Part shown: positions 1 through 57,298 of the stretch, piece after piece
How positions within the stretch are numbered: position 1 is the first letter of the stretch
Layout: each line of letters opens with the position of its first letter
NCBI GenBank assembly: GCA_028286945.1
Contig: JAQBQR010000020.1
Location: 1 to 57,298 of the forward strand
Length of the DNA: 57,298 nt
Direction of reading: 5' to 3'
Source: Parcubacteria group bacterium
Lineage (GTDB): Bacteria > Patescibacteriota > Minisyncoccia > Phycocordibacterales > Phycocordibacteraceae
Notes under the pieces: model-generated
Seen by the model: the letters and a program-made list of their open reading frames with translations, nothing else
Databases searched by the model: none
What the model was told of the DNA's origin: nothing
Made by a program: the position numbers and the translations under genes

Positions 1-859
1 CATAAAAATACAGTGCTTGGAGTTTTTTGGTCATCTCTCCCATCGTTCCATCCCCAACCCTTCGTTTATCAATCTCCACAACAGGCGTTAAAAATGCTGA
101 AGTTCCGCAGGCAAATACTTCATCAGAAACATACAGCTCCGTTAGATCGATACTTCTCTCAACCGTTTTAATACCTAAGTCTTCCGCAAGTTTGAGAATA
201 GTGGCGCGGCTGATGCCCTCTAAAATGTCGCTCGACTGTCCGGGCGTGTGCAGAACGCCATCACGTACTAAAAAGATATTTGCTGCAGAGAGCTCGCAGA
301 CATGACCGGACACATCCAGAAACACACAGTCGTCATACCCGCTATCAAGCGCATCCTGACGTGCCAAAACAGAGTTCACATACGCACCGTTAACTTTTGC
401 GCGTGATGGGATGGCGTAGTCGGGAATGCGTCGCCATACGCTCGTCTTCAAGCGCGCACCGTCTTTGGGTAAAATGCATGCTGCTTCATATACAAAAATA
501 CTGAGCACCGTACCGAGTCCGCGTGAGCGCACTCCAGGCACAAGATCACTGACATGGATTGTTACGCGCACAAAGACATCTTCGTTAACGTTATTTGCTG
601 ACATCAAATCCTTTGCGGCAGACAGAAGCTGCTCATCCGTAACTTCCGCATCAATGCCGATGATGCGCGCAGAGTTCGTGAGGCGTCGTGCATGCTCTTT
701 TAATCGAAAAGCATAGAGACCATTCTCTCCCTTGCAAACAGGAAAGACCGTGTACACACTCAGACCGTATAAAACAGCAGAACTGGCGATGCTCACATTC
801 GCTTCTGAAAGCGGGACAATCTTTCCATCAAAATACGCTTGTTCGTATATTCGAGCCAT
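1..859 (-). CDS. ilvE: Fold-type IV aminotransferase (branched-chain amino acid aminotransferase-like; a D-amino-acid aminotransferase is not excluded). The 3-prime end runs off the left edge.
   Basis: Absent from the ORF track because it has no stop codon inside the window. The reverse complement from the ATG at 859-857 is open to position 2. It reads MARIYEQAYFDGKIVPLSEANVSIASSAVLYGLSVY...ELSAANIFLVRDGVLHTPGQSSDILEGISRATILKLAEDLGIKTVERSIDLTELYVSDEVFACGTSAFLTPVVEID, the class IV aminotransferase core. The three plus-strand ORFs listed here are its antisense shadows. Confidence 0.8.
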   Translation of the reverse strand, partial: MARIYEQAYFDGKIVPLSEANVSIASSAVLYGLSVYTVFPVCKGENGLYAFRLKEHARRLTNSARIIGIDAEVTDEQLLSAAKDLMSANNVNEDVFVRVTIHVSDLVPGVRSRGLGTVLSIFVYEAACILPKDGARLKTSVWRRIPDYAIPSRAKVNGAYVNSVLARQDALDSGYDDCVFLDVSGHVCELSAANIFLVRDGVLHTPGQSSDILEGISRATILKLAEDLGIKTVERSIDLTELYVSDEVFACGTSAFLTPVVEIDKRRVGDGTMGEMTKKLQALYFY

Positions 860-975
860 ATTGAAGAAGTGTAGCATTCTCGCCCAACGTCCTATCCGAG
901 TCTCGACGTTGAAAAGTTCGCTCATTTCCTATACTATTTTGCTTGAGGGTTCGCCCTCTTTGTTTTTAACCAGTA

Positions 976-1048
976 GCACCTATAGCTCAGCTGGTAGAGC
1001 AACTGCCTCTTAAGCAGTGGGTCCCAGGTTCGAGCCCTGGTGGGTGCA
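976..1048 (+). tRNA. tRNA-Lys (anticodon CUU)
   Basis: Hand-folded cloverleaf. Acceptor gcaccta/tgggtgc, D arm gctc-agctggt-agagc, anticodon stem actgc/gcagt with loop cTCTTaa, T arm ccagg-ttcgagc-cctgg. Confidence 0.9.
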
Positions 1049-1058
1049 CAAAATCAAG

Positions 1059-1087
1059 AGGAAAGCCGCACTACGTGCGGCTTTCCT
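1059..1087 (+). terminator. Hairpin between tRNA-Lys and tRNA-Leu
   Basis: aggaaagccgcac-tac-gtgcggctttcct (13-bp stem), followed by a T-rich tract cgtttcccttttt. Confidence 0.5.
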
Positions 1088-1119
1088 CGTTTCCCTTTTT
1101 CCGTTATGCTATGCAGAGC

Positions 1120-1200
1120 GCTGGAGTGGCGAAATGGTATACGCGCCTGCCTTAGGAGCAGGTGGGGCAACCCGTGGAGGTTCGAGTCCTCTCTCCAGCA
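1120..1200 (+). tRNA. tRNA-Leu (anticodon UAG), class II with a long variable arm
   Basis: Acceptor gctggag/ctccagc, anticodon stem cctgc/gcagg with loop ctTAGga, variable arm tggggcaacccgt, T arm ggagg-ttcgagt-cctct. Confidence 0.88.
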
Positions 1201-1252
1201 CACTATTGACTTTTGTGCAATTTTACTACATACTATAGATTGTGATTTGATC

Positions 1253-1270
1253 GTTGACAATTCAGTCAAC
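1253..1270. promoter_or_regulatory. Perfect palindrome GTTGAC-AATTCA-GTCAAC upstream of the SPFH-like gene (operator-like)
   Basis: Seen directly. It lies 20 nt upstream of the GTG start at 1291. Its 11-mer GTTGACTGAAT (reverse complement of 1260-1270) recurs at 3326-3336, just after the operon stop. Confidence 0.4.
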
Positions 1271-1290
1271 AAACCCAAAGGAGAGCCATC

Positions 1291-2538
1291 GTGGCTAACA
1301 TTATCGCAATCGCCTTAGTAGCCGCACCAGTTGCGGTGAGCGGCCTCTCGGCCGGCTTCCTGTACTGGCTGGCAAAGGGCAAGATATTCGTAACCGCCCC
1401 TAAGGAGGGGACGGTTGAAGCGGTCATGCGCAATAATGGATTTGATCATCTGATCATGCTCTATGACGGCCATCACCTGAACACACCGGGCAAACCCTGG
1501 TTCGACGAAGATCAACCGAAGGGCGAAGTTCTCGCGGACGATCCGGAGGTGAACTACGATGACCGCAACTTCTTTATGAAGTGGCTCAATATCTACTACG
1601 TCGGTCTGCCGCCCATTTTCACTGTCCATTCGTACTTTTTCAGATGGGTGGAAATGAAAGGAACGGAGCCCTGCAAACGGGCAGAAACAAGCCGCTTCAC
1701 GCGAGTCGTTTCTACTTCGTACGTCATCGAGATCAAGGGCGCGAAGAGCAAGGAGGGTATCCCCCTCCTACTCAGGGTCCTCGTCACGCTACGCATCGTA
1801 AACCCTTACCGGGCGTGGTTTGGCACCACGGACTGGCTGGAGACTATCACCGGGGCAATTACCTCGGGCGGGCGAAACTTCACCGGTTCGAAGTCCTATG
1901 CAGATCTCACCTCTGAGTCGACCCTGCCGGATGGTACGATCGACAAAACCGGTGCTGATCTGCTGTGCACGACGATCCTGTCTCTCAACACCATCCTCAC
2001 CGATGGGACTGCGGGAATTCATGAACGATACGGTGTCGAACTGGATATGATTAACATCCAGGAAATGGACATCGATGCACCGCCGGAGGAAAAAGCTAAG
2101 CTCCTGAAGGATACGCTTGCTCGGTACAACGCCGACAACGTCGCCTACACTACCAGGGTTGAGGGTGAAGCACAGGCCGACGCTACCCTCGCAAAGGGGA
2201 CAGCGGACGCTAAGGTCATCGTACTCGATGGTATGGCGAAAGCCGGTGCCATCAAGGCGAAGGGCTTGGCTCGCGCTGAAGTCCTCCGTGCTCAGCTCGC
2301 TGAGTGGAACAATGGGGGCCAACTTAATGCCCTCGTTGCTCAGACGAAGGCAATGGAAGCTGGCAAGGGCGATCGCACTATCTTGTGGGCGCAAAACCCC
2401 TGGGTGCAGGCGGTTCCTGGACTAGCTACGGTGCTTAACAGTCTGGGCGTTAAAACCGCCAATGAACTGGAAGCGGCCCTGGAGACAAATAAACCTGAAG
2501 AGACTACGGCACCTGAACCTACGGAGGAAACAGCATGA
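1291..2538 (+). CDS. SPFH/band-7 (stomatin/flotillin/HflK-like) membrane protein
   Basis: The GTG start is 5 nt after AAAGGAGAG. An N-terminal TM helix is followed by a core (IKGAKSKEGIPLLLRVLVTLRIVNPYRAW...). A C-terminal Ala/Lys/Glu-rich helical region follows (EGEAQADATLAKGTADAKVIVLDGMAKAGAIKAKGLARAEVLRAQLAEW). This matches SPFH architecture, but the family call is by eye only. Visibly GC-richer than neighbours (36/60 G+C at 2221-2280). Confidence 0.55.
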   Translation: MANIIAIALVAAPVAVSGLSAGFLYWLAKGKIFVTAPKEGTVEAVMRNNGFDHLIMLYDGHHLNTPGKPWFDEDQPKGEVLADDPEVNYDDRNFFMKWLNIYYVGLPPIFTVHSYFFRWVEMKGTEPCKRAETSRFTRVVSTSYVIEIKGAKSKEGIPLLLRVLVTLRIVNPYRAWFGTTDWLETITGAITSGGRNFTGSKSYADLTSESTLPDGTIDKTGADLLCTTILSLNTILTDGTAGIHERYGVELDMINIQEMDIDAPPEEKAKLLKDTLARYNADNVAYTTRVEGEAQADATLAKGTADAKVIVLDGMAKAGAIKAKGLARAEVLRAQLAEWNNGGQLNALVAQTKAMEAGKGDRTILWAQNPWVQAVPGLATVLNSLGVKTANELEAALETNKPEETTAPEPTEETA

Positions 2539-3320
2539 AATATTCTCGAAGTGTTGGGAGGATCACCCTTGCGGTGATCCTCCTCGCAGTGGTAGGTGTG
2601 CTGTTGTACGCCTACCCAACCTACTGCCTTTGGCTGGTCGTGTTGGTGATTGCGGCTTTCGCCGGGTACCTGACATGGCAACGCCTGACTGCAGGTGCAA
2701 CTGAAACAACGGATTCGGACGACAAAACCAGTCGTCCACCCAAGCTAACGGTCGTCCCCAAAAAGGACGCTCATGGAAGTGGTCTCAGTATCATTGCCAT
2801 TATCGCCATTTCCATTGGCAGTTGCTTGGTCATCCTGGCACTGGGCTGGTTTTTCCTGTATGGGGCTGGAAGCATCCCCCTATTTGGAGACCCGGGCACC
2901 GTGCACCACGTCAAGGTTCACGCATCGGCGAGAGCTTCGACACATGGGGGACGCTCACGCGTTTCCCTGGCCGAGGCTCGGGCTAAGGCGAAAACTGCAG
3001 CACTGGCCGAGCGTACCCGCATCTTGAAGCTCAAGATCGCGGTCGACTTCGACTACGACCACCCGCCGAAATGGACGCAGAATCCATACGGCGAATACGT
3101 TCTGCACTACAAGCTGGTTGTGGGGAAACGGCTTTTCATCCAATGCTCAGCATCGGACGACGAGCCTGATTTCCATGCGAAAGCCGATGACCTGGGCTAC
3201 TTCTGCTCGCCTGAGATGGCGACGGGAGCGAACTCGGGAAACTGGTTCCGCCCACTCGCCTATTCCAAGGAAGAAGGCAAAGAGCAGGTCATCATCTGGT
3301 TTACGCCGAAGGCCGTGTAA
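2535..3320 (+). CDS. Hypothetical membrane protein, translationally coupled to the SPFH-like gene
   Basis: ATGA start/stop overlap with the upstream gene, and GGAGGA lies 6 nt upstream. Two N-terminal TM helices, one central TM helix (LSIIAIIAISIGSCLVILALGWFFLY) and a C-terminal soluble domain. No recognisable motif. Confidence 0.6.
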   Translation: MKYSRSVGRITLAVILLAVVGVLLYAYPTYCLWLVVLVIAAFAGYLTWQRLTAGATETTDSDDKTSRPPKLTVVPKKDAHGSGLSIIAIIAISIGSCLVILALGWFFLYGAGSIPLFGDPGTVHHVKVHASARASTHGGRSRVSLAEARAKAKTAALAERTRILKLKIAVDFDYDHPPKWTQNPYGEYVLHYKLVVGKRLFIQCSASDDEPDFHAKADDLGYFCSPEMATGANSGNWFRPLAYSKEEGKEQVIIWFTPKAV

Positions 3321-3344
3321 TGGGCGTTGACTGAATGAATCGAA

Positions 3345-3376
3345 CTCCGCGCTGGCAACGGCGCGGGGTTTTTTTA
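3345..3376 (+). terminator. Intrinsic terminator of the SPFH two-gene module
   Basis: ctccgcgc-tggcaacg-gcgcgggg followed by ttttttt. Confidence 0.7.
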
Positions 3377-3380
3377 TATA

Positions 3381-3629
3381 CTACTGCGTTGAATCAATAA
3401 CCTTCTGCAAAATCGATACGATGGTCCGAGCACCAAAAAGTATCACCAGACCAATGAGTCCGTATATAATGTGTCGCTGTCCGATCTTACGCTTCTCATC
3501 GTTATCAGCTCCACGGATAAATTCAACCACGCCATAGGCAAAGAGAATAAAGGCAGCAAGTGCCAGCACGGTAATGAGCGGATTGATAATCTGCGTCTGG
3601 ACCGTGGTGATGAAGGTATCGAATGTCAT
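3381..3629 (-). CDS. Small pilin-like membrane protein (TrbC/VirB2-like T4SS-pilin family common in Patescibacteria), paralogue 1 of 5
   Basis: Start trimmed to the ATG at 3629 (MTFDTFITTVQ...), because the longer ORF would run into the upstream hairpin terminator. Shares the array core: LITVLALAAFILFAYGVVEFIRGADNDEKRKIGQRHIIYGLIGLVILFG. Confidence 0.6.
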   Translation of the reverse strand: MTFDTFITTVQTQIINPLITVLALAAFILFAYGVVEFIRGADNDEKRKIGQRHIIYGLIGLVILFGARTIVSILQKVIDSTQ

Positions 3630-3644
3630 TGAGGTAATAATAGC

Positions 3645-3673
3645 AGAAGGCCGCGGCAAAGCCGCGGCCTTCT
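3645..3673 (-). terminator. Hairpin after pilin-like paralogue 2
   Basis: agaaggccgcggc-aaa-gccgcggccttct, a 13-bp GC-rich stem. Confidence 0.55.
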
Positions 3674-3692
3674 GGTGGAGAATATTTGAATC

Positions 3693-4085
3693 CTAGTTCG
3701 ACGTCTGAACGTTCACGTTGTTTGCGTGAGGAAGGCCACTACCCTGTGTTGGGACATTATTGTTGAGTGAAACAGATCCGGTAAGGATGTGGACGAGACC
3801 CCAAACAGATACCATGGCAAAGAAGCCGATAATACCGTAGATCATGACATCCTTACCCTTATCACGCTTCTCTTGGTTAGAAGCACCAGCGATGAAGTAA
3901 ATGAATACTCCGATGATGAAGGTGATGAATGCAAGAGCGAAGACAAGAGGAACAGCAACATTGTTAATAAAGTCGATAATAAACTTTGAAAGGTCCTGAA
4001 CGCTGTTAACCTGCTGCGTAGCGGACTGCGCGAAGGCGAATGCGGGGAGGAAGAACGAGAGGCCAGCGAGGGCAAACTTTTTCAT
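3693..4085 (-). CDS. Pilin-like small membrane protein, paralogue 2 (signal peptide present)
   Basis: MKKFALAGLSFFLPAFAFAQS signal peptide. Core FINNVAVPLVFALAFITFIIGVFIYFIAGASNQEKRDKGKDVMIYGIIGFFAMVSVWGLVHIL. Confidence 0.7.
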   Translation of the reverse strand: MKKFALAGLSFFLPAFAFAQSATQQVNSVQDLSKFIIDFINNVAVPLVFALAFITFIIGVFIYFIAGASNQEKRDKGKDVMIYGIIGFFAMVSVWGLVHILTGSVSLNNNVPTQGSGLPHANNVNVQTSN

Positions 4086-4197
4086 ACGGGTGATTAGGAT
4101 TCAATAAGTGGTACTAGTAAAGCATAAACCGGAATGGGGACGAGTCAACGCAAATGGCGAAAATGTGTGGACAGTCCATTTTGGCCACTTCTCTTCC

Positions 4198-4668
4198 CTA
4201 TGGCTTAACGGTGCCACCCGCCTTCTTACAATCGTCTGCGCTGGTCGGAACTGGGCTTCCGGATGACAAGATACACATAACGGGGGTTGAGCCATCAGGG
4301 ACGAAGTTTAGGCCATTTAGACCTGATCCGTTTGGTGTTGTGGCTGTTGAACCTGTTCCGGTGGAGTTTGAACAATTACTCGTATCGTTAAACGTAGGCA
4401 AACAAGGACGGTTGTTATTACTAAATCCGAACGTTCCCACCACCAAGTTGATAATTCCCCATACGGACATCATTACGGCAAATCCAATAACAGAATAAAT
4501 AATGATGTCTTTACCCTTTTTTCTTTTCTCTTCGTTATCAGCTCCCGCGATGAGGTATCGGAAAACACCGAAGACAAAGAAGAAGAACGCAAGCGCGAAG
4601 ATAACCGGCACCGCGATGTTATTGATAAAGTTAATTATCCCATTGGCAAGATTCGTGATCTGGGTCAT
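4198..4668 (-). CDS. Pilin-like small membrane protein, paralogue 3, with a Cys/Ser/Thr/Asn-rich C-terminal extension
   Basis: Core FINNIAVPVIFALAFFFFVFGVFRYLIAGADNEEKRKKGKDIIIYSVIGFAVMMSVWGIINLV. This is followed by a ~75-aa tail with 4 Cys and NxS/T-rich sequence. Confidence 0.7.
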   Translation of the reverse strand: MTQITNLANGIINFINNIAVPVIFALAFFFFVFGVFRYLIAGADNEEKRKKGKDIIIYSVIGFAVMMSVWGIINLVVGTFGFSNNNRPCLPTFNDTSNCSNSTGTGSTATTPNGSGLNGLNFVPDGSTPVMCILSSGSPVPTSADDCKKAGGTVKP

Positions 4669-4686
4669 ATGAAAAGTATAACGTGG

Positions 4687-5013
4687 TTAGGTATTAAAAC
4701 TGGTCAGCACGTTGAGTAACACGTGCACAATCCCCCATACGGCAAAAAGTGCCACGAGCCCAACGATGCTCCATATGGCGAATTGCTTTCCCTTTTGTCT
4801 CGTCTCTTCATTATCTGAGAAAAAGAATCGCACCATACCAACAAGAAAAAGTAGAAACGCGACGGCGTACAGAACTTTAATGATCAAGTTTCCTAACGGC
4901 ACAATTTGATTATCAACCATCTCTTGAAGACTTTTTGCATGCGTAGCTAAAGGCAGAAGGAGTATTCCGCAAGCGCTACCTAAATGGTATGAATATTTCT
5001 TCAGCTGGATCAT
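4687..5013 (-). CDS. Pilin-like small membrane protein, paralogue 4
   Basis: Signal-like N-terminus. Core LIIKVLYAVAFLLFLVGMVRFFFSDNEETRQKGKQFAIWSIVGLVALFAVWGIVHVL. Confidence 0.65.
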   Translation of the reverse strand: MIQLKKYSYHLGSACGILLLPLATHAKSLQEMVDNQIVPLGNLIIKVLYAVAFLLFLVGMVRFFFSDNEETRQKGKQFAIWSIVGLVALFAVWGIVHVLLNVLTSFNT

Positions 5014-5501
5014 GACGGTGTTAGAGCCGTAACGGTTGATTGGATAACCGTACTTATTGCAGTCGCTCCCAGGATAATAAGGCCTCCAATGATCGTGTAC
5101 ATGAGGGTCGTGCGAGCTTTGCTGATTTTCTCTTCATTTCCGCGCGCTGATACAAAGAGGAAGCCAGTGTATATAAGCGCCAGAGTCAAAAGAATGGTGC
5201 CAAGTTTAATAGCCGCTACAAGAACGGCATTAAGCAAATCTGGAAGTGACTTGAATTTAAGCGGGTTTACCAAACCAACACTATCTTCTGTATTTAATGC
5301 GGGAGGCTCGCCTGCAGACGTAACGGGTGTACCAGTAACCGGGGCGGGTGATGAAGTAATGGGGGTGCCTGTTACGGGCGCAGAGGCTGGTTGCGCGAAC
5401 GAAGTTGTAGGCATCGCAAAGGCAAATGCAATGAGCGCGGAAAAAACCGCAACCGTTACGTAGCTTCCGAGTACTTTCCGTATTGAATTAGATTGCAGCA
5501 T
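5010..5501 (-). CDS. Pilin-like membrane protein, paralogue 5, with a Pro/Thr-repeat linker
   Basis: Start set at the ATG at 5501 (MLQSNSIRKV...). The track start at 5543 would overlap the upstream gene by 56 nt. Contains the PVTGTPITSSPAPVTGTPVTS repeat, then the core LNAVLVAAIKLGTILLTLALIYTGFLFVSARGNEEKISKARTTLMYTIIGGLIILG. Confidence 0.6.
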   Translation of the reverse strand: MLQSNSIRKVLGSYVTVAVFSALIAFAFAMPTTSFAQPASAPVTGTPITSSPAPVTGTPVTSAGEPPALNTEDSVGLVNPLKFKSLPDLLNAVLVAAIKLGTILLTLALIYTGFLFVSARGNEEKISKARTTLMYTIIGGLIILGATAISTVIQSTVTALTPS

Positions 5502-6786
5502 TGATTGCTTGGTTAGCGGCGTCGAGTGCCTGACCAATGGCACTACGTCCGCTCGTTATACTGCTAATCATAGTACTGAAGATGCGGTCTGTGGTTGCGG
5601 GTGATGGGGATAGCCATCCTTGGGCAATGAGTGCCTGAGGATAAAAGACCGGCGCGTAGCGGTCATTACTTGCAGGAGCGAGCGATGAACGGGTCGCTGG
5701 TGCCATGAAAAGGGCCTGTGACGTGGCAGGCCCCAGTGTAGGATCCGCAAGTGCAAAGGCGACGCTAACCGCTCCTGCAGCGTTCTTTGACGCCTTTGGC
5801 ACGGAGAACGCATATGCTTTTCCAAACGTTACTTTCTTTGTACTGGTCTGTGGCTGAGGTATTGCGGTCATATCAAAATCAAGGTTTGGATTTGCTGCCT
5901 TGAGTGCAGGAAGTTCTGACGCAAAGCCAGGATAGAAGACGAGCGAACCGGAAAGAAATGCTTGGCGCGCTGAAGGAATGGCTCGGTTCCAGGTGTATAC
6001 GGTGTGTATAGGATCAGCGAACTGAGTATAAAAACTAAGTGCAGACTGTGCGGGAGGCACTGCTCCGTTCGTCGCTCCCCCATCATCAAGATGCGCGTGC
6101 GCGCCCGTGGAATCCACGCCGGTTATGGGATTGCCAGCCTGAAGGAGCAGTAACGAAACTACGGCACGTGCATTCTCAACATTGTCATACACTCCAAATG
6201 GAATAGTGCTTTGAGAGACCGTGCCCGCAGATGACTTCGTTAGCTGTTCAGATAAGCTGGTGACCGCTTCCCAGGACGAAGGTGGCGACACAATACCTGC
6301 AGACGTAAGCGTAGTGCGGTTGTAATACAGAACAAGCGGGTCCACGGTGAACGGCACGCCATAGGTACCTGTTGAAGCTAGGAATAGTTCATCTATCGGA
6401 AGATATGTATTAAGGTACGTACGCTCAGAAATGGTTGAGAACGGAATTACTGAAAGCTTATCCTGCTCCGTTGCGAGTTCTTCTTGAGAGACGAGTATGA
6501 GGTCGGGGCCATTGCCTCCGGCAATGGCCTGCGCCAAATCAATATCAAAGGTGCTTTCTGACTTCTGTACATACGAAACTCCTGCGTACGTCTGACTTCC
6601 CGCCTGAAGTGCATTGATCACGTTCTGCATATTATTTTGCGGAAGGGTTCCCCAAATGGTGACGTTACCAATTTTCGCACTCGAGCTTCCGAATCCTCCA
6701 AAGTTTGAGAATAAGATAAGGCCAAGAACAATAAGGAACGCGAAAGTGCCGAGCAAAATAATTTGGAACGGTTTCATGGTCTTCAT
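5488..6786 (-). CDS. Extracellular solute-binding protein (ABC-transporter SBP family 1-like), membrane anchored
   Basis: N-terminal TM anchor. Size and sequence pattern (VTIWGTLPQ...GPDLILVSQEEL...YGVPFTVDPLVLYYN...FYPGF) are typical of sugar-type SBPs. No cognate permease or ATPase is adjacent. Confidence 0.65.
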   Translation of the reverse strand: MKTMKPFQIILLGTFAFLIVLGLILFSNFGGFGSSSAKIGNVTIWGTLPQNNMQNVINALQAGSQTYAGVSYVQKSESTFDIDLAQAIAGGNGPDLILVSQEELATEQDKLSVIPFSTISERTYLNTYLPIDELFLASTGTYGVPFTVDPLVLYYNRTTLTSAGIVSPPSSWEAVTSLSEQLTKSSAGTVSQSTIPFGVYDNVENARAVVSLLLLQAGNPITGVDSTGAHAHLDDGGATNGAVPPAQSALSFYTQFADPIHTVYTWNRAIPSARQAFLSGSLVFYPGFASELPALKAANPNLDFDMTAIPQPQTSTKKVTFGKAYAFSVPKASKNAAGAVSVAFALADPTLGPATSQALFMAPATRSSLAPASNDRYAPVFYPQALIAQGWLSPSPATTDRIFSTMISSITSGRSAIGQALDAANQAINAAI

Positions 6787-6798
6787 AATGGTTCAGAA

Positions 6799-7335
6799 TT
6801 ACCGGTCAGGTGATGTAAAGACGATAGCATAATGATGCGCCCCTGCGCGGAAATCTTTCAGCTTATGAAAACCGCCAGTGATAAATAACTCTTCAGCTGC
6901 ATGTTCTGAAACCACGTGTGCCGGATTAGGACCCATACCGCCATACGCTCCAGCCCAATCCACCACCAACAAACGTCCTCCTGGTTTAAGGATACGCATA
7001 CACTCCGCAACTAAGGTTTCCTTATTCTCTACCTGAAAAAGCACGTTCGAAATAATCGCCGCATCAATAGCGTGGTCACGCAATTTCGTTCCCCCTTTAT
7101 TTTCAATATTTCCCCAGAGTATTTCTACATTCCTTAGTGCCAGCTTATGTGCTGAATCAAGCAAATGCTTTAGCACCTCTTCTTGAATATCAACGGCATA
7201 CACGCGACCATCATGTCCCACCGCTGCCGCTGCGGCCAGCGAGTAATGTCCGGTACCTGCACCAAGATCAGCAACCTTCATTCCCTCTCGCAATCCGAGC
7301 TGCAATACATTTCCTTTTGGGTCGGCAAAGTTCAT
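6799..7335 (-). CDS. Class I SAM-dependent methyltransferase
   Basis: Motif I VADLGAGTGHYS and post-I AVDIQ, plus LKPGGRLLVVDW. Confidence 0.8.
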   Translation of the reverse strand: MNFADPKGNVLQLGLREGMKVADLGAGTGHYSLAAAAAVGHDGRVYAVDIQEEVLKHLLDSAHKLALRNVEILWGNIENKGGTKLRDHAIDAAIISNVLFQVENKETLVAECMRILKPGGRLLVVDWAGAYGGMGPNPAHVVSEHAAEELFITGGFHKLKDFRAGAHHYAIVFTSPDR

Positions 7336-7352
7336 TAGTATAAAAATAGCAC

Positions 7353-7375
7353 GGGGCGGTCCGCTGGACCGCCCC
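7353..7375. terminator. GC-rich hairpin flanked by A/T runs on both sides (bidirectional terminator shape)
   Basis: ggggcggtcc-gct-ggaccgcccc with tttcaacattttttt on the plus side and ctattttta on the minus side. Confidence 0.6.
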
Positions 7376-7402
7376 TTTCAACATTTTTTTATGCGCTAAC
7401 TG

Positions 7403-7618
7403 TCAGCGTGCCATCATCAAAATTCTCAGCACGCCCACAATAAAGTCCCAAAAGCGCGAAAGACTGCTCTCAGGTGTCTTCTGATCTGCGTCCTTCAAGG
7501 GAGCGGCATAATAACCGATAATCTCCACACCCTTGCGATCTGCGAGAAACGCGTTCATCCCTCGCTTAAAAGAGCCTGGTCCTGTAATTCTGACCTCATG
7601 GTTCTTGGGCAGGCCCAT
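7403..7618 (-). CDS. Hypothetical small protein (71 aa) downstream of gyrA
   Basis: ORF only. The ATG at 7618 is preceded by AGGTG. No motif recognised. Confidence 0.35.
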   Translation of the reverse strand: MGLPKNHEVRITGPGSFKRGMNAFLADRKGVEIIGYYAAPLKDADQKTPESSLSRFWDFIVGVLRILMMAR

Positions 7619-7715
7619 CACCTGTTTCCTTCCATGTATTCACGAATGAGCAGGTATTTGTTGTACCACTGGAATTACGTGCGTGCAACGAACCCTTAAA
7701 AACTTGTTTGCAGAA

Positions 7716-10184
7716 CTACAGCGCAACCATCGAAGCAATGGAATCACCTTCACGCATTTTCATAATGCGAACTCCTTGCGTAGCGCGTGAAAGACTTGGG
7801 ATTTCGCCGGCAGATACGCGGATAACCTGACCCTTCTTTGAGATAACCACGATCTCCTCTTCTTTTGCTTCGTCGCCAATGAGGACGCGTGCACCAATAA
7901 TTTCTCCGGTCTTTGGGGTAACGTCGGCGGTCTTAATGCCTGAACCACCACGGCCTTGGATTTTGTACTCAGTGAGCGGCGTCTTCTTTCCGTATCCGTT
8001 TGCCATGATGATGAGGAGCGCCGCGTTCTTAGGGTCGGCATTCACCACTTCAGCAGACACGATGCGGTCGTCGCCCTTAAGACTCATTCCGCGAACGCCT
8101 GCAGCCGTGCGGCCCATGGCGCGTGTTTCCGCTTCTTCAAAACGAATACTCTGACCCTTTGAGGTAACTATAGAAATACTGTCTTCTGCAGCAGTAAGGT
8201 GTGCAGCCACAAGGCGGTCATCTCCCTTAAGATTGATAGCGATAATGCCAGAGCGGCGAACATCGGCAAAGGACTTTGCTTCAACCTTCTTAATGGTTCC
8301 TTGCTCTGTGACGAGAAATACTGAAAGCGCATCGCGTGCAGCTCCCTTCGGCGTTGCCAATACGCTGGTGACTTTTTCGTCAGCAGTCAGTGAAAGGAAG
8401 TTCATGATGGACTTACCCTTCGTGGCGCGCTTACCTTCGGGGATGTCGTACATCTTTGTTTGATATGCCTTTCCCTTATCAGTGAAGAAGAGGAGATCAC
8501 TGTGCGCAGATGCCTTGAGGAAGTGCGTCACCACATCCTCTTCCTTTGTTGAAATATCAATAACGCCTACGCCGCCGCGCTTCTGCGCTTTAAATTCGTC
8601 AGGGTTATTTCGTTTTACATAGCCGCCGGCGGTAAGTACCAAAACACTATCCTCGTCAGGAACAAGGTCTTCAACAGAAATATTCTTTACCCCACCTTTA
8701 ACAATCTTTGTGCGACGTGCATCAGCATACTTATCGGCAAGTTCAGAAAGTTCGCTGCGTACAAGAGCAAGAATGTTTTTTGCTGATGAAAGAATTTTCT
8801 TAAGGCGTGCAATGATCGTCTGGAGCTCAGATAATTCGTCTTCGATCTTCTTACGTTCAAGGCCAGCCAAAGTTTGGAGGCGCATAGAAAGAATGGCGGC
8901 TGTCTGACGCTCGGAGAATGCGAACTTTTTAATCAGGTTCTTTGATGCTTCTGGCACATCCTTTGCTTTCTTAATGATGGCAATGACTTCGTCAATGTGA
9001 TCGAGCGCTTTTGAAAGTCCGAGCAAAATATGTTCACGCTCTTCAGCCTTGCGGAGTTCGTATTCGGTGCGACGTTGTACTACGAGCTGGCGATGCTTAA
9101 TAAACTCTTCAAGCATGCCTTTGAGTGAAAGAGTTTGTGGGACTCCATCCACCAGTGCCAACATGTTGTAGTGAAAGGTGCTTTCAAGTTCCGTGTGCTT
9201 ATACAAAGAGTTCAGTACGGTCTGTGGATGCGCGGTTCCCTTAAGTTCCACTACTACGCGAATGTCAGACGTTGATTCATCGCGAAGATCACGAATACCT
9301 TCAATCTTTTTGTCTCGTACTAAATCAGCAATACGCGTAATGAGGTCTGATTTATTAACGCGGAACGGAATTGAGGTGATGACGATGTTCGTTCCCTTTT
9401 TGTCCTCGATAATCTCAGCTTCACCGCGAACCACTACGCCGCCGCGGCCTCCCGTGTATGCGTGTTTGATATCAGCCTGATTAAAGGCGATGCCGCCCAT
9501 TGGAAAGTCAGGTCCCTTAACAAACTGAAGGAGATCTTCCGTGGTTGCATCTGGGTTATCAATCAAATGCATCGTGGCGTCCGCAATTTCACGCAGGTTA
9601 TGCGGCGGGATATTCGTCGCCATACCCACAGCGATGCCGAGGGCTCCGTTAAGGAGAAGGTTTGGTGCTGCCGCAGGCAGCACCGTTGGCTCCTGTTTTG
9701 ATCCATCAAAGTTTGGCGCCCAGTCAACCGTTTCTTTTTCAAGATCTTCCAACATAGCTTCGGCCATGCGTGACATCTTCGATTCTGTGTATCGGTATGC
9801 AGCAGGCGGGTCACCGTCGATGGAACCGAAGTTTCCCTGGCCTTGTACGAGCGGATATCGCGTAGAGAAAGGTTGTGCCAGCTTCACCATGGCGTCGTAC
9901 ACAGATATGTCACCATGAGGATGGTACGAACCGAGCACCTCACCGACCACAGTTGCTGACTTACGGAACTTTGCCGTTGGCGTAAGACCTGTCTGGCGCA
10001 TAGCAAAAAGAATGCGTCGGTGCACAGGCTTCAGTCCGTCACGGACATCAGGAAGCGCACGACTCGTTATAACGGTCATCGCGTAGTCAATATATGACTG
10101 GCGCATCTCAGCCGTGATGGACTGATCTATGATGCGTTCCATCGCTTTAGGTGCTCCTGGTTCTGGTGCCTCGTTCTTTGCCAT
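7716..10184 (-). CDS. gyrA: DNA gyrase subunit A
   Basis: [27 protein letters not shown], active-site region AAYRYTESK and C-terminal beta-pinwheel repeats. 822 aa. Confidence 0.97.
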
Positions 10185-10193
10185 ATTAAAAAC

Positions 10194-10571
10194 CTAAAAC
10201 GCAATGTTAGTTGCCGACTGATTATTGGGGTTGCTCGTCGTCGCAAACGAAGAAGAGGTATTGCCGTCAACGATAGTGAGCGCAGGCTTACTGGTAGTGC
10301 CATTCGTTGCGGCGCCTACGGCGCCGAGTAATTGTGAAAAGTTAGACTTCACTCCCGTCCCCGCAAGAGTAGAGGAGTCAGCAGTAGTGTTTGTAGTGGC
10401 AGTTTGATCTGAGCCAACGGACGTATTACCAAGAGCAAATGTGTTGCTCGTTACCATTGAAGCAATCCAAATAAGTCCCACGAGTCCAGTCACCCCAGCG
10501 CTAGCACCCACCGCAATTCGCTTGCGTACGAGTTCGGGCTTTTCTTTCATATTGGCGATGAGTTTCTTCAT
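10194..10571 (-). CDS. Hypothetical membrane-anchored Ser/Thr-rich protein
   Basis: One TM helix (GVTGLVGLIWIASMV), then a low-complexity T/S/N-rich ectodomain. Confidence 0.5.
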   Translation of the reverse strand: MKKLIANMKEKPELVRKRIAVGASAGVTGLVGLIWIASMVTSNTFALGNTSVGSDQTATTNTTADSSTLAGTGVKSNFSQLLGAVGAATNGTTSKPALTIVDGNTSSSFATTSNPNNQSATNIAF

Positions 10572-10586
10572 AAGCGTTGTGTGAAG

Positions 10587-11228
10587 TTATGCCGTTATCA
10601 CTATGATAGCACCGTCTTTATCTGCAACGTCCTTTTTCTTAAGTGTTAGCTTGTCCACTTTTTCAGACTCTTCTCCCTCCTCTTTAAGGAATGCCTCTAG
10701 TGACTTTGGTGTGCCCATGCCACTCCAGTGCATTGGAATAACAATTTTCGGTTCAAGCATGGTGGCAAGCTTGCTCGCCTCAGCCGCATCAAGAACGCCG
10801 TCTCCACCCACCGGTACAAAAAGCACATCGATCTCATCAATTGCTTCCTTAGCATCTGCTGGAAGATTAATTCCCGTCATAGCGCCCAAGTGAACGAGCG
10901 TCATTCCTTCGAGTTTTACTGAATACATCGTGTTCATTGCTTCAGCCTGACCCTTCGCTAGGGCATATTCACTTTTTGTAAGAAATCCCTGCACGGTGAT
11001 TCCTTCTTTTTCATATTCACCGGGTCCGCTGACCACAAACGGTACCTTTCCACCAAACGATACTTCATCCACCCCATTCATATCTGGATGGTTTCGAGAG
11101 ATGAGGGCGATGTCAGCGCCGAAACGAACAGCCGGAAGTGTTCCAGTTTTTGAGATGGGGTCGAATACCAATGTAAGGTCTCCGAACGTGACTTTAAAGC
11201 ACTGGCCGCCGTGATGAGTGATAACCAT
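10587..11228 (-). CDS. MBL-fold metal-dependent hydrolase (UPF0173-like)
   Basis: MVITHHGGQCFKVTFGDLTLVFDP start, a later LVHLGA...DVLFVPVGG...PMHW pattern, and 213 aa, typical for this family. Confidence 0.6.
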   Translation of the reverse strand: MVITHHGGQCFKVTFGDLTLVFDPISKTGTLPAVRFGADIALISRNHPDMNGVDEVSFGGKVPFVVSGPGEYEKEGITVQGFLTKSEYALAKGQAEAMNTMYSVKLEGMTLVHLGAMTGINLPADAKEAIDEIDVLFVPVGGDGVLDAAEASKLATMLEPKIVIPMHWSGMGTPKSLEAFLKEEGEESEKVDKLTLKKKDVADKDGAIIVITA

Positions 11229-11420
11229 GTTCTCTCTATTCTACCATTTTCGTATAAACCTGTCGCTTTCATGAAGTGGTTATTTAGGTTGTACACAGGC
11301 TCACGGTACATATCCTGAACCTCTTATTTCAAGTGCTATTCTATACAAGTTACTTTTCATCCAATTTGAATTTACCTATGACACTTTCAGGCGCAGGTCA
11401 CTAATTAGTGAAATGAAGAA

Positions 11421-11457
11421 GACAAAGGAGGATGCGCTTCGCGCATCCTCCTTTGTC
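11421..11457. other. Orphan perfect 17-bp stem hairpin
   Basis: gacaaaggaggatgcgc-ttc-gcgcatcctcctttgtc. No gene on either strand ends next to it. Confidence 0.6.
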
Positions 11458-11579
11458 TGTGCCTGTTTCAGGCTACCCTTTGCCCCATTTCGTTATCAAC
11501 CTTTCTCCTTCGACAGCTCCTTAAGGGCGTGCTACTTTCCTGGGGTTGGAGGTTGCTCTAACAAAAACAGGAGGGAAGA

Positions 11580-11951
11580 ATGCGTAAGACATATCTCGCA
11601 TTGATCGCCGTCGTGTTCGCAAGCACTGCGTTTGCAACGCCGGCACTGGCAAGGTCGCATGATCGGACGCACACGGGCCAGTCGCCCGCTGCTCCGGCAA
11701 AGCGACATGCACGTCCGAACGGCACCCGTCACCACAAGAGTGCTAAGTCGTCGACGAGCGACGCCGACGCACAGGACTTGATTCTGGTGCCGGTCCTGAA
11801 TGGTCAGCCGAATCCGAATAATGATGAGGCTATGGATTCCGACGACGGCACGTTCGAACAGCCTGCTGATGGCATCACCCTGCAAGATGCCATCGTGGTG
11901 CTGATTCCGAACGTTAACACCTACGCTCCCGTCATTTCGGACCCGACCTGA
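11580..11951 (+). CDS. Hypothetical small secreted protein (123 aa), GC-rich cassette
   Basis: AGGAGG 5 nt upstream of the ATG. Signal peptide MRKTYLALIAVVFASTAFATPALA. 42/60 G+C at 11641-11700. A hairpin cccgacta...tagtcggg followed by ctttcgattt lies downstream. The overlapping minus-strand ORFs are Arg/Cys-rich shadows. Confidence 0.6.
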   Translation: MRKTYLALIAVVFASTAFATPALARSHDRTHTGQSPAAPAKRHARPNGTRHHKSAKSSTSDADAQDLILVPVLNGQPNPNNDEAMDSDDGTFEQPADGITLQDAIVVLIPNVNTYAPVISDPT

Positions 11952-12100
11952 TCTTCATCGACGAGGTAGATATCCGCCTCGCACAACCCACAGCCAGGGA
12001 ATATATGGCCACAAACAGGGGCCCGACTATGACGCACTTATGTGCTGTCCTCTAGTCGGGCTTTCGATTTACCCTTTATATACAACGTTTCTCACAGGGG

Positions 12101-12130
12101 TTGACAACTTTCAATGCAATGTGATAGATT
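12101..12130 (+). promoter_or_regulatory. Sigma70-like promoter (TTGACA, 18-nt spacer, TGaTAGATT extended -10)
   Basis: TTGACA at 12101-12106 and TG at 12122-12123, then TAGATT at 12125-12130. Confidence 0.45.
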
Positions 12131-12186
12131 CCGTGTGCTGATCCTCAGCGCAGGAGAAATGTCATGCCCCGGGCACCTTCAATAAC

Positions 12187-12330
12187 ATGAATGGGAAATT
12201 CGACCTCAACAGCGGCGGCCGGCTCGACGGTTCGGGCGGCAGCGGCACGATGATCACCGGCGCGACCGCGTCCGGCAGCAATTATTTCACCATGTCGATC
12301 ACCAATTCCGGCGGCGGCGCCGACACCTGA
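12187..12330 (+). CDS. Hypothetical 47-aa Gly/Ser/Thr-rich peptide
   Basis: MNGKFDLNSGGRLDGSGGSGTMITGATASGSNYFTMSITNSGGGADT. Too short for the ORF track. Its ATG overlaps (ATGA) the stop of an 8-codon ORF (12164-12190, MPRAPSIT) that itself sits 6 nt after AGGAGA. The unit is flanked by a promoter and a terminator on the same strand. Confidence 0.3.
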   Translation: MNGKFDLNSGGRLDGSGGSGTMITGATASGSNYFTMSITNSGGGADT

Positions 12331-12405
12331 TCGCCCGGCTCGGCGATCGAATGCCGTAACAACAAGTTCTCCACCTGGACTCCCCGTCCTCGTCGGTGGA
12401 GCAAA

Positions 12406-12456
12406 GGGTCCGGTTCGGAAGCGCATGCAAATGCGATTTCCGGACCGGGCTTTTTC
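12406..12456 (+). terminator. Intrinsic terminator of the Gly-rich peptide unit
   Basis: gggtccgg...ccggaccgggc outer stem with an inner gcgcat/atgcg stem, followed by ttttt. Confidence 0.6.
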
Positions 12457-12553
12457 TATTTATATAAATGAATATCTCGATGCGAGTTATGCACTTCTCT
12501 CCTTCTTAGTTGGGCGGTACCATATCCCCTCACCACAACAGGAGCGTTTGGTT

Positions 12554-12718
12554 ATGAGTGACACTGAGAATGATCTTTTTGGGCACCCGGTCTCGAAACA
12601 AGGTGAGGTCGAGCCACCTGCCGAAAGCAAACCGGAACCCAGTCCCCATCCGAATCTCTTCGATCCGATGGACAATGGCCGCAACGAGTTTGACGACTCG
12701 CCTTGGCGAAGCCGATAG
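12554..12718 (+). CDS. Hypothetical 54-aa acidic, Pro-rich (probably disordered) protein
   Basis: AGGAG 9 nt upstream of the ATG. MSDTENDLFGHPVSKQGEVEPPAESKPEPSPHPNLFDPMDNGRNEFDDSPWRSR. A terminator follows. Confidence 0.4.
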   Translation: MSDTENDLFGHPVSKQGEVEPPAESKPEPSPHPNLFDPMDNGRNEFDDSPWRSR

Positions 12719-12754
12719 GCATCAATATTGAATTGATATCACATCAGGAGAGCC

Positions 12755-12779
12755 GGCGGGTCCCATGACCCGCCTTTTC
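12755..12779 (+). terminator. Intrinsic terminator
   Basis: ggcgggtc-ccat-gacccgcc followed by tttt. Confidence 0.65.
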
Positions 12780-12909
12780 CTTTTTGCCTATATATGGTAC
12801 TTTTTCCTCATCGCGAGGGCGCATATAAGCCGCGAGCAGGCTATCCCTGGTTTAGGATTCGAAAGAATCCGCCAGTACCTGCCGCGTACACGCCCCGCCA
12901 ACATTTATA

Positions 12910-14043
12910 ATGCCCGAAGACACAAAGGCGCCTGCGCCAGTTGTTGCCTCATTTACGCTCGACGCTAGCCATCCAATGGCAAAGCACATCGACAACATCA
13001 CAACGCCACCTGTAGCAGGTGACGTTGTTGAAGGAACTATTATTGAACTTGTACGTGGACGTCTCTACGTGGATCTTCCACCATGGGGTGCCGGTATCAT
13101 TTACGGACGTGAATACCTCAACGCTGCTGACGTTCTCCGCAAGGTAAATCCTGGAGACACCATCACCGCGAAGGTTGTTGACCCTGCAGGTATTGATGGC
13201 TACATCGAACTTTCTCTCAAGGAAGCTCGTCAGGCCGCTATCTGGGGAGAAGCAGAAGCCGCTATCCTTAACGGAAACACGTTCAACCTCACCGTTGAAG
13301 AAGCAAACAAGGGTGGACTTATCCTCTCGTGGCAGGGCATCAAGGGATTCCTTCCTGCGTCCCAGCTTTCAAAGGATCACTATCCACGCGTTCCTGAAGG
13401 AGACAAGGATAAGATCTTTGGCGAACTTCTAAAACTCCAGGGCACTCAGCTTTCAGTTCGCATCATCACTGCTGACGCGAAGGAAGGAAAACTTATCTTC
13501 TCTGAAAAGAGTGGCGAGGAAGAGACAGAAAAGACAAACCTTATTGATAAGTACCAGGTTGGTGACACCGTTGACGGTGAAGTAACCGGTGCTGTTGACT
13601 TCGGTGTCTTCGTGAAGCTTGAGCAGGGTCTTGAAGGTCTCGTTCACATCAGTGAGCTCGACTGGGGACTTGTTGAAGATCCACGCACTATGTACGCCGT
13701 CGGTGACCGCGTTCAGGTGAAGGTTATTGAGATCAAAGACGGAAAGGTTTCCCTCTCAATCAAGGCACTTAAGGACAATCCTTGGAAGCTCGCTTCAGAG
13801 CAGTACAAGAAGGGTCAGGAAGTTACGGGCGTTATCATCAAGTACAACAAGCACGGCGCCCTCGCTTCTATTGAAGAAGGAGTTGCCGGCCTTGTTCACA
13901 TCAGCGAGTTTGCGACTCCCGCAGAACTCCGCGAGACACTTGAGCTTGGTAAGACGTATCCATTCACCATTACCCTCTTCGAGCCAAAGGATCAGCGCAT
14001 GACGCTTACCTTTACCGGAGAGAAGAAGGGTGCGAAGAAATAG
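12910..14043 (+). CDS. rpsA: 30S ribosomal protein S1 (four S1 domains)
   Basis: Repeated S1 OB-fold units, e.g. GDVVEGTIIELVRGRLYVDL, VGDTVDGEVTGAVDFGVFVKLEQGLEGLVHISEL and GQEVTGVIIKYNKHGALASIEEGVAGLVHISEF. Confidence 0.9.
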   Translation: MPEDTKAPAPVVASFTLDASHPMAKHIDNITTPPVAGDVVEGTIIELVRGRLYVDLPPWGAGIIYGREYLNAADVLRKVNPGDTITAKVVDPAGIDGYIELSLKEARQAAIWGEAEAAILNGNTFNLTVEEANKGGLILSWQGIKGFLPASQLSKDHYPRVPEGDKDKIFGELLKLQGTQLSVRIITADAKEGKLIFSEKSGEEETEKTNLIDKYQVGDTVDGEVTGAVDFGVFVKLEQGLEGLVHISELDWGLVEDPRTMYAVGDRVQVKVIEIKDGKVSLSIKALKDNPWKLASEQYKKGQEVTGVIIKYNKHGALASIEEGVAGLVHISEFATPAELRETLELGKTYPFTITLFEPKDQRMTLTFTGEKKGAKK

Positions 14044-14059
14044 TCTCGACCCAATACAG

Positions 14060-14093
14060 AAAAAGGCCGGATGCTTCGCATCCGGCCTTTTTC
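14060..14093. terminator. Bidirectional terminator shared by rpsA and pth
   Basis: aaaaaggccggatgc-ttc-gcatccggccttttt. Confidence 0.8.
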
Positions 14094-14099
14094 TTTTGA

Positions 14100-14699
14100 C
14101 TACTTTGTATTCGCAAAAAGCATCGCTGCCTCGATATCCTCGGTAGCAAAAAGCTGAATCGTTTGGTTTGTCTTTTCGAACACTTTCTTCAAAAGCTCCA
14201 TCTCCTTTGGCGAAAACTTCCCTATTACGTGACCAACAACTTCCTCACCAGCTTCTGGCTTTCGAATCTTTCCTTTGGGCGTTGCTCCAGAAATGCCAAT
14301 CTTTAACTGTGCAAACTCTTTTGTCTTAAGCGAACGCATAATACTCTCAACGCCTTTGTGTCCTCCACTGCCGCGCCCGTGCACCGTGAGTTTTATAACG
14401 CCGATGGGTAAATCCAGATCATCACGCACCACGAGCAGCTTCTTCGCTGCTTTTACTGACTTAACAAATGACGTAACGCCCTTTCCAGAATGATTCATAA
14501 ACACTTCCGGAAGTACGAGCTGTACTTTTTCTGCATCAATAACGCCCTCTGTTACCGAAGCGTTCGCTGCCTTACGTAACGCAAACTCTTCAAACTCTGC
14601 GTACTGCGCATATGCTTCGACCACCATGCGTCCTGCATTATGTCGAGTCTTTGCGTATTCGCCGCCAGGATTCCCTAGCCCCACAATTACGGTTGCCAT
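14100..14699 (-). CDS. pth: Peptidyl-tRNA hydrolase
   Basis: VGLGNPGGEYAKTRHNAG N-terminal signature and HGRGSGGHKG. Confidence 0.92.
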   Translation of the reverse strand: MATVIVGLGNPGGEYAKTRHNAGRMVVEAYAQYAEFEEFALRKAANASVTEGVIDAEKVQLVLPEVFMNHSGKGVTSFVKSVKAAKKLLVVRDDLDLPIGVIKLTVHGRGSGGHKGVESIMRSLKTKEFAQLKIGISGATPKGKIRKPEAGEEVVGHVIGKFSPKEMELLKKVFEKTNQTIQLFATEDIEAAMLFANTK

Positions 14700-14787
14700 G
14701 TCATCACTATATCATTCTTGCCATTTACTAATTTGTATAGGATTATATGGCCGTTGTTAACTGATTCTTTCGAAGAGGATAGTACCG

Positions 14788-15171
14788 ATGTCAGCTGCTC
14801 TTTTCCACGCTGGTCACTTTCAGGGAATCGGATGCAACCAAATAGGGTTCCATTCCCGAACAGCGACCGAAAATTATCTTCAAATTCTCTATGATGCCGA
14901 TGAGCGTCGTGGTGGAAAGGCTGGTCCTTATATGATTCTGGCCGCCGGCGCAATCGAGAATGTCTTTCAGCTCGAACGTATTTTGAAGCCACCACTTATC
15001 GCCCGCGATGTATTGGAGGGGCGTGAGGCGGTTTGGAATTTCAATGACGCAGACGACGCTAGGTATACATACAAGATTCTCACGTCGCTCGGCTCGGTAA
15101 ATGTCTGGATCTTCGTGAAGAGCGAGTACGCTCGCGAGTTCGGCGACACGTTCCTTCGTCCCGCGGCATAG
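14788..15171 (+). CDS. Hypothetical protein (127 aa) in the pth-lepB intergenic cassette
   Basis: AAGAGGA lies 8 nt upstream and a perfect 13-bp hairpin follows the stop. Strand chosen over the codon-aligned antisense ORF 14791-15252 on two counts. G occupies codon position 1 in about 48 of 128 plus-strand codons versus about 39 for the antisense. The product has 1 Cys versus about 7. Confidence 0.45.
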   Translation: MSAALFHAGHFQGIGCNQIGFHSRTATENYLQILYDADERRGGKAGPYMILAAGAIENVFQLERILKPPLIARDVLEGREAVWNFNDADDARYTYKILTSLGSVNVWIFVKSEYAREFGDTFLRPAA

Positions 15172-15178
15172 ACCGCAC

Positions 15179-15208
15179 ATGGGCCGCTGCACTCCTGCAG
15201 CGGCCCAT
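15179..15208 (+). terminator. Perfect 13-bp hairpin after the cassette ORF (no T-run)
   Basis: atgggccgctgca-ctcc-tgcagcggcccat. Confidence 0.45.
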
Positions 15209-15267
15209 CGAATTATCCATGCGAGTGAAAAACTTGCGTGCAAAATCAGCAAGCGTACAATGCACGC

Positions 15268-15819
15268 ATGAAGCTCTTAGGAAGCGCCGTAAAAGAAATT
15301 GCGATCTTCCTTGTGCTGGCGATTATCATCGTCCTCCCCATCCGCCTCTTCGTCGCGCAGCCATTCGTTGTTGAAGGCGAGAGTATGCATCCAACGTTTG
15401 AAAGCGGTGACTATCTCATCGTTGACGAGCTTACGTATCATTTTCATGAGCCACACCGCGGCGATGTTATCGTCTTCCGTTATCCTGGCGATCCTAAAGT
15501 CTTTTACATAAAACGCGTCATTGGTCTTCCTGGCGAAACCATCAGTATCACCGGAGGCCACGTAACCATTACGAAAGTAGATGGCAGCACGCTCACTCTT
15601 TCTGAGTCATACGTCGTTGACGAAGATGCTACGTACACACAAAGCACGCACATTGGTGCGGGAGAACTGTTCGTCATGGGAGATAACCGTCCAAAGAGCT
15701 CAGACTCACGTGTCTGGGGCCTTCTTCCAGAAAAGAACATCATGGGCCGCGCCTTTATTCGCCTCTTCCCTACAGGAGAGTTTGGCCTTAATCCCGGCGC
15801 TACCGTACAACCACAATGA
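15268..15819 (+). CDS. lepB: Signal peptidase I
   Basis: GESMHPTF (catalytic Ser), GDVIVFRYP, YIKRVIGLPGE (catalytic Lys box) and GDNRPKSSDSR. ATG at 15268 preferred. The track GTG at 15238 is possible. Confidence 0.92.
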   Translation: MKLLGSAVKEIAIFLVLAIIIVLPIRLFVAQPFVVEGESMHPTFESGDYLIVDELTYHFHEPHRGDVIVFRYPGDPKVFYIKRVIGLPGETISITGGHVTITKVDGSTLTLSESYVVDEDATYTQSTHIGAGELFVMGDNRPKSSDSRVWGLLPEKNIMGRAFIRLFPTGEFGLNPGATVQPQ

Positions 15820-16949
15820 GTACCTCACTTCGACCCGAAGACCTTGTAAAGCGAGCCGCTGCGATAGGCAGTTACTACGGTTTCTCGTCTTTGGCTTCGC
15901 TAACGTCTAAGAAAACTGCGTCCCGTGCTCCGTATCCTGACGGGGTTAATCCAGAAACGCTTGATCCCACAGCACGCGAAGTAGTGGGCTTCTTGAAGCA
16001 CGTTCGCGACGCTAACCTCACACCGCCACTTGGACAGCCGCTTTTCATCTGGCACACAAATGCTGCTCCAGGACGTCCTGCACCAAAGCAGATCATCATT
16101 CAGTTCCATGCGCTTGGTACAGAGCGTGCCATTGCTGACGCCGTACTTATGCGTGCGGTACGAGCCTTTATGCAGGATCTTACAAAAGATGAGCTCACCC
16201 TCCGCATTAACAGCATGGGCGATAAAGAGACGCGTAGCCGATTCTCACGGGAACTAGGAACCTTCTTCCGAAAGCACGGACCGATTCTCCCTGAGGCTTG
16301 CGTTACTTCTGCAAAAAACGACGTCTTTGAAGCAGCAGAACTTTTGGCCACCATAGATGCTGGGAGTCTGCCTGCCCCAACAGACCATTTGAGCGAAGCG
16401 AGTCGTAAACATTTCGAAGGAGTCATTGAATACCTCGAGGCGAGCGATACGGCGTATGAACTCGCGCCAGAGCTCCTTTCAAAAGGTCCTTCGTGGACAG
16501 AAACAGCATTTGAAATAAAGGGCGGTGGTTCTTTGAATGCATGGGGTTCCCGCTATAACGAGCTTTCACGTCCGTTCTTCTCAACACCGATGCCGGGAGT
16601 TGGTGCGGTTATCCGTATCACCACGGACGTACGCGACACACTTCCTGCACTTAAGCCTGCAAGCAGCCCTCGTTTCGTCTTCGTACACATAGGCGACGAA
16701 GCTAAGCGCGAAAGTATGAAAATGGCAGACACGCTCCGCAAAGCGCGTATTCCACTCACCCAGTCCATCGGTATTGAATCTTTGACCGAACAAATGCGTC
16801 AGGCTGAGATCACGAACCCACCGTATCTTTTGATCATGGGTCGCAAAGAAGCCCTTGAACGTTCCGTTATTCTCCGCCACCGCGCTAGCTACACAGAAAC
16901 CTTCATTCCTCTCGATTCACTCGTGGATCACCTTAAGGGCGTCGCCTAA
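15816..16949 (+). CDS. Histidyl-tRNA synthetase-like paralogue with degenerate catalytic motifs (HisZ-like pseudo-synthetase)
   Basis: Collinear with HisRS by eye. It has a class II core and an HGTP anticodon-binding-like C-terminus (FVFVHIGDEAKRESMKMADTLRKARIPL...PPYLLIMGRKEALERSVILRH). GGRYD is GSRYN, the motif-2 FRHERPQ.GRYRQF region is WHTNAAPGRPAPKQIIIQF, and RGLDYY is SKGPSW. Confidence 0.6.
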   Translation: MSTSLRPEDLVKRAAAIGSYYGFSSLASLTSKKTASRAPYPDGVNPETLDPTAREVVGFLKHVRDANLTPPLGQPLFIWHTNAAPGRPAPKQIIIQFHALGTERAIADAVLMRAVRAFMQDLTKDELTLRINSMGDKETRSRFSRELGTFFRKHGPILPEACVTSAKNDVFEAAELLATIDAGSLPAPTDHLSEASRKHFEGVIEYLEASDTAYELAPELLSKGPSWTETAFEIKGGGSLNAWGSRYNELSRPFFSTPMPGVGAVIRITTDVRDTLPALKPASSPRFVFVHIGDEAKRESMKMADTLRKARIPLTQSIGIESLTEQMRQAEITNPPYLLIMGRKEALERSVILRHRASYTETFIPLDSLVDHLKGVA

Positions 16950-17000
16950 GTAGGCGATCCTGGACAGAAAAGGGCTATTTATGTTACTCTTGGCTCTATT

Positions 17001-17258
17001 ATGCAAGCAACACGTGTAGAAGTCGTCCGCAGCAAGAGCGAGAGTTCAGCCTCTCTTCTTCGCCGTTTTTCTCGTCGTTCACAGGGCCTCGGACTTGTCC
17101 GTGCCATGCGTACGCGCCGTTACCATGTTCGTATTAAGTCTAAGAACGTTCAGCATATGCGCGCCATGATTCGTGGTGAACGCATCGCCGAATACAACGA
17201 GCAGGTTAAGCTCGGCAAGATCGACCCAGCAGCTCGCAAGACCCGCGGCCGCAAGTAG
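17001..17258 (+). CDS. rpsU: 30S ribosomal protein S21
   Basis: 85-aa basic protein. SLLRRFSRRSQGLGLVRAMRTRRYHVRIKSK matches the S21 pattern. Confidence 0.8.
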   Translation: MQATRVEVVRSKSESSASLLRRFSRRSQGLGLVRAMRTRRYHVRIKSKNVQHMRAMIRGERIAEYNEQVKLGKIDPAARKTRGRK

Positions 17259-17261
17259 ACC

Positions 17262-17690
17262 TTGGAGACGTCACTCGACATCAGGAATTTCACCAGGCGC
17301 CCACCGGCGCCTGGTGTTTCCTTTTTAAAAATCACTGAAACCGTCCTTCCCGGCTGGGATATTTCTCTTGTCTTTGCTGGTGAGACTCGAGCAAAGAATT
17401 TAAACATCGCTCTACGTCAGAAGGAATATATTCCGAACGTACTTTCGTATGAGTCAGGAACAAAGTCTGGAGAAATTATCATTTGTCCGTCAATTGCGAA
17501 GAAACAAGCACCCTCATATGGCATGCCATACAAAGATTTCGTAGCCTATTTGTTTATCCACGGACTTTTACATTTGAAAGGACAGCCACACGGGGCTACA
17601 ATGGAAAAGAACGAGCGGACATTTTTAGCCCGCCTTGATTTTAAATCCCCTACTTTTACAAATGGCACGACGAATAGCAACAGGAATTGA
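17262..17690 (+). CDS. ybeY: rRNA maturation endoribonuclease YbeY
   Basis: HGLLHLKGQPHG is the H..LH..G..H zinc motif. 142 aa with a TTG start. Confidence 0.85.
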   Translation: METSLDIRNFTRRPPAPGVSFLKITETVLPGWDISLVFAGETRAKNLNIALRQKEYIPNVLSYESGTKSGEIIICPSIAKKQAPSYGMPYKDFVAYLFIHGLLHLKGQPHGATMEKNERTFLARLDFKSPTFTNGTTNSNRN

Positions 17691-18828
17691 TATCGGAACT
17701 CACCAAACGAAGGTTGTTGTCGTTGAGGAAATCCAGACCCCCGAAGGTTCATCCATCCACATTATTGGAACAGGTATGGCTGAGACAGCCGGTATGCGTC
17801 ATGGTTATGTCGTTGACCTAACAGACGCCACCGAAAGTATTCGTGCTGCTAAAAAGCAGGCTGAGTCCGTGGCTCGCATTCCTATTCGTTCTGGCTTCCT
17901 GGCCGTGGGTGGTGTTTCTCTAGACGAAACCCGTGGTTCTGCTGAAACGGTGATCTCACGCGCTGACCAAGTCATTACAGAACTTGATATTGAAAAAGTA
18001 CGCGAAGGTGCTCGACGCGCAGCTGAACCAAACTTCCTTAACCGTAAAGTTCTTCATGAAATTCCTCTTTCATGGATTGTTGATGGCACAAAGACCATGG
18101 GCGAACCGCTGGGAATGCGCGGCACAAAGCTTGAAGGTGAGTTTCTTTTCATAACATGTCTCGCACAACATGCTGATTTGCTCACGAATGCCGTTGAAAA
18201 CGCCGACATTGAGGTTATTGACCGCATGGCCTCTCCCCTAGCTGGTTCATATGTAACGCTTACCAAAGACCAGAAAATGAAAGGCTGTGTTTTGGCGAAC
18301 ATTGGCGCTGAAACGGTATCTATTGTGGTTTATGACGAAGGCCTCCCGGTTTCTGCAAAAGTCTTCCCTATCGGATCAACAAATATCACCGACGATCTCG
18401 CGCTTGGATTTAAGATCTCACTTGAAGATGCAGAGCGCATAAAACTCGGGCGTCTTTCGGGAAACATGTACCCAAAGAAGAAAGTGGATGAAATCATCGC
18501 TTCTCGATTCCGTACAATGTTTGAATTGATTGACCGTCACCTTAAATCTCTTGGTCGTCGCACCTCACTTCCTGCCGGCATCATCCTTACGGGTGGCGGT
18601 TCAGGACAAGGAACCGTTAGCGACATTGCAAAAGGCGCGCTTAACCTTCCTTCACGCATTGCAGACATGCGCGTGACCGCTGACACAAAAGTTAAGGACG
18701 CCACATGGGCCGTTGCATACGGACTCGCCCTTTGGGGACTCACTGGCGACACCGAACCTGCAAAAAAGAGTCCTGTGGGAGACTTCACGCGCGCATTCAA
18801 AGAATTTATTGCGCAGTTCATGCCGTAG
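17662..18828 (+). CDS. ftsA: Cell division protein FtsA
   Basis: Actin-fold phosphate-1 motif ATGIDIGTHQTKVVVVE, later ANIGAETVSIVVY and ILTGGGSGQ. Start set at the ATG at 17662 (MARRIATGIDIG). Confidence 0.9.
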   Translation: MARRIATGIDIGTHQTKVVVVEEIQTPEGSSIHIIGTGMAETAGMRHGYVVDLTDATESIRAAKKQAESVARIPIRSGFLAVGGVSLDETRGSAETVISRADQVITELDIEKVREGARRAAEPNFLNRKVLHEIPLSWIVDGTKTMGEPLGMRGTKLEGEFLFITCLAQHADLLTNAVENADIEVIDRMASPLAGSYVTLTKDQKMKGCVLANIGAETVSIVVYDEGLPVSAKVFPIGSTNITDDLALGFKISLEDAERIKLGRLSGNMYPKKKVDEIIASRFRTMFELIDRHLKSLGRRTSLPAGIILTGGGSGQGTVSDIAKGALNLPSRIADMRVTADTKVKDATWAVAYGLALWGLTGDTEPAKKSPVGDFTRAFKEFIAQFMP

Positions 18829-18852
18829 CGTACCACCGGCTATACTCTTGGT

Positions 18853-19413
18853 ATGAAGATTCTGGCCATAGCCGACCGACCTCCTAGAACTCCGATCCGA
18901 GAGACTATTAACGAACAACATCCCCAAATCATCATTACTTTGGGTGATTTAGATATGTACGATCTCCGAGGCCTGGATGATATACGTGATATTCCAAAGA
19001 TTGGTGTATACGGAAATCACTGCTCTGGCACTTATTTTCCCGACTATGGCATTGAGAACATGCATCTAAAAACGAAAGAGATCGACGGCGTGCTTTTTGG
19101 AGGGTTTGAAGGATCCATACGGTACAAAAAAGGCGACGCGCCGATGTATACGGAAGAAGAAGCTTCCGAACTTCTTAAAGATTTTCCGTATGTGGACGTA
19201 ATGCTTGCTCATTCACCGCCTAAAGGCATCCATGACGAAGATGATCCTGCTCATCAAGGTCTCCAAGCACTTCGCGATTATGTAGAACGTATGCAGCCAA
19301 AGTATTTTCTTCACGGCCATACGTATGTAAGTGAAGGTACGCAAGAAGACCTACTGGGAAATACAAAGGTTGTCCACGTGTATGCTGATCAGATTCTAGA
19401 TTTAAGTACCTAA
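18853..19413 (+). CDS. Metallophosphoesterase (calcineurin-like)
   Basis: KILAIADRP, GDLD, GNHC, HSPP and HGH motifs in the canonical order. Confidence 0.75.
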   Translation: MKILAIADRPPRTPIRETINEQHPQIIITLGDLDMYDLRGLDDIRDIPKIGVYGNHCSGTYFPDYGIENMHLKTKEIDGVLFGGFEGSIRYKKGDAPMYTEEEASELLKDFPYVDVMLAHSPPKGIHDEDDPAHQGLQALRDYVERMQPKYFLHGHTYVSEGTQEDLLGNTKVVHVYADQILDLST

Positions 19414-19419
19414 AAGAGT

Positions 19420-20292
19420 ATGAAGGAAACAATGCCGTCTGAGCAGGTACACCAGCCAGAAACTACGGAAGTAGCTGAAGCACAGCCACAATCTGCACAG
19501 GAAAAGAAGCCTGACTCTTTTGCCGAAGAAGCACGTGTCAAGTTTGACAAACTACATTCAAGCGAAGATATGACTCATGAGGATAGGGCTGGCTCATATC
19601 GAAACCTTGGAAAGCAAGTTGATGCTGAACGTGCTGGACTTCGGGAAAAGATACGGGCAGAAGGCGGGCAGTTAGACGAAGCGAGAGCTCGTCTTGGACT
19701 CTCCGCGTCAAACGAAGGAGAGAGCCATGCTAGCAGGGCTATGCAGGCCGAATTACAGGAATTGGATACTCTGTATGACGATATGGATTCGGCATTCCGT
19801 GAGAACCAAAAAGGAATTGAATCCCAAGAGCGCGGTACACAACTTCGTAAAGGAGCTGAAGCGATAAGTGATGCTGGTTTTGCATTTGGTAACGAACTTG
19901 GGAGGCGTGACGCAGACGGCATGGATCCCCTTATGGACAGGGACACATTTTCAAAATTTAGGGCAGGAATTAGGGGGTTGCGTTCATTTGCTGAATCAAA
20001 AGGCGAGCCAGATATGGAGGCTCTGGGAATGGCACTCTCACAGGTAAATACGGGTCTTGAACGTATGGAAAAACAAAACACCAGAGGTCAAATTCGTGAA
20101 AGTGAAGAAAGTCTTGGCAGGCTTGGTTTTCAAGCTGTAGAAATGAGTGATTACGCATCCAAAATGCGAAACTCATTTCGTGAGGGTGATGAATCCGCTT
20201 CAGCTGCTGCGCACAGGCTTTCAGACACCAGCGATCGTGTCTCAGTATTTACGGGCCGCCTTCGCTCAGCGTTTAGAGACTATTCTCGTTAG
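19420..20292 (+). CDS. Hypothetical acidic, predicted all-helical protein (290 aa)
   Basis: ORF with coding-like composition. No TM segment and no recognised motif. The antisense ORF 19575-20081 is Ser/Arg-rich shadow. Confidence 0.55.
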   Translation: MKETMPSEQVHQPETTEVAEAQPQSAQEKKPDSFAEEARVKFDKLHSSEDMTHEDRAGSYRNLGKQVDAERAGLREKIRAEGGQLDEARARLGLSASNEGESHASRAMQAELQELDTLYDDMDSAFRENQKGIESQERGTQLRKGAEAISDAGFAFGNELGRRDADGMDPLMDRDTFSKFRAGIRGLRSFAESKGEPDMEALGMALSQVNTGLERMEKQNTRGQIRESEESLGRLGFQAVEMSDYASKMRNSFREGDESASAAAHRLSDTSDRVSVFTGRLRSAFRDYSR

Positions 20293-20315
20293 CCACCAGC
20301 GCACCAATCCTCGAA

Positions 20316-21281
20316 CTATACAAGATCTCTAGGATCTGGCATGGCTGGCCAGGAATTAATAATTTGTATAAATTCATCTGCTGGCAATAGTGAAATCCCT
20401 TCTTTTGTAAAAGTGTAGGGTAATTCTGTAAAAGTGTAGGTTTGATACCAATACACTTTCGGGCTCAGCGACTTTGGTCCTTTTTCATAGAGTTCATTCG
20501 CCTTTTTGGCAAAATCAGCATATGCAAGATAGGCATTTCCATTTTTAACGTTTTCAATTTCAATGGGATACGCGGCAACACATTCTGATGTTGGCAATAT
20601 TAACAATGAGCCATAAATACCTACCGCATTAAAATCTGCCAAACTAAAGGCAAGCGATGCTATCAATGGATTGTCTCCTGTAAGGAATACGGATTTCCCA
20701 AATGGTGAGGAGATGTCTGAAACATTAACCTTTGTCATTGAAGATGTATTTTCAAGACCTAAGACAACCAGATCTTGAAAAGACTCGTTCCATGAAGCAA
20801 CTTCCTCATGCTTAACCAAGCGCATGAGTTGTCCGCGAGCAATAACAAGCATTGCATATATACCTGGGATCTGCGGCAACGTAATATAATCCTCTATTCT
20901 CGTTTTTGAGGAAGCAAAATGACTCTCTGGATACATAGCTATTCTGAGCGAATCTTTTTCAGCTTCATACGTACCGATATTCCTTAGCGATTCGAAGTTG
21001 TTATGTAGTTCCTTGAGCGCAACGGTAAGGTACGCCCGTATAATTGCAGGCCACTCCTCTACTGGTTTGTCAGCACATTGCTGGAAGAGGTTAAGGGTTC
21101 CTAATTTAGCGTCAATACCGTATAGCGATAAAACAAAGTTAGATTCTTTCGAATTCCTTTTCACATCAAATAAATAAAAGCTCATGTCGAGTTCTTTTTC
21201 GACAAGGTCCATGAAAAGATCGAGCTTCTGTGCATCAGGGGCGGAATTCCCTTGCCCAGGATCATTGGATTGAATACTCAT
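20316..21281 (-). CDS. Hypothetical protein (321 aa), low-GC
   Basis: Start set at the ATG at 21281 (MSIQSNDPGQ...). The track start at 21362 is a TTG. No motif recognised. 19/60 G+C at 20401-20460. Confidence 0.55.
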   Translation of the reverse strand: MSIQSNDPGQGNSAPDAQKLDLFMDLVEKELDMSFYLFDVKRNSKESNFVLSLYGIDAKLGTLNLFQQCADKPVEEWPAIIRAYLTVALKELHNNFESLRNIGTYEAEKDSLRIAMYPESHFASSKTRIEDYITLPQIPGIYAMLVIARGQLMRLVKHEEVASWNESFQDLVVLGLENTSSMTKVNVSDISSPFGKSVFLTGDNPLIASLAFSLADFNAVGIYGSLLILPTSECVAAYPIEIENVKNGNAYLAYADFAKKANELYEKGPKSLSPKVYWYQTYTFTELPYTFTKEGISLLPADEFIQIINSWPAMPDPRDLV

Positions 21282-21295
21282 ATATATATATATAT
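21280..21295. repeat. (AT)8 dinucleotide microsatellite abutting and including the start codon of the 20316-21281 gene
   Basis: atatatatatatatat read directly. On the coding strand it is ...caaaTATATATATATATATGagt. Confidence 0.9.
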
Positions 21296-21441
21296 TTGTG
21301 CTGAGCGTGTGGATAGTACTTAAACTAAAGAATAGCCTGCTCTGTGGGTAGCAACCTGACAATCCCCAACAGCATATGGCGATGGTTCCTAACGTGCTTT
21401 ACTTACCTTACCGAAAGGTTTACTACCCTTAAGAATGAATC

Positions 21442-21957
21442 ATGTATACCCTTAACCTAAGCGAGGTAAAACTCAATCCTGCGCTTCCAGAAGACAAGTC
21501 CTTTGAAAACGAAAATCAATTTGATCTTGAAGATGAAGTCGTTGCGTATATTTCCGGGCATTACGGTGCTGGCCACTCCAATCCAGTTACTATCAGACGA
21601 CACGTTCAAAGTGCCATTCGAGATACTACCGGGATGAATATTGATGATCGGGTAAAATCAAAGATGGATACGCTTGATGCCGAGCTGGCTAAGGGGCTCG
21701 CTGAACGAAAGGAACAGGAACACACTCTCGATGCAGAATACGGTCCAAAGTTTAATGAACTTCTTGAATGGAAGAAATCTGAATCAGATAAGATATATGA
21801 AGAATACGAACCGAAGATCATGGGGACCTCGGGAGATGAGCGCGCTACCCTAGAGGAAGAAAAACAGCTCAAGATTGACGACGTTAGGAATGAATACAAT
21901 CAAAAGGACGAGGCTCTGAGTAAAGAGCTGAGCGAAAAGCGCCGGGCGCTTCGATAA
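21442..21957 (+). CDS. Hypothetical coiled-coil-like Glu/Lys-rich protein (171 aa)
   Basis: ORF only. The charged helical C-terminal half is DAELAKGLAERKEQEHTLDAEYGPKFNELLEWKK...EEEKQLKIDDVRNEYNQKDEALSKELSEKRRAL. Confidence 0.5.
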   Translation: MYTLNLSEVKLNPALPEDKSFENENQFDLEDEVVAYISGHYGAGHSNPVTIRRHVQSAIRDTTGMNIDDRVKSKMDTLDAELAKGLAERKEQEHTLDAEYGPKFNELLEWKKSESDKIYEEYEPKIMGTSGDERATLEEEKQLKIDDVRNEYNQKDEALSKELSEKRRALR

Positions 21958-22079
21958 TAGAGAGTTTTCCGGCAGAAAGTACCTAATAATGACGACACGC
22001 TCGCGTTTTCCGTCAATATTGCGTATATGGGGCATTAAGTAGCATAATGCACGCATTAACCGGCAATCCCTTATTACCT

Positions 22080-23348
22080 ATGTCAAAGCGCGTCACACCT
22101 GAGATCGAGACCTTCGCACGCATCCGCGTTGTCGGAGTGGGAGGTTCTGGTAGCAATGCCGTGAATCACATGGTCAATTCAAAGGTTAAGGGCGTTGAGT
22201 TCGTAGCCATCAACACTGATGCCCAGGACCTTCACCGTTCTCTCGCGAAGCGTAAGATCCACATTGGTAAGAACCTCACGAAGGGACTTGGTGCTGGAAT
22301 GAACCCCGAGCTCGGCCGCCGTGCTGCTGAAGAGACTCGTCAGGAAATCCAGGAAGCTATCCAGGGATCAGACATGGTCTTCATCACCTGTGGTATGGGT
22401 GGAGGAACCGGAACAGGTGCAGCTTCTGTTGTTGCAAAGATTGCAAAGGAACAGGGTGCACTCACCATCGCCGTGGTTACGAAGCCATTCTCATTCGAAG
22501 GCGCGCACCGCGGACAGATTGCTGAAGAAGGACTCATTGCCCTTAAGAAAGAAGTAGATGCATACCTCATCATTCCTAACGACAAGCTTCTTGCGATCGT
22601 AGAAGCAAACACCTCTGCTAAGTCAGCGTTTGCACTAGCCGATGAGATTCTCCGTCAGGCCGTTGAAGGTGTTTCAGACATCATCACCACGCCAGGAGAA
22701 ATCAACACTGACTTCAACGACATTAAGACCATTATGGAAGGTGCAGGTCCTGCCCTCATGGGAATTGGTATTGCTGACGGCGACAACCGCGCAAAGGATG
22801 CCGCTGCTCAGGCGGTTAACTCCCCGCTCCTTGATGTTTCTATCTCAGGCGCAAAAGGTATCCTCTTTGTTGTTGCGGGTAACGAAGATCTTGGAATCGT
22901 CGAAGTTCAGGAAGCAGCGCGTGTTATCAGCGAATCAGTTGATAAGAACGCACGTGTGATCTTCGGTATCATGCGCGACGAGAAGCTTAAGAAGGGCCAG
23001 ATCCGCATCATTGTTATCGCCACCGGCTTCCCTGATAACGTTGGTGAAAGCGCGTCAGGAATGGATCGCTCACTCTTCTCAATGCCTAAGCCAGAGCAGG
23101 AAGAGACTCGCGGACGTATTTTCAATGACATGCTTGGTCGTGGATCTCGTGAAGAAGCACCCGCTGCAGCAGCACCTGCTCCAGAAGAAGCTTCTGCACC
23201 GGTAGCGCCAATCTCAACGAAGCGCGAAGAGCCTATCGTAACCGCAACGCCTCGCATCGACAGCGTTCGTCCTGTAACTCCACCCGTTGAGGAAGATGAT
23301 GAGGCCTGGGGTGCAATTCCAAGCTTCCTCCGTCGCCACAAGAAGTAG
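22080..23348 (+). CDS. ftsZ: Cell division GTPase FtsZ
   Basis: RIRVVGVGGSGSNAV and the tubulin signature GGGTGTGAA, plus NTDAQ. Pro/Ala-rich linker and a basic C-terminal peptide. Start set at the ATG at 22080. Confidence 0.97.
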   Translation: MSKRVTPEIETFARIRVVGVGGSGSNAVNHMVNSKVKGVEFVAINTDAQDLHRSLAKRKIHIGKNLTKGLGAGMNPELGRRAAEETRQEIQEAIQGSDMVFITCGMGGGTGTGAASVVAKIAKEQGALTIAVVTKPFSFEGAHRGQIAEEGLIALKKEVDAYLIIPNDKLLAIVEANTSAKSAFALADEILRQAVEGVSDIITTPGEINTDFNDIKTIMEGAGPALMGIGIADGDNRAKDAAAQAVNSPLLDVSISGAKGILFVVAGNEDLGIVEVQEAARVISESVDKNARVIFGIMRDEKLKKGQIRIIVIATGFPDNVGESASGMDRSLFSMPKPEQEETRGRIFNDMLGRGSREEAPAAAAPAPEEASAPVAPISTKREEPIVTATPRIDSVRPVTPPVEEDDEAWGAIPSFLRRHKK

Positions 23349-23354
23349 ACGAAT

Positions 23355-23391
23355 ACAAAAACCGCTTTCAGATTTTGAAAGCGGTTTTTGT
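23355..23391 (+). terminator. Intrinsic terminator after ftsZ
   Basis: acaaaaaccgctttca-gatt-tgaaagcggtttttgt. Confidence 0.8.
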
Positions 23392-23429
23392 ATTGTTGGG
23401 CCCGTGCAAAATGTGTAATACTTTTACCT

Positions 23430-23981
23430 ATGAATAGAATCTATATTTTTGGAGGTGTTGCCATAGTTTTACTTGCCATTATTGGTGGGCTCTACGCTTG
23501 GAATACCCATACCGCACCGCAGCCGTTGGAAGCTGGATGGAAGACATATACTGACCCGAACAAAGCATTTAGCATTTCGTATCCTGGATTATTTGTCCTT
23601 GCCACTAATGATATGACCGGAGCACGGGCTATTTTAATTGGAGATCAAAACAAAGTGAATTATTTCTACATTGAACGTCGCGACCACCTGTCAGCTACTG
23701 ACGCCGCACTATTCTCCGGTCCCTATCCTAGAATAGAGCGCAACCTCACGGTCGCACAAAAGATACTCAACGGATACAACGGCGTTGAAATATATGGATT
23801 CATTTCTGAAGGTCATGAGTATGCCGATACGTTTTTATATAAACAAGGCGACACTGAGGTTAGCGTTAGCCTGAATGCACATATTCAGGGACGTGATACG
23901 TCTAGTCTTGGTGAGCAACCTCCCAACGTCGACGAAGCTACGTATCAAAAAATTCTCAAGAGTCTTACGTTTTCCAAGTAG
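23430..23981 (+). CDS. Hypothetical membrane-anchored protein
   Basis: Start at the ATG at 23430 (MNRIYIFGGVAIVLLAIIGG, a TM anchor). No motif recognised. Confidence 0.5.
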   Translation: MNRIYIFGGVAIVLLAIIGGLYAWNTHTAPQPLEAGWKTYTDPNKAFSISYPGLFVLATNDMTGARAILIGDQNKVNYFYIERRDHLSATDAALFSGPYPRIERNLTVAQKILNGYNGVEIYGFISEGHEYADTFLYKQGDTEVSVSLNAHIQGRDTSSLGEQPPNVDEATYQKILKSLTFSK

Positions 23982-23999
23982 TAATCGTATACTTTTGGC

Positions 24000-24926
24000 A
24001 TGAACGATTTACTTATCATCGGGGGTGGGCCTGCGGGCGTGGCAGCAGGCGTGTATGCATCGAGAAAGTTTTTAAAGACAGCTCTTGTGGCCGAAGAAAT
24101 AGGCGGTCAGAGCACGGTGTCTGAGGGTATCCAGAACTGGGTGGGAACGGTGAATATACCCGGTACGGAGCTAATTACAGCCTTCAAGGCCCATTTGGAT
24201 GCATACAAAGGAGATAATTTAACTATTCTTGAAGGAAAGCGCGTAGAAACCTTAGAAAAGACTGATGGCGGCTTTAAAGCGGTTCTCAAAAGCGGTGAAG
24301 AGATTATGTCGAAAGCGGTACTCATTGCTTCAGGAGCAGCTCGCCGTCGCCTCACTGTTCCCGGAGCTGACACCTTTGAGCATAAGGGACTTACGTACTG
24401 TGCATCATGTGACGGACCTCTTTTCGGAGGCATGGACGTTGCCGTGGTCGGAGGAGGTAATGCTGGCTTTGAATCAGCTCTTCAGCTTTTGGCATACTGC
24501 AAATCAGTAACGCTCATCCACAAATACGACACATTCAAGGCAGACGAAATCACGGTACAGAAAGCACTTGCCCATCCAAATATGAAAGTCATGACGTTGA
24601 GCACTCCCACGGAAGTCCTTGGTGATACGTTCGTAAACGGTCTAAAGGTAAAGAGTCTTCAAACCGGTGAAGAGACAACTCTTGCCGTAACGGGAATCTT
24701 TGTGGAAATTGGTGTCGTGCCAAATACCAGCTTTGCGAAAGATTTGGTAACACTTGATGCGATTGGTCGCGTGGTTACGGATCCGAAGAATCAGCACACA
24801 AGCGTTGAAGGAGTTTGGGCTGCAGGTGATTGTACTGACGAGCTCTATCACCAGAACAACATCGCAGCCGGCGACGCGGTGAAGGCACTCGAAGATGTTT
24901 ATATCTGGGTTAAGACGAAGGCGTAA
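24000..24926 (+). CDS. trxB: Thioredoxin-disulfide reductase
   Basis: IIGGGPAGVAAGVYASR (FAD), redox-active CASCDG and VVGGGNAGFE (NADPH). Confidence 0.9.
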   Translation: MNDLLIIGGGPAGVAAGVYASRKFLKTALVAEEIGGQSTVSEGIQNWVGTVNIPGTELITAFKAHLDAYKGDNLTILEGKRVETLEKTDGGFKAVLKSGEEIMSKAVLIASGAARRRLTVPGADTFEHKGLTYCASCDGPLFGGMDVAVVGGGNAGFESALQLLAYCKSVTLIHKYDTFKADEITVQKALAHPNMKVMTLSTPTEVLGDTFVNGLKVKSLQTGEETTLAVTGIFVEIGVVPNTSFAKDLVTLDAIGRVVTDPKNQHTSVEGVWAAGDCTDELYHQNNIAAGDAVKALEDVYIWVKTKA

Positions 24927-24942
24927 AAATAGAGTAAGGGTA

Positions 24943-24983
24943 AAACAAAAGAGGCCCGCACTTGTGCGGGCCTCTTTTGTTTT
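24943..24983. terminator. Strong hairpin terminator after trxB
   Basis: aaacaaaagaggcccgcac-ttg-tgcgggcctcttttgttt. Confidence 0.8.
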
Positions 24984-25266
24984 AGACTGAGATTACTCAG
25001 CTGCTGCGTCTGCCTCAGGAGCTACCTCCGCTGCTGGAGCGGCTTCGGTATCTGGAGCCGCTGTTTCCTCACCTTCTACTTCTTCTGGCTTTACTTCTTC
25101 ATCTGGATTCATAGTAGGTGTATTTATTGACACAAAGGCAAAAAGCCCCGGTCATTCGGCTAAATGATTCAACGGATCGAATCAAATATAGTATACCCTA
25201 GCCACCTGTAAATTGCATGAATTTCATTTCAAGTATTTCTGAATTCTGGCTATACTAGGCTCACCT

Positions 25267-26451
25267 ATGGCAACTACTAAACCCTGCGTTGCTTGCAACG
25301 GTGCTGACGCCAGTCACTTCACTCTGTGGCTCGATACCGTAACTGACGCACTCACGCTCAGCATACCCTTTTACCGAACTCGCCCATATCGTTTCCTCAT
25401 GAGCGTTGCCGAATCACTCTTAGGGGGACTCGGTCGTATCACGTTCCTATTTGGGCGTGCCCTCGGTATTGCATCGCTCTCAGATGATGTTGAGAAGGCT
25501 GTTTCGAATCGTTCAAAACTACTCTGGAAAGAAGCGCAGCGTCGAGACATCCAAATGCAGCAGATGATGCTTTTTGGAAAGCCCACCGACATGTTCGTTC
25601 TGAGACACGCAGGGAAAAGACATTTCTTCCAAAGTCTCCCGCTGGCACCTGAAGCATCAGCACTTCGAATGGACGACAAGGTTCTCTTTAAGGAAATGAT
25701 GCTTCGCGAAAGACTTCCCGTTCCAAAGAACTTTAGTGCGCGGACACTCAAGCAGGCACGTGAAGCATTGAAGGAAATTGAGGTTGCCTGCGTAAAGCCA
25801 CGCACCGGATCAAATGGCCGCCATACTTATCCAAATGTGAAAACAGATGAAGAGCTTCGTGAAGCGTTTGAGAGTGTGAAGCAGATCAGCGCCTATGCGA
25901 GTGTTGAGGAGTATCTTGAGGGTAATGTGTGTCGTGCCACGTGCGTCGACAGCAAACTCATTGGATTCCTTGAATCTGCCTACCCCACAATCATCGGAGA
26001 CGGCACCTCAACCATTTCAGAACTTATTTTCGCTGGAAACGCACAGAAGAAAGAAGGCATAGGCGACATGGAACTTTCGCATGCGGTGTTGGGCTTTATA
26101 AAAAGAAAAGGCTATACGCCAGATTCCATACTGCCCGAGGGCACGGTTCTTCCGCTAACGTATAGCGCAGGACGTTCTTTGGGTGGGAGCAATCGCGAAC
26201 ATGGTCGCACTATTCATCCCTCATTTATTGAACCCATAGAACGTGCTGCAAAACTGACGGGTCTCCACATTGTTGGCTTCGACCTGATTGTCCCGGATCC
26301 TATGCAGCCTGCGGATTCTCAGCACTGGGGATTTATCGAATCAAATTCCCTACCGTGGATTGATCTTCATGCCACTCCATATTACGGCGAACCCGTAGAT
26401 CTCTCTCCTGCCGTTTGGGACCTTTGGCTCACTAAGGTTATCAAAGCGTAG
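25267..26451 (+). CDS. Stand-alone ATP-grasp ligase resembling the N-terminal half of cyanophycin synthetase
   Basis: DDKVLFKEMMLRERLPVPKNF...VACVKPRTGSNGRHT...VEEYLEGNVCRATCV...IIGDGTSTISELI...GGSNREHGRTIHPSF...GLHIVGFDLIV...GFIESNSLPWIDLH follows the CphA-type ATP-grasp order by eye. There is no Mur-ligase-like C-terminal half. Confidence 0.55.
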   Translation: MATTKPCVACNGADASHFTLWLDTVTDALTLSIPFYRTRPYRFLMSVAESLLGGLGRITFLFGRALGIASLSDDVEKAVSNRSKLLWKEAQRRDIQMQQMMLFGKPTDMFVLRHAGKRHFFQSLPLAPEASALRMDDKVLFKEMMLRERLPVPKNFSARTLKQAREALKEIEVACVKPRTGSNGRHTYPNVKTDEELREAFESVKQISAYASVEEYLEGNVCRATCVDSKLIGFLESAYPTIIGDGTSTISELIFAGNAQKKEGIGDMELSHAVLGFIKRKGYTPDSILPEGTVLPLTYSAGRSLGGSNREHGRTIHPSFIEPIERAAKLTGLHIVGFDLIVPDPMQPADSQHWGFIESNSLPWIDLHATPYYGEPVDLSPAVWDLWLTKVIKA

Positions 26452-27139
26452 CGGATTCCGTTTGCATATCTCGAATCCGATATTCATTCACGATGTTATG
26501 GGCAAAGCGTGTTTCTTCTGGTAGACGATGTTTACGGACTGATGCGGTTATAAGTCTGAGTGAGTCTTCGAGCGTTATCTTATGACCGAGTGAAATAAAT
26601 ATTGGCTTTACATTTACTTTCGTGCGAAGCGCTGCACCGATAATCTCGTTCTCATTCTTCGAGTCACGCAGATATGAATATTCACCAGGTACATTCGGTG
26701 GTTCTTCGTATACACCAGTTAGGACGGACTTCGCACAGCCGATGGTTGGAATATCCAGAACGAGGCCCAAGTGCGTTGCAATACCAAGCCTGCGAGGGTG
26801 CGCGATACCAATACCATCCACCACTAGGACATCTGGCTTTTGAGTAAGTTTGTCCCACGCCTTAAGCAGCATGGGTATCTCGCGGAATGAGAGCAGTCCT
26901 GGGACATACGGGAATGGAATGGTATCTTTCACAACTGCGTGGTCGACGAGCATAAGTTCTGGATATAAAAGGGTGACGAAACCCGCGAAGCCCTCTTTTG
27001 CAAAACGATTCATCGAAACATCGCAGCCACCAATGAGCTTGGGTTCTTCCGCGAGAGGCTCAACCCGTATCTGGGTGCGCAGCTCTTTTTGCAAAGCAAT
27101 CGCCTCTTTCGGACTTAGCTTCCAGTCTTGCTCAAGCAT
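26441..27139 (-). CDS. nfi: Endonuclease V
   Basis: LIGGCDVS, LLSFREIPMLL, VDGIGIAHPRRLGIATHLG and PTIGCAKS. Confidence 0.9.
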   Translation of the reverse strand: MLEQDWKLSPKEAIALQKELRTQIRVEPLAEEPKLIGGCDVSMNRFAKEGFAGFVTLLYPELMLVDHAVVKDTIPFPYVPGLLSFREIPMLLKAWDKLTQKPDVLVVDGIGIAHPRRLGIATHLGLVLDIPTIGCAKSVLTGVYEEPPNVPGEYSYLRDSKNENEIIGAALRTKVNVKPIFISLGHKITLEDSLRLITASVRKHRLPEETRFAHNIVNEYRIRDMQTESATL

Positions 27140-27180
27140 TATGAAATCGTATCAGGTCTGAATGAATACTGAATGAGCAC

Positions 27181-27723
27181 TTAAAATGTATATACATAGA
27201 GCTCGCTTCCCAGCTTCCCTTTCTCGCGCGAATCCAGTAGATGCATGCGGTCTTCTTCTCGCTCAGCAAGTTTGAAATCAAGCACATACACTACGGCTCC
27301 TGGCGAAAGTTCCTTTTCAAACTTTGGCAAAAGCGCATTCATGACATGATGATACAAATACGCGTATATATGGGTGGCTTCCGAAAGATCGTGTTTTTCG
27401 AACATGCCACGAATGATACGAATGTTTGTTCCTCGCGTCCGATATTTCGCCAAAAGAAACGGGATAAATTGAAATTCAATCCCAATGAATTGCGCATCAG
27501 GATTTCGCTTTGCCATTTCAACTAACATGCGCGCGTCTCCGCAGCCCAGGTCATAGAACACACTTCGTGTTGGAAGCGGGCCGATGATGTCAGCAATTTC
27601 CGTTGTAACCTTTGCGCGTGTGGGAACAAACGGCGCGCGTGATGGCAAAAGGACCATCATGCGTATGAAGAAGATCGAATACCCTATGAAGATCAAGTCC
27701 AGAAAAAGAATGAGCCAGTTCAT
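27181..27723 (-). CDS. Class I SAM-dependent methyltransferase with an N-terminal TM helix
   Basis: Motif I FYDLGCGDARMLVEMA and GIEF. Confidence 0.7.
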   Translation of the reverse strand: MNWLILFLDLIFIGYSIFFIRMMVLLPSRAPFVPTRAKVTTEIADIIGPLPTRSVFYDLGCGDARMLVEMAKRNPDAQFIGIEFQFIPFLLAKYRTRGTNIRIIRGMFEKHDLSEATHIYAYLYHHVMNALLPKFEKELSPGAVVYVLDFKLAEREEDRMHLLDSREKGKLGSELYVYTF

Positions 27724-27730
27724 GTGGGAA

Positions 27731-28756
27731 CTATTGACCGCTTATCGTAAATGTTCCTGTTATGGTTCCTAAATTTACTCCGGTAATCTCAGGTACTGCC
27801 ACTATTTCATACGTACCAGGCTTCAATTTTTCAGCCGTTGATGGTGAGCCAATAAATTCAGAAATCGTTTCTCCTGGCAAAACAGTGTGTGTCAGTATAT
27901 GACCTTCTTTAGCTTCACAAGCCTGGCGGTCAGATGCATTGTCATAGACTGGTGTGTCACTTTTAGTTCCATTAGAAACAGCGTAGATTCGAACCGACCC
28001 ATCACAATAGGGCGTTGAAACTATTGCAACGTGTTGGGTACTAAGATTCTTATACTGCAGCGCAGCGAAGAAGCTTTTTACCGAAGCAAACACACTTTTA
28101 GATGGACCTGTCCCATTAAATACGATGCTGGCATTGAGTGAAGGGGCCTCACTTCCTCTGAGTGGTATAGAGACATTTCTTTGTATACGGTCAGCAAGAA
28201 GTCCGCATGCTTTTGTCATGTTGTTTTGCGTAAGTAAATTCATGCTTCCTGAGGCGAGAAGACCATGCTCTGTTTGGAAGCGCGATAGATTGATCGATGT
28301 TGTCGTATTCGTGGAACCTGTCGCGAAGGTCTTTGCATCGAGGCCATAGTAAGCAGCTAGAAAAAGTTGTACCTGTTTTATAACTGCGCTGGTTTTATAG
28401 TACGCGTCTAGATCAGACGTAAGCTGCTCAAAACTTGCTGACTGACTAAAGGACTTATTCAGCACGGAACAATTGAGGCTGAGGACTGAATTCTGAGCCG
28501 CAGTAGAGGTAGGGGCGACTGCTGATTGAGCAGTAGTAGTACTAGTAGAAGTCGATTCCTGGTCTTGAGCAGTTACTGAAGTTGCGTGCCCAACCACGCT
28601 TGGAGATGCTGGGCTATTTGAATTGCTAAAAACTACATACGCGGCTCCTACCAACATGCCAATTCCGACTATGGCAGCAATCAATACAGGTGCGGTGACA
28701 AACCCTCTTGGCATGGGTAAGACGTAATTAAACGTCTTAGTCGTTGGAGTTTCCAT
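27731..28756 (-). CDS. Hypothetical membrane-anchored secreted protein (341 aa)
   Basis: TM anchor APVLIAAIVGIGMLVGAAYVVF, a Ser/Thr-rich linker and a Cys-containing ectodomain. No motif recognised. Confidence 0.55.
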   Translation of the reverse strand: METPTTKTFNYVLPMPRGFVTAPVLIAAIVGIGMLVGAAYVVFSNSNSPASPSVVGHATSVTAQDQESTSTSTTTAQSAVAPTSTAAQNSVLSLNCSVLNKSFSQSASFEQLTSDLDAYYKTSAVIKQVQLFLAAYYGLDAKTFATGSTNTTTSINLSRFQTEHGLLASGSMNLLTQNNMTKACGLLADRIQRNVSIPLRGSEAPSLNASIVFNGTGPSKSVFASVKSFFAALQYKNLSTQHVAIVSTPYCDGSVRIYAVSNGTKSDTPVYDNASDRQACEAKEGHILTHTVLPGETISEFIGSPSTAEKLKPGTYEIVAVPEITGVNLGTITGTFTISGQ

Positions 28757-28836
28757 ATATGTTTAATTATAACTTATCTTCTGTGGTTGATTTTAGCCTC
28801 CAGTAATAAATGTTGATGCGTTGACGCGCTCGAGAC

Positions 28837-29226
28837 TTAGGAAAGGCTTGGCCCAGCATCGAGATGAATCTCATGCCATTCCGATGGACTCAGATCAAGA
28901 ACCGATGTATAAAGGTCAACGATTTTCACGGCGAGTTCTCCTCGGCGCATCAATTCGCCCGGCTCAATGTGTGGACCTACAATATAGGTTTCGCCTGGGC
29001 GCACCTCTTGAGCACTCATTTGTGTTCGATCACGGAGTCGAACGTAATCATAGTAGTCGCTCTGGGATTCAGGAGTTGATTCCCATTTTTCTTCGCACGC
29101 TTCACAATAGAAGAATCTGATATCGTATGTATGCTTTGCCGCCGGGATACCTTCTGGCTTCACTCGTGCGAAGTTTCCATTATTGACACTCACGTTTCTA
29201 GATTTGCAGTGGGGACAGATAACCAT
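28837..29226 (-). CDS. Hypothetical zinc-ribbon protein (129 aa), third gene of the Shedu-like operon
   Basis: CPHC at residues 4-7 and CEAC at 41-44 form a four-Cys ribbon. The start is 2 nt after the upstream stop. Confidence 0.6.
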   Translation of the reverse strand: MVICPHCKSRNVSVNNGNFARVKPEGIPAAKHTYDIRFFYCEACEEKWESTPESQSDYYDYVRLRDRTQMSAQEVRPGETYIVGPHIEPGELMRRGELAVKIVDLYTSVLDLSPSEWHEIHLDAGPSLS

Positions 29227-29228
29227 GA

Positions 29229-29549
29229 TTAGGGAGTGACGTCCTCCATAAGGAACTTTAGGCCATTGACCTGACCTTCATCGCTTAGGGAATAGATTTT
29301 GTAGTAAACCGGTTGTGAAGCATCAAAAATTGATGCCGCGATTTCTACGAGAGCTTCTTGTAACCATCTGTGTACGTGCGATTGCTTAAGACCTACATCA
29401 CCGGGAACTTTGAAGTGGTCGCTTATGTAGTTCCTACCCGCGCCTACGAGTACGGCGGCTTTTGATCCGTCCTCGAAGGTCAAGTGAACGCGAGTCCAGT
29501 AGAAAAACTTTGGTGCTTCGTAATGCAGGTTTTCGTGTTCTATATGCAT
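29229..29549 (-). CDS. Hypothetical protein (106 aa), second gene of the Shedu-like operon
   Basis: ORF with its start 2 nt after the upstream stop. No motif recognised. Confidence 0.55.
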   Translation of the reverse strand: MHIEHENLHYEAPKFFYWTRVHLTFEDGSKAAVLVGAGRNYISDHFKVPGDVGLKQSHVHRWLQEALVEIAASIFDASQPVYYKIYSLSDEGQVNGLKFLMEDVTP

Positions 29550-29551
29550 AT

Positions 29552-30733
29552 TTATTTTGAATGATCCTCAAGCACCTTTATATAATTCTGAAGTCGACTA
29601 AGGAGTTCGTCGTAAGTAACGAAGACGATATTCTTTGTCGACTGACAGAGAAGTCTGAAGTCATCGCGCTCCTTGCCAGGGCTAAATTTGCGAGTGTCGC
29701 CAGCGAGAATGATTCCGCGTGGTCGGACGACCTTGAGCTCAATGCCATAGGTATCACGAATATAATTCCGCACAACGTCTGCTTGATGCTGTACGAATTC
29801 AATATAGTTTTCGACCTGAATTATGGCTTTGGCAATTTCAGGATCCCAGTAATAGTTCTTTCGTCCCGCATCATACTTCAAAAGCTGCGTATTAGGCTTC
29901 TTAATCTCCAAAATATCGAGGTAGTTATCGTGCGTCACAAGCATGAAGTCTGGATACTTTGTACCGCCGATAGCCACGTTCATCTTCTCTATTGCAGATA
30001 TATACCCCTGCTGGATGATAAGAATGTTTCCCTTAATGTACGTCTGCCACCAACCTTCAGAATAGGTACCATCGAGAGCCTTTTCGAGGTTAGTAGCTAA
30101 TTCCTTAAGTGTCTTTATCTGTGCTCCTGCTTTCAAGAGGTTAACTGTGTTGAGTGATTCTGATGCGATATAGTCGGGTAGGAATGTATTCATAGCTTCT
30201 CGATCTTCAGCCGATAGACGTGGAATGATTTCACCGTTCAACATATGGGAAAGAGTTCCAGCCACATATACGGGAGTCGAGCTATGCGTGAAGTGCGATG
30301 GATAAACGATGGAGAAGAAGTTAGCGACTGTATCATTCTTGATATCTCTCGTCCTATCCCTGAGGGTATCTCCCATTCTTTTCAGAGTTTTTTGCGAAGT
30401 ACGGATTCGCTGAATACCCCGCTCAAATTTTATAGAATCCTCTTCAGGTGTAATGATCCAGCGAAATCGTTCATTCCCGAACTTACGCTTCAGTGCCTCG
30501 AGTATATGTTTCCCAAAGGAAATGGACCCATCTTCCTTACTGAGACCCTTCGGCATCTTGCCTTCGTAGTAGATCTTGATCCCCTTGAGGGCATTGCCGT
30601 AGCCCTTATTCGAAACGACTACGTATTTATCTTCTTTTTTCTTTTTGGGCACGGGCTTCTTCACAGTCTTCTTGACTGCTTTCTTTAGGATTTTCTTCTT
30701 TGCTACCTTCTTTCTAGAAGCCATGTACCACAT
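29552..30733 (-). CDS. Shedu-like DUF4263 PD-(D/E)xK nuclease with a lysine-rich N-terminal tail
   Basis: GGTKYPDFMLVTHDNYLDILEIKKPNTQLL contains PD...ExK, followed by IIQVENYIEF (QxxxY). Both are characteristic of SduA/DUF4263 and RecB-like nucleases. N-terminus is KKVAKKKILKKAVKKTVKKPVPKKKK. An alternative ATG lies at 30724. Confidence 0.65.
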   Translation of the reverse strand: MWYMASRKKVAKKKILKKAVKKTVKKPVPKKKKEDKYVVVSNKGYGNALKGIKIYYEGKMPKGLSKEDGSISFGKHILEALKRKFGNERFRWIITPEEDSIKFERGIQRIRTSQKTLKRMGDTLRDRTRDIKNDTVANFFSIVYPSHFTHSSTPVYVAGTLSHMLNGEIIPRLSAEDREAMNTFLPDYIASESLNTVNLLKAGAQIKTLKELATNLEKALDGTYSEGWWQTYIKGNILIIQQGYISAIEKMNVAIGGTKYPDFMLVTHDNYLDILEIKKPNTQLLKYDAGRKNYYWDPEIAKAIIQVENYIEFVQHQADVVRNYIRDTYGIELKVVRPRGIILAGDTRKFSPGKERDDFRLLCQSTKNIVFVTYDELLSRLQNYIKVLEDHSK

Positions 30734-30811
30734 TCTATGCTTCTCTCAGGACAGCACAATGGTTATAAAGTTCCGTGTCCACTTCAAGAGGAACACTGGC
30801 GCTCAATCCAG

Positions 30812-30896
30812 CGGAGAGGGGGAGATTCGAACTCCCGATACCTTTCGGTATGCCGGTTTTCGACACCGGTCGTTTCAACCACTCACGCACCCCTCC
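30812..30896 (-). tRNA. tRNA-Ser (anticodon CGA), long variable arm
   Basis: The reverse complement folds as follows. Acceptor ggagggg/cctctcc, anticodon stem ccggt/accgg with loop gtCGAaa, variable arm cataccgaaaggtatc, T arm gggag-ttcgaat-ctccc. Confidence 0.85.
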
Positions 30897-30963
30897 AAGT
30901 GCTTATATGACTCGCCTATCCTATCATTTTCCGAAGAAAATGATATCGTATCAAAGTTCACAT

Positions 30964-31035
30964 GGTCCCATCGTCTAACGGTTAGGACGCGGCCCTTTCA
31001 CGGCTGAAATCGGGGTTCGATTCCCCGTGGGATCA
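30964..31035 (+). tRNA. tRNA-Glu (anticodon UUC)
   Basis: Acceptor ggtccca/tgggatc, anticodon stem cggcc/ggctg with loop ctTTCac, T arm cgggg-ttcgatt-ccccg. Confidence 0.9.
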
Positions 31036-31036
31036 C

Positions 31037-31198
31037 ATGATTATAAGTATTCCGGCAGGCAAGAATAACGAAGTGATCGCATACGTTGTTCTAGCTATTG
31101 CAGCAGCCATTCTTGCCTTTCGGATCGCAACTCAAGATAAGCCTGTGCAATCCGACCCAACGGTTCCAACCACTATCACTCCCCAGGAGGTGCATTAA
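31037..31198 (+). CDS. Possible 53-aa single-TM peptide starting 2 nt after tRNA-Glu
   Basis: MIISIPAGKNNEVIAYVVLAIAAAILAFRIATQDKPVQSDPTVPTTITPQEVH. Below the ORF-track cutoff and supported only by its TM-like core. Confidence 0.25.
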   Translation: MIISIPAGKNNEVIAYVVLAIAAAILAFRIATQDKPVQSDPTVPTTITPQEVH

Positions 31199-31239
31199 AG
31201 GCTTTCGTCCCTTTGTTTTCAATAAATAGAATTCTTGTG

Positions 31240-31761
31240 TTACCAAGGGCGTGCCGGAGGTGCGCGATGTGCGTCGTCAAAGAATCTTCCTACAGGAGGT
31301 GGTAAATGGCCGCGATGCGCTTCAAACTCAACACGGCGATTAAATCCCGTTGTCTGGTTCACGAGAATTCCTCCAAAGCCCACGAGCACTAAGAAGCCAA
31401 TTACGAAATACAAAAGTGGATTTCGATACGTGAACTGGAAGGTGCGCAGCAAATAGCGGAGAAATACCAGCAGCATAATATCTGCAATTAGAAGTGGCCA
31501 AGGGAAGAATTGGATAAAGAGCACGTATCCTGGCGGACCATATCCTAAGAGAGGTGCACGGTGCTCAGCAAACAATGAGAAGAATATAAAGTTACATATA
31601 AGGATTGAGAACCCGAGCGCGAGTATTGCGAGCGCGGCCGTACCCACCATGCGCACGTAGAGGTATTGTTTTGAACGCACGACGATATCACCCTTCTTAA
31701 TTTGAGAAAGGATACGTTCTTTCATGTCCTGCGTATTGTTTTGTGGAGGATGATTATTCAT
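31240..31761 (-). CDS. Multi-pass membrane protein co-transcribed with the ECF sigma factor (candidate anti-sigma factor)
   Basis: 8-nt overlap with the sigma gene stop. Cytoplasmic N-terminus, then about 4 TM helices. The anti-sigma role is inferred from position only. Confidence 0.5.
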   Translation of the reverse strand: MNNHPPQNNTQDMKERILSQIKKGDIVVRSKQYLYVRMVGTAALAILALGFSILICNFIFFSLFAEHRAPLLGYGPPGYVLFIQFFPWPLLIADIMLLVFLRYLLRTFQFTYRNPLLYFVIGFLVLVGFGGILVNQTTGFNRRVEFEAHRGHLPPPVGRFFDDAHRAPPARPW

Positions 31762-32332
31762 AGGCGTCGTGTAATTCTAGCGCGTTCTTTTTGAGCGCAA
31801 CGCGAGCACGCTGTAAACGGACTCCGACGGTACCGGCTGGTATCCGGAGAATGTCTGCAATTTCTTGGTAACTAAAGTCTTCAAGATAATAAAGGATGAG
31901 AATTTCTGCATAAGAATCTGAAATCTTACTTAATCCTTTCTCAATTAAAGTTCTCATCTCAAGCTGCACACTTTCAGGTTCTCGTTCAGGTGCATGTGAG
32001 GAGTGCGGTATAACGGTGTCGAGTTCAAATCCAAAAAAGCGTACGGGGTTTCTCGATTTCTTTCGCAGTGCATTTACGAAGTTGTTATGAGCAATGCGAT
32101 ATATCCATGAAGAGAAGGGTCGACCAGGATCATATTCCTGAATATGTTCGTATGCGGAGATAAAAACTTCCTGAACAATATCTTCGATGTCTTCACGTCC
32201 TGAGAGGAACTTTCGGCCGTACCTGAGCAGCTTTGCTTCAAACCTCCCTACCAACTCAGCAAAAATATCAACGTCACCCATTTGGACGTTGCGTGCGAGT
32301 TGCTCATCAGTGAGTGTGGTTTCCACTAGCAT
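31754..32332 (-). CDS. ECF-type RNA polymerase sigma-70 family factor
   Basis: Region 2 IVQEVFISAYEHIQEYD...SWIYRIAHNNFVNALRK. Region 4 HTH EILILYYLEDFSYQEIADILRIPAGTVGVRLQRARVALKK. Start trimmed to the ATG at 32332 (MLVETTLTDEQ). Confidence 0.85.
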   Translation of the reverse strand: MLVETTLTDEQLARNVQMGDVDIFAELVGRFEAKLLRYGRKFLSGREDIEDIVQEVFISAYEHIQEYDPGRPFSSWIYRIAHNNFVNALRKKSRNPVRFFGFELDTVIPHSSHAPEREPESVQLEMRTLIEKGLSKISDSYAEILILYYLEDFSYQEIADILRIPAGTVGVRLQRARVALKKNALELHDAYE

Positions 32333-32452
32333 TAGTATAGGCGGTACGCCGCAGTGTCCCTCATTGTGTAGTACATCCGGCAAAGACGGATTATTACACG
32401 GGGCCGCAAACGGTTTGAAAACAGGGCGTAGGTACGGTATTCTGCACATGAA

Positions 32453-32525
32453 GCGCGGTTAGCTCAGTTGGTAGAGCGCGTCATTGACGTTGACGATGTC
32501 GGGGGTTCGAATCCCTCACCGCGCA
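32453..32525 (+). tRNA. tRNA-Val (anticodon GAC)
   Basis: Acceptor gcgcggt/accgcgc, D arm gctc-agttggt-agagc, anticodon stem cgtca/tgacg with loop ttGACgt, T arm ggggg-ttcgaat-ccctc. Confidence 0.9.
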
Positions 32526-32626
32526 CTAAGCACAGTGCATCCATTGCACTTTTCTAGGCCAGGAGTATAACGCTAGTAGGTAGATCGATTCCCGGTCTAA
32601 TCCGCATCAGTCGAAGGAGAATTTCG

Positions 32627-32971
32627 ATGCGTTCGCACATTAAGCAACTTGCAGCACTCGCTCTTTGTCTGTCTTCTACGCCAGTCATGGCGCAGACCGC
32701 GGACGCACCGGTTGCTACGCCGACTCCGAAATCGACGGTCGCCGCATCAGCTCCGGGTGCACCGATTACCATCAATGGGCTCAAGGATTTCGCGATCGTC
32801 AAACAGCCGGCGGGGTGCGAAGGACATCGTTTTTACAGCACGACGGGTGATGGCGGCCTGATTACCTGCGATACGGAGGAACATTTTAAGGCCGACTTTA
32901 CCATCGCATCGAAGCTCCACGTGAAGCCGGAAACCAAGGGCGGCAAGTTCCTCTATACCGTTACCGAGTAA
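32627..32971 (+). CDS. Hypothetical small secreted protein (114 aa), GC-rich cassette
   Basis: AAGGAGA 6 nt upstream. Signal peptide MRSHIKQLAALALCLSSTPVMAQT, then an Ala/Pro/Thr linker and a 2-Cys domain. A terminator follows. Confidence 0.6.
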   Translation: MRSHIKQLAALALCLSSTPVMAQTADAPVATPTPKSTVAASAPGAPITINGLKDFAIVKQPAGCEGHRFYSTTGDGGLITCDTEEHFKADFTIASKLHVKPETKGGKFLYTVTE

Positions 32972-33004
32972 CGCGCCCATGTTCTACCAAATACATATCG
33001 AGCT

Positions 33005-33027
33005 GGGCCCCTGCAAAGGGGCCCTTT
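33005..33027 (+). terminator. Intrinsic terminator of the secreted-protein cassette
   Basis: gggcccct-gcaa-aggggccc followed by tttcgctt. Confidence 0.65.
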
Positions 33028-33065
33028 CGCTTCACAAGCAGCTCGCTCTGGCATACAGTGAATGG

Positions 33066-33932
33066 ATGGAAACTCCTCGAACCGTCGTTTTATATCACGG
33101 CAACTGTCCCGACGGTTTTGGCGGCGCCTACGCTGCCTGGAAGAAGTTCGGCGATACCGCAGAATACTATGCGCTTTCACGTACTACTCCGGGTCCTGAG
33201 TCATTTCATGGCGCAACGCTCTACTTCATTGATTTTTGCTATCCAAAGGAATTGATGGACACCTACATCGCCGAGGCAGGACATCTCGTAATGCTCGACC
33301 ATCACAAAGGAATGGAAGATGTAATTGAGGCAATGCCCGAATATGTATATGACATTAATCGTTCAGGCGCATCAATTGCTTGGGAATATTTTCATCCAGG
33401 GGTACCGTTACCAAACCTTCTTCGTTATGTAGAAGATGACGACCTTTTCCGTTTTGCGCTTCCTGACACCAAAGCAGTGCTCGCATACCTCGCCGTACAG
33501 CCCCACACGTTTGAACTCTGGGATGCCATCGCTGTTGATCTGGATAACCCAGAACACTCACCGAAGTTTATGGAGAAGCTCCATACGTACCGTGAATATT
33601 TTGATCTTCTTGTGGAGTACACAGCGTCTCGAGCAAAGCCGGTGTTATTTGAAGGGTATGAAGTGTATTTGGTAACGGTGAATCCACTTAAACCTTTCGT
33701 ATCTGCGGTAGGTTCTGTTTTGCATCATAAGCATCCGCCCTTTTCATTAATGGCACACGCGTTCCCGGGCGGCATGCGCATTTCAATGCGTGGTAATGAT
33801 TCGGTGGACCTTACAAAGATTGCTCAGAAATATGGTGGCAATGGTCACCCAAACTCTGCTGCCTTTTCACTTGATTGGGGCTCACCGCTTCCGTGGACAG
33901 CAATAGAAACAGATGAAACTCCTAGCCATTGA
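33066..33932 (+). CDS. DHH/DHHA1 family phosphoesterase (NrnA-like)
   Basis: VVLYHGNCPDGFGGA, MLDHHKG (the DHH motif) and C-terminal GGNGHPNSAAF (DHHA1 GGGH). Start trimmed to the ATG at 33066, because the track start would read through the upstream terminator. Confidence 0.8.
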   Translation: METPRTVVLYHGNCPDGFGGAYAAWKKFGDTAEYYALSRTTPGPESFHGATLYFIDFCYPKELMDTYIAEAGHLVMLDHHKGMEDVIEAMPEYVYDINRSGASIAWEYFHPGVPLPNLLRYVEDDDLFRFALPDTKAVLAYLAVQPHTFELWDAIAVDLDNPEHSPKFMEKLHTYREYFDLLVEYTASRAKPVLFEGYEVYLVTVNPLKPFVSAVGSVLHHKHPPFSLMAHAFPGGMRISMRGNDSVDLTKIAQKYGGNGHPNSAAFSLDWGSPLPWTAIETDETPSH

Positions 33933-35136
33933 GACCAGCTGCGACGAAACCGCAGTGTGCATACTTGAAGCGAATCTTGAAAATAGCGCTACTGAGGGCA
34001 GTGCTGCCTCCTTTACGGTGTTAGGAAATAAACTTCTTTCGCAGATTGATATTCATAGAGAATACGGGGGGGTGTATCCGATGGTGGCTAAGCGCGAACA
34101 TGCAAAACATCTTTTAAGTCTTACGTATAAAGCTTTAAATGACGCGAGCCTCTTGGACGAAGAGGTGCAAACTCTTTCTCCTAAAATGTACATGGATGTA
34201 GCTGATTTGCTCGTACGCGAAGAAGGAATGGCAACGGAACTGTTGACGTTAGCTGAAACCCTTAATCCACCGGACATTGATGCGATTGCCGTTACGGCAG
34301 GTCCTGGTCTTGAACCAGCTTTATGGGTTGGGGTGAATTTTGCAAAAGCGCTTGCCCTACTTTGGAATAAGCCGATTGTTTCCGTAAACCATATGGAAGG
34401 TCATATCTGCGCAGCACTCGCCAAGATCGAGAGTTCGTTTACACAAGAGAATGGAACAACAGCCCAAGAGCTTTCTATACCTAAGATTGAACTTCCTCTT
34501 CTCTCTCTGCTCATCTCAGGCGGACACACGGAACTTGTAGTCTCACGCGCCTGGGGAGAATTTGAACTTATTGGAGCAACACGTGACGACGCTGTGGGAG
34601 AAGCCTTTGATAAAGTAGCGCGCATGCTAGGACTTCCGTATCCTGGAGGACCTGAAGTTTCAAAACTTGCCGAGCTCGCTCGCGAGCTCGGCCTTTCCGA
34701 AGAGTCCCCGCTTCCCCGTCCGATGATTCACGAACAGCACTGCGATTTCTCCTTCAGTGGTCTCAAGACTTCTGTTTTGTATCGTGTAAAAGACCTTGAA
34801 TTAACGGAAGAAAAGAAACAATCCATCGCCCGCGAATTTGAAGACGCCGCAGCAGATGTGCTCTACGCAAAAACAAAACGCGCTATCGAAGAGACTGGTG
34901 CTATGACCGTAGCGCTTGGCGGTGGTGTATCGGCAAACACGCACATCAAGCGTGTCTTCGCAAAACGACTCGCTGAAGATTTTCCTGACATTACGCTCGC
35001 CATTCCTGCGCCCATACTCACCACCGACAATGCCATCATGATTGGACTTGCTGGCTTTTACCATGCGGAACGCTCTGATTTCACCGACCCAGACGTGCTG
35101 CGTGCTGACGGAAATCGCAAACTTGCACCGAAGTAA
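33913..35136 (+). CDS. tsaD: tRNA N6-adenosine threonylcarbamoyltransferase
   Basis: LLAIETSCDETAVCILE, HMEGH, LISGGHTELV, GEAFDKVARMLGLPYPGGP, SFSGLKT and GGGVSAN. Confidence 0.93.
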   Translation: MKLLAIETSCDETAVCILEANLENSATEGSAASFTVLGNKLLSQIDIHREYGGVYPMVAKREHAKHLLSLTYKALNDASLLDEEVQTLSPKMYMDVADLLVREEGMATELLTLAETLNPPDIDAIAVTAGPGLEPALWVGVNFAKALALLWNKPIVSVNHMEGHICAALAKIESSFTQENGTTAQELSIPKIELPLLSLLISGGHTELVVSRAWGEFELIGATRDDAVGEAFDKVARMLGLPYPGGPEVSKLAELARELGLSEESPLPRPMIHEQHCDFSFSGLKTSVLYRVKDLELTEEKKQSIAREFEDAAADVLYAKTKRAIEETGAMTVALGGGVSANTHIKRVFAKRLAEDFPDITLAIPAPILTTDNAIMIGLAGFYHAERSDFTDPDVLRADGNRKLAPK

Positions 35137-35191
35137 CCGACCTGCTTCGAAGAAGCATCTACGGCCTATATTTGCTATAGTCTAAAGATAT

Positions 35192-37336
35192 ATGGACGAT
35201 AAATTCCTCAAACCATACGATCCCGCCTCCACCGAAACCCGCATCTATGAAATGTGGGAGGAGAGCGGTTTTTTTAATCCAGACAATCTTCCTGAGGAAC
35301 TCACCGCTCAGAACGGCAAGCCGTTCACCATTGTCATGCCTCCGCCAAACGCGAACGGTAATCTGCACGTGGGACATGCGCTCGGCATGACCATGGAAGA
35401 CATCATGACTCGAGTAAAGCGTATGCAGGGATACCGTGCACTATGGCTTCCTGGTGCTGATCACGCAGGTTTTGAAACTCAAGTGGTGTACGAAAAGAAA
35501 CTTGAGAAAGAAGGCCGTTCGCGTTTTGGCATGGACCCACAAGAACTGTATAAAGAGATTCTTGCCTTTACGCTTGAGAACAAAGCGAACATGGAAAACC
35601 AAGTTCGCTCACTCGGAGCATCCTGTGACTGGACGCGTGAGAAGTTTACCCTCGATCCCGACGTTGTAGCAGAAGTGCAGCGCACGTTCGTACGTATGTT
35701 TGAAGACGGATTAATTTACCGCGGAAAGCGTACGGTGAACTGGTGTTCAAAGCATCAAACTTCCCTTTCAGATGTTGAGACGGAAAGCGTTGAGGAGACG
35801 ACTCCTTTCTATACCTTTAAGTACGGACCATTTGATATTGGTACGGTTCGTCCCGAAACAAAGTTCGGAGATAAGTATGTGGTTATGCATCCGGATGATG
35901 CGCGATATGCAGAGTACAAGCATGGCGACACCTTTGATCTTGAATGGATAAATGGCCCCATCACCGCAACCGTTATTAAAGACGAGTCCGTTGATCCTGC
36001 ATTTGGTACGGGCGTTATGACCATTACACCCTGGCACAGTCAGGTGGACTTTGAAATTGCAAAACGCCATAACCTGGACATTGAGCAAATCATCGACTGG
36101 CGCGGAAAGCTTCTTCCCATCGCTGGTGAATTTGAAGGCGTGAAGATTATTGAGGCACGACCAAAGATTGTAGAGAAGCTGGCAGCAAAAGGTCTTCTTG
36201 TTTCAACAGATGCGGCATACAAAAACATCGTGAAGCGTTGCTACAAATGCAGCACCATAATTGAGCCGCAGGTGAAAGACCAGTGGTTTGTGAAAATGGC
36301 GCCGCTCGCACAGAGCGCACTTGAATCAGTTAACGCAGGCGAAACACGCTTCATTCCTGAACACGAAGAAAAGGTATTCCGTTACTGGATGGAGAATGCG
36401 CTTGATTGGAATATCTCACGACAGATAGTTTGGGGTATTCCTATTCCTGCCTGGTTTAAAGGAGAAGAAGTTATGGCAAGCCTTGAGTCACCCGGCGAAG
36501 GCTGGGAAATGGATACGGACACCTTTGATACATGGTTCTCATCCGGACAGTGGCCGCTCATCATGAGCGGATATCCTGATGGAAAAGATTACGCGCAGTA
36601 TTACTCTACGGACGTTATGGAGACAGGTCGTGACCTTGTTTTTAAATGGATTCCCCGCATGGTCATCTTCGGTCTGTATCTTGGAAAGAAATCTCCTTTC
36701 CATACGGTATATCTCCACGGCATGGTTAATGACGCACAGGGAAAGAAAATGTCTAAATCTAAAGGCAACGTTATTAATCCCCTCGACCTTACCGCAAAGT
36801 ACGGAACTGATGCACTTCGTATTTCACTGGTGATTGGAAATACACCGGGCACTGATCTTGCTATGCGCGAAGACAAAGTTAAGGGATATAAGAACTTCGC
36901 AAATAAGATCTGGAATATTACCCGCTTTATTCTAGAGAATACCCAAGATGCAGATTTAGAGGCGGCTCGTACTTCTGATGATCAGTCCATGCGTGACGAA
37001 CTCGATACAGTCATTGCAGACATTACGAAAGATATGGATGAGTACCGTATTTACATGGCTGCTGAAAAGATATACCACTACGTCTGGGATCGCCTTGCCT
37101 CTGAGATCCTTGAAGATTCAAAGAAGGTCTTTGCTGCGGAAGATGAAGAGGCTAAAGCATCGCGCAAAGCGCTTCTCCGTTCTCTTCTTCGCGACGCACT
37201 CACCATCCTTCATCCGTTCATGCCGTTCGTAACTGAGGAAATCTGGCAGTCTTTGCCCGAAACTCGAGGTATGCTAATGGTATCGCCGTGGCCGCAGGTT
37301 TCTGCTGCTGCAACTGATACCACACATGCACCTTGA
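35192..37336 (+). CDS. valS: Valine--tRNA ligase (short form, no C-terminal coiled coil)
   Basis: PPPNANGNLHVGHAL (HIGH), WLPGADHAGFETQ, KMSKSKGN (KMSKS) and the editing-domain TGVMTITPWH. The protein ends about 35 aa after HPFMPFVTEEIWQ. Confidence 0.9.
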   Translation: MDDKFLKPYDPASTETRIYEMWEESGFFNPDNLPEELTAQNGKPFTIVMPPPNANGNLHVGHALGMTMEDIMTRVKRMQGYRALWLPGADHAGFETQVVYEKKLEKEGRSRFGMDPQELYKEILAFTLENKANMENQVRSLGASCDWTREKFTLDPDVVAEVQRTFVRMFEDGLIYRGKRTVNWCSKHQTSLSDVETESVEETTPFYTFKYGPFDIGTVRPETKFGDKYVVMHPDDARYAEYKHGDTFDLEWINGPITATVIKDESVDPAFGTGVMTITPWHSQVDFEIAKRHNLDIEQIIDWRGKLLPIAGEFEGVKIIEARPKIVEKLAAKGLLVSTDAAYKNIVKRCYKCSTIIEPQVKDQWFVKMAPLAQSALESVNAGETRFIPEHEEKVFRYWMENALDWNISRQIVWGIPIPAWFKGEEVMASLESPGEGWEMDTDTFDTWFSSGQWPLIMSGYPDGKDYAQYYSTDVMETGRDLVFKWIPRMVIFGLYLGKKSPFHTVYLHGMVNDAQGKKMSKSKGNVINPLDLTAKYGTDALRISLVIGNTPGTDLAMREDKVKGYKNFANKIWNITRFILENTQDADLEAARTSDDQSMRDELDTVIADITKDMDEYRIYMAAEKIYHYVWDRLASEILEDSKKVFAAEDEEAKASRKALLRSLLRDALTILHPFMPFVTEEIWQSLPETRGMLMVSPWPQVSAAATDTTHAP

Positions 37337-38084
37337 TTCTTCAACGCTACAAACTATTGGGTACGCATTTATAGGCGGGCTTATGCCCGCCTTAGTGTGG
37401 CTCTACTTTTTGCTTAAGGAAGATTACCGTCATCCTGAGCCACGTTCTATATTGTTCTTAGCATTTATTGCCGGAATGATTGCGGTGCCCATTGCCGTAC
37501 CCCTTGAAGCGGTGGTACGTGACTATCTGTATTCCACTTTACATACCTGTTCACCGTATCTTCCGCTGTGTCTTCCTATCATCGCGAGCTGGGCAGTTCT
37601 TGAAGAGGTTCTTAAATACGGTATGTGTGCTGCATTCATTCTTTGGCGCAAAGATGTTGATGAGCCGATTGATCTTGTTATTTACATGCTCACGACAGCG
37701 CTTGGATTCGCCGCGCTTGAAAATGCGCTCTTCCTCATTGAGCCGCTGACGGCTCACAATTTCCTTTCGGCGCTCGCAACAGATAATCTGCGTTTCGTGG
37801 GCTCAACGCTCCTTCATATTATTGCGTCGAGCATCATTGGTTTTGCACTCGCACTCGCGCATCGCATGCCGCCTGCGTCGCGCGCATTCATTTCTTCATG
37901 CGGACTTATCCTCGCCATTTCGTTGCACACGACCTTTAACTTCCTTATAATTCCACGAGGCGACACGCATAGCATCCTCGGCGCATTCTTATTCGTCTGG
38001 AGTGGTGCCGTCATCTTCTTCGGCCTATTTGAAGTGTTAAAATACTTCGAGTACAGAGCCCCAGAAACTCCGTATACTTTTTAA
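37326..38084 (+). CDS. PrsW-family intramembrane metalloprotease
   Basis: Multi-TM protein with EEVLKYG, FAALENALF and a later H....S pattern typical of PrsW. Confidence 0.7.
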   Translation: MHLDSSTLQTIGYAFIGGLMPALVWLYFLLKEDYRHPEPRSILFLAFIAGMIAVPIAVPLEAVVRDYLYSTLHTCSPYLPLCLPIIASWAVLEEVLKYGMCAAFILWRKDVDEPIDLVIYMLTTALGFAALENALFLIEPLTAHNFLSALATDNLRFVGSTLLHIIASSIIGFALALAHRMPPASRAFISSCGLILAISLHTTFNFLIIPRGDTHSILGAFLFVWSGAVIFFGLFEVLKYFEYRAPETPYTF

Positions 38085-38099
38085 CTTCGCATTACAACC

Positions 38100-38618
38100 A
38101 TGAAAAAACGATCCTTCTTCGAACGTCTCTCCGGCTCCGTACCGGTGAACGACGACTACGACGCCTTTGAGGAAGACTTGCCGGTTCAGCGCCGTCAGGC
38201 CTTGCCTGCAGTACAGGCTACGTCCGCTGCACCCGCACAGTCTCCCCACCCTCAGACTGCGTTCATGCATGAAGACGATGAGCCTGCAGAAGGTCAGCTT
38301 CCGGTAGACGTATATCAGACACCAAGCGAAATTGTTATTCGCACGTTCATCGCTGGCGTACGTCCTGACGAAATTAATCTTTCTATCAGCCGCGACATGG
38401 TGGTGATTGAAGGCTCTCGTGCAGAACGCGAAACCATCGCTGATACGGAATATTTTAATCGTGAACTTTTCTGGGGCTCATTCTCACGCACCATCCTACT
38501 CCCTCAGGAAGTAGACGTTGAGAACTCTTCAGCGAGCGCAAAGGATGGTCTCCTCACTCTCATCCTTCCAAAGCTTGATAAGGCGCGTCAGACAAAGCTT
38601 CGAGTGAAGGCGGGATAA
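38100..38618 (+). CDS. Hsp20/alpha-crystallin small heat-shock protein
   Basis: PVDVYQTPSEIVIRTFIAGVRPDEINLSI...FSRTILLPQEVDVENSSASAKDGLLTLILPK. Confidence 0.88.
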   Translation: MKKRSFFERLSGSVPVNDDYDAFEEDLPVQRRQALPAVQATSAAPAQSPHPQTAFMHEDDEPAEGQLPVDVYQTPSEIVIRTFIAGVRPDEINLSISRDMVVIEGSRAERETIADTEYFNRELFWGSFSRTILLPQEVDVENSSASAKDGLLTLILPKLDKARQTKLRVKAG

Positions 38619-38657
38619 ACTTCCCCCAACAAAACCTTTTAGGAAAGCCTCTAGGAG

Positions 38658-39743
38658 TTAGAGGCTTTCTTCGTGTAATGCAGGGTCAGCCGATACATTC
38701 ACTACTTTGAAATCAAACTTTCCGATGGTCTGACCGTTGAATGTTTTAACCAGTACGCGCCACGTTCCGGGCTCAGGGTCACTGGTGAGCGAATACCCGC
38801 GATACCCTGCCTCACGCCCTCCTGAGAGCGTAAACGCCACGGTGGACTTCGTTACCCATGCGCTTGTGGAATCATCGTATCGTTGCCATTCGTGAACAAC
38901 GCTCGTACTAAAAGCTCCCGGTGCAAATATGGCACTGTACGCATAGAGTGGTGTACCTGGCACATGATGGACCACTTCTTTGCGCGGGTCGTACCAGTGC
39001 TTAGGTGTCTCTCCCAGCACTACGTACGCATTCCCTTCGTGGGTGATTGAGTGATACACGCCACCATCCGTAAGGGTAAGCGGGAGCGGCGGAATGACGT
39101 CAGTGAAATATGCAGTGACGATGGCCACTGTAAGTGCAATGCAGCACACCACGATGTGCTTAAGGGTGCTTCGTAGACGTTCCCATCCGAGCATGGCAAG
39201 AAGGCCCAAAAAGGCAGCGAATACCAGGACACTGAGCACTGTGCTTTCAATAAATATCTTTTCACTTAGTGCGCCGAGATATACCGGAAGCGCAAAAATG
39301 GCGAGCGAATATAATGAGAAATAAAGAAGTGTTGTTTGGAATACCAAGTGCTCACGGTAGTCACGGAATAATTCATTGCCGAAGAAAATGAATGCAAGGA
39401 GTATCAGAAATGGCCAAGAGACTGAAAGCACCGAACTCTTTGTATAAAAGACGACGAAGCCAGCAAGAAGTCCGCCGATGGTTAGCTGGGCGAAAAGCGG
39501 CGCGATGATAGCGACTGCGTTCATCACCTTGCCACCTGGCCTCGCAGCGGCCAGGTGGGCGAATACCATGCACAATGCTGCAAACCCGAGGTACACCTCA
39601 AAAATAACAAGCTCTATTGGTAGTGAAAATACACCGAACGTCACAATGTGATCCACGAACCCGAATATAAAGAATGCGAGTGACAGCCATCGTTCGTTAC
39701 GCTTTGCCCAGGCTAACGTACGCGCGAATATCGTAGCTGTCAT
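38658..39743 (-). CDS. Multi-pass membrane protein with a C-terminal beta-rich soluble domain (DUF2914-like)
   Basis: Start trimmed to the ATG at 39743 (MTATIFARTL), because the track N-terminus is the reverse read of tRNA-Phe. The C-terminal VHEWQRYDDSTSAWVTKSTVAFTLSGGREAGYRGYS...GTWRVLVKTFNGQTIGKFDFKV resembles DUF2914, from memory only. Confidence 0.55.
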   Translation of the reverse strand: MTATIFARTLAWAKRNERWLSLAFFIFGFVDHIVTFGVFSLPIELVIFEVYLGFAALCMVFAHLAAARPGGKVMNAVAIIAPLFAQLTIGGLLAGFVVFYTKSSVLSVSWPFLILLAFIFFGNELFRDYREHLVFQTTLLYFSLYSLAIFALPVYLGALSEKIFIESTVLSVLVFAAFLGLLAMLGWERLRSTLKHIVVCCIALTVAIVTAYFTDVIPPLPLTLTDGGVYHSITHEGNAYVVLGETPKHWYDPRKEVVHHVPGTPLYAYSAIFAPGAFSTSVVHEWQRYDDSTSAWVTKSTVAFTLSGGREAGYRGYSLTSDPEPGTWRVLVKTFNGQTIGKFDFKVVNVSADPALHEESL

Positions 39744-39748
39744 ATGTG

Positions 39749-39821
39749 TGCTTGGAGCCGGATTCGAACCGGCGACCCTTCCCTCTTCAGGGGAATGCTC
39801 TACCAACTGAGCTATCCAAGC
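39749..39821 (-). tRNA. tRNA-Phe (anticodon GAA)
   Basis: Reverse complement. Acceptor gcttgga/tccaagc, anticodon stem ttccc/gggaa with loop ctGAAga, T arm gccgg-ttcgaat-ccggc. Confidence 0.9.
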
Positions 39822-39899
39822 AGTACCCGTTTAGGGTATGGCCATCGTACCACATTGACTTCATTTCTTCATCTCCCCAAACACCCTCACGCAAGCCAA

Positions 39900-40208
39900 T
39901 TACTGGCCGGTGCTAGAAGCTGCCTCGTGCTGATAGGTCTTGAGTAACGTCTGTATCTGATCTGCTGAAGGAAGACCAAAAAGGCTCTTAGAATTACCTT
40001 CGCCGCCCGAAACAGGAATAAGCGTATGGAGAAGCGGTCCAAGGAAAATGAATGGAAGAACGAGTACGATGATCCAAAGAAGTAACTTTCCCCAGAATGA
40101 CCATCGCATTGTTCGCTGCAAACTCAGCAAGATTTTATTATTCTCTTGGGTAAGCTCAATGTTGTCTTGAAGAAGCTGTTCGAGACGTGAGTAGTTTTGA
40201 TCATCCAT
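39900..40208 (-). CDS. Hypothetical small membrane protein
   Basis: ORF with one TM helix (WSFWGKLLLWIIVLVLPFIFLGPLL). Confidence 0.45.
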   Translation of the reverse strand: MDDQNYSRLEQLLQDNIELTQENNKILLSLQRTMRWSFWGKLLLWIIVLVLPFIFLGPLLHTLIPVSGGEGNSKSLFGLPSADQIQTLLKTYQHEAASSTGQ

Positions 40209-40213
40209 AGGCG

Positions 40214-40750
40214 TTAGTTCGCTGGAACGATAGTAAACGTAAAGCGATATGAGCTCGGTTCAGGTGCGGAAGTCACATGACGAGCTGGGTCCGCAGATTC
40301 AAAACTGATCTTCGTGCCAGATACGGTGATGGTCTCGCCAAGATGTATGTTCTGAACCGTACTCTGACCATTAGCACTTACCTTGAGGGAAATCGTAACC
40401 GTACCAGCCTGGATACAGTACACCTCTGCAGGACAGCGACTATCCGAAATAACGGAAACGGGACGAACAGATACCGCGTTCTTAAAGCCGGCCACCTGGT
40501 TTAGCGCCAACACCGTAGTTCCATATGGATAGTAGTGAACTACTCCTGTAGATCCTGAGGTTGTGGGGTTAGTAGGAGTTGCGTGTACGGTAGTGCTTGC
40601 AGCCACAGATGACGTTGTCGTCGTGCTCGTTGCAAGTCCGTTTGTTGGGAGAGGGGTCGCGTCTTTGGGGTGAGTAATAATAAGTCCAACGGCGATGATG
40701 AGCACAATGCCCAGGATTGTACCTGGGAAAATAAATTCTTTCTTATCCAT
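40214..40750 (-). CDS. Hypothetical membrane-anchored protein with a Thr/Ser-rich linker
   Basis: TM anchor GTILGIVLIIAVGLII, then a TTTTSSVAASTT linker and a 2-Cys beta-rich domain. Confidence 0.5.
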   Translation of the reverse strand: MDKKEFIFPGTILGIVLIIAVGLIITHPKDATPLPTNGLATSTTTTSSVAASTTVHATPTNPTTSGSTGVVHYYPYGTTVLALNQVAGFKNAVSVRPVSVISDSRCPAEVYCIQAGTVTISLKVSANGQSTVQNIHLGETITVSGTKISFESADPARHVTSAPEPSSYRFTFTIVPAN

Positions 40751-40848
40751 ATATACAGTATACCTGGCATCTCAGGCCCGTAAAATAAGGGTTGGGGAGG
40801 GCCAGTACCACCTTGAATGAACTCACTAATGCGCGGTATACTTTCGGC

Positions 40849-41442
40849 ATGAACAAAACTTCTTATATCGTTGCCGGCATTATTGTGGTTCTCGTTGGAA
40901 TTGGACTGTTTTTTGGAATGAAACATTCGAATACCACTCCCACTCCAGATCCTATGGCATCTAGCACAACGGTTCTCCTTCCACCTGCACCAGGCGTGAA
41001 AGTTCCCGTGACAGCAGACGGAGCAGTGAGCACCTCTTCAGCTCCGCACGTAACCATTACGCCTGTTGCTAGTGGCAGGACATTCTCAGACAAAAACTGG
41101 TCCATTAGCTTTATGCTTCTTCCTGAGTGGAACATAACGCCTATTAATGGTTCTAAGAATACGCTTCATCAGCTTCAGCTTGCAAGCAGTAAGAATGTGG
41201 TCTTCGTAAGTAAGGACGAAAACATCGCAGTATCTGGTAGCCTAACCTACACCACTGCCACCCGCACCATCGCAGGACAGAGCGTCCAGGTTCGGACATA
41301 TTCTAACGTTGAATCTCCATTCAAGTATTACCAAATGTTCTCACTCAAGGAATCTGACGGTACGTACTCATTTCTCTTGAAGAGCGCCACTTCAAACACG
41401 AACGTACTTGACGCATTCATCGCATCTATTGCGAAGAAGTAA
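40849..41442 (+). CDS. Hypothetical membrane-anchored protein
   Basis: Start at the ATG at 40849 (MNKTSYIVAGIIVVLVGIGLFFG). Confidence 0.5.
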   Translation: MNKTSYIVAGIIVVLVGIGLFFGMKHSNTTPTPDPMASSTTVLLPPAPGVKVPVTADGAVSTSSAPHVTITPVASGRTFSDKNWSISFMLLPEWNITPINGSKNTLHQLQLASSKNVVFVSKDENIAVSGSLTYTTATRTIAGQSVQVRTYSNVESPFKYYQMFSLKESDGTYSFLLKSATSNTNVLDAFIASIAKK

Positions 41443-41457
41443 TACCGAACCTGATGG

Positions 41458-41529
41458 TGCCTTCGGAAGGAATCGAACCTACATCGTCTCGTTAGGAGTG
41501 AGATGCTCTATCCATTGAGCTACGAAGGC
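41458..41529 (-). tRNA. tRNA-Arg (anticodon CCU). CCA appears genomically encoded (41455-41457).
   Basis: Reverse complement. Acceptor gccttcg/cgaaggc, D arm gctc-aatggat-agagc, anticodon loop ctCCTaa. There is one A-C mismatch at the base of the anticodon stem. Confidence 0.8.
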
Positions 41530-41560
41530 ATGCGAGAATCAAACAAAGGTAGAGTAGCAC

Positions 41561-41591
41561 AAAAGGCCCCCTCCGCAGGAGGGGGCCTTTT
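41561..41591. terminator. Strong hairpin terminator
   Basis: aaaaggccccctcc-gca-ggagggggcctttt. Confidence 0.8.
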
Positions 41592-41603
41592 GCTTACCTG
41601 CAC

Positions 41604-41843
41604 TTATGCGGGCAATCCCACGAGTGCCGCGATCTTTTCCTTATCGAAGCCGACGATAACTTCACCGTCGATATCAAAGACCGGTACGGCCATTCCGCCA
41701 CTCTTCTGTGTCATTTCCTGACGCTTTTCGAGGTCAGTCTGAACGTTATAGTCCGTAAAAGGAACGTTGTTTTCCGTAAACCAGTCCTTCGCCATATGGC
41801 AGAAGTGACAGGTCGGGGTGCTGTAGATGGTGATCTTTGCCAT
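41604..41843 (-). CDS. Glutaredoxin-like protein (NrdH/YruB-like)
   Basis: 79 aa. KITIYSTPTCHFCHMAKDWF carries a CxxC in thioredoxin-fold context. Confidence 0.8.
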   Translation of the reverse strand: MAKITIYSTPTCHFCHMAKDWFTENNVPFTDYNVQTDLEKRQEMTQKSGGMAVPVFDIDGEVIVGFDKEKIAALVGLPA

Positions 41844-41884
41844 ATCGTATATGTTAGAGCATTAGTATATCACTTTCGAAATTC

Positions 41885-42247
41885 CTAATGGATGTGGAAA
41901 AAGTCCTTCACTTTGTCCCAAAATGTTGGTGCAGGCGGAGGTGCCACATCTTTCTTTGGCACAACAATGATCACCTCTTCACCTGGCTTTGCGACTCCAA
42001 ATGTCTCACGCATTGAGGCTTCCTGGCCGCGTTCGGTGTCGAGCTCGTGAACCGTCGCAGAAAGCGTTGCTTTTCGTGCATCAAGCGCGGCAAGCTGTGC
42101 GCGGGTGTCAGCCACCGTCAGACGAGCGGTCTGTTCTTTATGAAAAATACTTACTACCAGAAACCCTAGCCACACCACAAGGATGCAGAGAAAAACGGAG
42201 ATACCCATCTCGCGAGGTGTCATCCGTGCTTTCTTGCGTCGCGCCAT
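41885..42247 (-). CDS. Septum formation initiator (FtsB/DivIC-like)
   Basis: Short cytoplasmic tail, one TM helix, a coiled coil (TARLTVADTRAQLAALDARKATLSATVHELD) and FGVAKPGEEVIIV. Confidence 0.65.
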   Translation of the reverse strand: MARRKKARMTPREMGISVFLCILVVWLGFLVVSIFHKEQTARLTVADTRAQLAALDARKATLSATVHELDTERGQEASMRETFGVAKPGEEVIIVVPKKDVAPPPAPTFWDKVKDFFHIH

Positions 42248-42294
42248 ATTCTCTAACTATACCAAACCACCGGAGATACTTTCACTTAGAAATC

Positions 42295-44094
42295 CTAACG
42301 GTCGCTATCCTGCACCATCTTCATAAAGACATCCTGAGGGATATCCATCTTTGCGTGCTCGCCGCGACGCTTCTTTCCTTTCTTCTGTTTTTCAAGGAGT
42401 TTCATCTTTCGAGTGATGTCACCGCCGTACAAGTATCCCGTCACATCTTTACGCATCGCAGAAATGGATTTTGAGGCAACAATGCGTCCAAGTGCGTGTG
42501 CCTGGATTTTAAGTACGAACATCTGCTTAGGCAGAATATTCTGGAGCTTTTCCACCATTCGCTCACCTTCCTCAACTACACGGCGCTGCGCTACCACGCG
42601 TGAGAATGCAGGCACCGGCTCTTCAGCTACAAAAATTTCAAGCTTCACCACATCTGCAGGACGCTCATCGAGGAACTCATACGCAAGAGACGCATATCCT
42701 GACGAAGCGTTTTTCACCTTATCAAAGAAGCCACGCATAAGTTCGCGAAGCGGCATCTCTACCGTTAACTCAATGCGCCCATCAAGATGTGCGTCGGTGC
42801 TTTTCACATCTCCTTCGTGATCGTGAAAGAGCTGAATCATGCCTGAAAGTGAATCAGCGGGCGTAATCAAAATAACTTTCACCCACGGCTCTTCGATCTT
42901 TAGTGTTTCGCCGAATGCTGGAAACTTTGAAGGAGTATAGATCGTTTCGCGCTTCCCTTGCTTATTTGTAACAATGTACGCGATAGTTGGAATCGTGATA
43001 ATGAGTTCTAGATTGAATTCACGTTTTAAGCGTTCTGTAACAATCTCCAGGTGGAGCATGCCGAGGAAACCGCAACGGAAACCTCGTCCGAGCATGCCGG
43101 ATGATTCTTCTTCAAACGAAAGGGACGAATCAGAGAGACGGAGACGCTCGAGGGCCTGACGGAGTTCAGTAACATCATCCTGACTCTCAGGATATACGGA
43201 CGCCCACACTACGGGACGCGGTCTGTCGAAACCTTCCAATCCTTCGGTAGAGCCCTGATTACTAATTACCGTGTCACCCACGTTCACAATTCCGGCCTCC
43301 TTTACGCCGGTTACTAAATAGCCAATTTCTCCTGCTGAAAGCGTATCTGTAGCCATTTCGTCGGGCATAAAGATACCCGTTTCAAGGGCCGTAAAGCGCT
43401 CTCCGGCGGCGGCAAAGCGAAGAACGTCCCCTTTCTTAAAGGTACCGTCAAAGACACGCATGAAGACGGTGATGCCTCGGTGGGTAGAGTATGAAAAGTC
43501 GAAGATTAGGGCGCGGGGACTACCGGAGCTTGGGCGCGGTGCTGGCACGTGATCGACAATCGCTTGAAGCAGCGTTTCAACACCTTCGCCCGTGCGTCCT
43601 GATACACGAAGCACGCTGTCGGGATCCACGCTCAGGAGTTCAGCGAGTTCAAGAGAGACGTCGTCAGGACGCGCCGCAGGCGCGTCTATCTTCGATATCA
43701 CGGGAATAATCACGCAGCCCGCGTCCTGTGCCATACGGAGCGTCGTGAGGGTCTGTGCCTGTATGCCTTGAGTGGAATCCACTAAAAGGAGCACGCCTTC
43801 CACTGCATGGAGCGAACGAGAAACCTCATATGCGAAATCAATGTGACCTGGCGTATCAATAAGATTCATGATGTATTTCTCACCATCAGCCGCTTTGAAC
43901 TCCATACGCACCGGCTGCATCTTGATGGTGATACCACGCTCGCGTTCTAAATCCATCTTATCCAAAACCTGATCACGCATCTTTCGCGCTTCAATGGTCC
44001 CGGTACGTTCAAGAAGTCGGTCCGCAAGGGTCGACTTACCGTGGTCTACATGGGCAATAATGCTGAAATTACGAATCTTGGTGGTCATGGACAT
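42295..44094 (-). CDS. lepA: Translation elongation factor 4
   Basis: IRNFSIIAHVDHGKSTLADRL (G1), DTPGHIDF and the LepA-specific C-terminal domain. Start trimmed to the ATG at 44094 or 44088. The track extension lies inside murJ. Confidence 0.95.
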   Translation of the reverse strand: MSMTTKIRNFSIIAHVDHGKSTLADRLLERTGTIEARKMRDQVLDKMDLERERGITIKMQPVRMEFKAADGEKYIMNLIDTPGHIDFAYEVSRSLHAVEGVLLLVDSTQGIQAQTLTTLRMAQDAGCVIIPVISKIDAPAARPDDVSLELAELLSVDPDSVLRVSGRTGEGVETLLQAIVDHVPAPRPSSGSPRALIFDFSYSTHRGITVFMRVFDGTFKKGDVLRFAAAGERFTALETGIFMPDEMATDTLSAGEIGYLVTGVKEAGIVNVGDTVISNQGSTEGLEGFDRPRPVVWASVYPESQDDVTELRQALERLRLSDSSLSFEEESSGMLGRGFRCGFLGMLHLEIVTERLKREFNLELIITIPTIAYIVTNKQGKRETIYTPSKFPAFGETLKIEEPWVKVILITPADSLSGMIQLFHDHEGDVKSTDAHLDGRIELTVEMPLRELMRGFFDKVKNASSGYASLAYEFLDERPADVVKLEIFVAEEPVPAFSRVVAQRRVVEEGERMVEKLQNILPKQMFVLKIQAHALGRIVASKSISAMRKDVTGYLYGGDITRKMKLLEKQKKGKKRRGEHAKMDIPQDVFMKMVQDSDR

Positions 44095-45766
44095 GTACGA
44101 AATCGAACGGCGCGAGTGCTTTGAAAGAAGTGAGTTTACGTAAGGAATCCACAAGATCCATGAATTCCTTGTTCTCAAGGAGTCGGAGCACGAAGCCAGC
44201 AACGAATATGCCCACCATACCAGCCGCAAGGCCATCTGCAAATACGGTCGGGAGCGTGGAGAGCGGTGCGATCATTCCCACGAGCCGTAATGTGCCGTAA
44301 CTAGCAGCACCTCCGAGTATCGCAGCACTCAATCCTTCCCCGAGAGGGCGAGCTAATGAACGTGCTACGCCAGGCGCCACGGTTCGAAGGGTAAGGAGCG
44401 CAATGATAAGCATAATGAACTGACCAATGGTATAGCCAAGCGCAATAAACAACACGCTTGATCCGGGGACATCAGCAACACGTAACAACGCTTCCATGAA
44501 ATACCGAAGCATGGGCCAGTGACGCGCCGCATGGATGAGTCCATATGCAGCGGCCACGGAGACTCCTGCATCACCAAGCTGCACGAAGAGAGGATTCCAC
44601 GACTTCCCTGCAGCATAAAAGGCGCGTGCGCAGAGCAATATAAGACCCTGCGCAAGAAGTGCCATAACGAGCACAGCGAGAATTGCTGCCGTAAGACGAG
44701 TATCTTCCCAGTTAAAGGCTCCTGAACCCAAAATAATACGAACGATGTGCGCACGGAGCACCATGGTGAGCACCGTAATAACGGAGGACCAGAATACGAT
44801 GTGTCGCGCCGCCACTGTAAGCGTCGCCTTAAACGCATCGAACTTCTTTGCGCCAGCCTGCTCTGCTAGTACCGGGAACGCTGCGGTGGCATACGAGGCG
44901 GCAATAAGCGAAAGCGGCACTGCCTCCAAGTTTGCAGCAAACGTGTATACCGAAACACCTCCCTCTCCGGAACGCGAGGCGAATGCAATTAAGAGGAGTG
45001 TGGTGAGCGAACTCATCGCGAGCGCTAGCGAACGAGGGAGTGAGTGTGCAAAGAGATGCACCAATTCTTTAACGCGAGGAACGGAGAGTTTGGGCATAAG
45101 TCCTGCACGTATCACCACCGGAATATGGAGCGCCACGTGCAGTACTGCACCAGCAATCACCCCAAACCCAATCCCAACCAATCCAAAGCGTGGATACAAA
45201 AGCAGCGTACCCGCGATAATTCCCAAATTGTACAGAACCGGTGAAAGCGCGAAGAGCATAAACCGTCTCTCAATCTGCGTAACACTTGAGAGCACGCTTG
45301 AAAGACCCAGCAGGATAGGCTGGATCAAAAGAATACGGGCGAGCAATACGAAGTCTGCGCTATGCCCCGACGCCATGAGTGTGGGGAATAAGAGCGTGAG
45401 GAAGGTGGGAGCAAAGATTGCGAGCACGCCACATACAACTCCCCCAAAGATGAGGAGGAATGTTGCGGCTTGAGAGATTAGCCGACGAGCGCTTTCCTTT
45501 CCTTCTTGATCAAGACGTCCAGAAATGGTCGGAATAAGCACGTACGCCGACACAAGCGAAACCACTAAGGCAAATACGAAGTCAGGCACTTTGAATGCGG
45601 CGTAGTAAATATCCAGAACCTGCCCCGCGCCGAACAAGTGCGCGAAGATACGGTCTCGAATAAGCGCTAGAAACTGGGACGCAAGCGTTAAACCTGCAAG
45701 CAGATACGCGGCCTGATGAAGGCCGCGTATCGGTGCCGTGAGGCGGGAGAGAAGGCGTCGCACCAT
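44069..45766 (-). CDS. murJ: Lipid II flippase MurJ (MviN family)
   Basis: LASQFLALIRDRIFAHLFGAGQVLDIYYAAFKVPDF and about 14 TM helices. Confidence 0.88.
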   Translation of the reverse strand: MVRRLLSRLTAPIRGLHQAAYLLAGLTLASQFLALIRDRIFAHLFGAGQVLDIYYAAFKVPDFVFALVVSLVSAYVLIPTISGRLDQEGKESARRLISQAATFLLIFGGVVCGVLAIFAPTFLTLLFPTLMASGHSADFVLLARILLIQPILLGLSSVLSSVTQIERRFMLFALSPVLYNLGIIAGTLLLYPRFGLVGIGFGVIAGAVLHVALHIPVVIRAGLMPKLSVPRVKELVHLFAHSLPRSLALAMSSLTTLLLIAFASRSGEGGVSVYTFAANLEAVPLSLIAASYATAAFPVLAEQAGAKKFDAFKATLTVAARHIVFWSSVITVLTMVLRAHIVRIILGSGAFNWEDTRLTAAILAVLVMALLAQGLILLCARAFYAAGKSWNPLFVQLGDAGVSVAAAYGLIHAARHWPMLRYFMEALLRVADVPGSSVLFIALGYTIGQFIMLIIALLTLRTVAPGVARSLARPLGEGLSAAILGGAASYGTLRLVGMIAPLSTLPTVFADGLAAGMVGIFVAGFVLRLLENKEFMDLVDSLRKLTSFKALAPFDFVHVHDHQDS

Positions 45767-45830
45767 ATCCCTCTATTCTACCCCATCGAAGGTATTCTGC
45801 TGTACGCCCAAGGAATCCTGTGCGGATTAC

Positions 45831-48263
45831 CTACTTCGTCACTGCTGAACCAGCGGGCTTTCCTGAGGGATCACTTACGGTGGTCTGAGGAATACCAAGC
45901 TGACCCTGGCGAGCTGGAGGGAATGGGTTCTTTCCTGCCTTCAGAGTTGCAATGTCAGCCGCAACGGCCTTTGCATTGTCTGCTGAAAGATTAGAGATAG
46001 CATTCAATTGATCCAGTGCCTGAGCGAACTGTCCTTTGGTTGCAAAGGCCACTGCCAAGAAGAAGCGGGCATTTGCATACTGAGTATTCTGCTGGACGGC
46101 TGCCGTAAGCGCCTGGATTGCACCATCTGTGTTTCCTGTTCCAAGGCGGAGGATACCAACCTGGAAGAGAACGTTCTGATCATTTGGTGCAAAGTAGAGC
46201 GCTGCTTCTGCTGCCTGAAGCGCATCCTTTGCCTTACCTTCCTGAACCTGGAGCTGAGAAAGAAGAAGCGTTGCCTGCGTGTAGTCACGTTTGAGACCAA
46301 TGGCATTCGTCAAATCTGTTTCAGCGGCAGGTCCATTACCCTGCGCAATTTCAAGCTGTGCAAGAGCGAACGGGAGGGTTGGATTCGTTGGGTTAAGCGC
46401 AATGGCTTTTGTATACGCTGCTTTCGCATTGTCGTACGCACCCTGAATCTTAAGCGGCACCACTGCCTGATACACGTTTCCAAGCACTACCCAGTTACGA
46501 TAGTTGTTTGGCGCAATCTGCGTTGCAAGCGTTGCGGCCTGAATACCGGTTGAGAGTGCTGCCTGGAACTGCTGCTGAGCCTGTGACGGCGTTAGCTTCG
46601 TGTTGTTCGCAATGGTCTGCATCTGAGAGATGCTTGCCGCTGCAGCAAGCTGATACGCACGGTCAGACGGAGCGAATAAGAGCGAACGGTTAATGTCCGC
46701 TGATCCCTTCTCCAAGTTACCGGCATTCAAGTCTTGAACCGCTTGAGCGTAGGCAACGCTACCAAGGTATCGTTCAACCACCACATATGCCGCTACCACT
46801 GAGGCAAGGAGCAAGAGGGTGAGACCGAATACGATAACAAAGCCAACGCGCGGATTGCGGCTGAAGATAATTCCCCATTCACGACGGCTTCCTCCATAGC
46901 GGAGTGACGATACGAAGAGACCGGCCAAGAAGAACCCTGCGAGGAGTACCACGGGACCTGGGTTTGTACCAAGCGCGAGAACGAAGATATAACTTGCGCC
47001 AACGAATGACGCGATAGAAACGAATCGTGCATATGCCTCTTCAGGAGCACGGAAGAGCAAGGCACGAATGCCAATGTAGAAGAACAGACTAAGGAATGCG
47101 AGCCATGCGAGTAGGCCGACGATACCGGTGGTAATTGCTGACGTTGGAATAACGCCAATACCTGAGGTGAAGTCCACATTCCAGAAGACCGTGTCATTCA
47201 ATGAACGATCACGGAACGTAAGCCATTGAGAACCGAAGGTACCGGGACCTGATCCGAAGATTGGTGCCGATGCATAGGTGTGACTACCAACGGCAAAGGT
47301 TGACTGTACCGAAGGACGAACATCGAGATAATTCGTACCCAGTGCATTTACGAGTGATGCGCCAATGGTGCCTCCTCCAATAATGAAGAAGAGCGACACC
47401 ACGAGCACTACGAGTGGGCCGGCTAGATTCTTTGTTTCTGGACCGTGCAAAGGTTCAGCATCGAGAGACACTTCTGATACTCCGTCAAAATCTTCGTCGG
47501 CGGCCATAGGAGCGCGTCGCATAATGGCTTCAATGAAGAGGCCGAGTGCGGTTAGCGCCACAAGTGCCCAAATGAACGCTGAGTTCACAAGCGCAAGGAC
47601 GATGAGACTCATTGCTCCCGTGATCCACACAAAACGTTTTGTGCGAGTCTGAAGCGGGAGGAAACGAATCGCAAGGAGTGAGATGGTAACTCCAAGACCG
47701 GCAAGCATGCCGAGATCAGAGAACGTGCCCACTACGTTTGCGGTTGGTGAGAACTTTGCGCTAGCAACGTGACCCAAGATGAGGAAGACAACCTGCGCAG
47801 CCAAAATGATGGCGTACACAATGCTTGCTACCTTAAAGAAGATTCGGTACTGCGCAGAGCGTCGGAACGTAAGCGCTACGATAGACGCAAACGCGGCAAG
47901 CAAGATCATGAAGCCGAGCGTGTCGGTTTCGAGTTCTGTACCCAAGAGACCTGCGCGGAAACCTCCACCCGAAAAGAGAGTCGAGAGAAGATACGCTGCA
48001 GGCACTAGCCAGAACGCTCCAAGGAGCGCTGCAGGAGGAACGATAATATTCCCGCGCGTAAGGCGCGCGAGGATATATAGCGCAAGCGCAATGATGCCGC
48101 CAATGGCGACGATTGATACTTTGCTATATATGAACGGGATCGTCGCTGACGGTATAAATGCCAGCGCCGCGACAGCACCGGTGAGAACCAAGGCCCACAC
48201 CGCAAGCGTATCGAACGTTACGCGTCGAGGGTTCGACGCAGAGGGGACGGTTTGTATGTCCAT
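45831..48263 (-). CDS. Large membrane protein: O-antigen ligase/Wzy_C-like polytopic domain fused to C-terminal TPR repeats
   Basis: About 12 TM helices in the N-terminal 500 aa. These are followed by about 6 TPR-like repeats (e.g. AKAAYTKAIALNPTNP, TNAIGLKRDY, LQAAEAALYFAPND and LTAAVQQNTQYANA). Confidence 0.65.
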   Translation of the reverse strand: MDIQTVPSASNPRRVTFDTLAVWALVLTGAVAALAFIPSATIPFIYSKVSIVAIGGIIALALYILARLTRGNIIVPPAALLGAFWLVPAAYLLSTLFSGGGFRAGLLGTELETDTLGFMILLAAFASIVALTFRRSAQYRIFFKVASIVYAIILAAQVVFLILGHVASAKFSPTANVVGTFSDLGMLAGLGVTISLLAIRFLPLQTRTKRFVWITGAMSLIVLALVNSAFIWALVALTALGLFIEAIMRRAPMAADEDFDGVSEVSLDAEPLHGPETKNLAGPLVVLVVSLFFIIGGGTIGASLVNALGTNYLDVRPSVQSTFAVGSHTYASAPIFGSGPGTFGSQWLTFRDRSLNDTVFWNVDFTSGIGVIPTSAITTGIVGLLAWLAFLSLFFYIGIRALLFRAPEEAYARFVSIASFVGASYIFVLALGTNPGPVVLLAGFFLAGLFVSSLRYGGSRREWGIIFSRNPRVGFVIVFGLTLLLLASVVAAYVVVERYLGSVAYAQAVQDLNAGNLEKGSADINRSLLFAPSDRAYQLAAAASISQMQTIANNTKLTPSQAQQQFQAALSTGIQAATLATQIAPNNYRNWVVLGNVYQAVVPLKIQGAYDNAKAAYTKAIALNPTNPTLPFALAQLEIAQGNGPAAETDLTNAIGLKRDYTQATLLLSQLQVQEGKAKDALQAAEAALYFAPNDQNVLFQVGILRLGTGNTDGAIQALTAAVQQNTQYANARFFLAVAFATKGQFAQALDQLNAISNLSADNAKAVAADIATLKAGKNPFPPARQGQLGIPQTTVSDPSGKPAGSAVTK

Positions 48264-48441
48264 ATTTTTTACTCCGTGATTACGGGATTAACCCTTATAC
48301 GCGATGGATTTTTGGCGCTACTTATTTTCGCAACCAAGCCCTATCTACGTAGTGACTATTAAGAACGCACCTTATAAGTATACGGTGGAGGCGGTAGTAA
48401 AATGGACGTACTGAGTAGGAAACGGGGATATATAAAGGAGT

Positions 48442-48479
48442 AAATGAGAAAACCTCGCGTGAGCGAGGTTTTCTCATTT
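48442..48479 (-). terminator. Intrinsic terminator just downstream of rnpB
   Basis: aaatgagaaaacctcgc-gtga-gcgaggttttctcattt. Confidence 0.75.
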
Positions 48480-48483
48480 AGTT

Positions 48484-48851
48484 GACCGGTACGATAAGCC
48501 GAATTCTGTCCGGACCGTTCCTAAGAACTATCCGTGACGATCATCTATCTGGGCCGGCAGTTACCTGCCGGCTCGAGCGGCGCTCACCAATACTGCATTG
48601 CTGCAGAATTGGAGCACGGCCTTGCACAGAAGTAAGGATTTAGCCGTTTCAGCCTGACGTCACCGTCAGGACATTCTCTGACCGAAGCCAGAGAATACCT
48701 AGCCTTTCAGCATTGGTCGTTTCTGTTCGCACCTCGCAGGTCACCCTGGACGGGAATTACCCGCTACCCTGCTGCTAAAAGCGAGCCTTTAGCCTGTGTT
48801 CGGACTTTCCTCTCCAGGACTGAAGTCCCGGAGCGACCGTCTGTACCGGTC
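48484..48851 (-). ncRNA. rnpB: RNase P RNA, bacterial type A
   Basis: The reverse complement carries the universal P4 strands GGAGAGGAAAGUCCGAACAC (48801-48820) and ACAGAAUUCGGCUUAU (about 48495-48510). It also has GUGCGAACAGAAACGACC. The P1 helix is formed by gaccggtac (48484-48492) pairing with gtaccggtc (48843-48851). Confidence 0.9.
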
Positions 48852-48863
48852 TTTCACATTATA

Positions 48864-48898
48864 CCACAGAACCCGCTACTTGGTAGCGGGTTCTGTGG
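48864..48898. terminator. Perfect 15-bp hairpin between nrdJ and rnpB
   Basis: ccacagaacccgcta-cttgg-tagcgggttctgtgg. Confidence 0.55.
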
Positions 48899-48907
48899 TT
48901 GTTGGTG

Positions 48908-48990
48908 AAGGCTAAACGAATAGCTCGAGGACGTGTGAGCCGTGCAGGCCTCGAGGCGAAACACGCCCGCAGAGACTATTCGTTAGCCTT
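48908..48990 (-). other. About 83-nt multi-helix structured element starting at the nrdJ stop codon
   Basis: Outer stem aaggctaaacgaatag / ctattcgttagcctt (one bulged A). It encloses two inner hairpins: ctcgagg...cctcgag and ggcg-aaaca-cgcc. Confidence 0.5.
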
Positions 48991-51383
48991 TAGAAGATTT
49001 CGCACGTACCTGCGACGCAGGCCAATTCCTTCTTGAGCTCAGTCTCATCAGATCGTTCGTACTGCATGAGCTTTGCGTAATCCACCACAGGGAACGACTT
49101 TGCACGACGCTCATATTCCTCCTTTGATATTGCTTCGTATGGAGCAAGACGGTACGCATGGTTATCGCGAGGAAGGAATGAAAGTCCTCCAACCATTTCC
49201 CAGTTTTCATATACCCAGTTAGCAACTTGGATCCATTCATCATCACCCACCGAAACCGTTACTGATGGGTTGTGCTCGGTGAAGTTCTCTTTCACAAGCT
49301 TCCAGTGAGCGAGCTGATCGAGGGCGGTCACGTCATCTTTACATACTGCACCTTCAGGAGCCTTTACCGGAAATTCCAGCACATACGTATTCGCCGAGTC
49401 TACGTCCTGACCCACTTCTGGGTAGTACGGCACGCCGGCGTCACGCATAAACTTGAAGAGTGAATCGGTTGCGCTGATGCGGATACGGCGAATGTAGAAC
49501 GGTGAATGACGGGCGTGCATACCACTTGCTACGTCGAAGGTCTGAGAAACGGTACCTGAAGGCTTCACACACGTGATTGCCATTGAAGCATTGATGCCGA
49601 ACCTCTCTGCATACTTCTTATTTATCTTGATTGTTTCGGCACGCATTGAATCAAGAACGTCAGCGTTTCGAACTGCCTTAGAATCCCACTGTCCGGTGAT
49701 TGAAACACCAAGAAGACGCTCTGCCTCACAGTTCTCTGTCCACTCCTTAGAAAGGTAGCTGAGGTTAGTAAGAGTCGACTGGTACGTTCCGAGGATGGTA
49801 GCGAGTCGCGCTTTACGCATTAGGGATTCCTTAGTGTCGTCAGCACGAGCAATGACCTCTGTAAGGTTACAGAACTGCTTTGACTTAAGGATGATTTCGC
49901 CGCAAGGATTAGTTCCTGACGGACCAATTACCTTGTCATTCTTTATGTATCCGCTCTCTTCCCAGAATTTAATGCGACGTGCAGGAAGCTGCTTCATAAG
50001 ACCACCGCGGTTAAAGATGCCGCGCTCTCCGGTACGACTCTTCATAAGTGATACCCACTCATCCATGAACTCCTCGTTCGATGGCTTTACCAAATATACG
50101 GCTGAGTTGTTTGCAATGGAGCGATGCGGATCACTCATCCAGAACTGACCCTTCTTTGCGTCGCGAACTTCCGTGTCATCAAGATCTGAAAGGGAAATCA
50201 TGGCGCTGCGGCGGACACCACCAGCAACCACACATTCACCGATCTTACAGATCATGTCGTGCACATCAATGTTGCGAAGACGACGTCCCTGACGGGCGAA
50301 GATGCGTTCACGTGAGAAGGCAAGAAGGCTGCGAAGAGGTTCAGGGCCTGAAGCCTTTCCACCCATTGTCTTCAAACGTGCACCGGCAGGACGAATCTGT
50401 GAAAGATCGAAATCAATATCCTTTCCTGCAAACCACGTCTGGAGACCAAGTGTAAGTGCATCGCACCACCCTTCCTTTGAGTCACCGACCATGTGTGTCT
50501 CCACCTTCTCGTTAGTCTGAAATGCAATCTGGGGAAGCTGCTGCACCGTTGCACTTTCTACGGAGTAGCCAACGCCGGTACCTTGCATTGAGATGTACAT
50601 GATCTCTGCGAAATCACGGAGCTTAGTGGGAGCGATGAATGAACAGTTGTACGCAGGAACGTTACAACGCTCAACTGCTTCGCCAGCGAACTGCATGAGA
50701 CGCATGGACGGCATGATCTGCTGATTGAGGATCGCTTCGCGAATTTCAAGGTACTCCTTGCGCGTAAGCTTATCGCCCAGATTCTTGTGCATGAAATTTA
50801 TGTAGCGGTTGACGGTCTCAACCCAGGTCTCACGACGACCCTGTTCCGGAATCCACTTCGAGTAGCTGCGAAGATAGACGAATTCACCGAGTGCGTTGCC
50901 TTTGAAATACCCCTTACTCTCATCTGCAATAGCGCGAAATTCCGCAGGAATTTCGATTGCTTCTGAACGGAGCTGGTTGCGCTTATCGCGATAAAGAATG
51001 TATGCCTTCGCCGTAGCGGTGAAGTCGTTGAGCATGAGCTGCTTTTCAACCGCGTCCTGAATACCCTCAACCGTTGGGAGGAAGTTCTTATACTTCTTTG
51101 CAAATCGTGCCAACTCTCCTGCCACCTGGTGCGCAACAAGGATTGCGTCATCAAGACCTCCCTCATTCGCAGCCAACATGGACTTCTCAACCACGCTTAC
51201 GATTTTCTCAAACGAGAATGGAACAATGCGTCCATCACGCTTTTCCATCTGAGGAATGAGTTCTCGATATCGTTTCGTCTCTCGACTCTCTGGTGCTTTC
51301 TCTACAGCAACCGCAGCAACTGCAGGCGCAACAGACTTAGTAATTTTCTTCGCGCGCACCGGTGCTTTTGCAGATTTTGCCAT
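48990..51383 (-). CDS. nrdJ: Adenosylcobalamin-dependent (class II) ribonucleotide reductase with an N-terminal ATP-cone
   Basis: ATP-cone-like KRDGRIVPFSFEKIVSVVEKSM, catalytic GTNPCGEIIL and a C-terminal redox pair in CVAGTCEIF. 797 aa. Confidence 0.85.
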   Translation of the reverse strand: MAKSAKAPVRAKKITKSVAPAVAAVAVEKAPESRETKRYRELIPQMEKRDGRIVPFSFEKIVSVVEKSMLAANEGGLDDAILVAHQVAGELARFAKKYKNFLPTVEGIQDAVEKQLMLNDFTATAKAYILYRDKRNQLRSEAIEIPAEFRAIADESKGYFKGNALGEFVYLRSYSKWIPEQGRRETWVETVNRYINFMHKNLGDKLTRKEYLEIREAILNQQIMPSMRLMQFAGEAVERCNVPAYNCSFIAPTKLRDFAEIMYISMQGTGVGYSVESATVQQLPQIAFQTNEKVETHMVGDSKEGWCDALTLGLQTWFAGKDIDFDLSQIRPAGARLKTMGGKASGPEPLRSLLAFSRERIFARQGRRLRNIDVHDMICKIGECVVAGGVRRSAMISLSDLDDTEVRDAKKGQFWMSDPHRSIANNSAVYLVKPSNEEFMDEWVSLMKSRTGERGIFNRGGLMKQLPARRIKFWEESGYIKNDKVIGPSGTNPCGEIILKSKQFCNLTEVIARADDTKESLMRKARLATILGTYQSTLTNLSYLSKEWTENCEAERLLGVSITGQWDSKAVRNADVLDSMRAETIKINKKYAERFGINASMAITCVKPSGTVSQTFDVASGMHARHSPFYIRRIRISATDSLFKFMRDAGVPYYPEVGQDVDSANTYVLEFPVKAPEGAVCKDDVTALDQLAHWKLVKENFTEHNPSVTVSVGDDEWIQVANWVYENWEMVGGLSFLPRDNHAYRLAPYEAISKEEYERRAKSFPVVDYAKLMQYERSDETELKKELACVAGTCEIF

Positions 51384-51527
51384 GAGGTAAGAGGTTAGGA
51401 TAATTGGCGTCGACGAAAGAGAACGTGCATGTGTTTTCTATGAAATGCTTTGATTTGAAATCGACGTTCGTCCATTGTACCTGTCTTCATCTTCGCCACC
51501 TATGTGGACAAAGGTCAGCAGAAAACA

Positions 51528-52037
51528 TTACGCACCGTAGGGCAAGGGGAGTGGGATTTTTGTTCCAACTTCCCATCCGCGTCTGCGCATTTCACCGGCC
51601 TTTGTCTCTAGGACATACTTCACTGGCTTTGGTGGATACACGGAATTCGGATACGTGTTTGGAGAAATACTGTCCTCAATACCAAGCACCGTGCCGTTGT
51701 CCGAAAGCCATACAATGTCGATGGATACCTGCATATCTTTCATCCAAAACCCGACATTAAAATCCTGAGCGAAAACGAATAGCATTCCGTAGTTCTCAGG
51801 AATGACCGTGCGACCGCCAAGTCCGCGCTCTTGAGCAGCGTCCGTGGTAACTACTTCAAAATGCATGGGCTGAATAGGGTCAGAGACCAAAGGAGATGTA
51901 CTTGAAACCGAAAGAGTGCCCGACTTTCCGGTTGTATAGGACAAACTTTGTGCGCCTGGGGTAAGGAAAACAAGAAGCGCGATTATAACGGACACTGCGA
52001 GTAAGGTGTAAAGGACATGATGTCTTTTAAGATTCAT
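51528..52037 (-). CDS. DUF192 (COG1430) family protein with a signal anchor
   Basis: ERGLGGRTVIPENYGMLFVFAQ...FWMKDMQVSIDIVWL...VKYVLETKAGE. Confidence 0.7.
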   Translation of the reverse strand: MNLKRHHVLYTLLAVSVIIALLVFLTPGAQSLSYTTGKSGTLSVSSTSPLVSDPIQPMHFEVVTTDAAQERGLGGRTVIPENYGMLFVFAQDFNVGFWMKDMQVSIDIVWLSDNGTVLGIEDSISPNTYPNSVYPPKPVKYVLETKAGEMRRRGWEVGTKIPLPLPYGA

Positions 52038-52082
52038 ACGTAGATGGTTGGCTGATGGTATAACCCTTAGTATACTATCTGC

Positions 52083-52421
52083 ATGACTTCCCTTGCTGAT
52101 TTTTCAAATACGTTTTCAGACTCTGTACGAAAAGTTGTTGCCGGCATCCCCACTGGAAAGGTGGCCACATACGGCCAGGTCGCCGAACTTGCTGGGCGCC
52201 CTCGTGCTGCACGTGCCGTGGGTATGGTTATGCGGACTAACAAAGATACGAAAGCGGTGCCTTGTCACCGCGTTGTGGGATCAAATGGCGCGTTAACCGG
52301 ATACGCGTATGGCAGCGGTGTTACCACCAAAAAGCAGATGCTTCAAAAAGAAGGTGTCGCCTTCCGCGGTGAACGCGCAGACCTTGCGGTCTCTCAGTGG
52401 CAGCCAAAAATACAGAAGTAG
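52083..52421 (+). CDS. ogt: Methylated-DNA--protein-cysteine methyltransferase, single-domain form
   Basis: GKVATYGQVAELAGRPRAARAVG (helix-turn-helix) and the active site VPCHRVV. 112 aa. The last 35 nt are duplicated at 54387-54422. Confidence 0.8.
   Translation: MTSLADFSNTFSDSVRKVVAGIPTGKVATYGQVAELAGRPRAARAVGMVMRTNKDTKAVPCHRVVGSNGALTGYAYGSGVTTKKQMLQKEGVAFRGERADLAVSQWQPKIQK
52387..52421 (+). repeat. Direct repeat, copy 1 (the present 3-prime end of ogt)
   Basis: cggtctctcagtggcagccaaaaatacagaagtag. Copy 2 differs by one extra A and one A-to-G change. Confidence 0.9.
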
Positions 52422-52435
52422 TAACTGTGTAGAAA

Positions 52436-52465
52436 TTGACAATACCTTATATATAAGGTATTGTG
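52436..52465 (+). promoter_or_regulatory. TTGACA -35 overlapping a perfect 24-bp palindrome (operator-like), with a TATTGT -10 candidate
   Basis: TTGACA at 52436-52441. The palindrome caataccttata/tataaggtattg spans 52440-52463, and tattgt lies at 52460-52465. Confidence 0.5.
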
Positions 52466-52500
52466 AGTGGCAGTAAACCGCATTCTTTAGGGGACACGAC

Positions 52501-54318
52501 ATGAGTCGCATTACCGTCGCGAGGGGGGTGTGGACCACATTCCGCACGTCCTTCACCAACGTCCATCGCGAACTGCTTAGCATCGATCGCACCTACGTCA
52601 TATACGAATGGTGTAGCGATATTCTCGGTACTGTTCGCACTCTGGGAATCGTTGTTGCCGGTGGAGCGATTCTACAAGAAGCGCTCCGTAAGTCCACACC
52701 TTCGTGGACACTGGTGCTTATCGGAATGATGGGGTTTGCGCTTTACAGCGTATTCACCACCCTTCTACACAGTTGGTTAACCGAACGCGGCGAGATCTTT
52801 GACGCCTTATACTTCACACAAACCGAACGTCGCATGGCGAAGCATCTTTCGACGCTTGATCTCGGCAGAATGCTGGACCCTGCGTTTCTCGAGCTTTCCC
52901 AAATGGCAGATCGGAGAGGCACTCACTCGATCAATAGCTTATGGAGTACGCAGCGACAAACGGTTGCCGCCGCTCTTGGCATTCTGCTATCTTCGGCAAT
53001 TATATTGAATCTCGATCCATTTCTCGGACTACTTGCGATATGCTTCGCGCTTCCGCAAGTACTCCGTACGTGGTTCAGGGAGAAGCGACATCGTGAACTG
53101 GACGAGCAAGAAGCGCTTACTCGTCGGCAGCGAAACGAAGTGAATGAGAGTATATCGGTGGCTCGCCTTGCGGTGACCACTCGACTGCTCTCGCTCACGA
53201 GATCGTTCGTCGACTATTACGACGATCTTACCGCAGTACTGTTCAATAATATCCGCGTGCTTGCTCGATTCAACCGCCACTGGCGGCTCGGGATCGGGTT
53301 GATCGAGATGGTCATCCTCTGCCTATTCCTCTGGCACTTTGCCAGCGGGTTGGTTGGGGGGAAATACACGATCGTTGCAATGGCAGCAATCTTCGCAAGC
53401 ATGCACATGCTTTCGAGTGAACTGTCAGGCTTCGGCAGCTCTCTTGCGCACATGGATCATCTCCAGCGCGACTACGACTATCTCGTTTCGTTCTTCGAGA
53501 CGAAGCCGCTCGTGGATGAGAGCCTCTGCAGCGACGTACAGTTCCGTCACACACCGACGATTACGGTCGACCATGCGTCGTTCACGTATCCCGGTTCCGG
53601 CGATCCTGCACTTCGCGACTGCTCGCTCATCATCAAGCCCGGTGAGAAAATCGCGCTTGTGGGCAAAAACGGCAGCGGGAAGACAACCCTGCTCCGCATG
53701 CTCGCTCGTGTGTATCTTCCTTCATCGGGAACGATCCTTGCGAATAGCACATCTCTCGCAAAGATGAAGCAAAACGCCTGGCTCGGACATGCGGCGATGA
53801 TCGTTCAAGACGGAATGCTCACCGGTGTCGAGCTTGCGCGGGCCCTGACCGGAAAACCGGCAGATGCACTGAGCGCAGAAGAGCTCGATCGCCTATGGAA
53901 AGCACTCGAGCTCACCGACGCAAAGTCCCTCGTACTTGAGGATCCGCGCGGACTTTCGGTCTGGAACGGACCGGAATGGCCGAACGGTCGAGGTTTCTCG
54001 ACCGGCCAAGAGCAGCGATTGCTGCTTGCAGCTGGCATGTATCGGGCCCTTGAAGCCCAGATGCATGTAGTGATGCTCGACGAGCCAACGGCAAATTGCG
54101 ATGCTGAGATGAAGGCAAACTTCTTCTCCGCTCTTGCGAATGCGCCTGAGCTCGCTCGGCATACGATCCTCGTGAGCATGCACGATCCTCTCTATCTGCA
54201 CTTTTTCAACCGCGTGCTGCAATTCGAAAACGGCATGCTGGTGAACGATTTGCGGAACCCGGAGGAAATCGAAAAGTATAGGAAAGACATCGCGCTTTCA
54301 CTCGCGCATGATCTATAA
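52501..54318 (+). CDS. ABC transporter, fused permease/ATP-binding half-transporter (type I exporter fold)
   Basis: N-terminal about 330-aa TM domain. Walker A GKNGSGKTTL, signature FSTGQEQRLLLA, Walker B VVMLDEPT and H-loop SMHDP. Confidence 0.85.
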   Translation: MSRITVARGVWTTFRTSFTNVHRELLSIDRTYVIYEWCSDILGTVRTLGIVVAGGAILQEALRKSTPSWTLVLIGMMGFALYSVFTTLLHSWLTERGEIFDALYFTQTERRMAKHLSTLDLGRMLDPAFLELSQMADRRGTHSINSLWSTQRQTVAAALGILLSSAIILNLDPFLGLLAICFALPQVLRTWFREKRHRELDEQEALTRRQRNEVNESISVARLAVTTRLLSLTRSFVDYYDDLTAVLFNNIRVLARFNRHWRLGIGLIEMVILCLFLWHFASGLVGGKYTIVAMAAIFASMHMLSSELSGFGSSLAHMDHLQRDYDYLVSFFETKPLVDESLCSDVQFRHTPTITVDHASFTYPGSGDPALRDCSLIIKPGEKIALVGKNGSGKTTLLRMLARVYLPSSGTILANSTSLAKMKQNAWLGHAAMIVQDGMLTGVELARALTGKPADALSAEELDRLWKALELTDAKSLVLEDPRGLSVWNGPEWPNGRGFSTGQEQRLLLAAGMYRALEAQMHVVMLDEPTANCDAEMKANFFSALANAPELARHTILVSMHDPLYLHFFNRVLQFENGMLVNDLRNPEEIEKYRKDIALSLAHDL

Positions 54319-54331
54319 CGTACCTTACCCT

Positions 54332-54364
54332 TACCCCGCCTACACCAGGCGGGGTACGTTTTTA
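54332..54364 (+). terminator. Intrinsic terminator of the ABC cassette
   Basis: taccccgcc-tacacca-ggcggggta followed by cgttttta. Confidence 0.7.
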
Positions 54365-54386
54365 TAGCAACCATTTGTAGCTACTT

Positions 54387-54422
54387 CGGTCTCTCAGTGG
54401 CAGCCAAAAAATACAGAGGTAG
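54387..54422 (+). repeat. Direct repeat, copy 2 (presumed ancestral 3-prime end of ogt)
   Basis: cggtctctcagtggcagccaaaaaatacagaggtag. In the ogt frame it would read ...VSQWQPKNTEVGK then stop. Confidence 0.9.
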
Positions 54423-54434
54423 GGAAGTGAAGTG

Positions 54435-54521
54435 CGGAGACGGAGAGATTCGAACTCTCGAGACCCTTTCGAGCCTGCCGCCTTTCCAAGGCGGTGCACT
54501 AGACCACTATGCGACGTCTCC
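54435..54521 (-). tRNA. tRNA-Ser (anticodon GGA), long variable arm
   Basis: Reverse complement. Acceptor ggagacg/cgtctcc, anticodon stem ccgcc/ggcgg with loop ttGGAaa, T arm gagag-ttcgaat-ctctc. Confidence 0.88.
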
Positions 54522-54542
54522 AGTACAAATCGTTATAACACA

Positions 54543-54583
54543 AAAGGGAAGTGGCAGCTCGAAATGAGCCGCCACTTCCCTTT
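54543..54583. terminator. Hairpin downstream of htpX
   Basis: aaagggaagtggc...gccacttcccttt, a 13-bp stem with a 15-nt loop. Confidence 0.55.
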
Positions 54584-54622
54584 GTACGTCCTATTTCTAT
54601 CTCTGTTTTCCCTCTTACGTTT

Positions 54623-55534
54623 CTATTCTTTCGTCCCACTTAATAGTGCACGTACGCGAGCTTCTGTAGGGGGGTGCGTTGAGAAGAGGCGATTGATCCA
54701 GTCGCCAGCTTTACCACTCTTCGTTTCTCCGTACGGATCCCCTATGAACAAGTGCGCCGTTGCATGACTAACCTTTTGCATTGGTCGGCCATATGCCTCA
54801 ATCTTCGCTAACGCGCTTGCAAGCCCTTCTGGATATCGTGTAAGGAGTGCTCCAGATGCATCTGCCAGAAATTCACGACGGCGCGAAATTGCGAGCTGGA
54901 TGAGCTGCGCAGCAATAGGTGCCAAGATAATCGCAACAATTCCCACTATCAGCATCAAGCCTCCGCTACGGTTGTCATCATCTCTGTTTCCGCCCCAAAG
55001 CGATACGCGCAAGAACATATCAGCAATGATGGCGATAAAACCGGCTAACACCACCGCCACAGTCATCAGAAGGATGTCTTTATTGCGCACGTGAGAAAGT
55101 TCGTGAGCGATAACCCCTTCGAGTTCCGAGCGATTCATCATTGAGAAGAGGCCGGTTGTGGCAGCCACAACGGCATGCTTTTCATTACGTCCTGTGGCAA
55201 AGGCATTCGGGGAAGGGTCTTCAATGACGTAGAGCTTTGGCATTTGGATGCCTGCCGTTATGGAGAGATTTTCTGTAACGGTATAAAAATCAAAGAATTC
55301 TTCTTTGGACGCAGGGCGAGCATTCGTCATTGAAAGAACCTGACGGTCACTAAACCAGTAACTATATATATTCATGAACACCGCGAAGAATACGGCGACG
55401 TACAGAATGCTCGGATTCTGGTAGTAATACGAAATGAAATAGCCGATAGCGAGCACAATGGCGAGGAATATAGCCATTAGAAATGCGGTCTTCCAAATAT
55501 TACGAGAACGTTCTTGATAGAGGGTAAGTGCCAT
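54623..55534 (-). CDS. htpX: Zinc metalloprotease HtpX
   Basis: HELSHVRNKD (HExxH), 4 TM helices and a C-terminal FSTHPPTEARV. Confidence 0.92.
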   Translation of the reverse strand: MALTLYQERSRNIWKTAFLMAIFLAIVLAIGYFISYYYQNPSILYVAVFFAVFMNIYSYWFSDRQVLSMTNARPASKEEFFDFYTVTENLSITAGIQMPKLYVIEDPSPNAFATGRNEKHAVVAATTGLFSMMNRSELEGVIAHELSHVRNKDILLMTVAVVLAGFIAIIADMFLRVSLWGGNRDDDNRSGGLMLIVGIVAIILAPIAAQLIQLAISRRREFLADASGALLTRYPEGLASALAKIEAYGRPMQKVSHATAHLFIGDPYGETKSGKAGDWINRLFSTHPPTEARVRALLSGTKE

Positions 55535-55576
55535 ATATATTCAGTATAGCTAACTGACGGCTACCTGCCAGTTCTG

Positions 55577-55795
55577 TTACTTCGCAAGTTCGAGGTCTTT
55601 GATGCGTCTTGAGTGGCCATCAAGCATTTCAACGACTGTGTCGATTCTGAGGTTTACTTCTTTGAAGCCCTTAACCATCTTATGCTCAAGGATTTCAAAA
55701 CGTTCATCTATTTTCTCAAATCGTTTATCAATACCTAAAAAGCCTTCAGCTACCATCCTTGCCAGTGTGTCGAGATCCATATCTTCTGTTTCCAT
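55577..55795 (-). CDS. Hypothetical small coiled-coil protein (72 aa)
   Basis: ORF only. The heptad-like charged sequence is IDKRFEKIDERFEILEHKMVKGFKEVNLRIDTVVEMLD. Confidence 0.45.
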   Translation of the reverse strand: METEDMDLDTLARMVAEGFLGIDKRFEKIDERFEILEHKMVKGFKEVNLRIDTVVEMLDGHSRRIKDLELAK

Positions 55796-55884
55796 TAGCT
55801 CAGTCTAATAACTGAGTACTGGTGAATATACCAAATTGAGATAAAGAAAAGCTGAGTTTTTTCTAAAATATTTCTGAAGTCACC

Positions 55885-56388
55885 TTACGCTGCTGCCAAC
55901 CGTTCCTCAACCATCAAAATTTCGTGGTCGATTCCTTGAATAAGCTCATACTTTTCTGCTTCTGCGGCAGTAATCCACGCAAACTCCGTAGCGTCTTCAT
56001 CAAGAACTACCTCGCCACTTGCGTATTTGCAGTAAAACGAGAGAACGATAGCCGGTATGCCGTCAGGACGAATGAACGCTACGTCGAGAAGATATTGAAT
56101 ATCACTGACCTCTAGTCCAACTTCTTCACGGATTTCGCGACGAAGTGTAGTTTCAACCGCGTTATACCACTGCGGACTTTCGCTGTTCTGGAACGTTGCT
56201 TCACCAGCCATATAATCCGTGGTTTCAATTCCTCCGCCGGGCACCGTCCATCTATTAGGCCACGCCTTCTTTGTGGGCGAGCGCTTAGTTATGAGATATT
56301 TGCGACTTCCATCCTCATCCTGTTTCCAGATGATACCGGTAATAGCAATCCGATGGAGATCGGTATGGATTGGTTCGGGAGCAGCCAT
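55885..56388 (-). CDS. NUDIX hydrolase
   Basis: The Nudix box is spread over GGGIETTD...LRREIREEVGLEV. Confidence 0.85.
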   Translation of the reverse strand: MAAPEPIHTDLHRIAITGIIWKQDEDGSRKYLITKRSPTKKAWPNRWTVPGGGIETTDYMAGEATFQNSESPQWYNAVETTLRREIREEVGLEVSDIQYLLDVAFIRPDGIPAIVLSFYCKYASGEVVLDEDATEFAWITAAEAEKYELIQGIDHEILMVEERLAAA

Positions 56389-56399
56389 ATGGTTTGGGT

Positions 56400-56963
56400 T
56401 TACTGGAAGGAAACTTTCACCGGTTCACGTGCTGCGGCGTCAGAATCAGCAAGCTGAAAGAGATCCATTTTCTGAATGTGGAAGGAGTTTGCAATGACAT
56501 TGCCAGGGAATGACTGAACTGCGGTATTGAGGTCTTGAACGTTGCCGTTGTAGAAGCGGCGAGCGGCTTGGATCTTATCTTCCGTATCAGCAAGCTGGCG
56601 CTGGAGTTCAAGGAAGTTCTGGTTCGCTTTAAGATCTGGATATGCCTCAGCCACTGCAAAGAGTGTCTTGAGGGTTCCGGAGAGCTGGTTTTCAGCATCT
56701 GCCTTCGCTGCTGGAGTTCCCGCCTGCATAGCTTGTGAACGAGCCTTTGTTACGTTCTCAAAGGCTGCGCTTTCGTGCGTAGCGTATCCCTTAACCGTCT
56801 CCACGAGGTTAGGGATGAGGTCATAACGACGCTTAAGCTGTACATCAATATCTGCCCACGCTTCCTTTGTACGGTTTACTTTCGAAACAAAACCGTTGTA
56901 TGAGGCAATAACGTAAATAATAAGGAGAACGACGATTCCAAGGACGATATATAGAGGTGTCAT
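56400..56963 (-). CDS. lemA: LemA family protein
   Basis: TM anchor, then YNGFVSKVNRTKEAWADIDVQLKRRYDLIPNLVETVKGYATHE...EAYPDLKANQNF...ARRFYN. Start set at the ATG at 56963. Confidence 0.9.
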   Translation of the reverse strand: MTPLYIVLGIVVLLIIYVIASYNGFVSKVNRTKEAWADIDVQLKRRYDLIPNLVETVKGYATHESAAFENVTKARSQAMQAGTPAAKADAENQLSGTLKTLFAVAEAYPDLKANQNFLELQRQLADTEDKIQAARRFYNGNVQDLNTAVQSFPGNVIANSFHIQKMDLFQLADSDAAAREPVKVSFQ

Positions 56964-56996
56964 ATACGTATATTGTAGAACGGCTGGATGAAAGCA

Positions 56997-57025
56997 CAAG
57001 AGCGGCACCGCAGGTGCCGCTCTTG
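56997..57025 (-). terminator. Hairpin terminator after groEL
   Basis: caagagcggcacc-gca-ggtgccgctcttg. Confidence 0.7.
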
Positions 57026-57074
57026 CTCAGGTCTTGTCTAGCAGGGAAGTAGACTCTGTCTTTTAATTTCCCCC

Positions 57075-57298
57075 CTAGTACCCCATTCCATCCATTCCTC
57101 CTCCCATACCCCCCATTTCTCCTGCTCCCGCTTTTGGCTCAGGGAAGTCAGCGACGGCTGCTTCAGTGGTGAGAAGGATAGCAGCAGCAGAGACGGCGTT
57201 CTCAACAGCACCGCGCGTTACCTTAACGGGATCAATGATTCCGGCCTTGAACATATCAGGGACCATCACATCTTTAAGTGCATCGTATCCAGCAAATC
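57075..57298 (-). CDS. groL: Chaperonin GroEL, C-terminal fragment. The 5-prime part lies beyond the right edge.
   Basis: [32 protein letters not shown], then the Gly-Met tail [15 protein letters not shown]. The reading frame is open to the window edge. Confidence 0.9.

Follow-up and report, generated by a model that had tools for sequence, protein, structure and literature searches.

Integron cassettes are mostly promoterless and are expressed from Pc; each carries an attC site at its 3' end, and the array lies next to an IntI gene and its attI site. Bacterial islets, or hotspots, hold variable ORFan content between conserved core genes. In the hyperplastic regions of T4-like phages, PeSL (promoter-early stem-loop) mini-cassettes bring small orphan ORFs between conserved genes, each with its own promoter and stem-loop terminator, and recombination where promoters and terminators adjoin is believed to shuffle them. 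We compared with these three systems a train of small genes located between an MBL-fold hydrolase gene and rpsA in a Paceibacteria/Kaiserbacteria-like CPR genome of soil origin; the window, that is, the whole stretch of DNA analysed, comprises 57,298 nucleotides. The reading that we favour, with moderate confidence, is that the train represents this genome's private filling of an MBL-rpsA slot that is variable across the whole clade of Kaiserbacteria-like Paceibacteria, and that its units are orphans most likely gained laterally. A literature search found nothing on the MBL-rpsA slot.

The genes around the stretch are gyrA, a gene for a 125-aa membrane protein (tm125), the MBL-fold hydrolase gene, rpsA and pth. 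Positions 11421-12780 hold three mini-units on the plus strand, the first containing ORF123, the second an 8-codon uORF and ORF47, and the third ORF54, each of them closed by a very stable hairpin (Table 1). A previous sequence-only reading of this DNA had described three GC-rich units with these features, all of which were found at the positions it gave. Its count of 42 G+C in the 60 nucleotides of 11641-11700 was exact, and the much higher G+C that it reported amounted to 0.551 over the stretch versus 0.493 for the window, with the 200-nt G+C maximum of the whole window (0.66) falling at 12201-12400. The k-mer signature, on whose departure from uniformity that reading depended, was indeed not uniform, since the tetranucleotide distance of the stretch ranked 6th among 330 windows, about 2.8 sd over the mean.

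Table 1. Features of the MBL-rpsA interval (positions in the window; SD, Shine-Dalgarno sequence; GC1/2/3, G+C at the three codon positions)
Feature	Position	Strand	Details
Candidate promoter of unit 0	11334-11342	+	Extended -10-like motif TGCTATTCT; short upstream unit (~110 nt)
Left ("orphan") hairpin	11420-11458	.	Perfect 18 bp, 3-nt loop; -33.8 kcal/mol, z -7.0; probable 3' end of unit 0
Candidate promoter of unit 1	11510-11538	+	TCGACA (11510-11515)-N17-TACTTT (11533-11538), TG at 11530-11531; read from sequence
Unit 1, coding part	11569-11951	+	SD AGGAGGG 11569-11575; ORF123 11580-11951 (123 aa); GC1/2/3 0.61/0.48/0.65
Unit 1 terminator	12020-12070	+	Branched hairpin 12020-12062 (-27 to -28 kcal/mol, z -5.3), then UUCGAUUU
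Unit 2 promoter	12101-12130	+	TTGACA-N18-TAGATT with TG extension (TGATAGATT at 12122-12130); 10/12 matches
Unit 2, SD and uORF	12152-12190	+	SD AGGAGA 12152-12157; 8-codon uORF MPRAPSIT 12164-12190
ORF47	12187-12330	+	47-aa Gly/Ser/Thr-rich peptide, no signal peptide; GC1/2/3 0.44/0.60/0.85
Unit 2 terminator	12400-12457	+	Long hairpin (-37.1 kcal/mol, z -7.7), then UUUUUC
Unit 3, coding part	12540-12718	+	SD AGGAG 12540-12544; ORF54 12554-12718, 54-aa acidic Pro-rich peptide; GC1/2/3 0.64/0.44/0.56
Unit 3 terminator	12746-12784	+	Hairpin 12746-12781 (-22.6 kcal/mol, z -5.0), core GGCGGGTC-CCAT-GACCCGCC (12755-12774), then U-run
Right slot border	12795-12909	+	rpsA extended -10 (TGGTACTTT, 12795-12803); structured 5' leader (~12805-12900)

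The sequence-only reading had assigned to unit 1 an AGGAGG, a 123-aa protein and a hairpin. The ORF stood, but the AGGAGG (11427-11432) is part of the left hairpin; the working SD is instead the AGGAGGG placed directly before ORF123. That reading gave the unit no promoter; a plausible candidate is present, its -10 identical to that of the rpsA promoter, and it was absent from the results of our promoter scan because the -10 hexamer matches at only 3 of 6 positions. ORF123 begins with a signal peptide, MRKTYLALIAVVFASTAFATPALA, followed by a basic half rich in His, Arg and Lys; the other half is acidic and contains a pair of similar hydrophobic motifs, DLILVPVLNG and DAIVVLIPNV. In Sec (type I) signal peptides, a positively charged n-region precedes a hydrophobic h-region, 10-16 residues long, and a c-region whose -3 and -1 residues are small. 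By our own heuristic and from reading the sequence, the peptide of ORF123 divides into MRK, TYLALIAVVFASTAFA and TPALA, followed by RS, and in the heuristic it showed the charged n-region, the h-region of the expected length and the small residues at -3/-1. The signal peptide claimed for the 123-aa protein is thus, by these means, a textbook one, ORF123 is probably Sec-exported, and unit 1 would yield a small protein of ~10 kDa, cleaved after ALA24 and probably disordered; its single-sequence AlphaFold2 model, all coil with a pLDDT of 52.9, was uninformative. The wider proposal of secreted effector-like peptides holds for the export signal of ORF123 and fails for the other two products, which carry none. 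Two minus-strand ORFs opposite these units, of 117 aa (11532-11885) and 93 aa (12145-12426), were rejected: their starts are TTG or poor, their products are rich in Arg and Cys, and their GC1 exceeds GC3, the pattern to be expected of the antisense of a GC3-rich gene.

For unit 2, the promoter TTGACA-N18-TAGATT noticed in the sequence-only reading was recovered as the best promoter match of the region, and so were its AGGAGA and its short leader ORF, which has 8 codons and whose stop overlaps the start of ORF47 (ATGA). ORF47 has no SD of its own, from which we infer translational coupling to the uORF, and is missing from the gene calls of the protein collection; its GC3 contrasts with ~0.49 in host genes. 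The unit would produce an RNA of ~320 nt from its near-consensus promoter, the well-placed SD would drive the uORF, and ORF47 would most likely be translated by termination-reinitiation after it. Unit 3, predicted to encode the 54-aa acidic, Pro-rich peptide, has no convincing promoter, the weak candidates being TATAAA (12463-12468) and TACCAT (12518-12523). The 95-aa version of ORF54 proposed by the gene caller was rejected, its start lying inside the unit 2 terminator. ORF123, the uORF and ORF54 all have ATG starts with well-spaced SDs.

The ends of all three units have the G+C-rich hairpin and U-run of Rho-independent terminators, and in none of the four hairpins of the region, including the left one, did shuffled sequences ever fold as well. 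The left hairpin resembles a terminator whichever strand is read; its plus-strand U-run is imperfect. In many relatives a terminator on the plus strand lies ~200-350 nt from the MBL start, and two of their loci (L081 and L085) show similar purine-arm hairpins at the corresponding place. Rather than being part of unit 1, the hairpin probably closes a fourth unit further upstream: starting from the candidate -10 element TGCTATTCT, a unit 0 RNA of ~110 nt could end there, so that the array would consist of three units, probably four. At the other end, the unit 3 terminator adjoins the rpsA promoter, a terminator occupies the same place in most relatives, and this last hairpin may insulate the conserved promoter and structured leader of rpsA from the array. 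The leader has 12 consensus pairs, 11 of them with compensatory changes, and gave no Rfam match; the gap gave none either, whether the gathering threshold or E values up to 10 were applied, and the loci of eight relatives were likewise negative. The motif TGnTAnnnT is depleted in the window (70 versus 92 ± 9 expected) and is located directly upstream of the RNase P RNA gene, of four tRNA genes and of the MBL gene, so that it behaves as a -10 element of this organism.

Since the stretch is atypical in composition, it might be thought an assembly chimera, in which GC-rich DNA from a different soil organism was fused to the CPR contig. Unitig breaks at 11934-11963 and 12220-12249, spanned by an alternative 62-nt path, would fit such a join. 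The chimeric junctions that the sequence-only reading had named as a possible objection were nevertheless not seen in the unitigs, and both borders are bridged by single ones: unitig 10069-11963 runs from MBL through the left hairpin and the whole of ORF123, and unitig 12220-13372 from ORF47 into rpsA by way of ORF54 and the leader, all at an even depth of 11.5-12.8, although the run is probably the own source of this MAG and provides an independent assembler rather than independent data. A GC-rich filling of this kind, moreover, occupies the same position in relatives, and we regard a chimera as extremely improbable. The 62-nt unitig skips 11964-12219 at a depth of 6.5, a hint that unit 2 may in part be dispensable or polymorphic; no new ORF arises in the deletion variant, in which 11963 is joined to 12220.

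No homologue of the three ORFs was found among 5.8 billion proteins, where only self-matches or low-complexity, multi-stretch matches were obtained (for ORF54, the sole match was the window's own 95-aa gene call), or by full HMMER against 1.84 × 10⁹ representatives. Likewise, back-translated scans of JGI metagenomes and IMG/VR returned nothing, and neither did phage and plasmid DNA. Pfam, PHROGs and NCBIfam gave no credible domain match, and no mobility gene was present among the neighbours, in agreement with the sequence-only reading on both counts; the best domain match, to a WGxxGxxG family, was discarded at 16.8 bits (cut-off 35) and covered the signal peptide only. Conservation of the ORFs, on which that reading had also staked its case, was found nowhere. 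No RNA run containing the stretch turned up among those searched.

Given these results, the units could be transcribed with some or all of their ORFs untranslated, the products being young orphan small RNAs or functionless, decaying captured DNA. Consistent with this are the lack of homologues, the missing SD of ORF47 and its absence from the gene calls, the stability of the hairpins together with the good folding of the structured 3' part of unit 2 (12330-12465, z -4.4), and the possible haplotype without the unit 2 promoter and the ORF47 start. On the other hand, codon-position G+C periodicity appears exactly in the named frames and is extreme for ORF47, ORF123, the uORF and ORF54 begin at ATG codons behind well-spaced SDs, ORF123 carries a complete n/h/c signal peptide, and ORFs with an SD and a signal peptide lie at the same place and strand in relatives, some of them in cross-species families. 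We consider untranslated units unlikely, though deserving of some weight.

The MBL-rpsA interval was then compared across 160 loci of relatives. Most of these loci, and ~75 of 80 genomes, preserve the order gyrA-tm125-MBL-[gap]-rpsA-pth. The gap ranges from 133 to 3010 bp (median 1038), and from 324 to 1590 bp in the closest relatives; the only part of the interval alignable to any of the 160 loci is 12775-12909, the rpsA promoter and leader. Among the first 75 relatives, small ORFs with an SD and a signal peptide occur on the plus strand in 15 loci and on the minus strand in 3, with a GC3 on average ~0.26 above that of core genes, and some of them form families across species. Moderately close relatives show mosaic gain, loss and replacement of blocks in the slot, and 14 of the 43 internal edges of homology blocks lie just after terminators, against 4.0 ± 1.8 expected, a figure to be read with the reservations that genome pairs are non-independent and that selection on promoters could give the same result without recombination there. 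The slot thus appears to be filled by a row of short transcription units, self-contained, directed without exception towards rpsA and each ending in a strong intrinsic terminator. The stack described in the sequence-only reading is no one-off insertion: a variable, co-oriented mini-unit array occupies this gap across the whole clade.

The poor fit of the three ORFs to host codon usage suggests a lateral origin. Among 118 codon tables of the clade, the host's ranked 97th for ORF123, 111th for ORF47 and 83rd for ORF54, compared with 2nd for the host rpsA and 7th for tm125; ORF47, with its GC3 of 0.85, was fitted best by clade members with a core GC3 of 0.82-0.90. Composition and synonymous codon usage hence bear out the description of a foreign-looking stack, and the units were most likely acquired when slot content between the conserved flanks was replaced laterally, the donors possibly being GC-richer members of the clade. 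Alternatively, the ORFs might be vertically inherited slot genes, positional orthologues of the small secreted proteins of relatives that have diverged beyond recognition, with no lateral transfer. Small non-core proteins do evolve very fast here, tm125 being only 27-54% identical between relatives, and slot ORFs of many lineages share a raised GC3. There is also a weak likeness between ORF123 and a slot protein of relative L003 (L003_475), which share PADGIT and a similar layout (shuffle p = 0.02, marginal, as were the shuffle tests against L001 and L003 as a whole), and for the family A profile ORF123 and ORF47 were both within the top 12 of 2191 six-frame pieces, ORF123 with an E value of 0.4. 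None of these similarity scores is significant, however, and phmmer and profile searches with the three ORFs against six-frame pieces of the gaps of 75 relatives yielded nothing significant. The fast-evolving tm125 fits the host codon table well, whereas all three ORFs fit it badly, and the gaps of the nearest relatives, only 324-492 nt, are too short for the units. Descent without transfer consequently seems to us rather improbable, somewhat more so than the untranslated units considered above.

An integron-like or other site-specific cassette array, the analogy drawn in the sequence-only reading, would account for stacked, co-oriented small units that each end in a hairpin and for their modular turnover between relatives, and integron arrays do resemble the train in their stacked, co-oriented small cassettes, modular gain and loss, and frequent orphan genes. 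Yet no IntI-type tyrosine recombinase with attI, and no other recombinase, occurs among the neighbours (gyrA, the 125-aa membrane protein, MBL, rpsA and pth). The repeat search revealed no attC-type imperfect inverted repeat or any other family common to the unit ends, finding only short, probably chance repeats; two short direct repeats (D1 and D5) shared by the upstream regions of units 1 and 3 were dismissed, as they did not extend in the alignment, and the upstream regions of the units do not align with each other. The sequences of the hairpins differ, and U-runs follow them, as expected of Rho-independent terminators, and units 1 and 2 have promoter-like sites of their own with an extended -10, unlike promoterless integron cassettes. 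Capture of the units by integron-type site-specific recombination would therefore be unlikely, and a cassette array of this sort is, in our estimation, very improbable.

The favoured reading, a private filling of a clade-wide slot, finds a cellular counterpart in ORFan hotspots, with which the locus shares conserved, syntenic flanks, a content and length that vary, and homologue-free, atypical cargo lacking a mobility gene of its own. It differs from them in that very short monocistronic units, each equipped with a promoter and a terminator, form an ordered train of strictly one orientation directly upstream of the rpsA promoter, recurring at this one site across a whole CPR clade, and in its terminator bias, 105 terminator-like hairpins being found on the rpsA (plus) strand and 11 on the minus strand of the gaps of the first 75 relatives. 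With PeSL cassettes it has in common small orphan ORFs with their own signals between conserved genes. Block edges in relatives follow terminators above chance. In contrast to PeSL cassettes, the train lies in a cellular CPR chromosome and not in a phage, and the junctions in the window share no extended sequence. A bolder proposal, which we put forward as speculative and on balance doubtful, is that the slot might be a dedicated expression site at which lineages would swap complete promoter-sORF-terminator cassettes, encoding small peptides for export or for the surface, by recombination at terminator/promoter junctions, in a PeSL-like but cellular manner, their abnormally high GC3 coming from GC-rich clade members or from frequent gene conversion, and the peptides acting as strain-specific surface or host-interaction factors of episymbionts.

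At the level of the window, these results indicate that the GC-rich train is the local content of an orphan small-gene hotspot and not an integron, a mobile element or a misassembly. Annotation of these little-known genomes can draw on the conserved, covarying rpsA leader and on the validated TGnTAnnnT promoter element. The wider pattern of the slot could matter more than this local clarification: at one site beside an essential ribosomal-protein gene, nearly every lineage of a CPR clade carries different autonomous mini-genes, many of which encode signal-peptide proteins with an unusually high GC3. The slot thus lends itself to studies of the ways in which ultra-small symbionts acquire, try out and lose small surface or secreted proteins, and of the origin or spread of orphan genes where genomes are reduced.

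The sequence-only reading had described three small plus-strand transcription units between an MBL-fold hydrolase gene (MBL) and rpsA, and every unit and signal that it listed was located in the 1681-bp gap separating these genes, as compiled in the table together with an inferred short unit 0 upstream of unit 1. The small ORFs of units 1, 2 and 3 are termed ORF123, ORF47 (preceded by an upstream ORF, uORF) and ORF54. The window has a G+C content of about 49%, and the closest relatives of its rpsA, gyrA and MBL were found in MAGs that carry a Paceibacterota, Kaiserbacteria or Parcubacteria label; the single public run that contains the stretch with the units is a soil metagenome. Folding energies of the four hairpins of the gap lay between -22.6 and -37.1 kcal/mol (z-scores between -5.0 and -7.7), and no shuffle equalled them.

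Features of the MBL-rpsA gap and its surroundings, and placed occurrences of the TGnTAnnnT motif
Feature	Position	Strand	Remarks
tm125 (125-aa membrane protein gene)	10194-10571	minus	between gyrA and MBL
MBL	10587-11228	minus	Pfam Lactamase_B_3
TGnTAnnnT	11238-11246	minus	near MBL
TGnTAnnnT	11334-11342	plus	upstream of 'orphan' hairpin; possible unit 0, ~110 nt
'Orphan' hairpin	11420-11458		perfect 18 bp
TGnTAnnnT	11530	plus	unit 1 promoter; TCGACA 17 nt upstream
ORF123	11580-11951	plus	SD AGGAGGG 11569-11575
Unit 1 terminator hairpin	12020-12062	plus	UUCGAUUU directly after
Unit 2 promoter	12101-12130	plus	TTGACA-N18-TAGATT
TGnTAnnnT	12122	plus	unit 2 promoter
uORF, 8 codons	12164-12190	plus	SD AGGAGA; stop overlaps ORF47 start
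ORF47	12187-12330	plus	
Unit 2 terminator	12400-12457	plus	long hairpin
ORF54	12554-12718	plus	SD AGGAG
Unit 3 terminator	12746-12784	plus	
TGnTAnnnT	12795	plus	rpsA promoter
rpsA promoter and structured 5' leader	12795-12909	plus	TGGTACTTT; leader ~12805-12900; conserved
rpsA	12910-14043	plus	four S1 domains
TGnTAnnnT	30918-30926	minus	near tRNA-Ser(cga)
TGnTAnnnT	30941-30949	plus	near tRNA-Glu
TGnTAnnnT	39844-39852	minus	near tRNA-Phe
TGnTAnnnT	41551-41559	minus	near tRNA-Arg
TGnTAnnnT	48858-48866	minus	near RNase P RNA

The stretch is compositionally atypical. Its G+C content is 0.551 (11421-12780) versus 0.493 for the window, a recount reproduced exactly the 42 G+C in 60 nt reported at 11641-11700, and the maximum of 200-nt G+C in the whole window (0.66) falls in ORF47. 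By tetranucleotide distance, the stretch ranked 6 among 330 equal-size windows, about 2.8 sd over the mean, and therefore the objection of a uniform k-mer signature, which the earlier reading had itself raised, fails. Further GC-richer, deviant stretches lie at 1700-3200 and 52500-54500, the latter region (52.5-54.5 kb) being the strongest tetranucleotide outlier of the window.

Despite being depleted in the window (70 matches versus 92 ± 9 expected), TGnTAnnnT was found just upstream of MBL, the RNase P RNA gene and 4 of the 8 tRNA genes; it therefore behaves as an extended -10 element of the host and can be used as a promoter marker in its genome. All four plus-strand occurrences in the gap are meaningfully placed, one of them providing unit 1 with a promoter absent from the earlier list; no convincing promoter was found in the gap for unit 3. 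The 'orphan' hairpin lies ~80 nt downstream of another, so that it may mark the end of a candidate unit 0. In many relatives a terminator occurs on the plus strand at 200-350 nt from the start of MBL, and two relatives have hairpins that resemble the 'orphan' one, with a purine-rich 5' arm. Five relatives share a different conserved, GC-rich, small-RNA-like element of ~150 nt within the first ~230 nt of the gap, which ends in a terminator ~200 nt from the start of MBL; this element matched nothing in Rfam and is absent from the window by sequence.

Codon-position G+C was periodic in precisely the frames of the three ORFs, with GC1/2/3 values of 0.61/0.48/0.65 (ORF123), 0.44/0.60/0.85 (ORF47) and 0.64/0.44/0.56 (ORF54), compared to 0.58/0.42/0.50 in long host ORFs. 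Large minus-strand ORFs in the stretch were rejected on account of their antisense-type G+C pattern and poor starts. The main rival explanation, in which some of the units would be captured DNA without function or would not code for protein, has to be weighed against this frame-specific periodicity, and we consider it rather improbable. According to a heuristic and direct reading, a complete signal peptide of Sec type forms the N-terminus of ORF123 (MRK, a 16-residue hydrophobic core and TPALA, followed by RS); its single-sequence AlphaFold2 model was all coil and uninformative (pLDDT 52.9). ORF47 lacks its own SD, so its translation, if any, would most likely occur by reinitiation after the uORF.

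The three ORFs are orphans. Among 5.8 billion proteins ORF123 retrieved only itself, and full HMMER over 1.84 billion representatives added just low-complexity multi-stretch matches; ORF47, whose copy in the window is not called as a gene, had no protein match, and the single match of ORF54 was the window's own 95-aa gene call. The absence of a recognisable domain was borne out by Pfam, PHROGs and NCBIfam, which yielded nothing credible, and JGI metagenome and IMG/VR scans, phage and plasmid DNA searches and a search for paralogues within the window were equally empty. In synonymous usage, the host's own codon table ranked 97, 111 and 83 of 118 clade tables for ORF123, ORF47 and ORF54, versus 2 for rpsA and 7 for the fast-evolving tm125. 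Because the host table fits poorly, codon usage supports a lateral origin of the three ORFs; that of ORF47 best fits clade members with a core GC3 of 0.82-0.90, and exchange of cargo within the clade would be compatible, if unproven. Less probably, the three ORFs would descend vertically with strong divergence: ORF123 has PADGIT and a similar layout in common with a slot protein of one relative (shuffle p = 0.02, marginal), and its match to the profile of a slot-protein family, family A, was also marginal (E = 0.4).

The units had been likened to integron or islet cassettes lacking a mobility gene. An integron array was rejected: no recombinase was found among the neighbouring genes, in agreement with the latter point, the repeat search revealed no family common to the unit ends, the upstream regions of the units did not align to one another, and the units have their own promoters. 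An assembly chimera was rejected using Logan's independent assembly of soil run X1, in which unitigs at even depth (11.5-12.8) bridge both borders without any chimeric junction, one (10069-11963) containing MBL, the left hairpin and the entire ORF123, and another (12220-13372) covering ORF47, ORF54, the leader and the 5' part of rpsA. A further unitig, 62 nt long (depth 6.5; area 11934-12249), joins 11963 to 12220 via CG. It omits 256 nt, with the terminator of unit 1, the promoter of unit 2, the uORF and the initial 11 codons of ORF47, and opens no new ORF. It may be artefactual or come from a minority haplotype with a deletion; the depths are non-additive (main path 11.6, flanks 11.5 and 12.8, 62-nt unitig 6.5).

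Of 80 species-level genomes, about 75 showed the order gyrA, tm125, MBL, gap, rpsA, pth, with gaps of 133-3010 bp (median 1038) that differ even among relatives with 86-90% identical S1 (324, 426, 492, 998, 1330 and 1590 bp). When the window's gap was compared with the 160 fetched loci, its sole alignable part was 12775-12909, and 11229-12775 had no match at DNA or protein level. The gaps of 75 genome-collection relatives contained one to six terminator-like hairpins each, 105 on the rpsA strand versus 11 on the opposite one, and small ORFs with SD and signal peptide were on the rpsA strand in 15 loci versus 3 on the opposite one. Some of these ORFs form small families that recur across species (A in six loci, B in four), and the relatives' gaps also encode a retropepsin-like protease with a membrane anchor and a 350-aa protein of unknown function. 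GC3 of the relatives' signal-peptide ORFs exceeded that of core genes of the same locus by 0.26 on average; values of 0.72-0.98 were seen in 11 loci and others, across lineages with core GC3 from 0.47 to 0.91. Between moderately close relatives, blocks of a few hundred bases were gained, lost or replaced between conserved ends, and 14 of 43 internal block edges lay just past plus-strand terminators (4.0 ± 1.8 expected), a count from non-independent genome pairs that promoter selection could also produce. Since relatives share the architecture and vary in content, the train in the window is what locally fills a slot present across the clade, rather than a singular insertion. What the sequence-only reading observed stands, and its interpretation does so in part. 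As side observations, tm125 is syntenic in the clade and just 27-54% identical, indicating that small non-core proteins diverge fast here, and the rpsA-pth gap (14044-14099 in the window), which ranges from 67 bp in one relative to about 3.7 kb in another, may be a second variable site.

The conserved edge of the slot is the rpsA 5' leader, retained in at least 59 relatives, where it forms a long interrupted helix (GCGaGCGGG with CCCGC-CGC), a CUAUCC/AGUA internal loop, a CUGG/CCAG stem and a variable hairpin with a GNRA or UUCG cap. Compensatory changes affect 11 of 12 consensus pairs (RNAalifold). The leader has no match in Rfam 15, and rpsA is devoid of an SD. It is a candidate S1 autoregulatory leader.

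We lean towards a working model of four autonomous short units, each transcribed towards rpsA, in which strong terminators would insulate each unit from the others and from the rpsA promoter. Unit 1 would export a small, probably disordered protein of ~10 kDa, unit 2 would produce a Gly/Ser/Thr-rich peptide coupled to the uORF, unit 3 an acidic, Pro-rich peptide, and cargo would turn over by replacement between conserved flanks. The data show the anatomy of the units, their lack of homologues, their unusual composition, the variability of the slot and its strand bias; expression, export and origin of the units, like any role at the cell surface or in host interaction, are inferred. The slot itself is an orphan-gene hotspot between core genes, of a kind already known.

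Follow-up and report, generated by a model that had tools for sequence, protein, structure and literature searches.

The stretch of DNA analysed here (the window, 57,298 nucleotides of a Parcubacteria group genome) carries a copy of ogt at positions 52083–52421 of the forward strand. The gene encodes a 112-aa O6-alkylguanine-DNA alkyltransferase of the MGMT family with a PCHRVV active site (PF01035, 5.5e-30; TIGR00589). It is a resident gene, syntenic with ogt in the related loci L003, L009, L129 and L133, and its last 35 nt are duplicated. The first copy of the duplicated sequence (R1, 52387–52421, forward strand) encodes (A)VSQWQPKIQK and the stop codon and is the true, functional 3' end of ogt, the product ending in ...AVSQWQPKIQK. 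As the initial annotation had stated, these nucleotides recur at 54387–54422 (R2, 36 nt, forward strand). The two copies are identical over 24 nt (52387–52410 and 54387–54410), and the remainder of R2 (54411–54422, compared with 52411–52421) carries an additional A and an A/G substitution, making 2 differences in 36 positions between R1 and R2. No repeat of this kind was expected by chance (100 shuffles), and the window contains no third copy. The SQWQPK motif is kept in ogt of the relatives, and both copies are therefore ogt-derived. R2, of which the first 5 nt are CGGTC, is a displaced and now non-coding fragment. The pair thus has the layout of an island at the 3' end of a gene, with a regenerated target end and a displaced fragment as direct repeats.

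The 1,965 bp between the two copies consist of a promoter, the gene for a 605-aa ABC exporter and a terminator only. All parts of the self-contained unit that had been described between the copies were located. The ABC gene (52501–54318, forward strand) is the only ORF of the insert, which leaves 79 nt before it and 68 nt after it, and AGGGGA lies 7 bases 5' of its ATG. The promoter (52436–52464, forward strand) is sigma-70-like, TTGACA-17 nt-TATTGT, with 10 of 12 matches. Its -35 and -10 hexamers are overlapped by a perfect palindrome, ACAATACCTTATA/TATAAGGTATTGT (52439–52464), which is unique in the window; the TTGACA and the palindrome had been recognized before, but the latter is 26 bp long rather than 24 bp. 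An intrinsic terminator with a 10-bp GC-rich stem followed by a T-run lies at 54332–54365 (forward strand).

The ABC protein is a fused permease/ATPase resembling the ABCB/CydC half-transporters (PF00005, 1.1e-20). Its Walker A (residue 388), FSTGQ signature (residue 499) and Walker B (residue 523) motifs are intact, and an N-terminal transmembrane domain is fused to the nucleotide-binding domain that carries them, as in exporters of the ABCB/type IV half-transporter class. Partial NCBIfam matches to CydC, CydD, MsbA and LssB all fell far under the cut-offs and no equivalog cut-off in NCBIfam was reached. The PDB matches were ABCB1 and CydC, and the NCBIfam and PDB alignments to CydC, MsbA and ABCB1 extended into residues 139–350. 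The product is predicted to be a homodimeric ATP-driven exporter, and its gene would be repressed through the palindrome, presumably an operator, by a regulator encoded elsewhere.

The G+C content of the cassette was 0.537, compared with 0.505 and 0.478 in its flanks. For the ABC gene it was 0.546 against a gene mean of 0.490 (sd 0.034), that is, +1.6 sd. The corresponding GC3 values were 0.620 and 0.486 (sd 0.067), or +2.0 sd, a value exceeded by three other ORFs of the window. The earlier count of 36/60 G+C at 53521–53580 was correct, but the enrichment by which the cassette had been called GC-rich is modest.

A second copy of the cassette and its foreign origin

Among 5.8 billion proteins, the ABC protein had one close homologue (P0002, 85% identical); the next was 47% identical. 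The gene for P0002 belongs to a more distantly related member of the Parcubacteria, L002 (GCA_965094815.1), and occupies another locus, next to tRNA-Ser(CGA). Between the two genomes, housekeeping proteins share only 32–76% identity (FtsZ 76%, FtsA 71%, TrxB 68%, TsaD 55% and DHH 52%). Because the ABC proteins, at 85%, lie above this range, the comparison points to horizontal acquisition of the ABC gene. The donor search that the initial annotation had proposed thus returned a sole close relative in a distant lineage, which supports a foreign history of the cassette; the raised GC3 of the ABC gene and its absence from the slot of closer relatives count in the same direction.

The unit common to the two genomes (52432–54391 of the window, forward strand; 78.5% identity by blastn, and aligned end to end) runs from the promoter -35 to the terminator plus ~30 nt. 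Homology starts ~4 nt upstream of the -35 hexamer and stops at TTCGGTC, and its left edge falls within 10 nt of that of the repeat-bounded insert, whereas the right edges coincide exactly (0 nt). The -35 hexamer and the terminator are conserved in L002. The 26-bp palindrome has only an imperfect palindrome as its counterpart there; a dif-like or lox-like site was rejected for it on account of this lack of conservation and its overlap with the promoter, an operator being the simpler reading.

Each of the two known cassette copies is 19–47 nt away from a tRNA-Ser 3' end (GGA in the window and CGA in L002). At the L002 cassette there were no flanking direct repeats, and by-eye alignments of R-like sequence in its flanks were not significant (p=0.17–0.47 and 0.09–0.21). 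If L002-like DNA was the donor context, a single event would set both boundaries.

The slot between ogt and tRNA-Ser in related genomes

The resident tRNA-Ser(GGA) gene (54434–54521, reverse strand; ARAGORN) has its 3' end toward the insertion and occupies the same position in L003, L009, L129 and L133. It lies beyond R2 as had been noted, at a distance of 11 nt and not 13 nt. Around it the related genomes share a backbone, RNR-DUF192-ogt-slot-tRNA-Ser(GGA)-M48-NUDIX-LemA-GroEL. Two of them, L129 (45 nt) and L133 (26 nt), reached through the ogt homologues P0127 and P0125, have an empty slot: ogt is followed there by a hairpin of 26–45 nt and then tRNA-Ser(GGA). The slot holds Ham1 in L003, DPRP in L009 and an island in others; five different states, empty ones included, occur among the relatives. 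The ABC gene was found in the slot of the window only, and closer relatives (RNR 92–95% identical) have no ABC gene there. Thus, with a conserved backbone whose slot is empty or alternatively filled, the ABC cassette is an insertion at this locus. The empty site that had been anticipated, with ogt directly before tRNA-Ser, is present in the relatives, and the slot states, R1/R2 and the homology of the ABC unit together bear out the earlier view that a self-contained foreign unit entered the 3' end of ogt.

A pattern scan for the empty site (ogt end 6–36 nt from a tRNA-Ser 22-mer) gave 0 matches in metagenome contigs, and the 5 matches in genome contigs were attributed to chance; no strain-level relative with an empty site was found. 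The empty form of this particular locus would read ogt-R-GGAAGTGAAGT-tRNA. In L004 and L006 a separate island has hit tRNA-Ser(GGA). Neither the window nor L002 contained a displaced tRNA-Ser fragment, such as a tRNA-targeting integrase would leave behind.

The two repeat copies start exactly 2000 nt apart, and the initial annotation had raised an artefact of assembly or construction. Logan contig L001 (SRR13312974), made by a different assembler, equals window positions 50695–54459 with a single mismatch at 51696. It spans both insert junctions, including ogt-ABC-R2 and the 3' end of the tRNA gene, within which the Logan contigs break off. Because this independent contig reproduces both junctions, the spacing is not an artefact, and that explanation was rejected.

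Anatomy of the junctions

The junctions of the insert are imprecise. At the left junction, ten orphan bases, TAACTGTGTA (52422–52431, forward strand), separate R1 from the unit shared with L002 and are not homologous to the flank of the L002 cassette. Positions 52423–52434 (AACTGTGTAGAA) are the exact reverse complement of 52763–52774 within the ABC gene, ~330 nt away; this 12-nt inverted match was found post hoc (p ~0.012). The orphan bases may have been templated from inside the insert. At the right junction, CGGTC is common to the end of the cassette and the start of the ogt repeat (TTCGGTC against TTGCGGTC), a microhomology of 5–7 nt as judged from the single comparator L002, where the cassette also ends in TTCGGTC with no ogt nearby. 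Such microhomology is a mark of illegitimate insertion, and together with orphan, apparently templated bases it argues for illegitimate recombination and against a conservative, site-specific one. Precise junctions and repeated use of one attachment site by related elements, which characterize integrase-borne islands, were not found.

The best inverted match between the cassette ends had p=0.11 in the window and p=0.32 in L002, giving no terminal inverted repeats. An 8-mer, AGTGGCAG, that occurs four times within 2.2 kb was considered as a signal and dropped, about two extra matches being expected by chance.

Searches for a recombinase and for attachment sites

No recombinase domain was detected in the insert or in the 20 larger window ORFs scanned, in agreement with the earlier remark that the cassette has no integrase or transposase. 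The insert, with the ABC ORF as its only gene, encodes no integrase of its own as a genomic island would. Terminal inverted repeats and a short fixed target-site duplication, the marks of DDE and other transposons, are likewise lacking: the duplication is 35 nt long here and absent in L002. The insert has direct repeats and no recombination genes; in a CIME, such repeats would act as attL and attR. Viral contigs carried no relative of the ABC gene; their 27 matches to a degenerate ogt-end pattern had no ogt ORF upstream and were ascribed to chance, and no phage or other contig with an orphan ogt end was found. There was no cognate ICE or IME using the same att in the window, the related loci or the viral contigs.

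Among 72 ogt loci screened for a repeated 3' end, L073 alone had one. There, an ogt-proximal direct repeat encloses cargo without a recombinase. Its motif differs from R, is not native ogt and occurs downstream of ogt in L127 and L128; it is fused to ogt in L073 alone, which weakens L073 as an exact parallel. Rfam searches of L073 and L127 returned tRNA only. A screen for duplicated ORF ends (691 ORF ends) gave a further case, L065, in which a ZIP-transporter gene has at least 70 nt of its 3' end repeated (~88% identical) 1.9 kb downstream at a recombinase-less insert. Overall, 3'-end repeats were present in 2 of ~52 ogt loci, one of them ascertained, as compared with ~1 of 640 other ORFs, which is not a significant enrichment. 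The ogt 3' end was accordingly rejected as a recurrent att site, having no significant ogt specificity and with duplications occurring elsewhere too. The repeat as an attachment site, as originally proposed, was absent from the L002 cassette, the viral contigs and the 72 ogt loci, the L073 motif being a different one.

Discussion

The insertion may well have been a one-off, microhomology-mediated illegitimate event that was independent of any recombinase. In the ancestor, ogt would have been followed directly by the tRNA-Ser(GGA) gene, meeting its 3' end, an arrangement that two relatives still have. Foreign DNA of ~1.96 kb, forming one complete expression unit, would then have been inserted ~35 nt before the ogt end, and the event would have re-copied the last 30–35 nt of the gene, so that the working end (R1) was kept and the old end (R2) was stranded beside the tRNA gene. 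The route may have been break repair or a microhomology-mediated template switch, with imported DNA as the substrate; this DNA would have entered by uptake. A duplication of 30–35 nt would fit a template switch that returned upstream of its departure point; in an anchor-assisted variant, homology to ogt would have held the incoming DNA in place. An entirely unrecognised insertion mechanism, which the initial annotation had offered, is not required.

Illegitimate and homology-facilitated illegitimate recombination of imported DNA were reportedly described by de Vries and Wackernagel in 2002 and by Hulter and Wackernagel in 2008, both cited in PMC8116780. Such recombination and MMBIR-type repair resemble the present case in the short GC-rich microhomology join, the orphan templated bases and the lack of an element-encoded enzyme. 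However, illegitimate events in transformable bacteria (the HFIR/DIR literature) usually entail loss of target DNA, not its duplication. In the classical bacterial cases, recipient DNA is said to be deleted or replaced, whereas 30–35 nt of the target are duplicated here. Several further observations count against the same reading. The proximity of both copies to tRNA-Ser is not predicted by purely random insertion, and the insert begins and ends very close to a functional promoter and terminator. The microhomology was defined with one comparator, L002, and the filler match (p ~0.01) post hoc; the window is 57 kb of a genome in which a recombinase could act in trans. Moreover, regeneration of a gene's 3' end through a 35-nt duplication is the textbook signature of integration by an integrase (PMC4383910).

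Site-specific integration by a recombinase that acted in trans or has since been lost is the main competitor, although we consider it rather unlikely. The cassette would be CIME-like, with R as the att core and R1 and R2 as attL and attR, and a cognate integrase whose gene lies elsewhere might, at the same rather low probability, still excise or move it. CIMEs have lost their integration and transfer genes and kept attL and attR (PMC5704250). The insert shares with the streptococcal ones direct repeats at the 3' end of a protein gene and the lack of integration and transfer genes (PMC5704250); it differs from CIMEs in that no cognate ICE, IME or integrase was seen, the second cassette copy has no repeats and the att role of R is putative. 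Islander-type islands, which employ tyrosine integrases, use tRNA genes or gene 3' ends (PMC4383910). The locus resembles them in its regenerated 3' end, displaced far copy, foreign cargo of deviant composition and position next to a tRNA gene, but has no integrase, is a single gene in 1.96 kb, leaves the tRNA gene unsplit and has imprecise junctions.

This classical geometry of regenerated target and displaced fragment (PMC4383910), together with the movement of the cassette as a defined unit, speaks for integration. So do the island in tRNA-Ser(GGA) of L004 and L006, by which integrative elements are active at the locus, and the recombinase-less cargo within the ogt-proximal repeat of L073. 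The L073 motif, however, is of different sequence and not native to ogt, and ogt ends are not significantly enriched for repeats. The insert and the 20 scanned ORFs have no integrase, L002 has the cassette with neither R nor a flanking repeat, viral contigs have no orphan ogt end, and the microhomology and apparently templated bases are unlike conservative recombination. Of the integration originally proposed, the regenerated end and displaced fragment stand, whereas att behaviour was not found and the junctions are imprecise; a decayed or trans-mobilised cassette can still be entertained, but is the weaker reading given the junction anatomy. Conjugative elements are not a known feature of CPR bacteria.

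A two-step import appears improbable. A fragment with ogt and the ABC gene from a related strain would have recombined by homology in or upstream of ogt and been joined at CGGTC, R1 coming from the donor and R2 remaining from the resident allele. The 2/36 differences between R1 and R2 are what donor and recipient alleles might show, the right junction has the microhomology and L065 offers an analogous remnant (the ZIP-transporter 3' end). Yet this scheme needs an earlier, unobserved adjacency of ogt and the ABC gene and leaves the orphan bases of the left junction unexplained. The ogt body, moreover, shows no sign of a foreign segment; it has diverged from its relatives like the neighbouring genes (81% at the nucleotide level, collinear with L003).

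Equally doubtful is a broader proposal, in which the 1.96-kb unit would represent a minimal mobile cassette of CPR bacteria. Having no recombinase of its own, it would move between lineages, land by preference within ~50 nt of tRNA-Ser 3' ends or at nearby gene ends and generate duplications of ~30–35 bp of the target through an enzyme or repair route yet to be described; L073 (ogt) and L065 (ZIP) would be further products.

Saunders and Snyder are said to have described minimal mobile elements of Neisseria in 2002, variable cassettes between conserved flanking genes. The present slot, between ogt and tRNA-Ser/M48, is similar in holding Ham1, DPRP, ABC or nothing. In contrast, those elements use homologous recombination of the flanks without duplication, and the L002 cassette lies in other flanks. 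Integron cassettes and pdif modules are likewise single gene-sized units that move without their own recombinase, but the present unit has no attC-like or dif-like ends, a non-conserved palindrome over its promoter and a promoter of its own.

Transposition or another staggered-cut insertion, in which an enzyme would have acted on defined ends of the cassette and left R as a target-site duplication of 35 bp, is very improbable. A target duplication does flank the insert and the cassette has the same boundaries in two genomes, but there are no terminal inverted repeats, no transposase and no comparable duplication in L002, and one junction has extra orphan bases. The target duplications of known bacterial transposons, at 2–15 bp, are far shorter than 35 bp. 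Least credible of all, and hardly to be entertained, is the absence of any insertion, with ogt-ABC-tRNA-Ser being ancestral and lost elsewhere or an assembly chimera: an empty site in a strain-level relative was not found, pattern scans of metagenome and genome collections gave none and the Logan contigs break inside the tRNA gene, but an orphan ogt end beside that gene needs an insertion or duplication, the relatives show five slot states with the ABC gene limited to two lineages at different loci, and both ogt-ABC-R2 and the 3' end of the tRNA gene are present in an independent assembly.

In their anatomy, the junctions look like the work of illegitimate recombination of the repair type more than of a classical mobile element. 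Gene gain in the tiny, streamlined genomes of CPR/Patescibacteria is poorly documented. At this locus the gain of one functional gene, which encodes an exporter and has a regulated promoter of its own, is resolved to the base, with empty, alternative and filled states of the slot among the relatives. If the association with tRNA-Ser and the 30–35-bp duplications were recurrent, this would be a hint that genes flow among these bacteria by a cassette-type route; if not, the locus would be a well-resolved but ordinary scar of gene gain. In this clade, the flanks of both tRNA-Ser genes are hot spots for accessory genes, among them the ABC gene, Shedu, Ham1, DPRP and a methylase island.

The ogt end is duplicated on either side of an ABC-exporter cassette

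The window carries ogt, a 112-aa MGMT-family gene (52083-52421; PF01035, 5.5e-30; TIGR00589), whose last 35 nt (R1, 52387-52421, encoding ...AVSQWQPKIQK*) are found again as R2 at 54387-54422. The two copies were identical over their first 24 nt; beyond these, an A-run was one A longer in R2, and a single position was A in one copy and G in the other. No match as good was obtained in 100 shuffles, and no third copy was found within the window. Because the SQWQPK motif is conserved in the ogt of relatives, R1 and R2 are both truly ogt-derived. The 1,965 bp separating them contained a promoter (TTGACA-17-TATTGT, 52436-52464), an overlapping perfect palindrome of 26 bp (52439-52464) that occurred only once in the window, an AGGGGA ribosome-binding site, an ABC ORF of 605 aa (52501-54318) and a terminator composed of a hairpin and a T-run (54332-54356). 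The tRNA-Ser(GGA) gene lay 11 nt past R2 on the minus strand (54434-54521). The initial annotation had described this sequence correctly almost to the base, although it gave the palindrome, rightly called perfect, as 24 bp. The cassette was indeed GC-rich, as had been stated, but modestly so: its G+C content was 0.537 versus 0.505 and 0.478 in the flanks, and the ABC gene deviated from 50 ORFs of the window by +1.6 sd (GC) and +2.0 sd (GC3), with three of these ORFs higher in GC3. These three (1426-2538, 2535-3320 and 11580-11951, plus strand; GC3 0.63-0.65) had no Pfam match and may be other acquired genes. The M48 terminator (18-bp stem, 54543-54583, minus strand) contained AGTGGCAGC, which shared 13 of 16 bases with the ogt repeat core, and the 8-mer AGTGGCAG occurred four times in 2.2 kb; both were judged compatible with chance.

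An assembly or construction artefact had been raised as a possibility. The Logan contig L001 (SRR13312974, 3,765 bp) matched window 50695-54459 with a single difference, at 51696, spanning ogt, R1, the ABC gene and R2 and ending within the tRNA, and a second contig of SRR13312974 (L134) covered M48 as far as the opposite side of the tRNA. A break inside the tRNA is expected of a de Bruijn graph when co-occurring relatives share the tRNA sequence. Thus, the arrangement is not an artefact, and the exact 2000-nt spacing of the copies is a coincidence.

The slot beside tRNA-Ser(GGA) is variable among relatives

The names attached to ogt homologues placed the window in Parcubacteria/Paceibacterota. 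Relatives (nucleotide identity ~77-81%; RNR protein 92-95% identical) shared the gene order RNR, DUF192, ogt (plus strand), slot, tRNA-Ser(GGA) (minus strand), M48, NUDIX, LemA and GroEL/ES. The slot between ogt and the tRNA 3' end was variable, holding a Ham1-like gene in L003, L005, L007 and L008, a DPRP gene in L009 and the ABC cassette in the window. In L129 and L133 only a hairpin (45 and 26 nt, respectively) separated the ogt stop from the tRNA, and hence the empty site that the initial annotation had envisaged is present in this clade. An insertion into a site of this kind would leave behind just such an orphan ogt end as R2, which lies 11 nt from the tRNA.

L004 and L006, strain variants of L003, left the L003 sequence exactly inside the tRNA 3' end, after GTGCGG (L004:8960-16330 and L006:4230-11600, compared with L003:8964-9051). 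The island beyond this point encoded two N6/N4 DNA methylases, an HTH_Tnp_1_2 protein, unknown ORFs and an MFS transporter, and no intact tRNA was detected in it by ARAGORN within 7 kb. It appears to be a distinct integrative element at this tRNA-Ser(GGA). The other flank, from the tRNA 5' end to M48, was also variable: it held a free-standing LAGLIDADG_3 homing-endonuclease-like ORF in the L003 group (L003:9038-9706, minus strand) and a CAP-domain gene with a 1,108-aa ORF in L133 (6498-10954, minus strand), and was empty in the window, L009 and L129.

A second copy of the cassette lies beside another tRNA-Ser gene

A search of 5.8 billion proteins yielded a sole close homologue of the ABC protein, P0002 (85%), the next being at 47%. 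The P0002 gene in locus L002 (GCA_965094815.1) was flanked by a methyltransferase gene and a tRNA-Ser(CGA)/tRNA-Glu pair. The same pair was present in the window (30811-31036), where the slot occupied by the cassette in L002 held a Shedu anti-phage defence gene (SduA_C, 9e-29; 29552-30733, minus strand; low G+C, 0.436), 77 nt from the 3' end of tRNA-Ser(CGA) (30811-30896). The 3' flanks of both tRNA-Ser genes behave as accessory-gene hot spots.

The two genomes were only moderately related (FtsZ 76%, FtsA 71%, TrxB 68%, TsaD 55%, DHH 52% and another shared protein 32% identical), and the ABC protein was the most similar protein common to them. Nucleotide homology extended from ~4 nt before the -35 hexamer to ...TTCGGTC, ~30 nt past the terminator; the shared unit therefore equals the repeat-bounded insert, with a discrepancy of at most 10 nt at the left end and none at the right. 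By these comparisons, the cassette is foreign and moved as a unit. GC3 was 0.50 in the L002 copy, which is host-like, and 0.62 in the window copy, a contrast that suggests a more recent arrival in the window genome from a GC-richer source. L002 also carried a 283-aa reverse transcriptase gene (RVT_1; 15637-16488, minus strand) ~6 kb from the cassette, which could be part of a retron, a DGR or a group II intron; nothing evident linked this gene to the cassette.

Junction sequences and the mechanism of insertion

At the right junction, the last bases of the cassette, TTCGGTC, overlapped the start of the ogt repeat by five bases (CTTGCGGTC followed, across the boundary, by TCTCAG). TTCGGTC was also present in the L002 copy, which has no ogt nearby, and the overlap is a microhomology. 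At the left junction, ten bases (TAACTGTGTA) came from neither ogt nor the shared cassette. The 12-mer AACTGTGTAGAA at this junction (52423-52434) was the exact reverse complement of 52763-52774 in the ABC gene, 330 nt away; a match as long within 2.5 kb was found for 1.2% of random 19-nt window segments (p about 0.012, for a match noticed post hoc). The corresponding coding sequence of L002 differed.

Microhomology together with filler templated from nearby sequence is characteristic of break repair driven by a polymerase, or of template switching, and not of conservative site-specific recombination. A template switch would leave the chromosome at the end of R, copy the foreign unit and return to the chromosome via CGGTC at the start of R, which would produce exactly the order R1-filler-cassette-R2. 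On the basis of the junction microhomology and the apparently templated filler, we prefer an illegitimate, microhomology-mediated insertion, a mechanism that we infer with roughly even confidence.

The initial annotation favored site-specific, att-like integration. A regenerated gene end with a displaced fragment, as observed here, is the classical signature of an island (PMC4383910), and integrase-less elements that retain attL and attR are known as CIMEs (PMC5704250). However, no recombinase gene was found in the insert, as had been annotated, and no recombinase domain in the 20 other window ORFs scanned; the junctions were not clean, and neither a flanking repeat nor an R-like sequence was found around the L002 copy. 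Further, no displaced tRNA-Ser fragments and no phage contigs with the ABC gene or an orphan ogt end were detected. An integrase that acted in trans or has since been lost is thus a possible but distinctly less probable explanation. A tRNA-Ser 3' end lay 19-47 nt away from each of the two cassette copies, the chance of which is ~0.5-5% by a rough estimate that varies with framing. This favors the rivals of illegitimate insertion, and our only comment is that both flanks are hot spots. Even so, it is doubtful that the cassette is a true minimal cassette targeting tRNA-Ser-proximal sites by an undescribed route, and an anchor-assisted two-step import is equally doubtful. Transposition is very improbable, as terminal inverted repeats were not significant (p=0.11 in the window, p=0.32 in L002) and the duplication is 35 nt long. 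That there was no insertion, or only an artefact, hardly deserves consideration.

The locus behaves as a genomic islet of very small size. It differs from integrase islands in lacking an integrase and in its imprecise junctions, and from transposons in its lack of inverted repeats and its 35-nt duplication, whereas, of the three features expected of microhomology-mediated insertion, it showed two: the junction microhomology and, apparently, the templated filler. What is new here is a recombinase-less single-gene insertion with the displaced-fragment signature in a CPR genome; the general kind is already known. The event is well resolved and informative on gene gain in streamlined genomes, and will be no great surprise to the specialist.

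The ABC protein and its promoter

The ABC protein was a fused transmembrane-domain/ATPase half-transporter with intact Walker A, signature and Walker B motifs. Its best partial matches (CydC, CydD, MsbA, LssB and ABCB1) were all far below the equivalog cut-offs, and members of the wider family (40-47% identity) were stand-alone genes in unrelated contexts. Given this architecture and the stand-alone relatives, we read the product as a putative homodimeric exporter, to which the matches assign no substrate. The perfect palindrome that overlaps the promoter is a candidate repressor operator; its L002 counterpart was imperfect, and no regulator gene was encoded in the cassette.

Other repeat-bounded inserts

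A search for duplicated ogt ends in 72 ogt loci turned up one further case. In L073, a 29-nt direct repeat (8305-8333 and 14949-14977; 28/29 identical, 6,644 nt apart), whose first copy formed the last codons of ogt, enclosed UPF0182, P-type ATPase and DedA-like (DedA/VTT) genes, with no recombinase in the insert. L127 and L128, which are relatives of L073, had a single copy of the motif, 37 nt downstream of the ogt stop, and there it encoded a conserved mini-ORF, M(V/I)W(A/S)(Y/C)FK(Q/N); fusion to ogt was limited to L073. As the motif is separate from ogt in these relatives, L073 is only a partial parallel to the window, and as such, a second ogt-end repeat around recombinase-less cargo counts for the rivals of illegitimate insertion. 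Within the UPF0182 gene of L073, a 30-nt unit (GCTTATTCGAAGAAAAGCGAGCCTCTGCGA) was present in four identical copies in tandem (9174-9293), and L127 carried an rve-family (IS481/IS3-like) transposase gene (9456-10436, plus strand) immediately after ogt and the S motif.

When 691 ORF 3' ends were screened as a control, one more duplication of this type was revealed. In L065, a ZIP zinc-transporter gene had its 3' end (4499-4570) repeated 1.9 kb downstream (2600-2670; at least 70 nt, ~88% identical), and between the copies lay a gene resembling fatty-acid hydroxylases and an unknown ORF of 264 aa, with no recombinase in the insert. This architecture matched that of the ogt case in the window, and the phenomenon is therefore not demonstrably ogt-specific.
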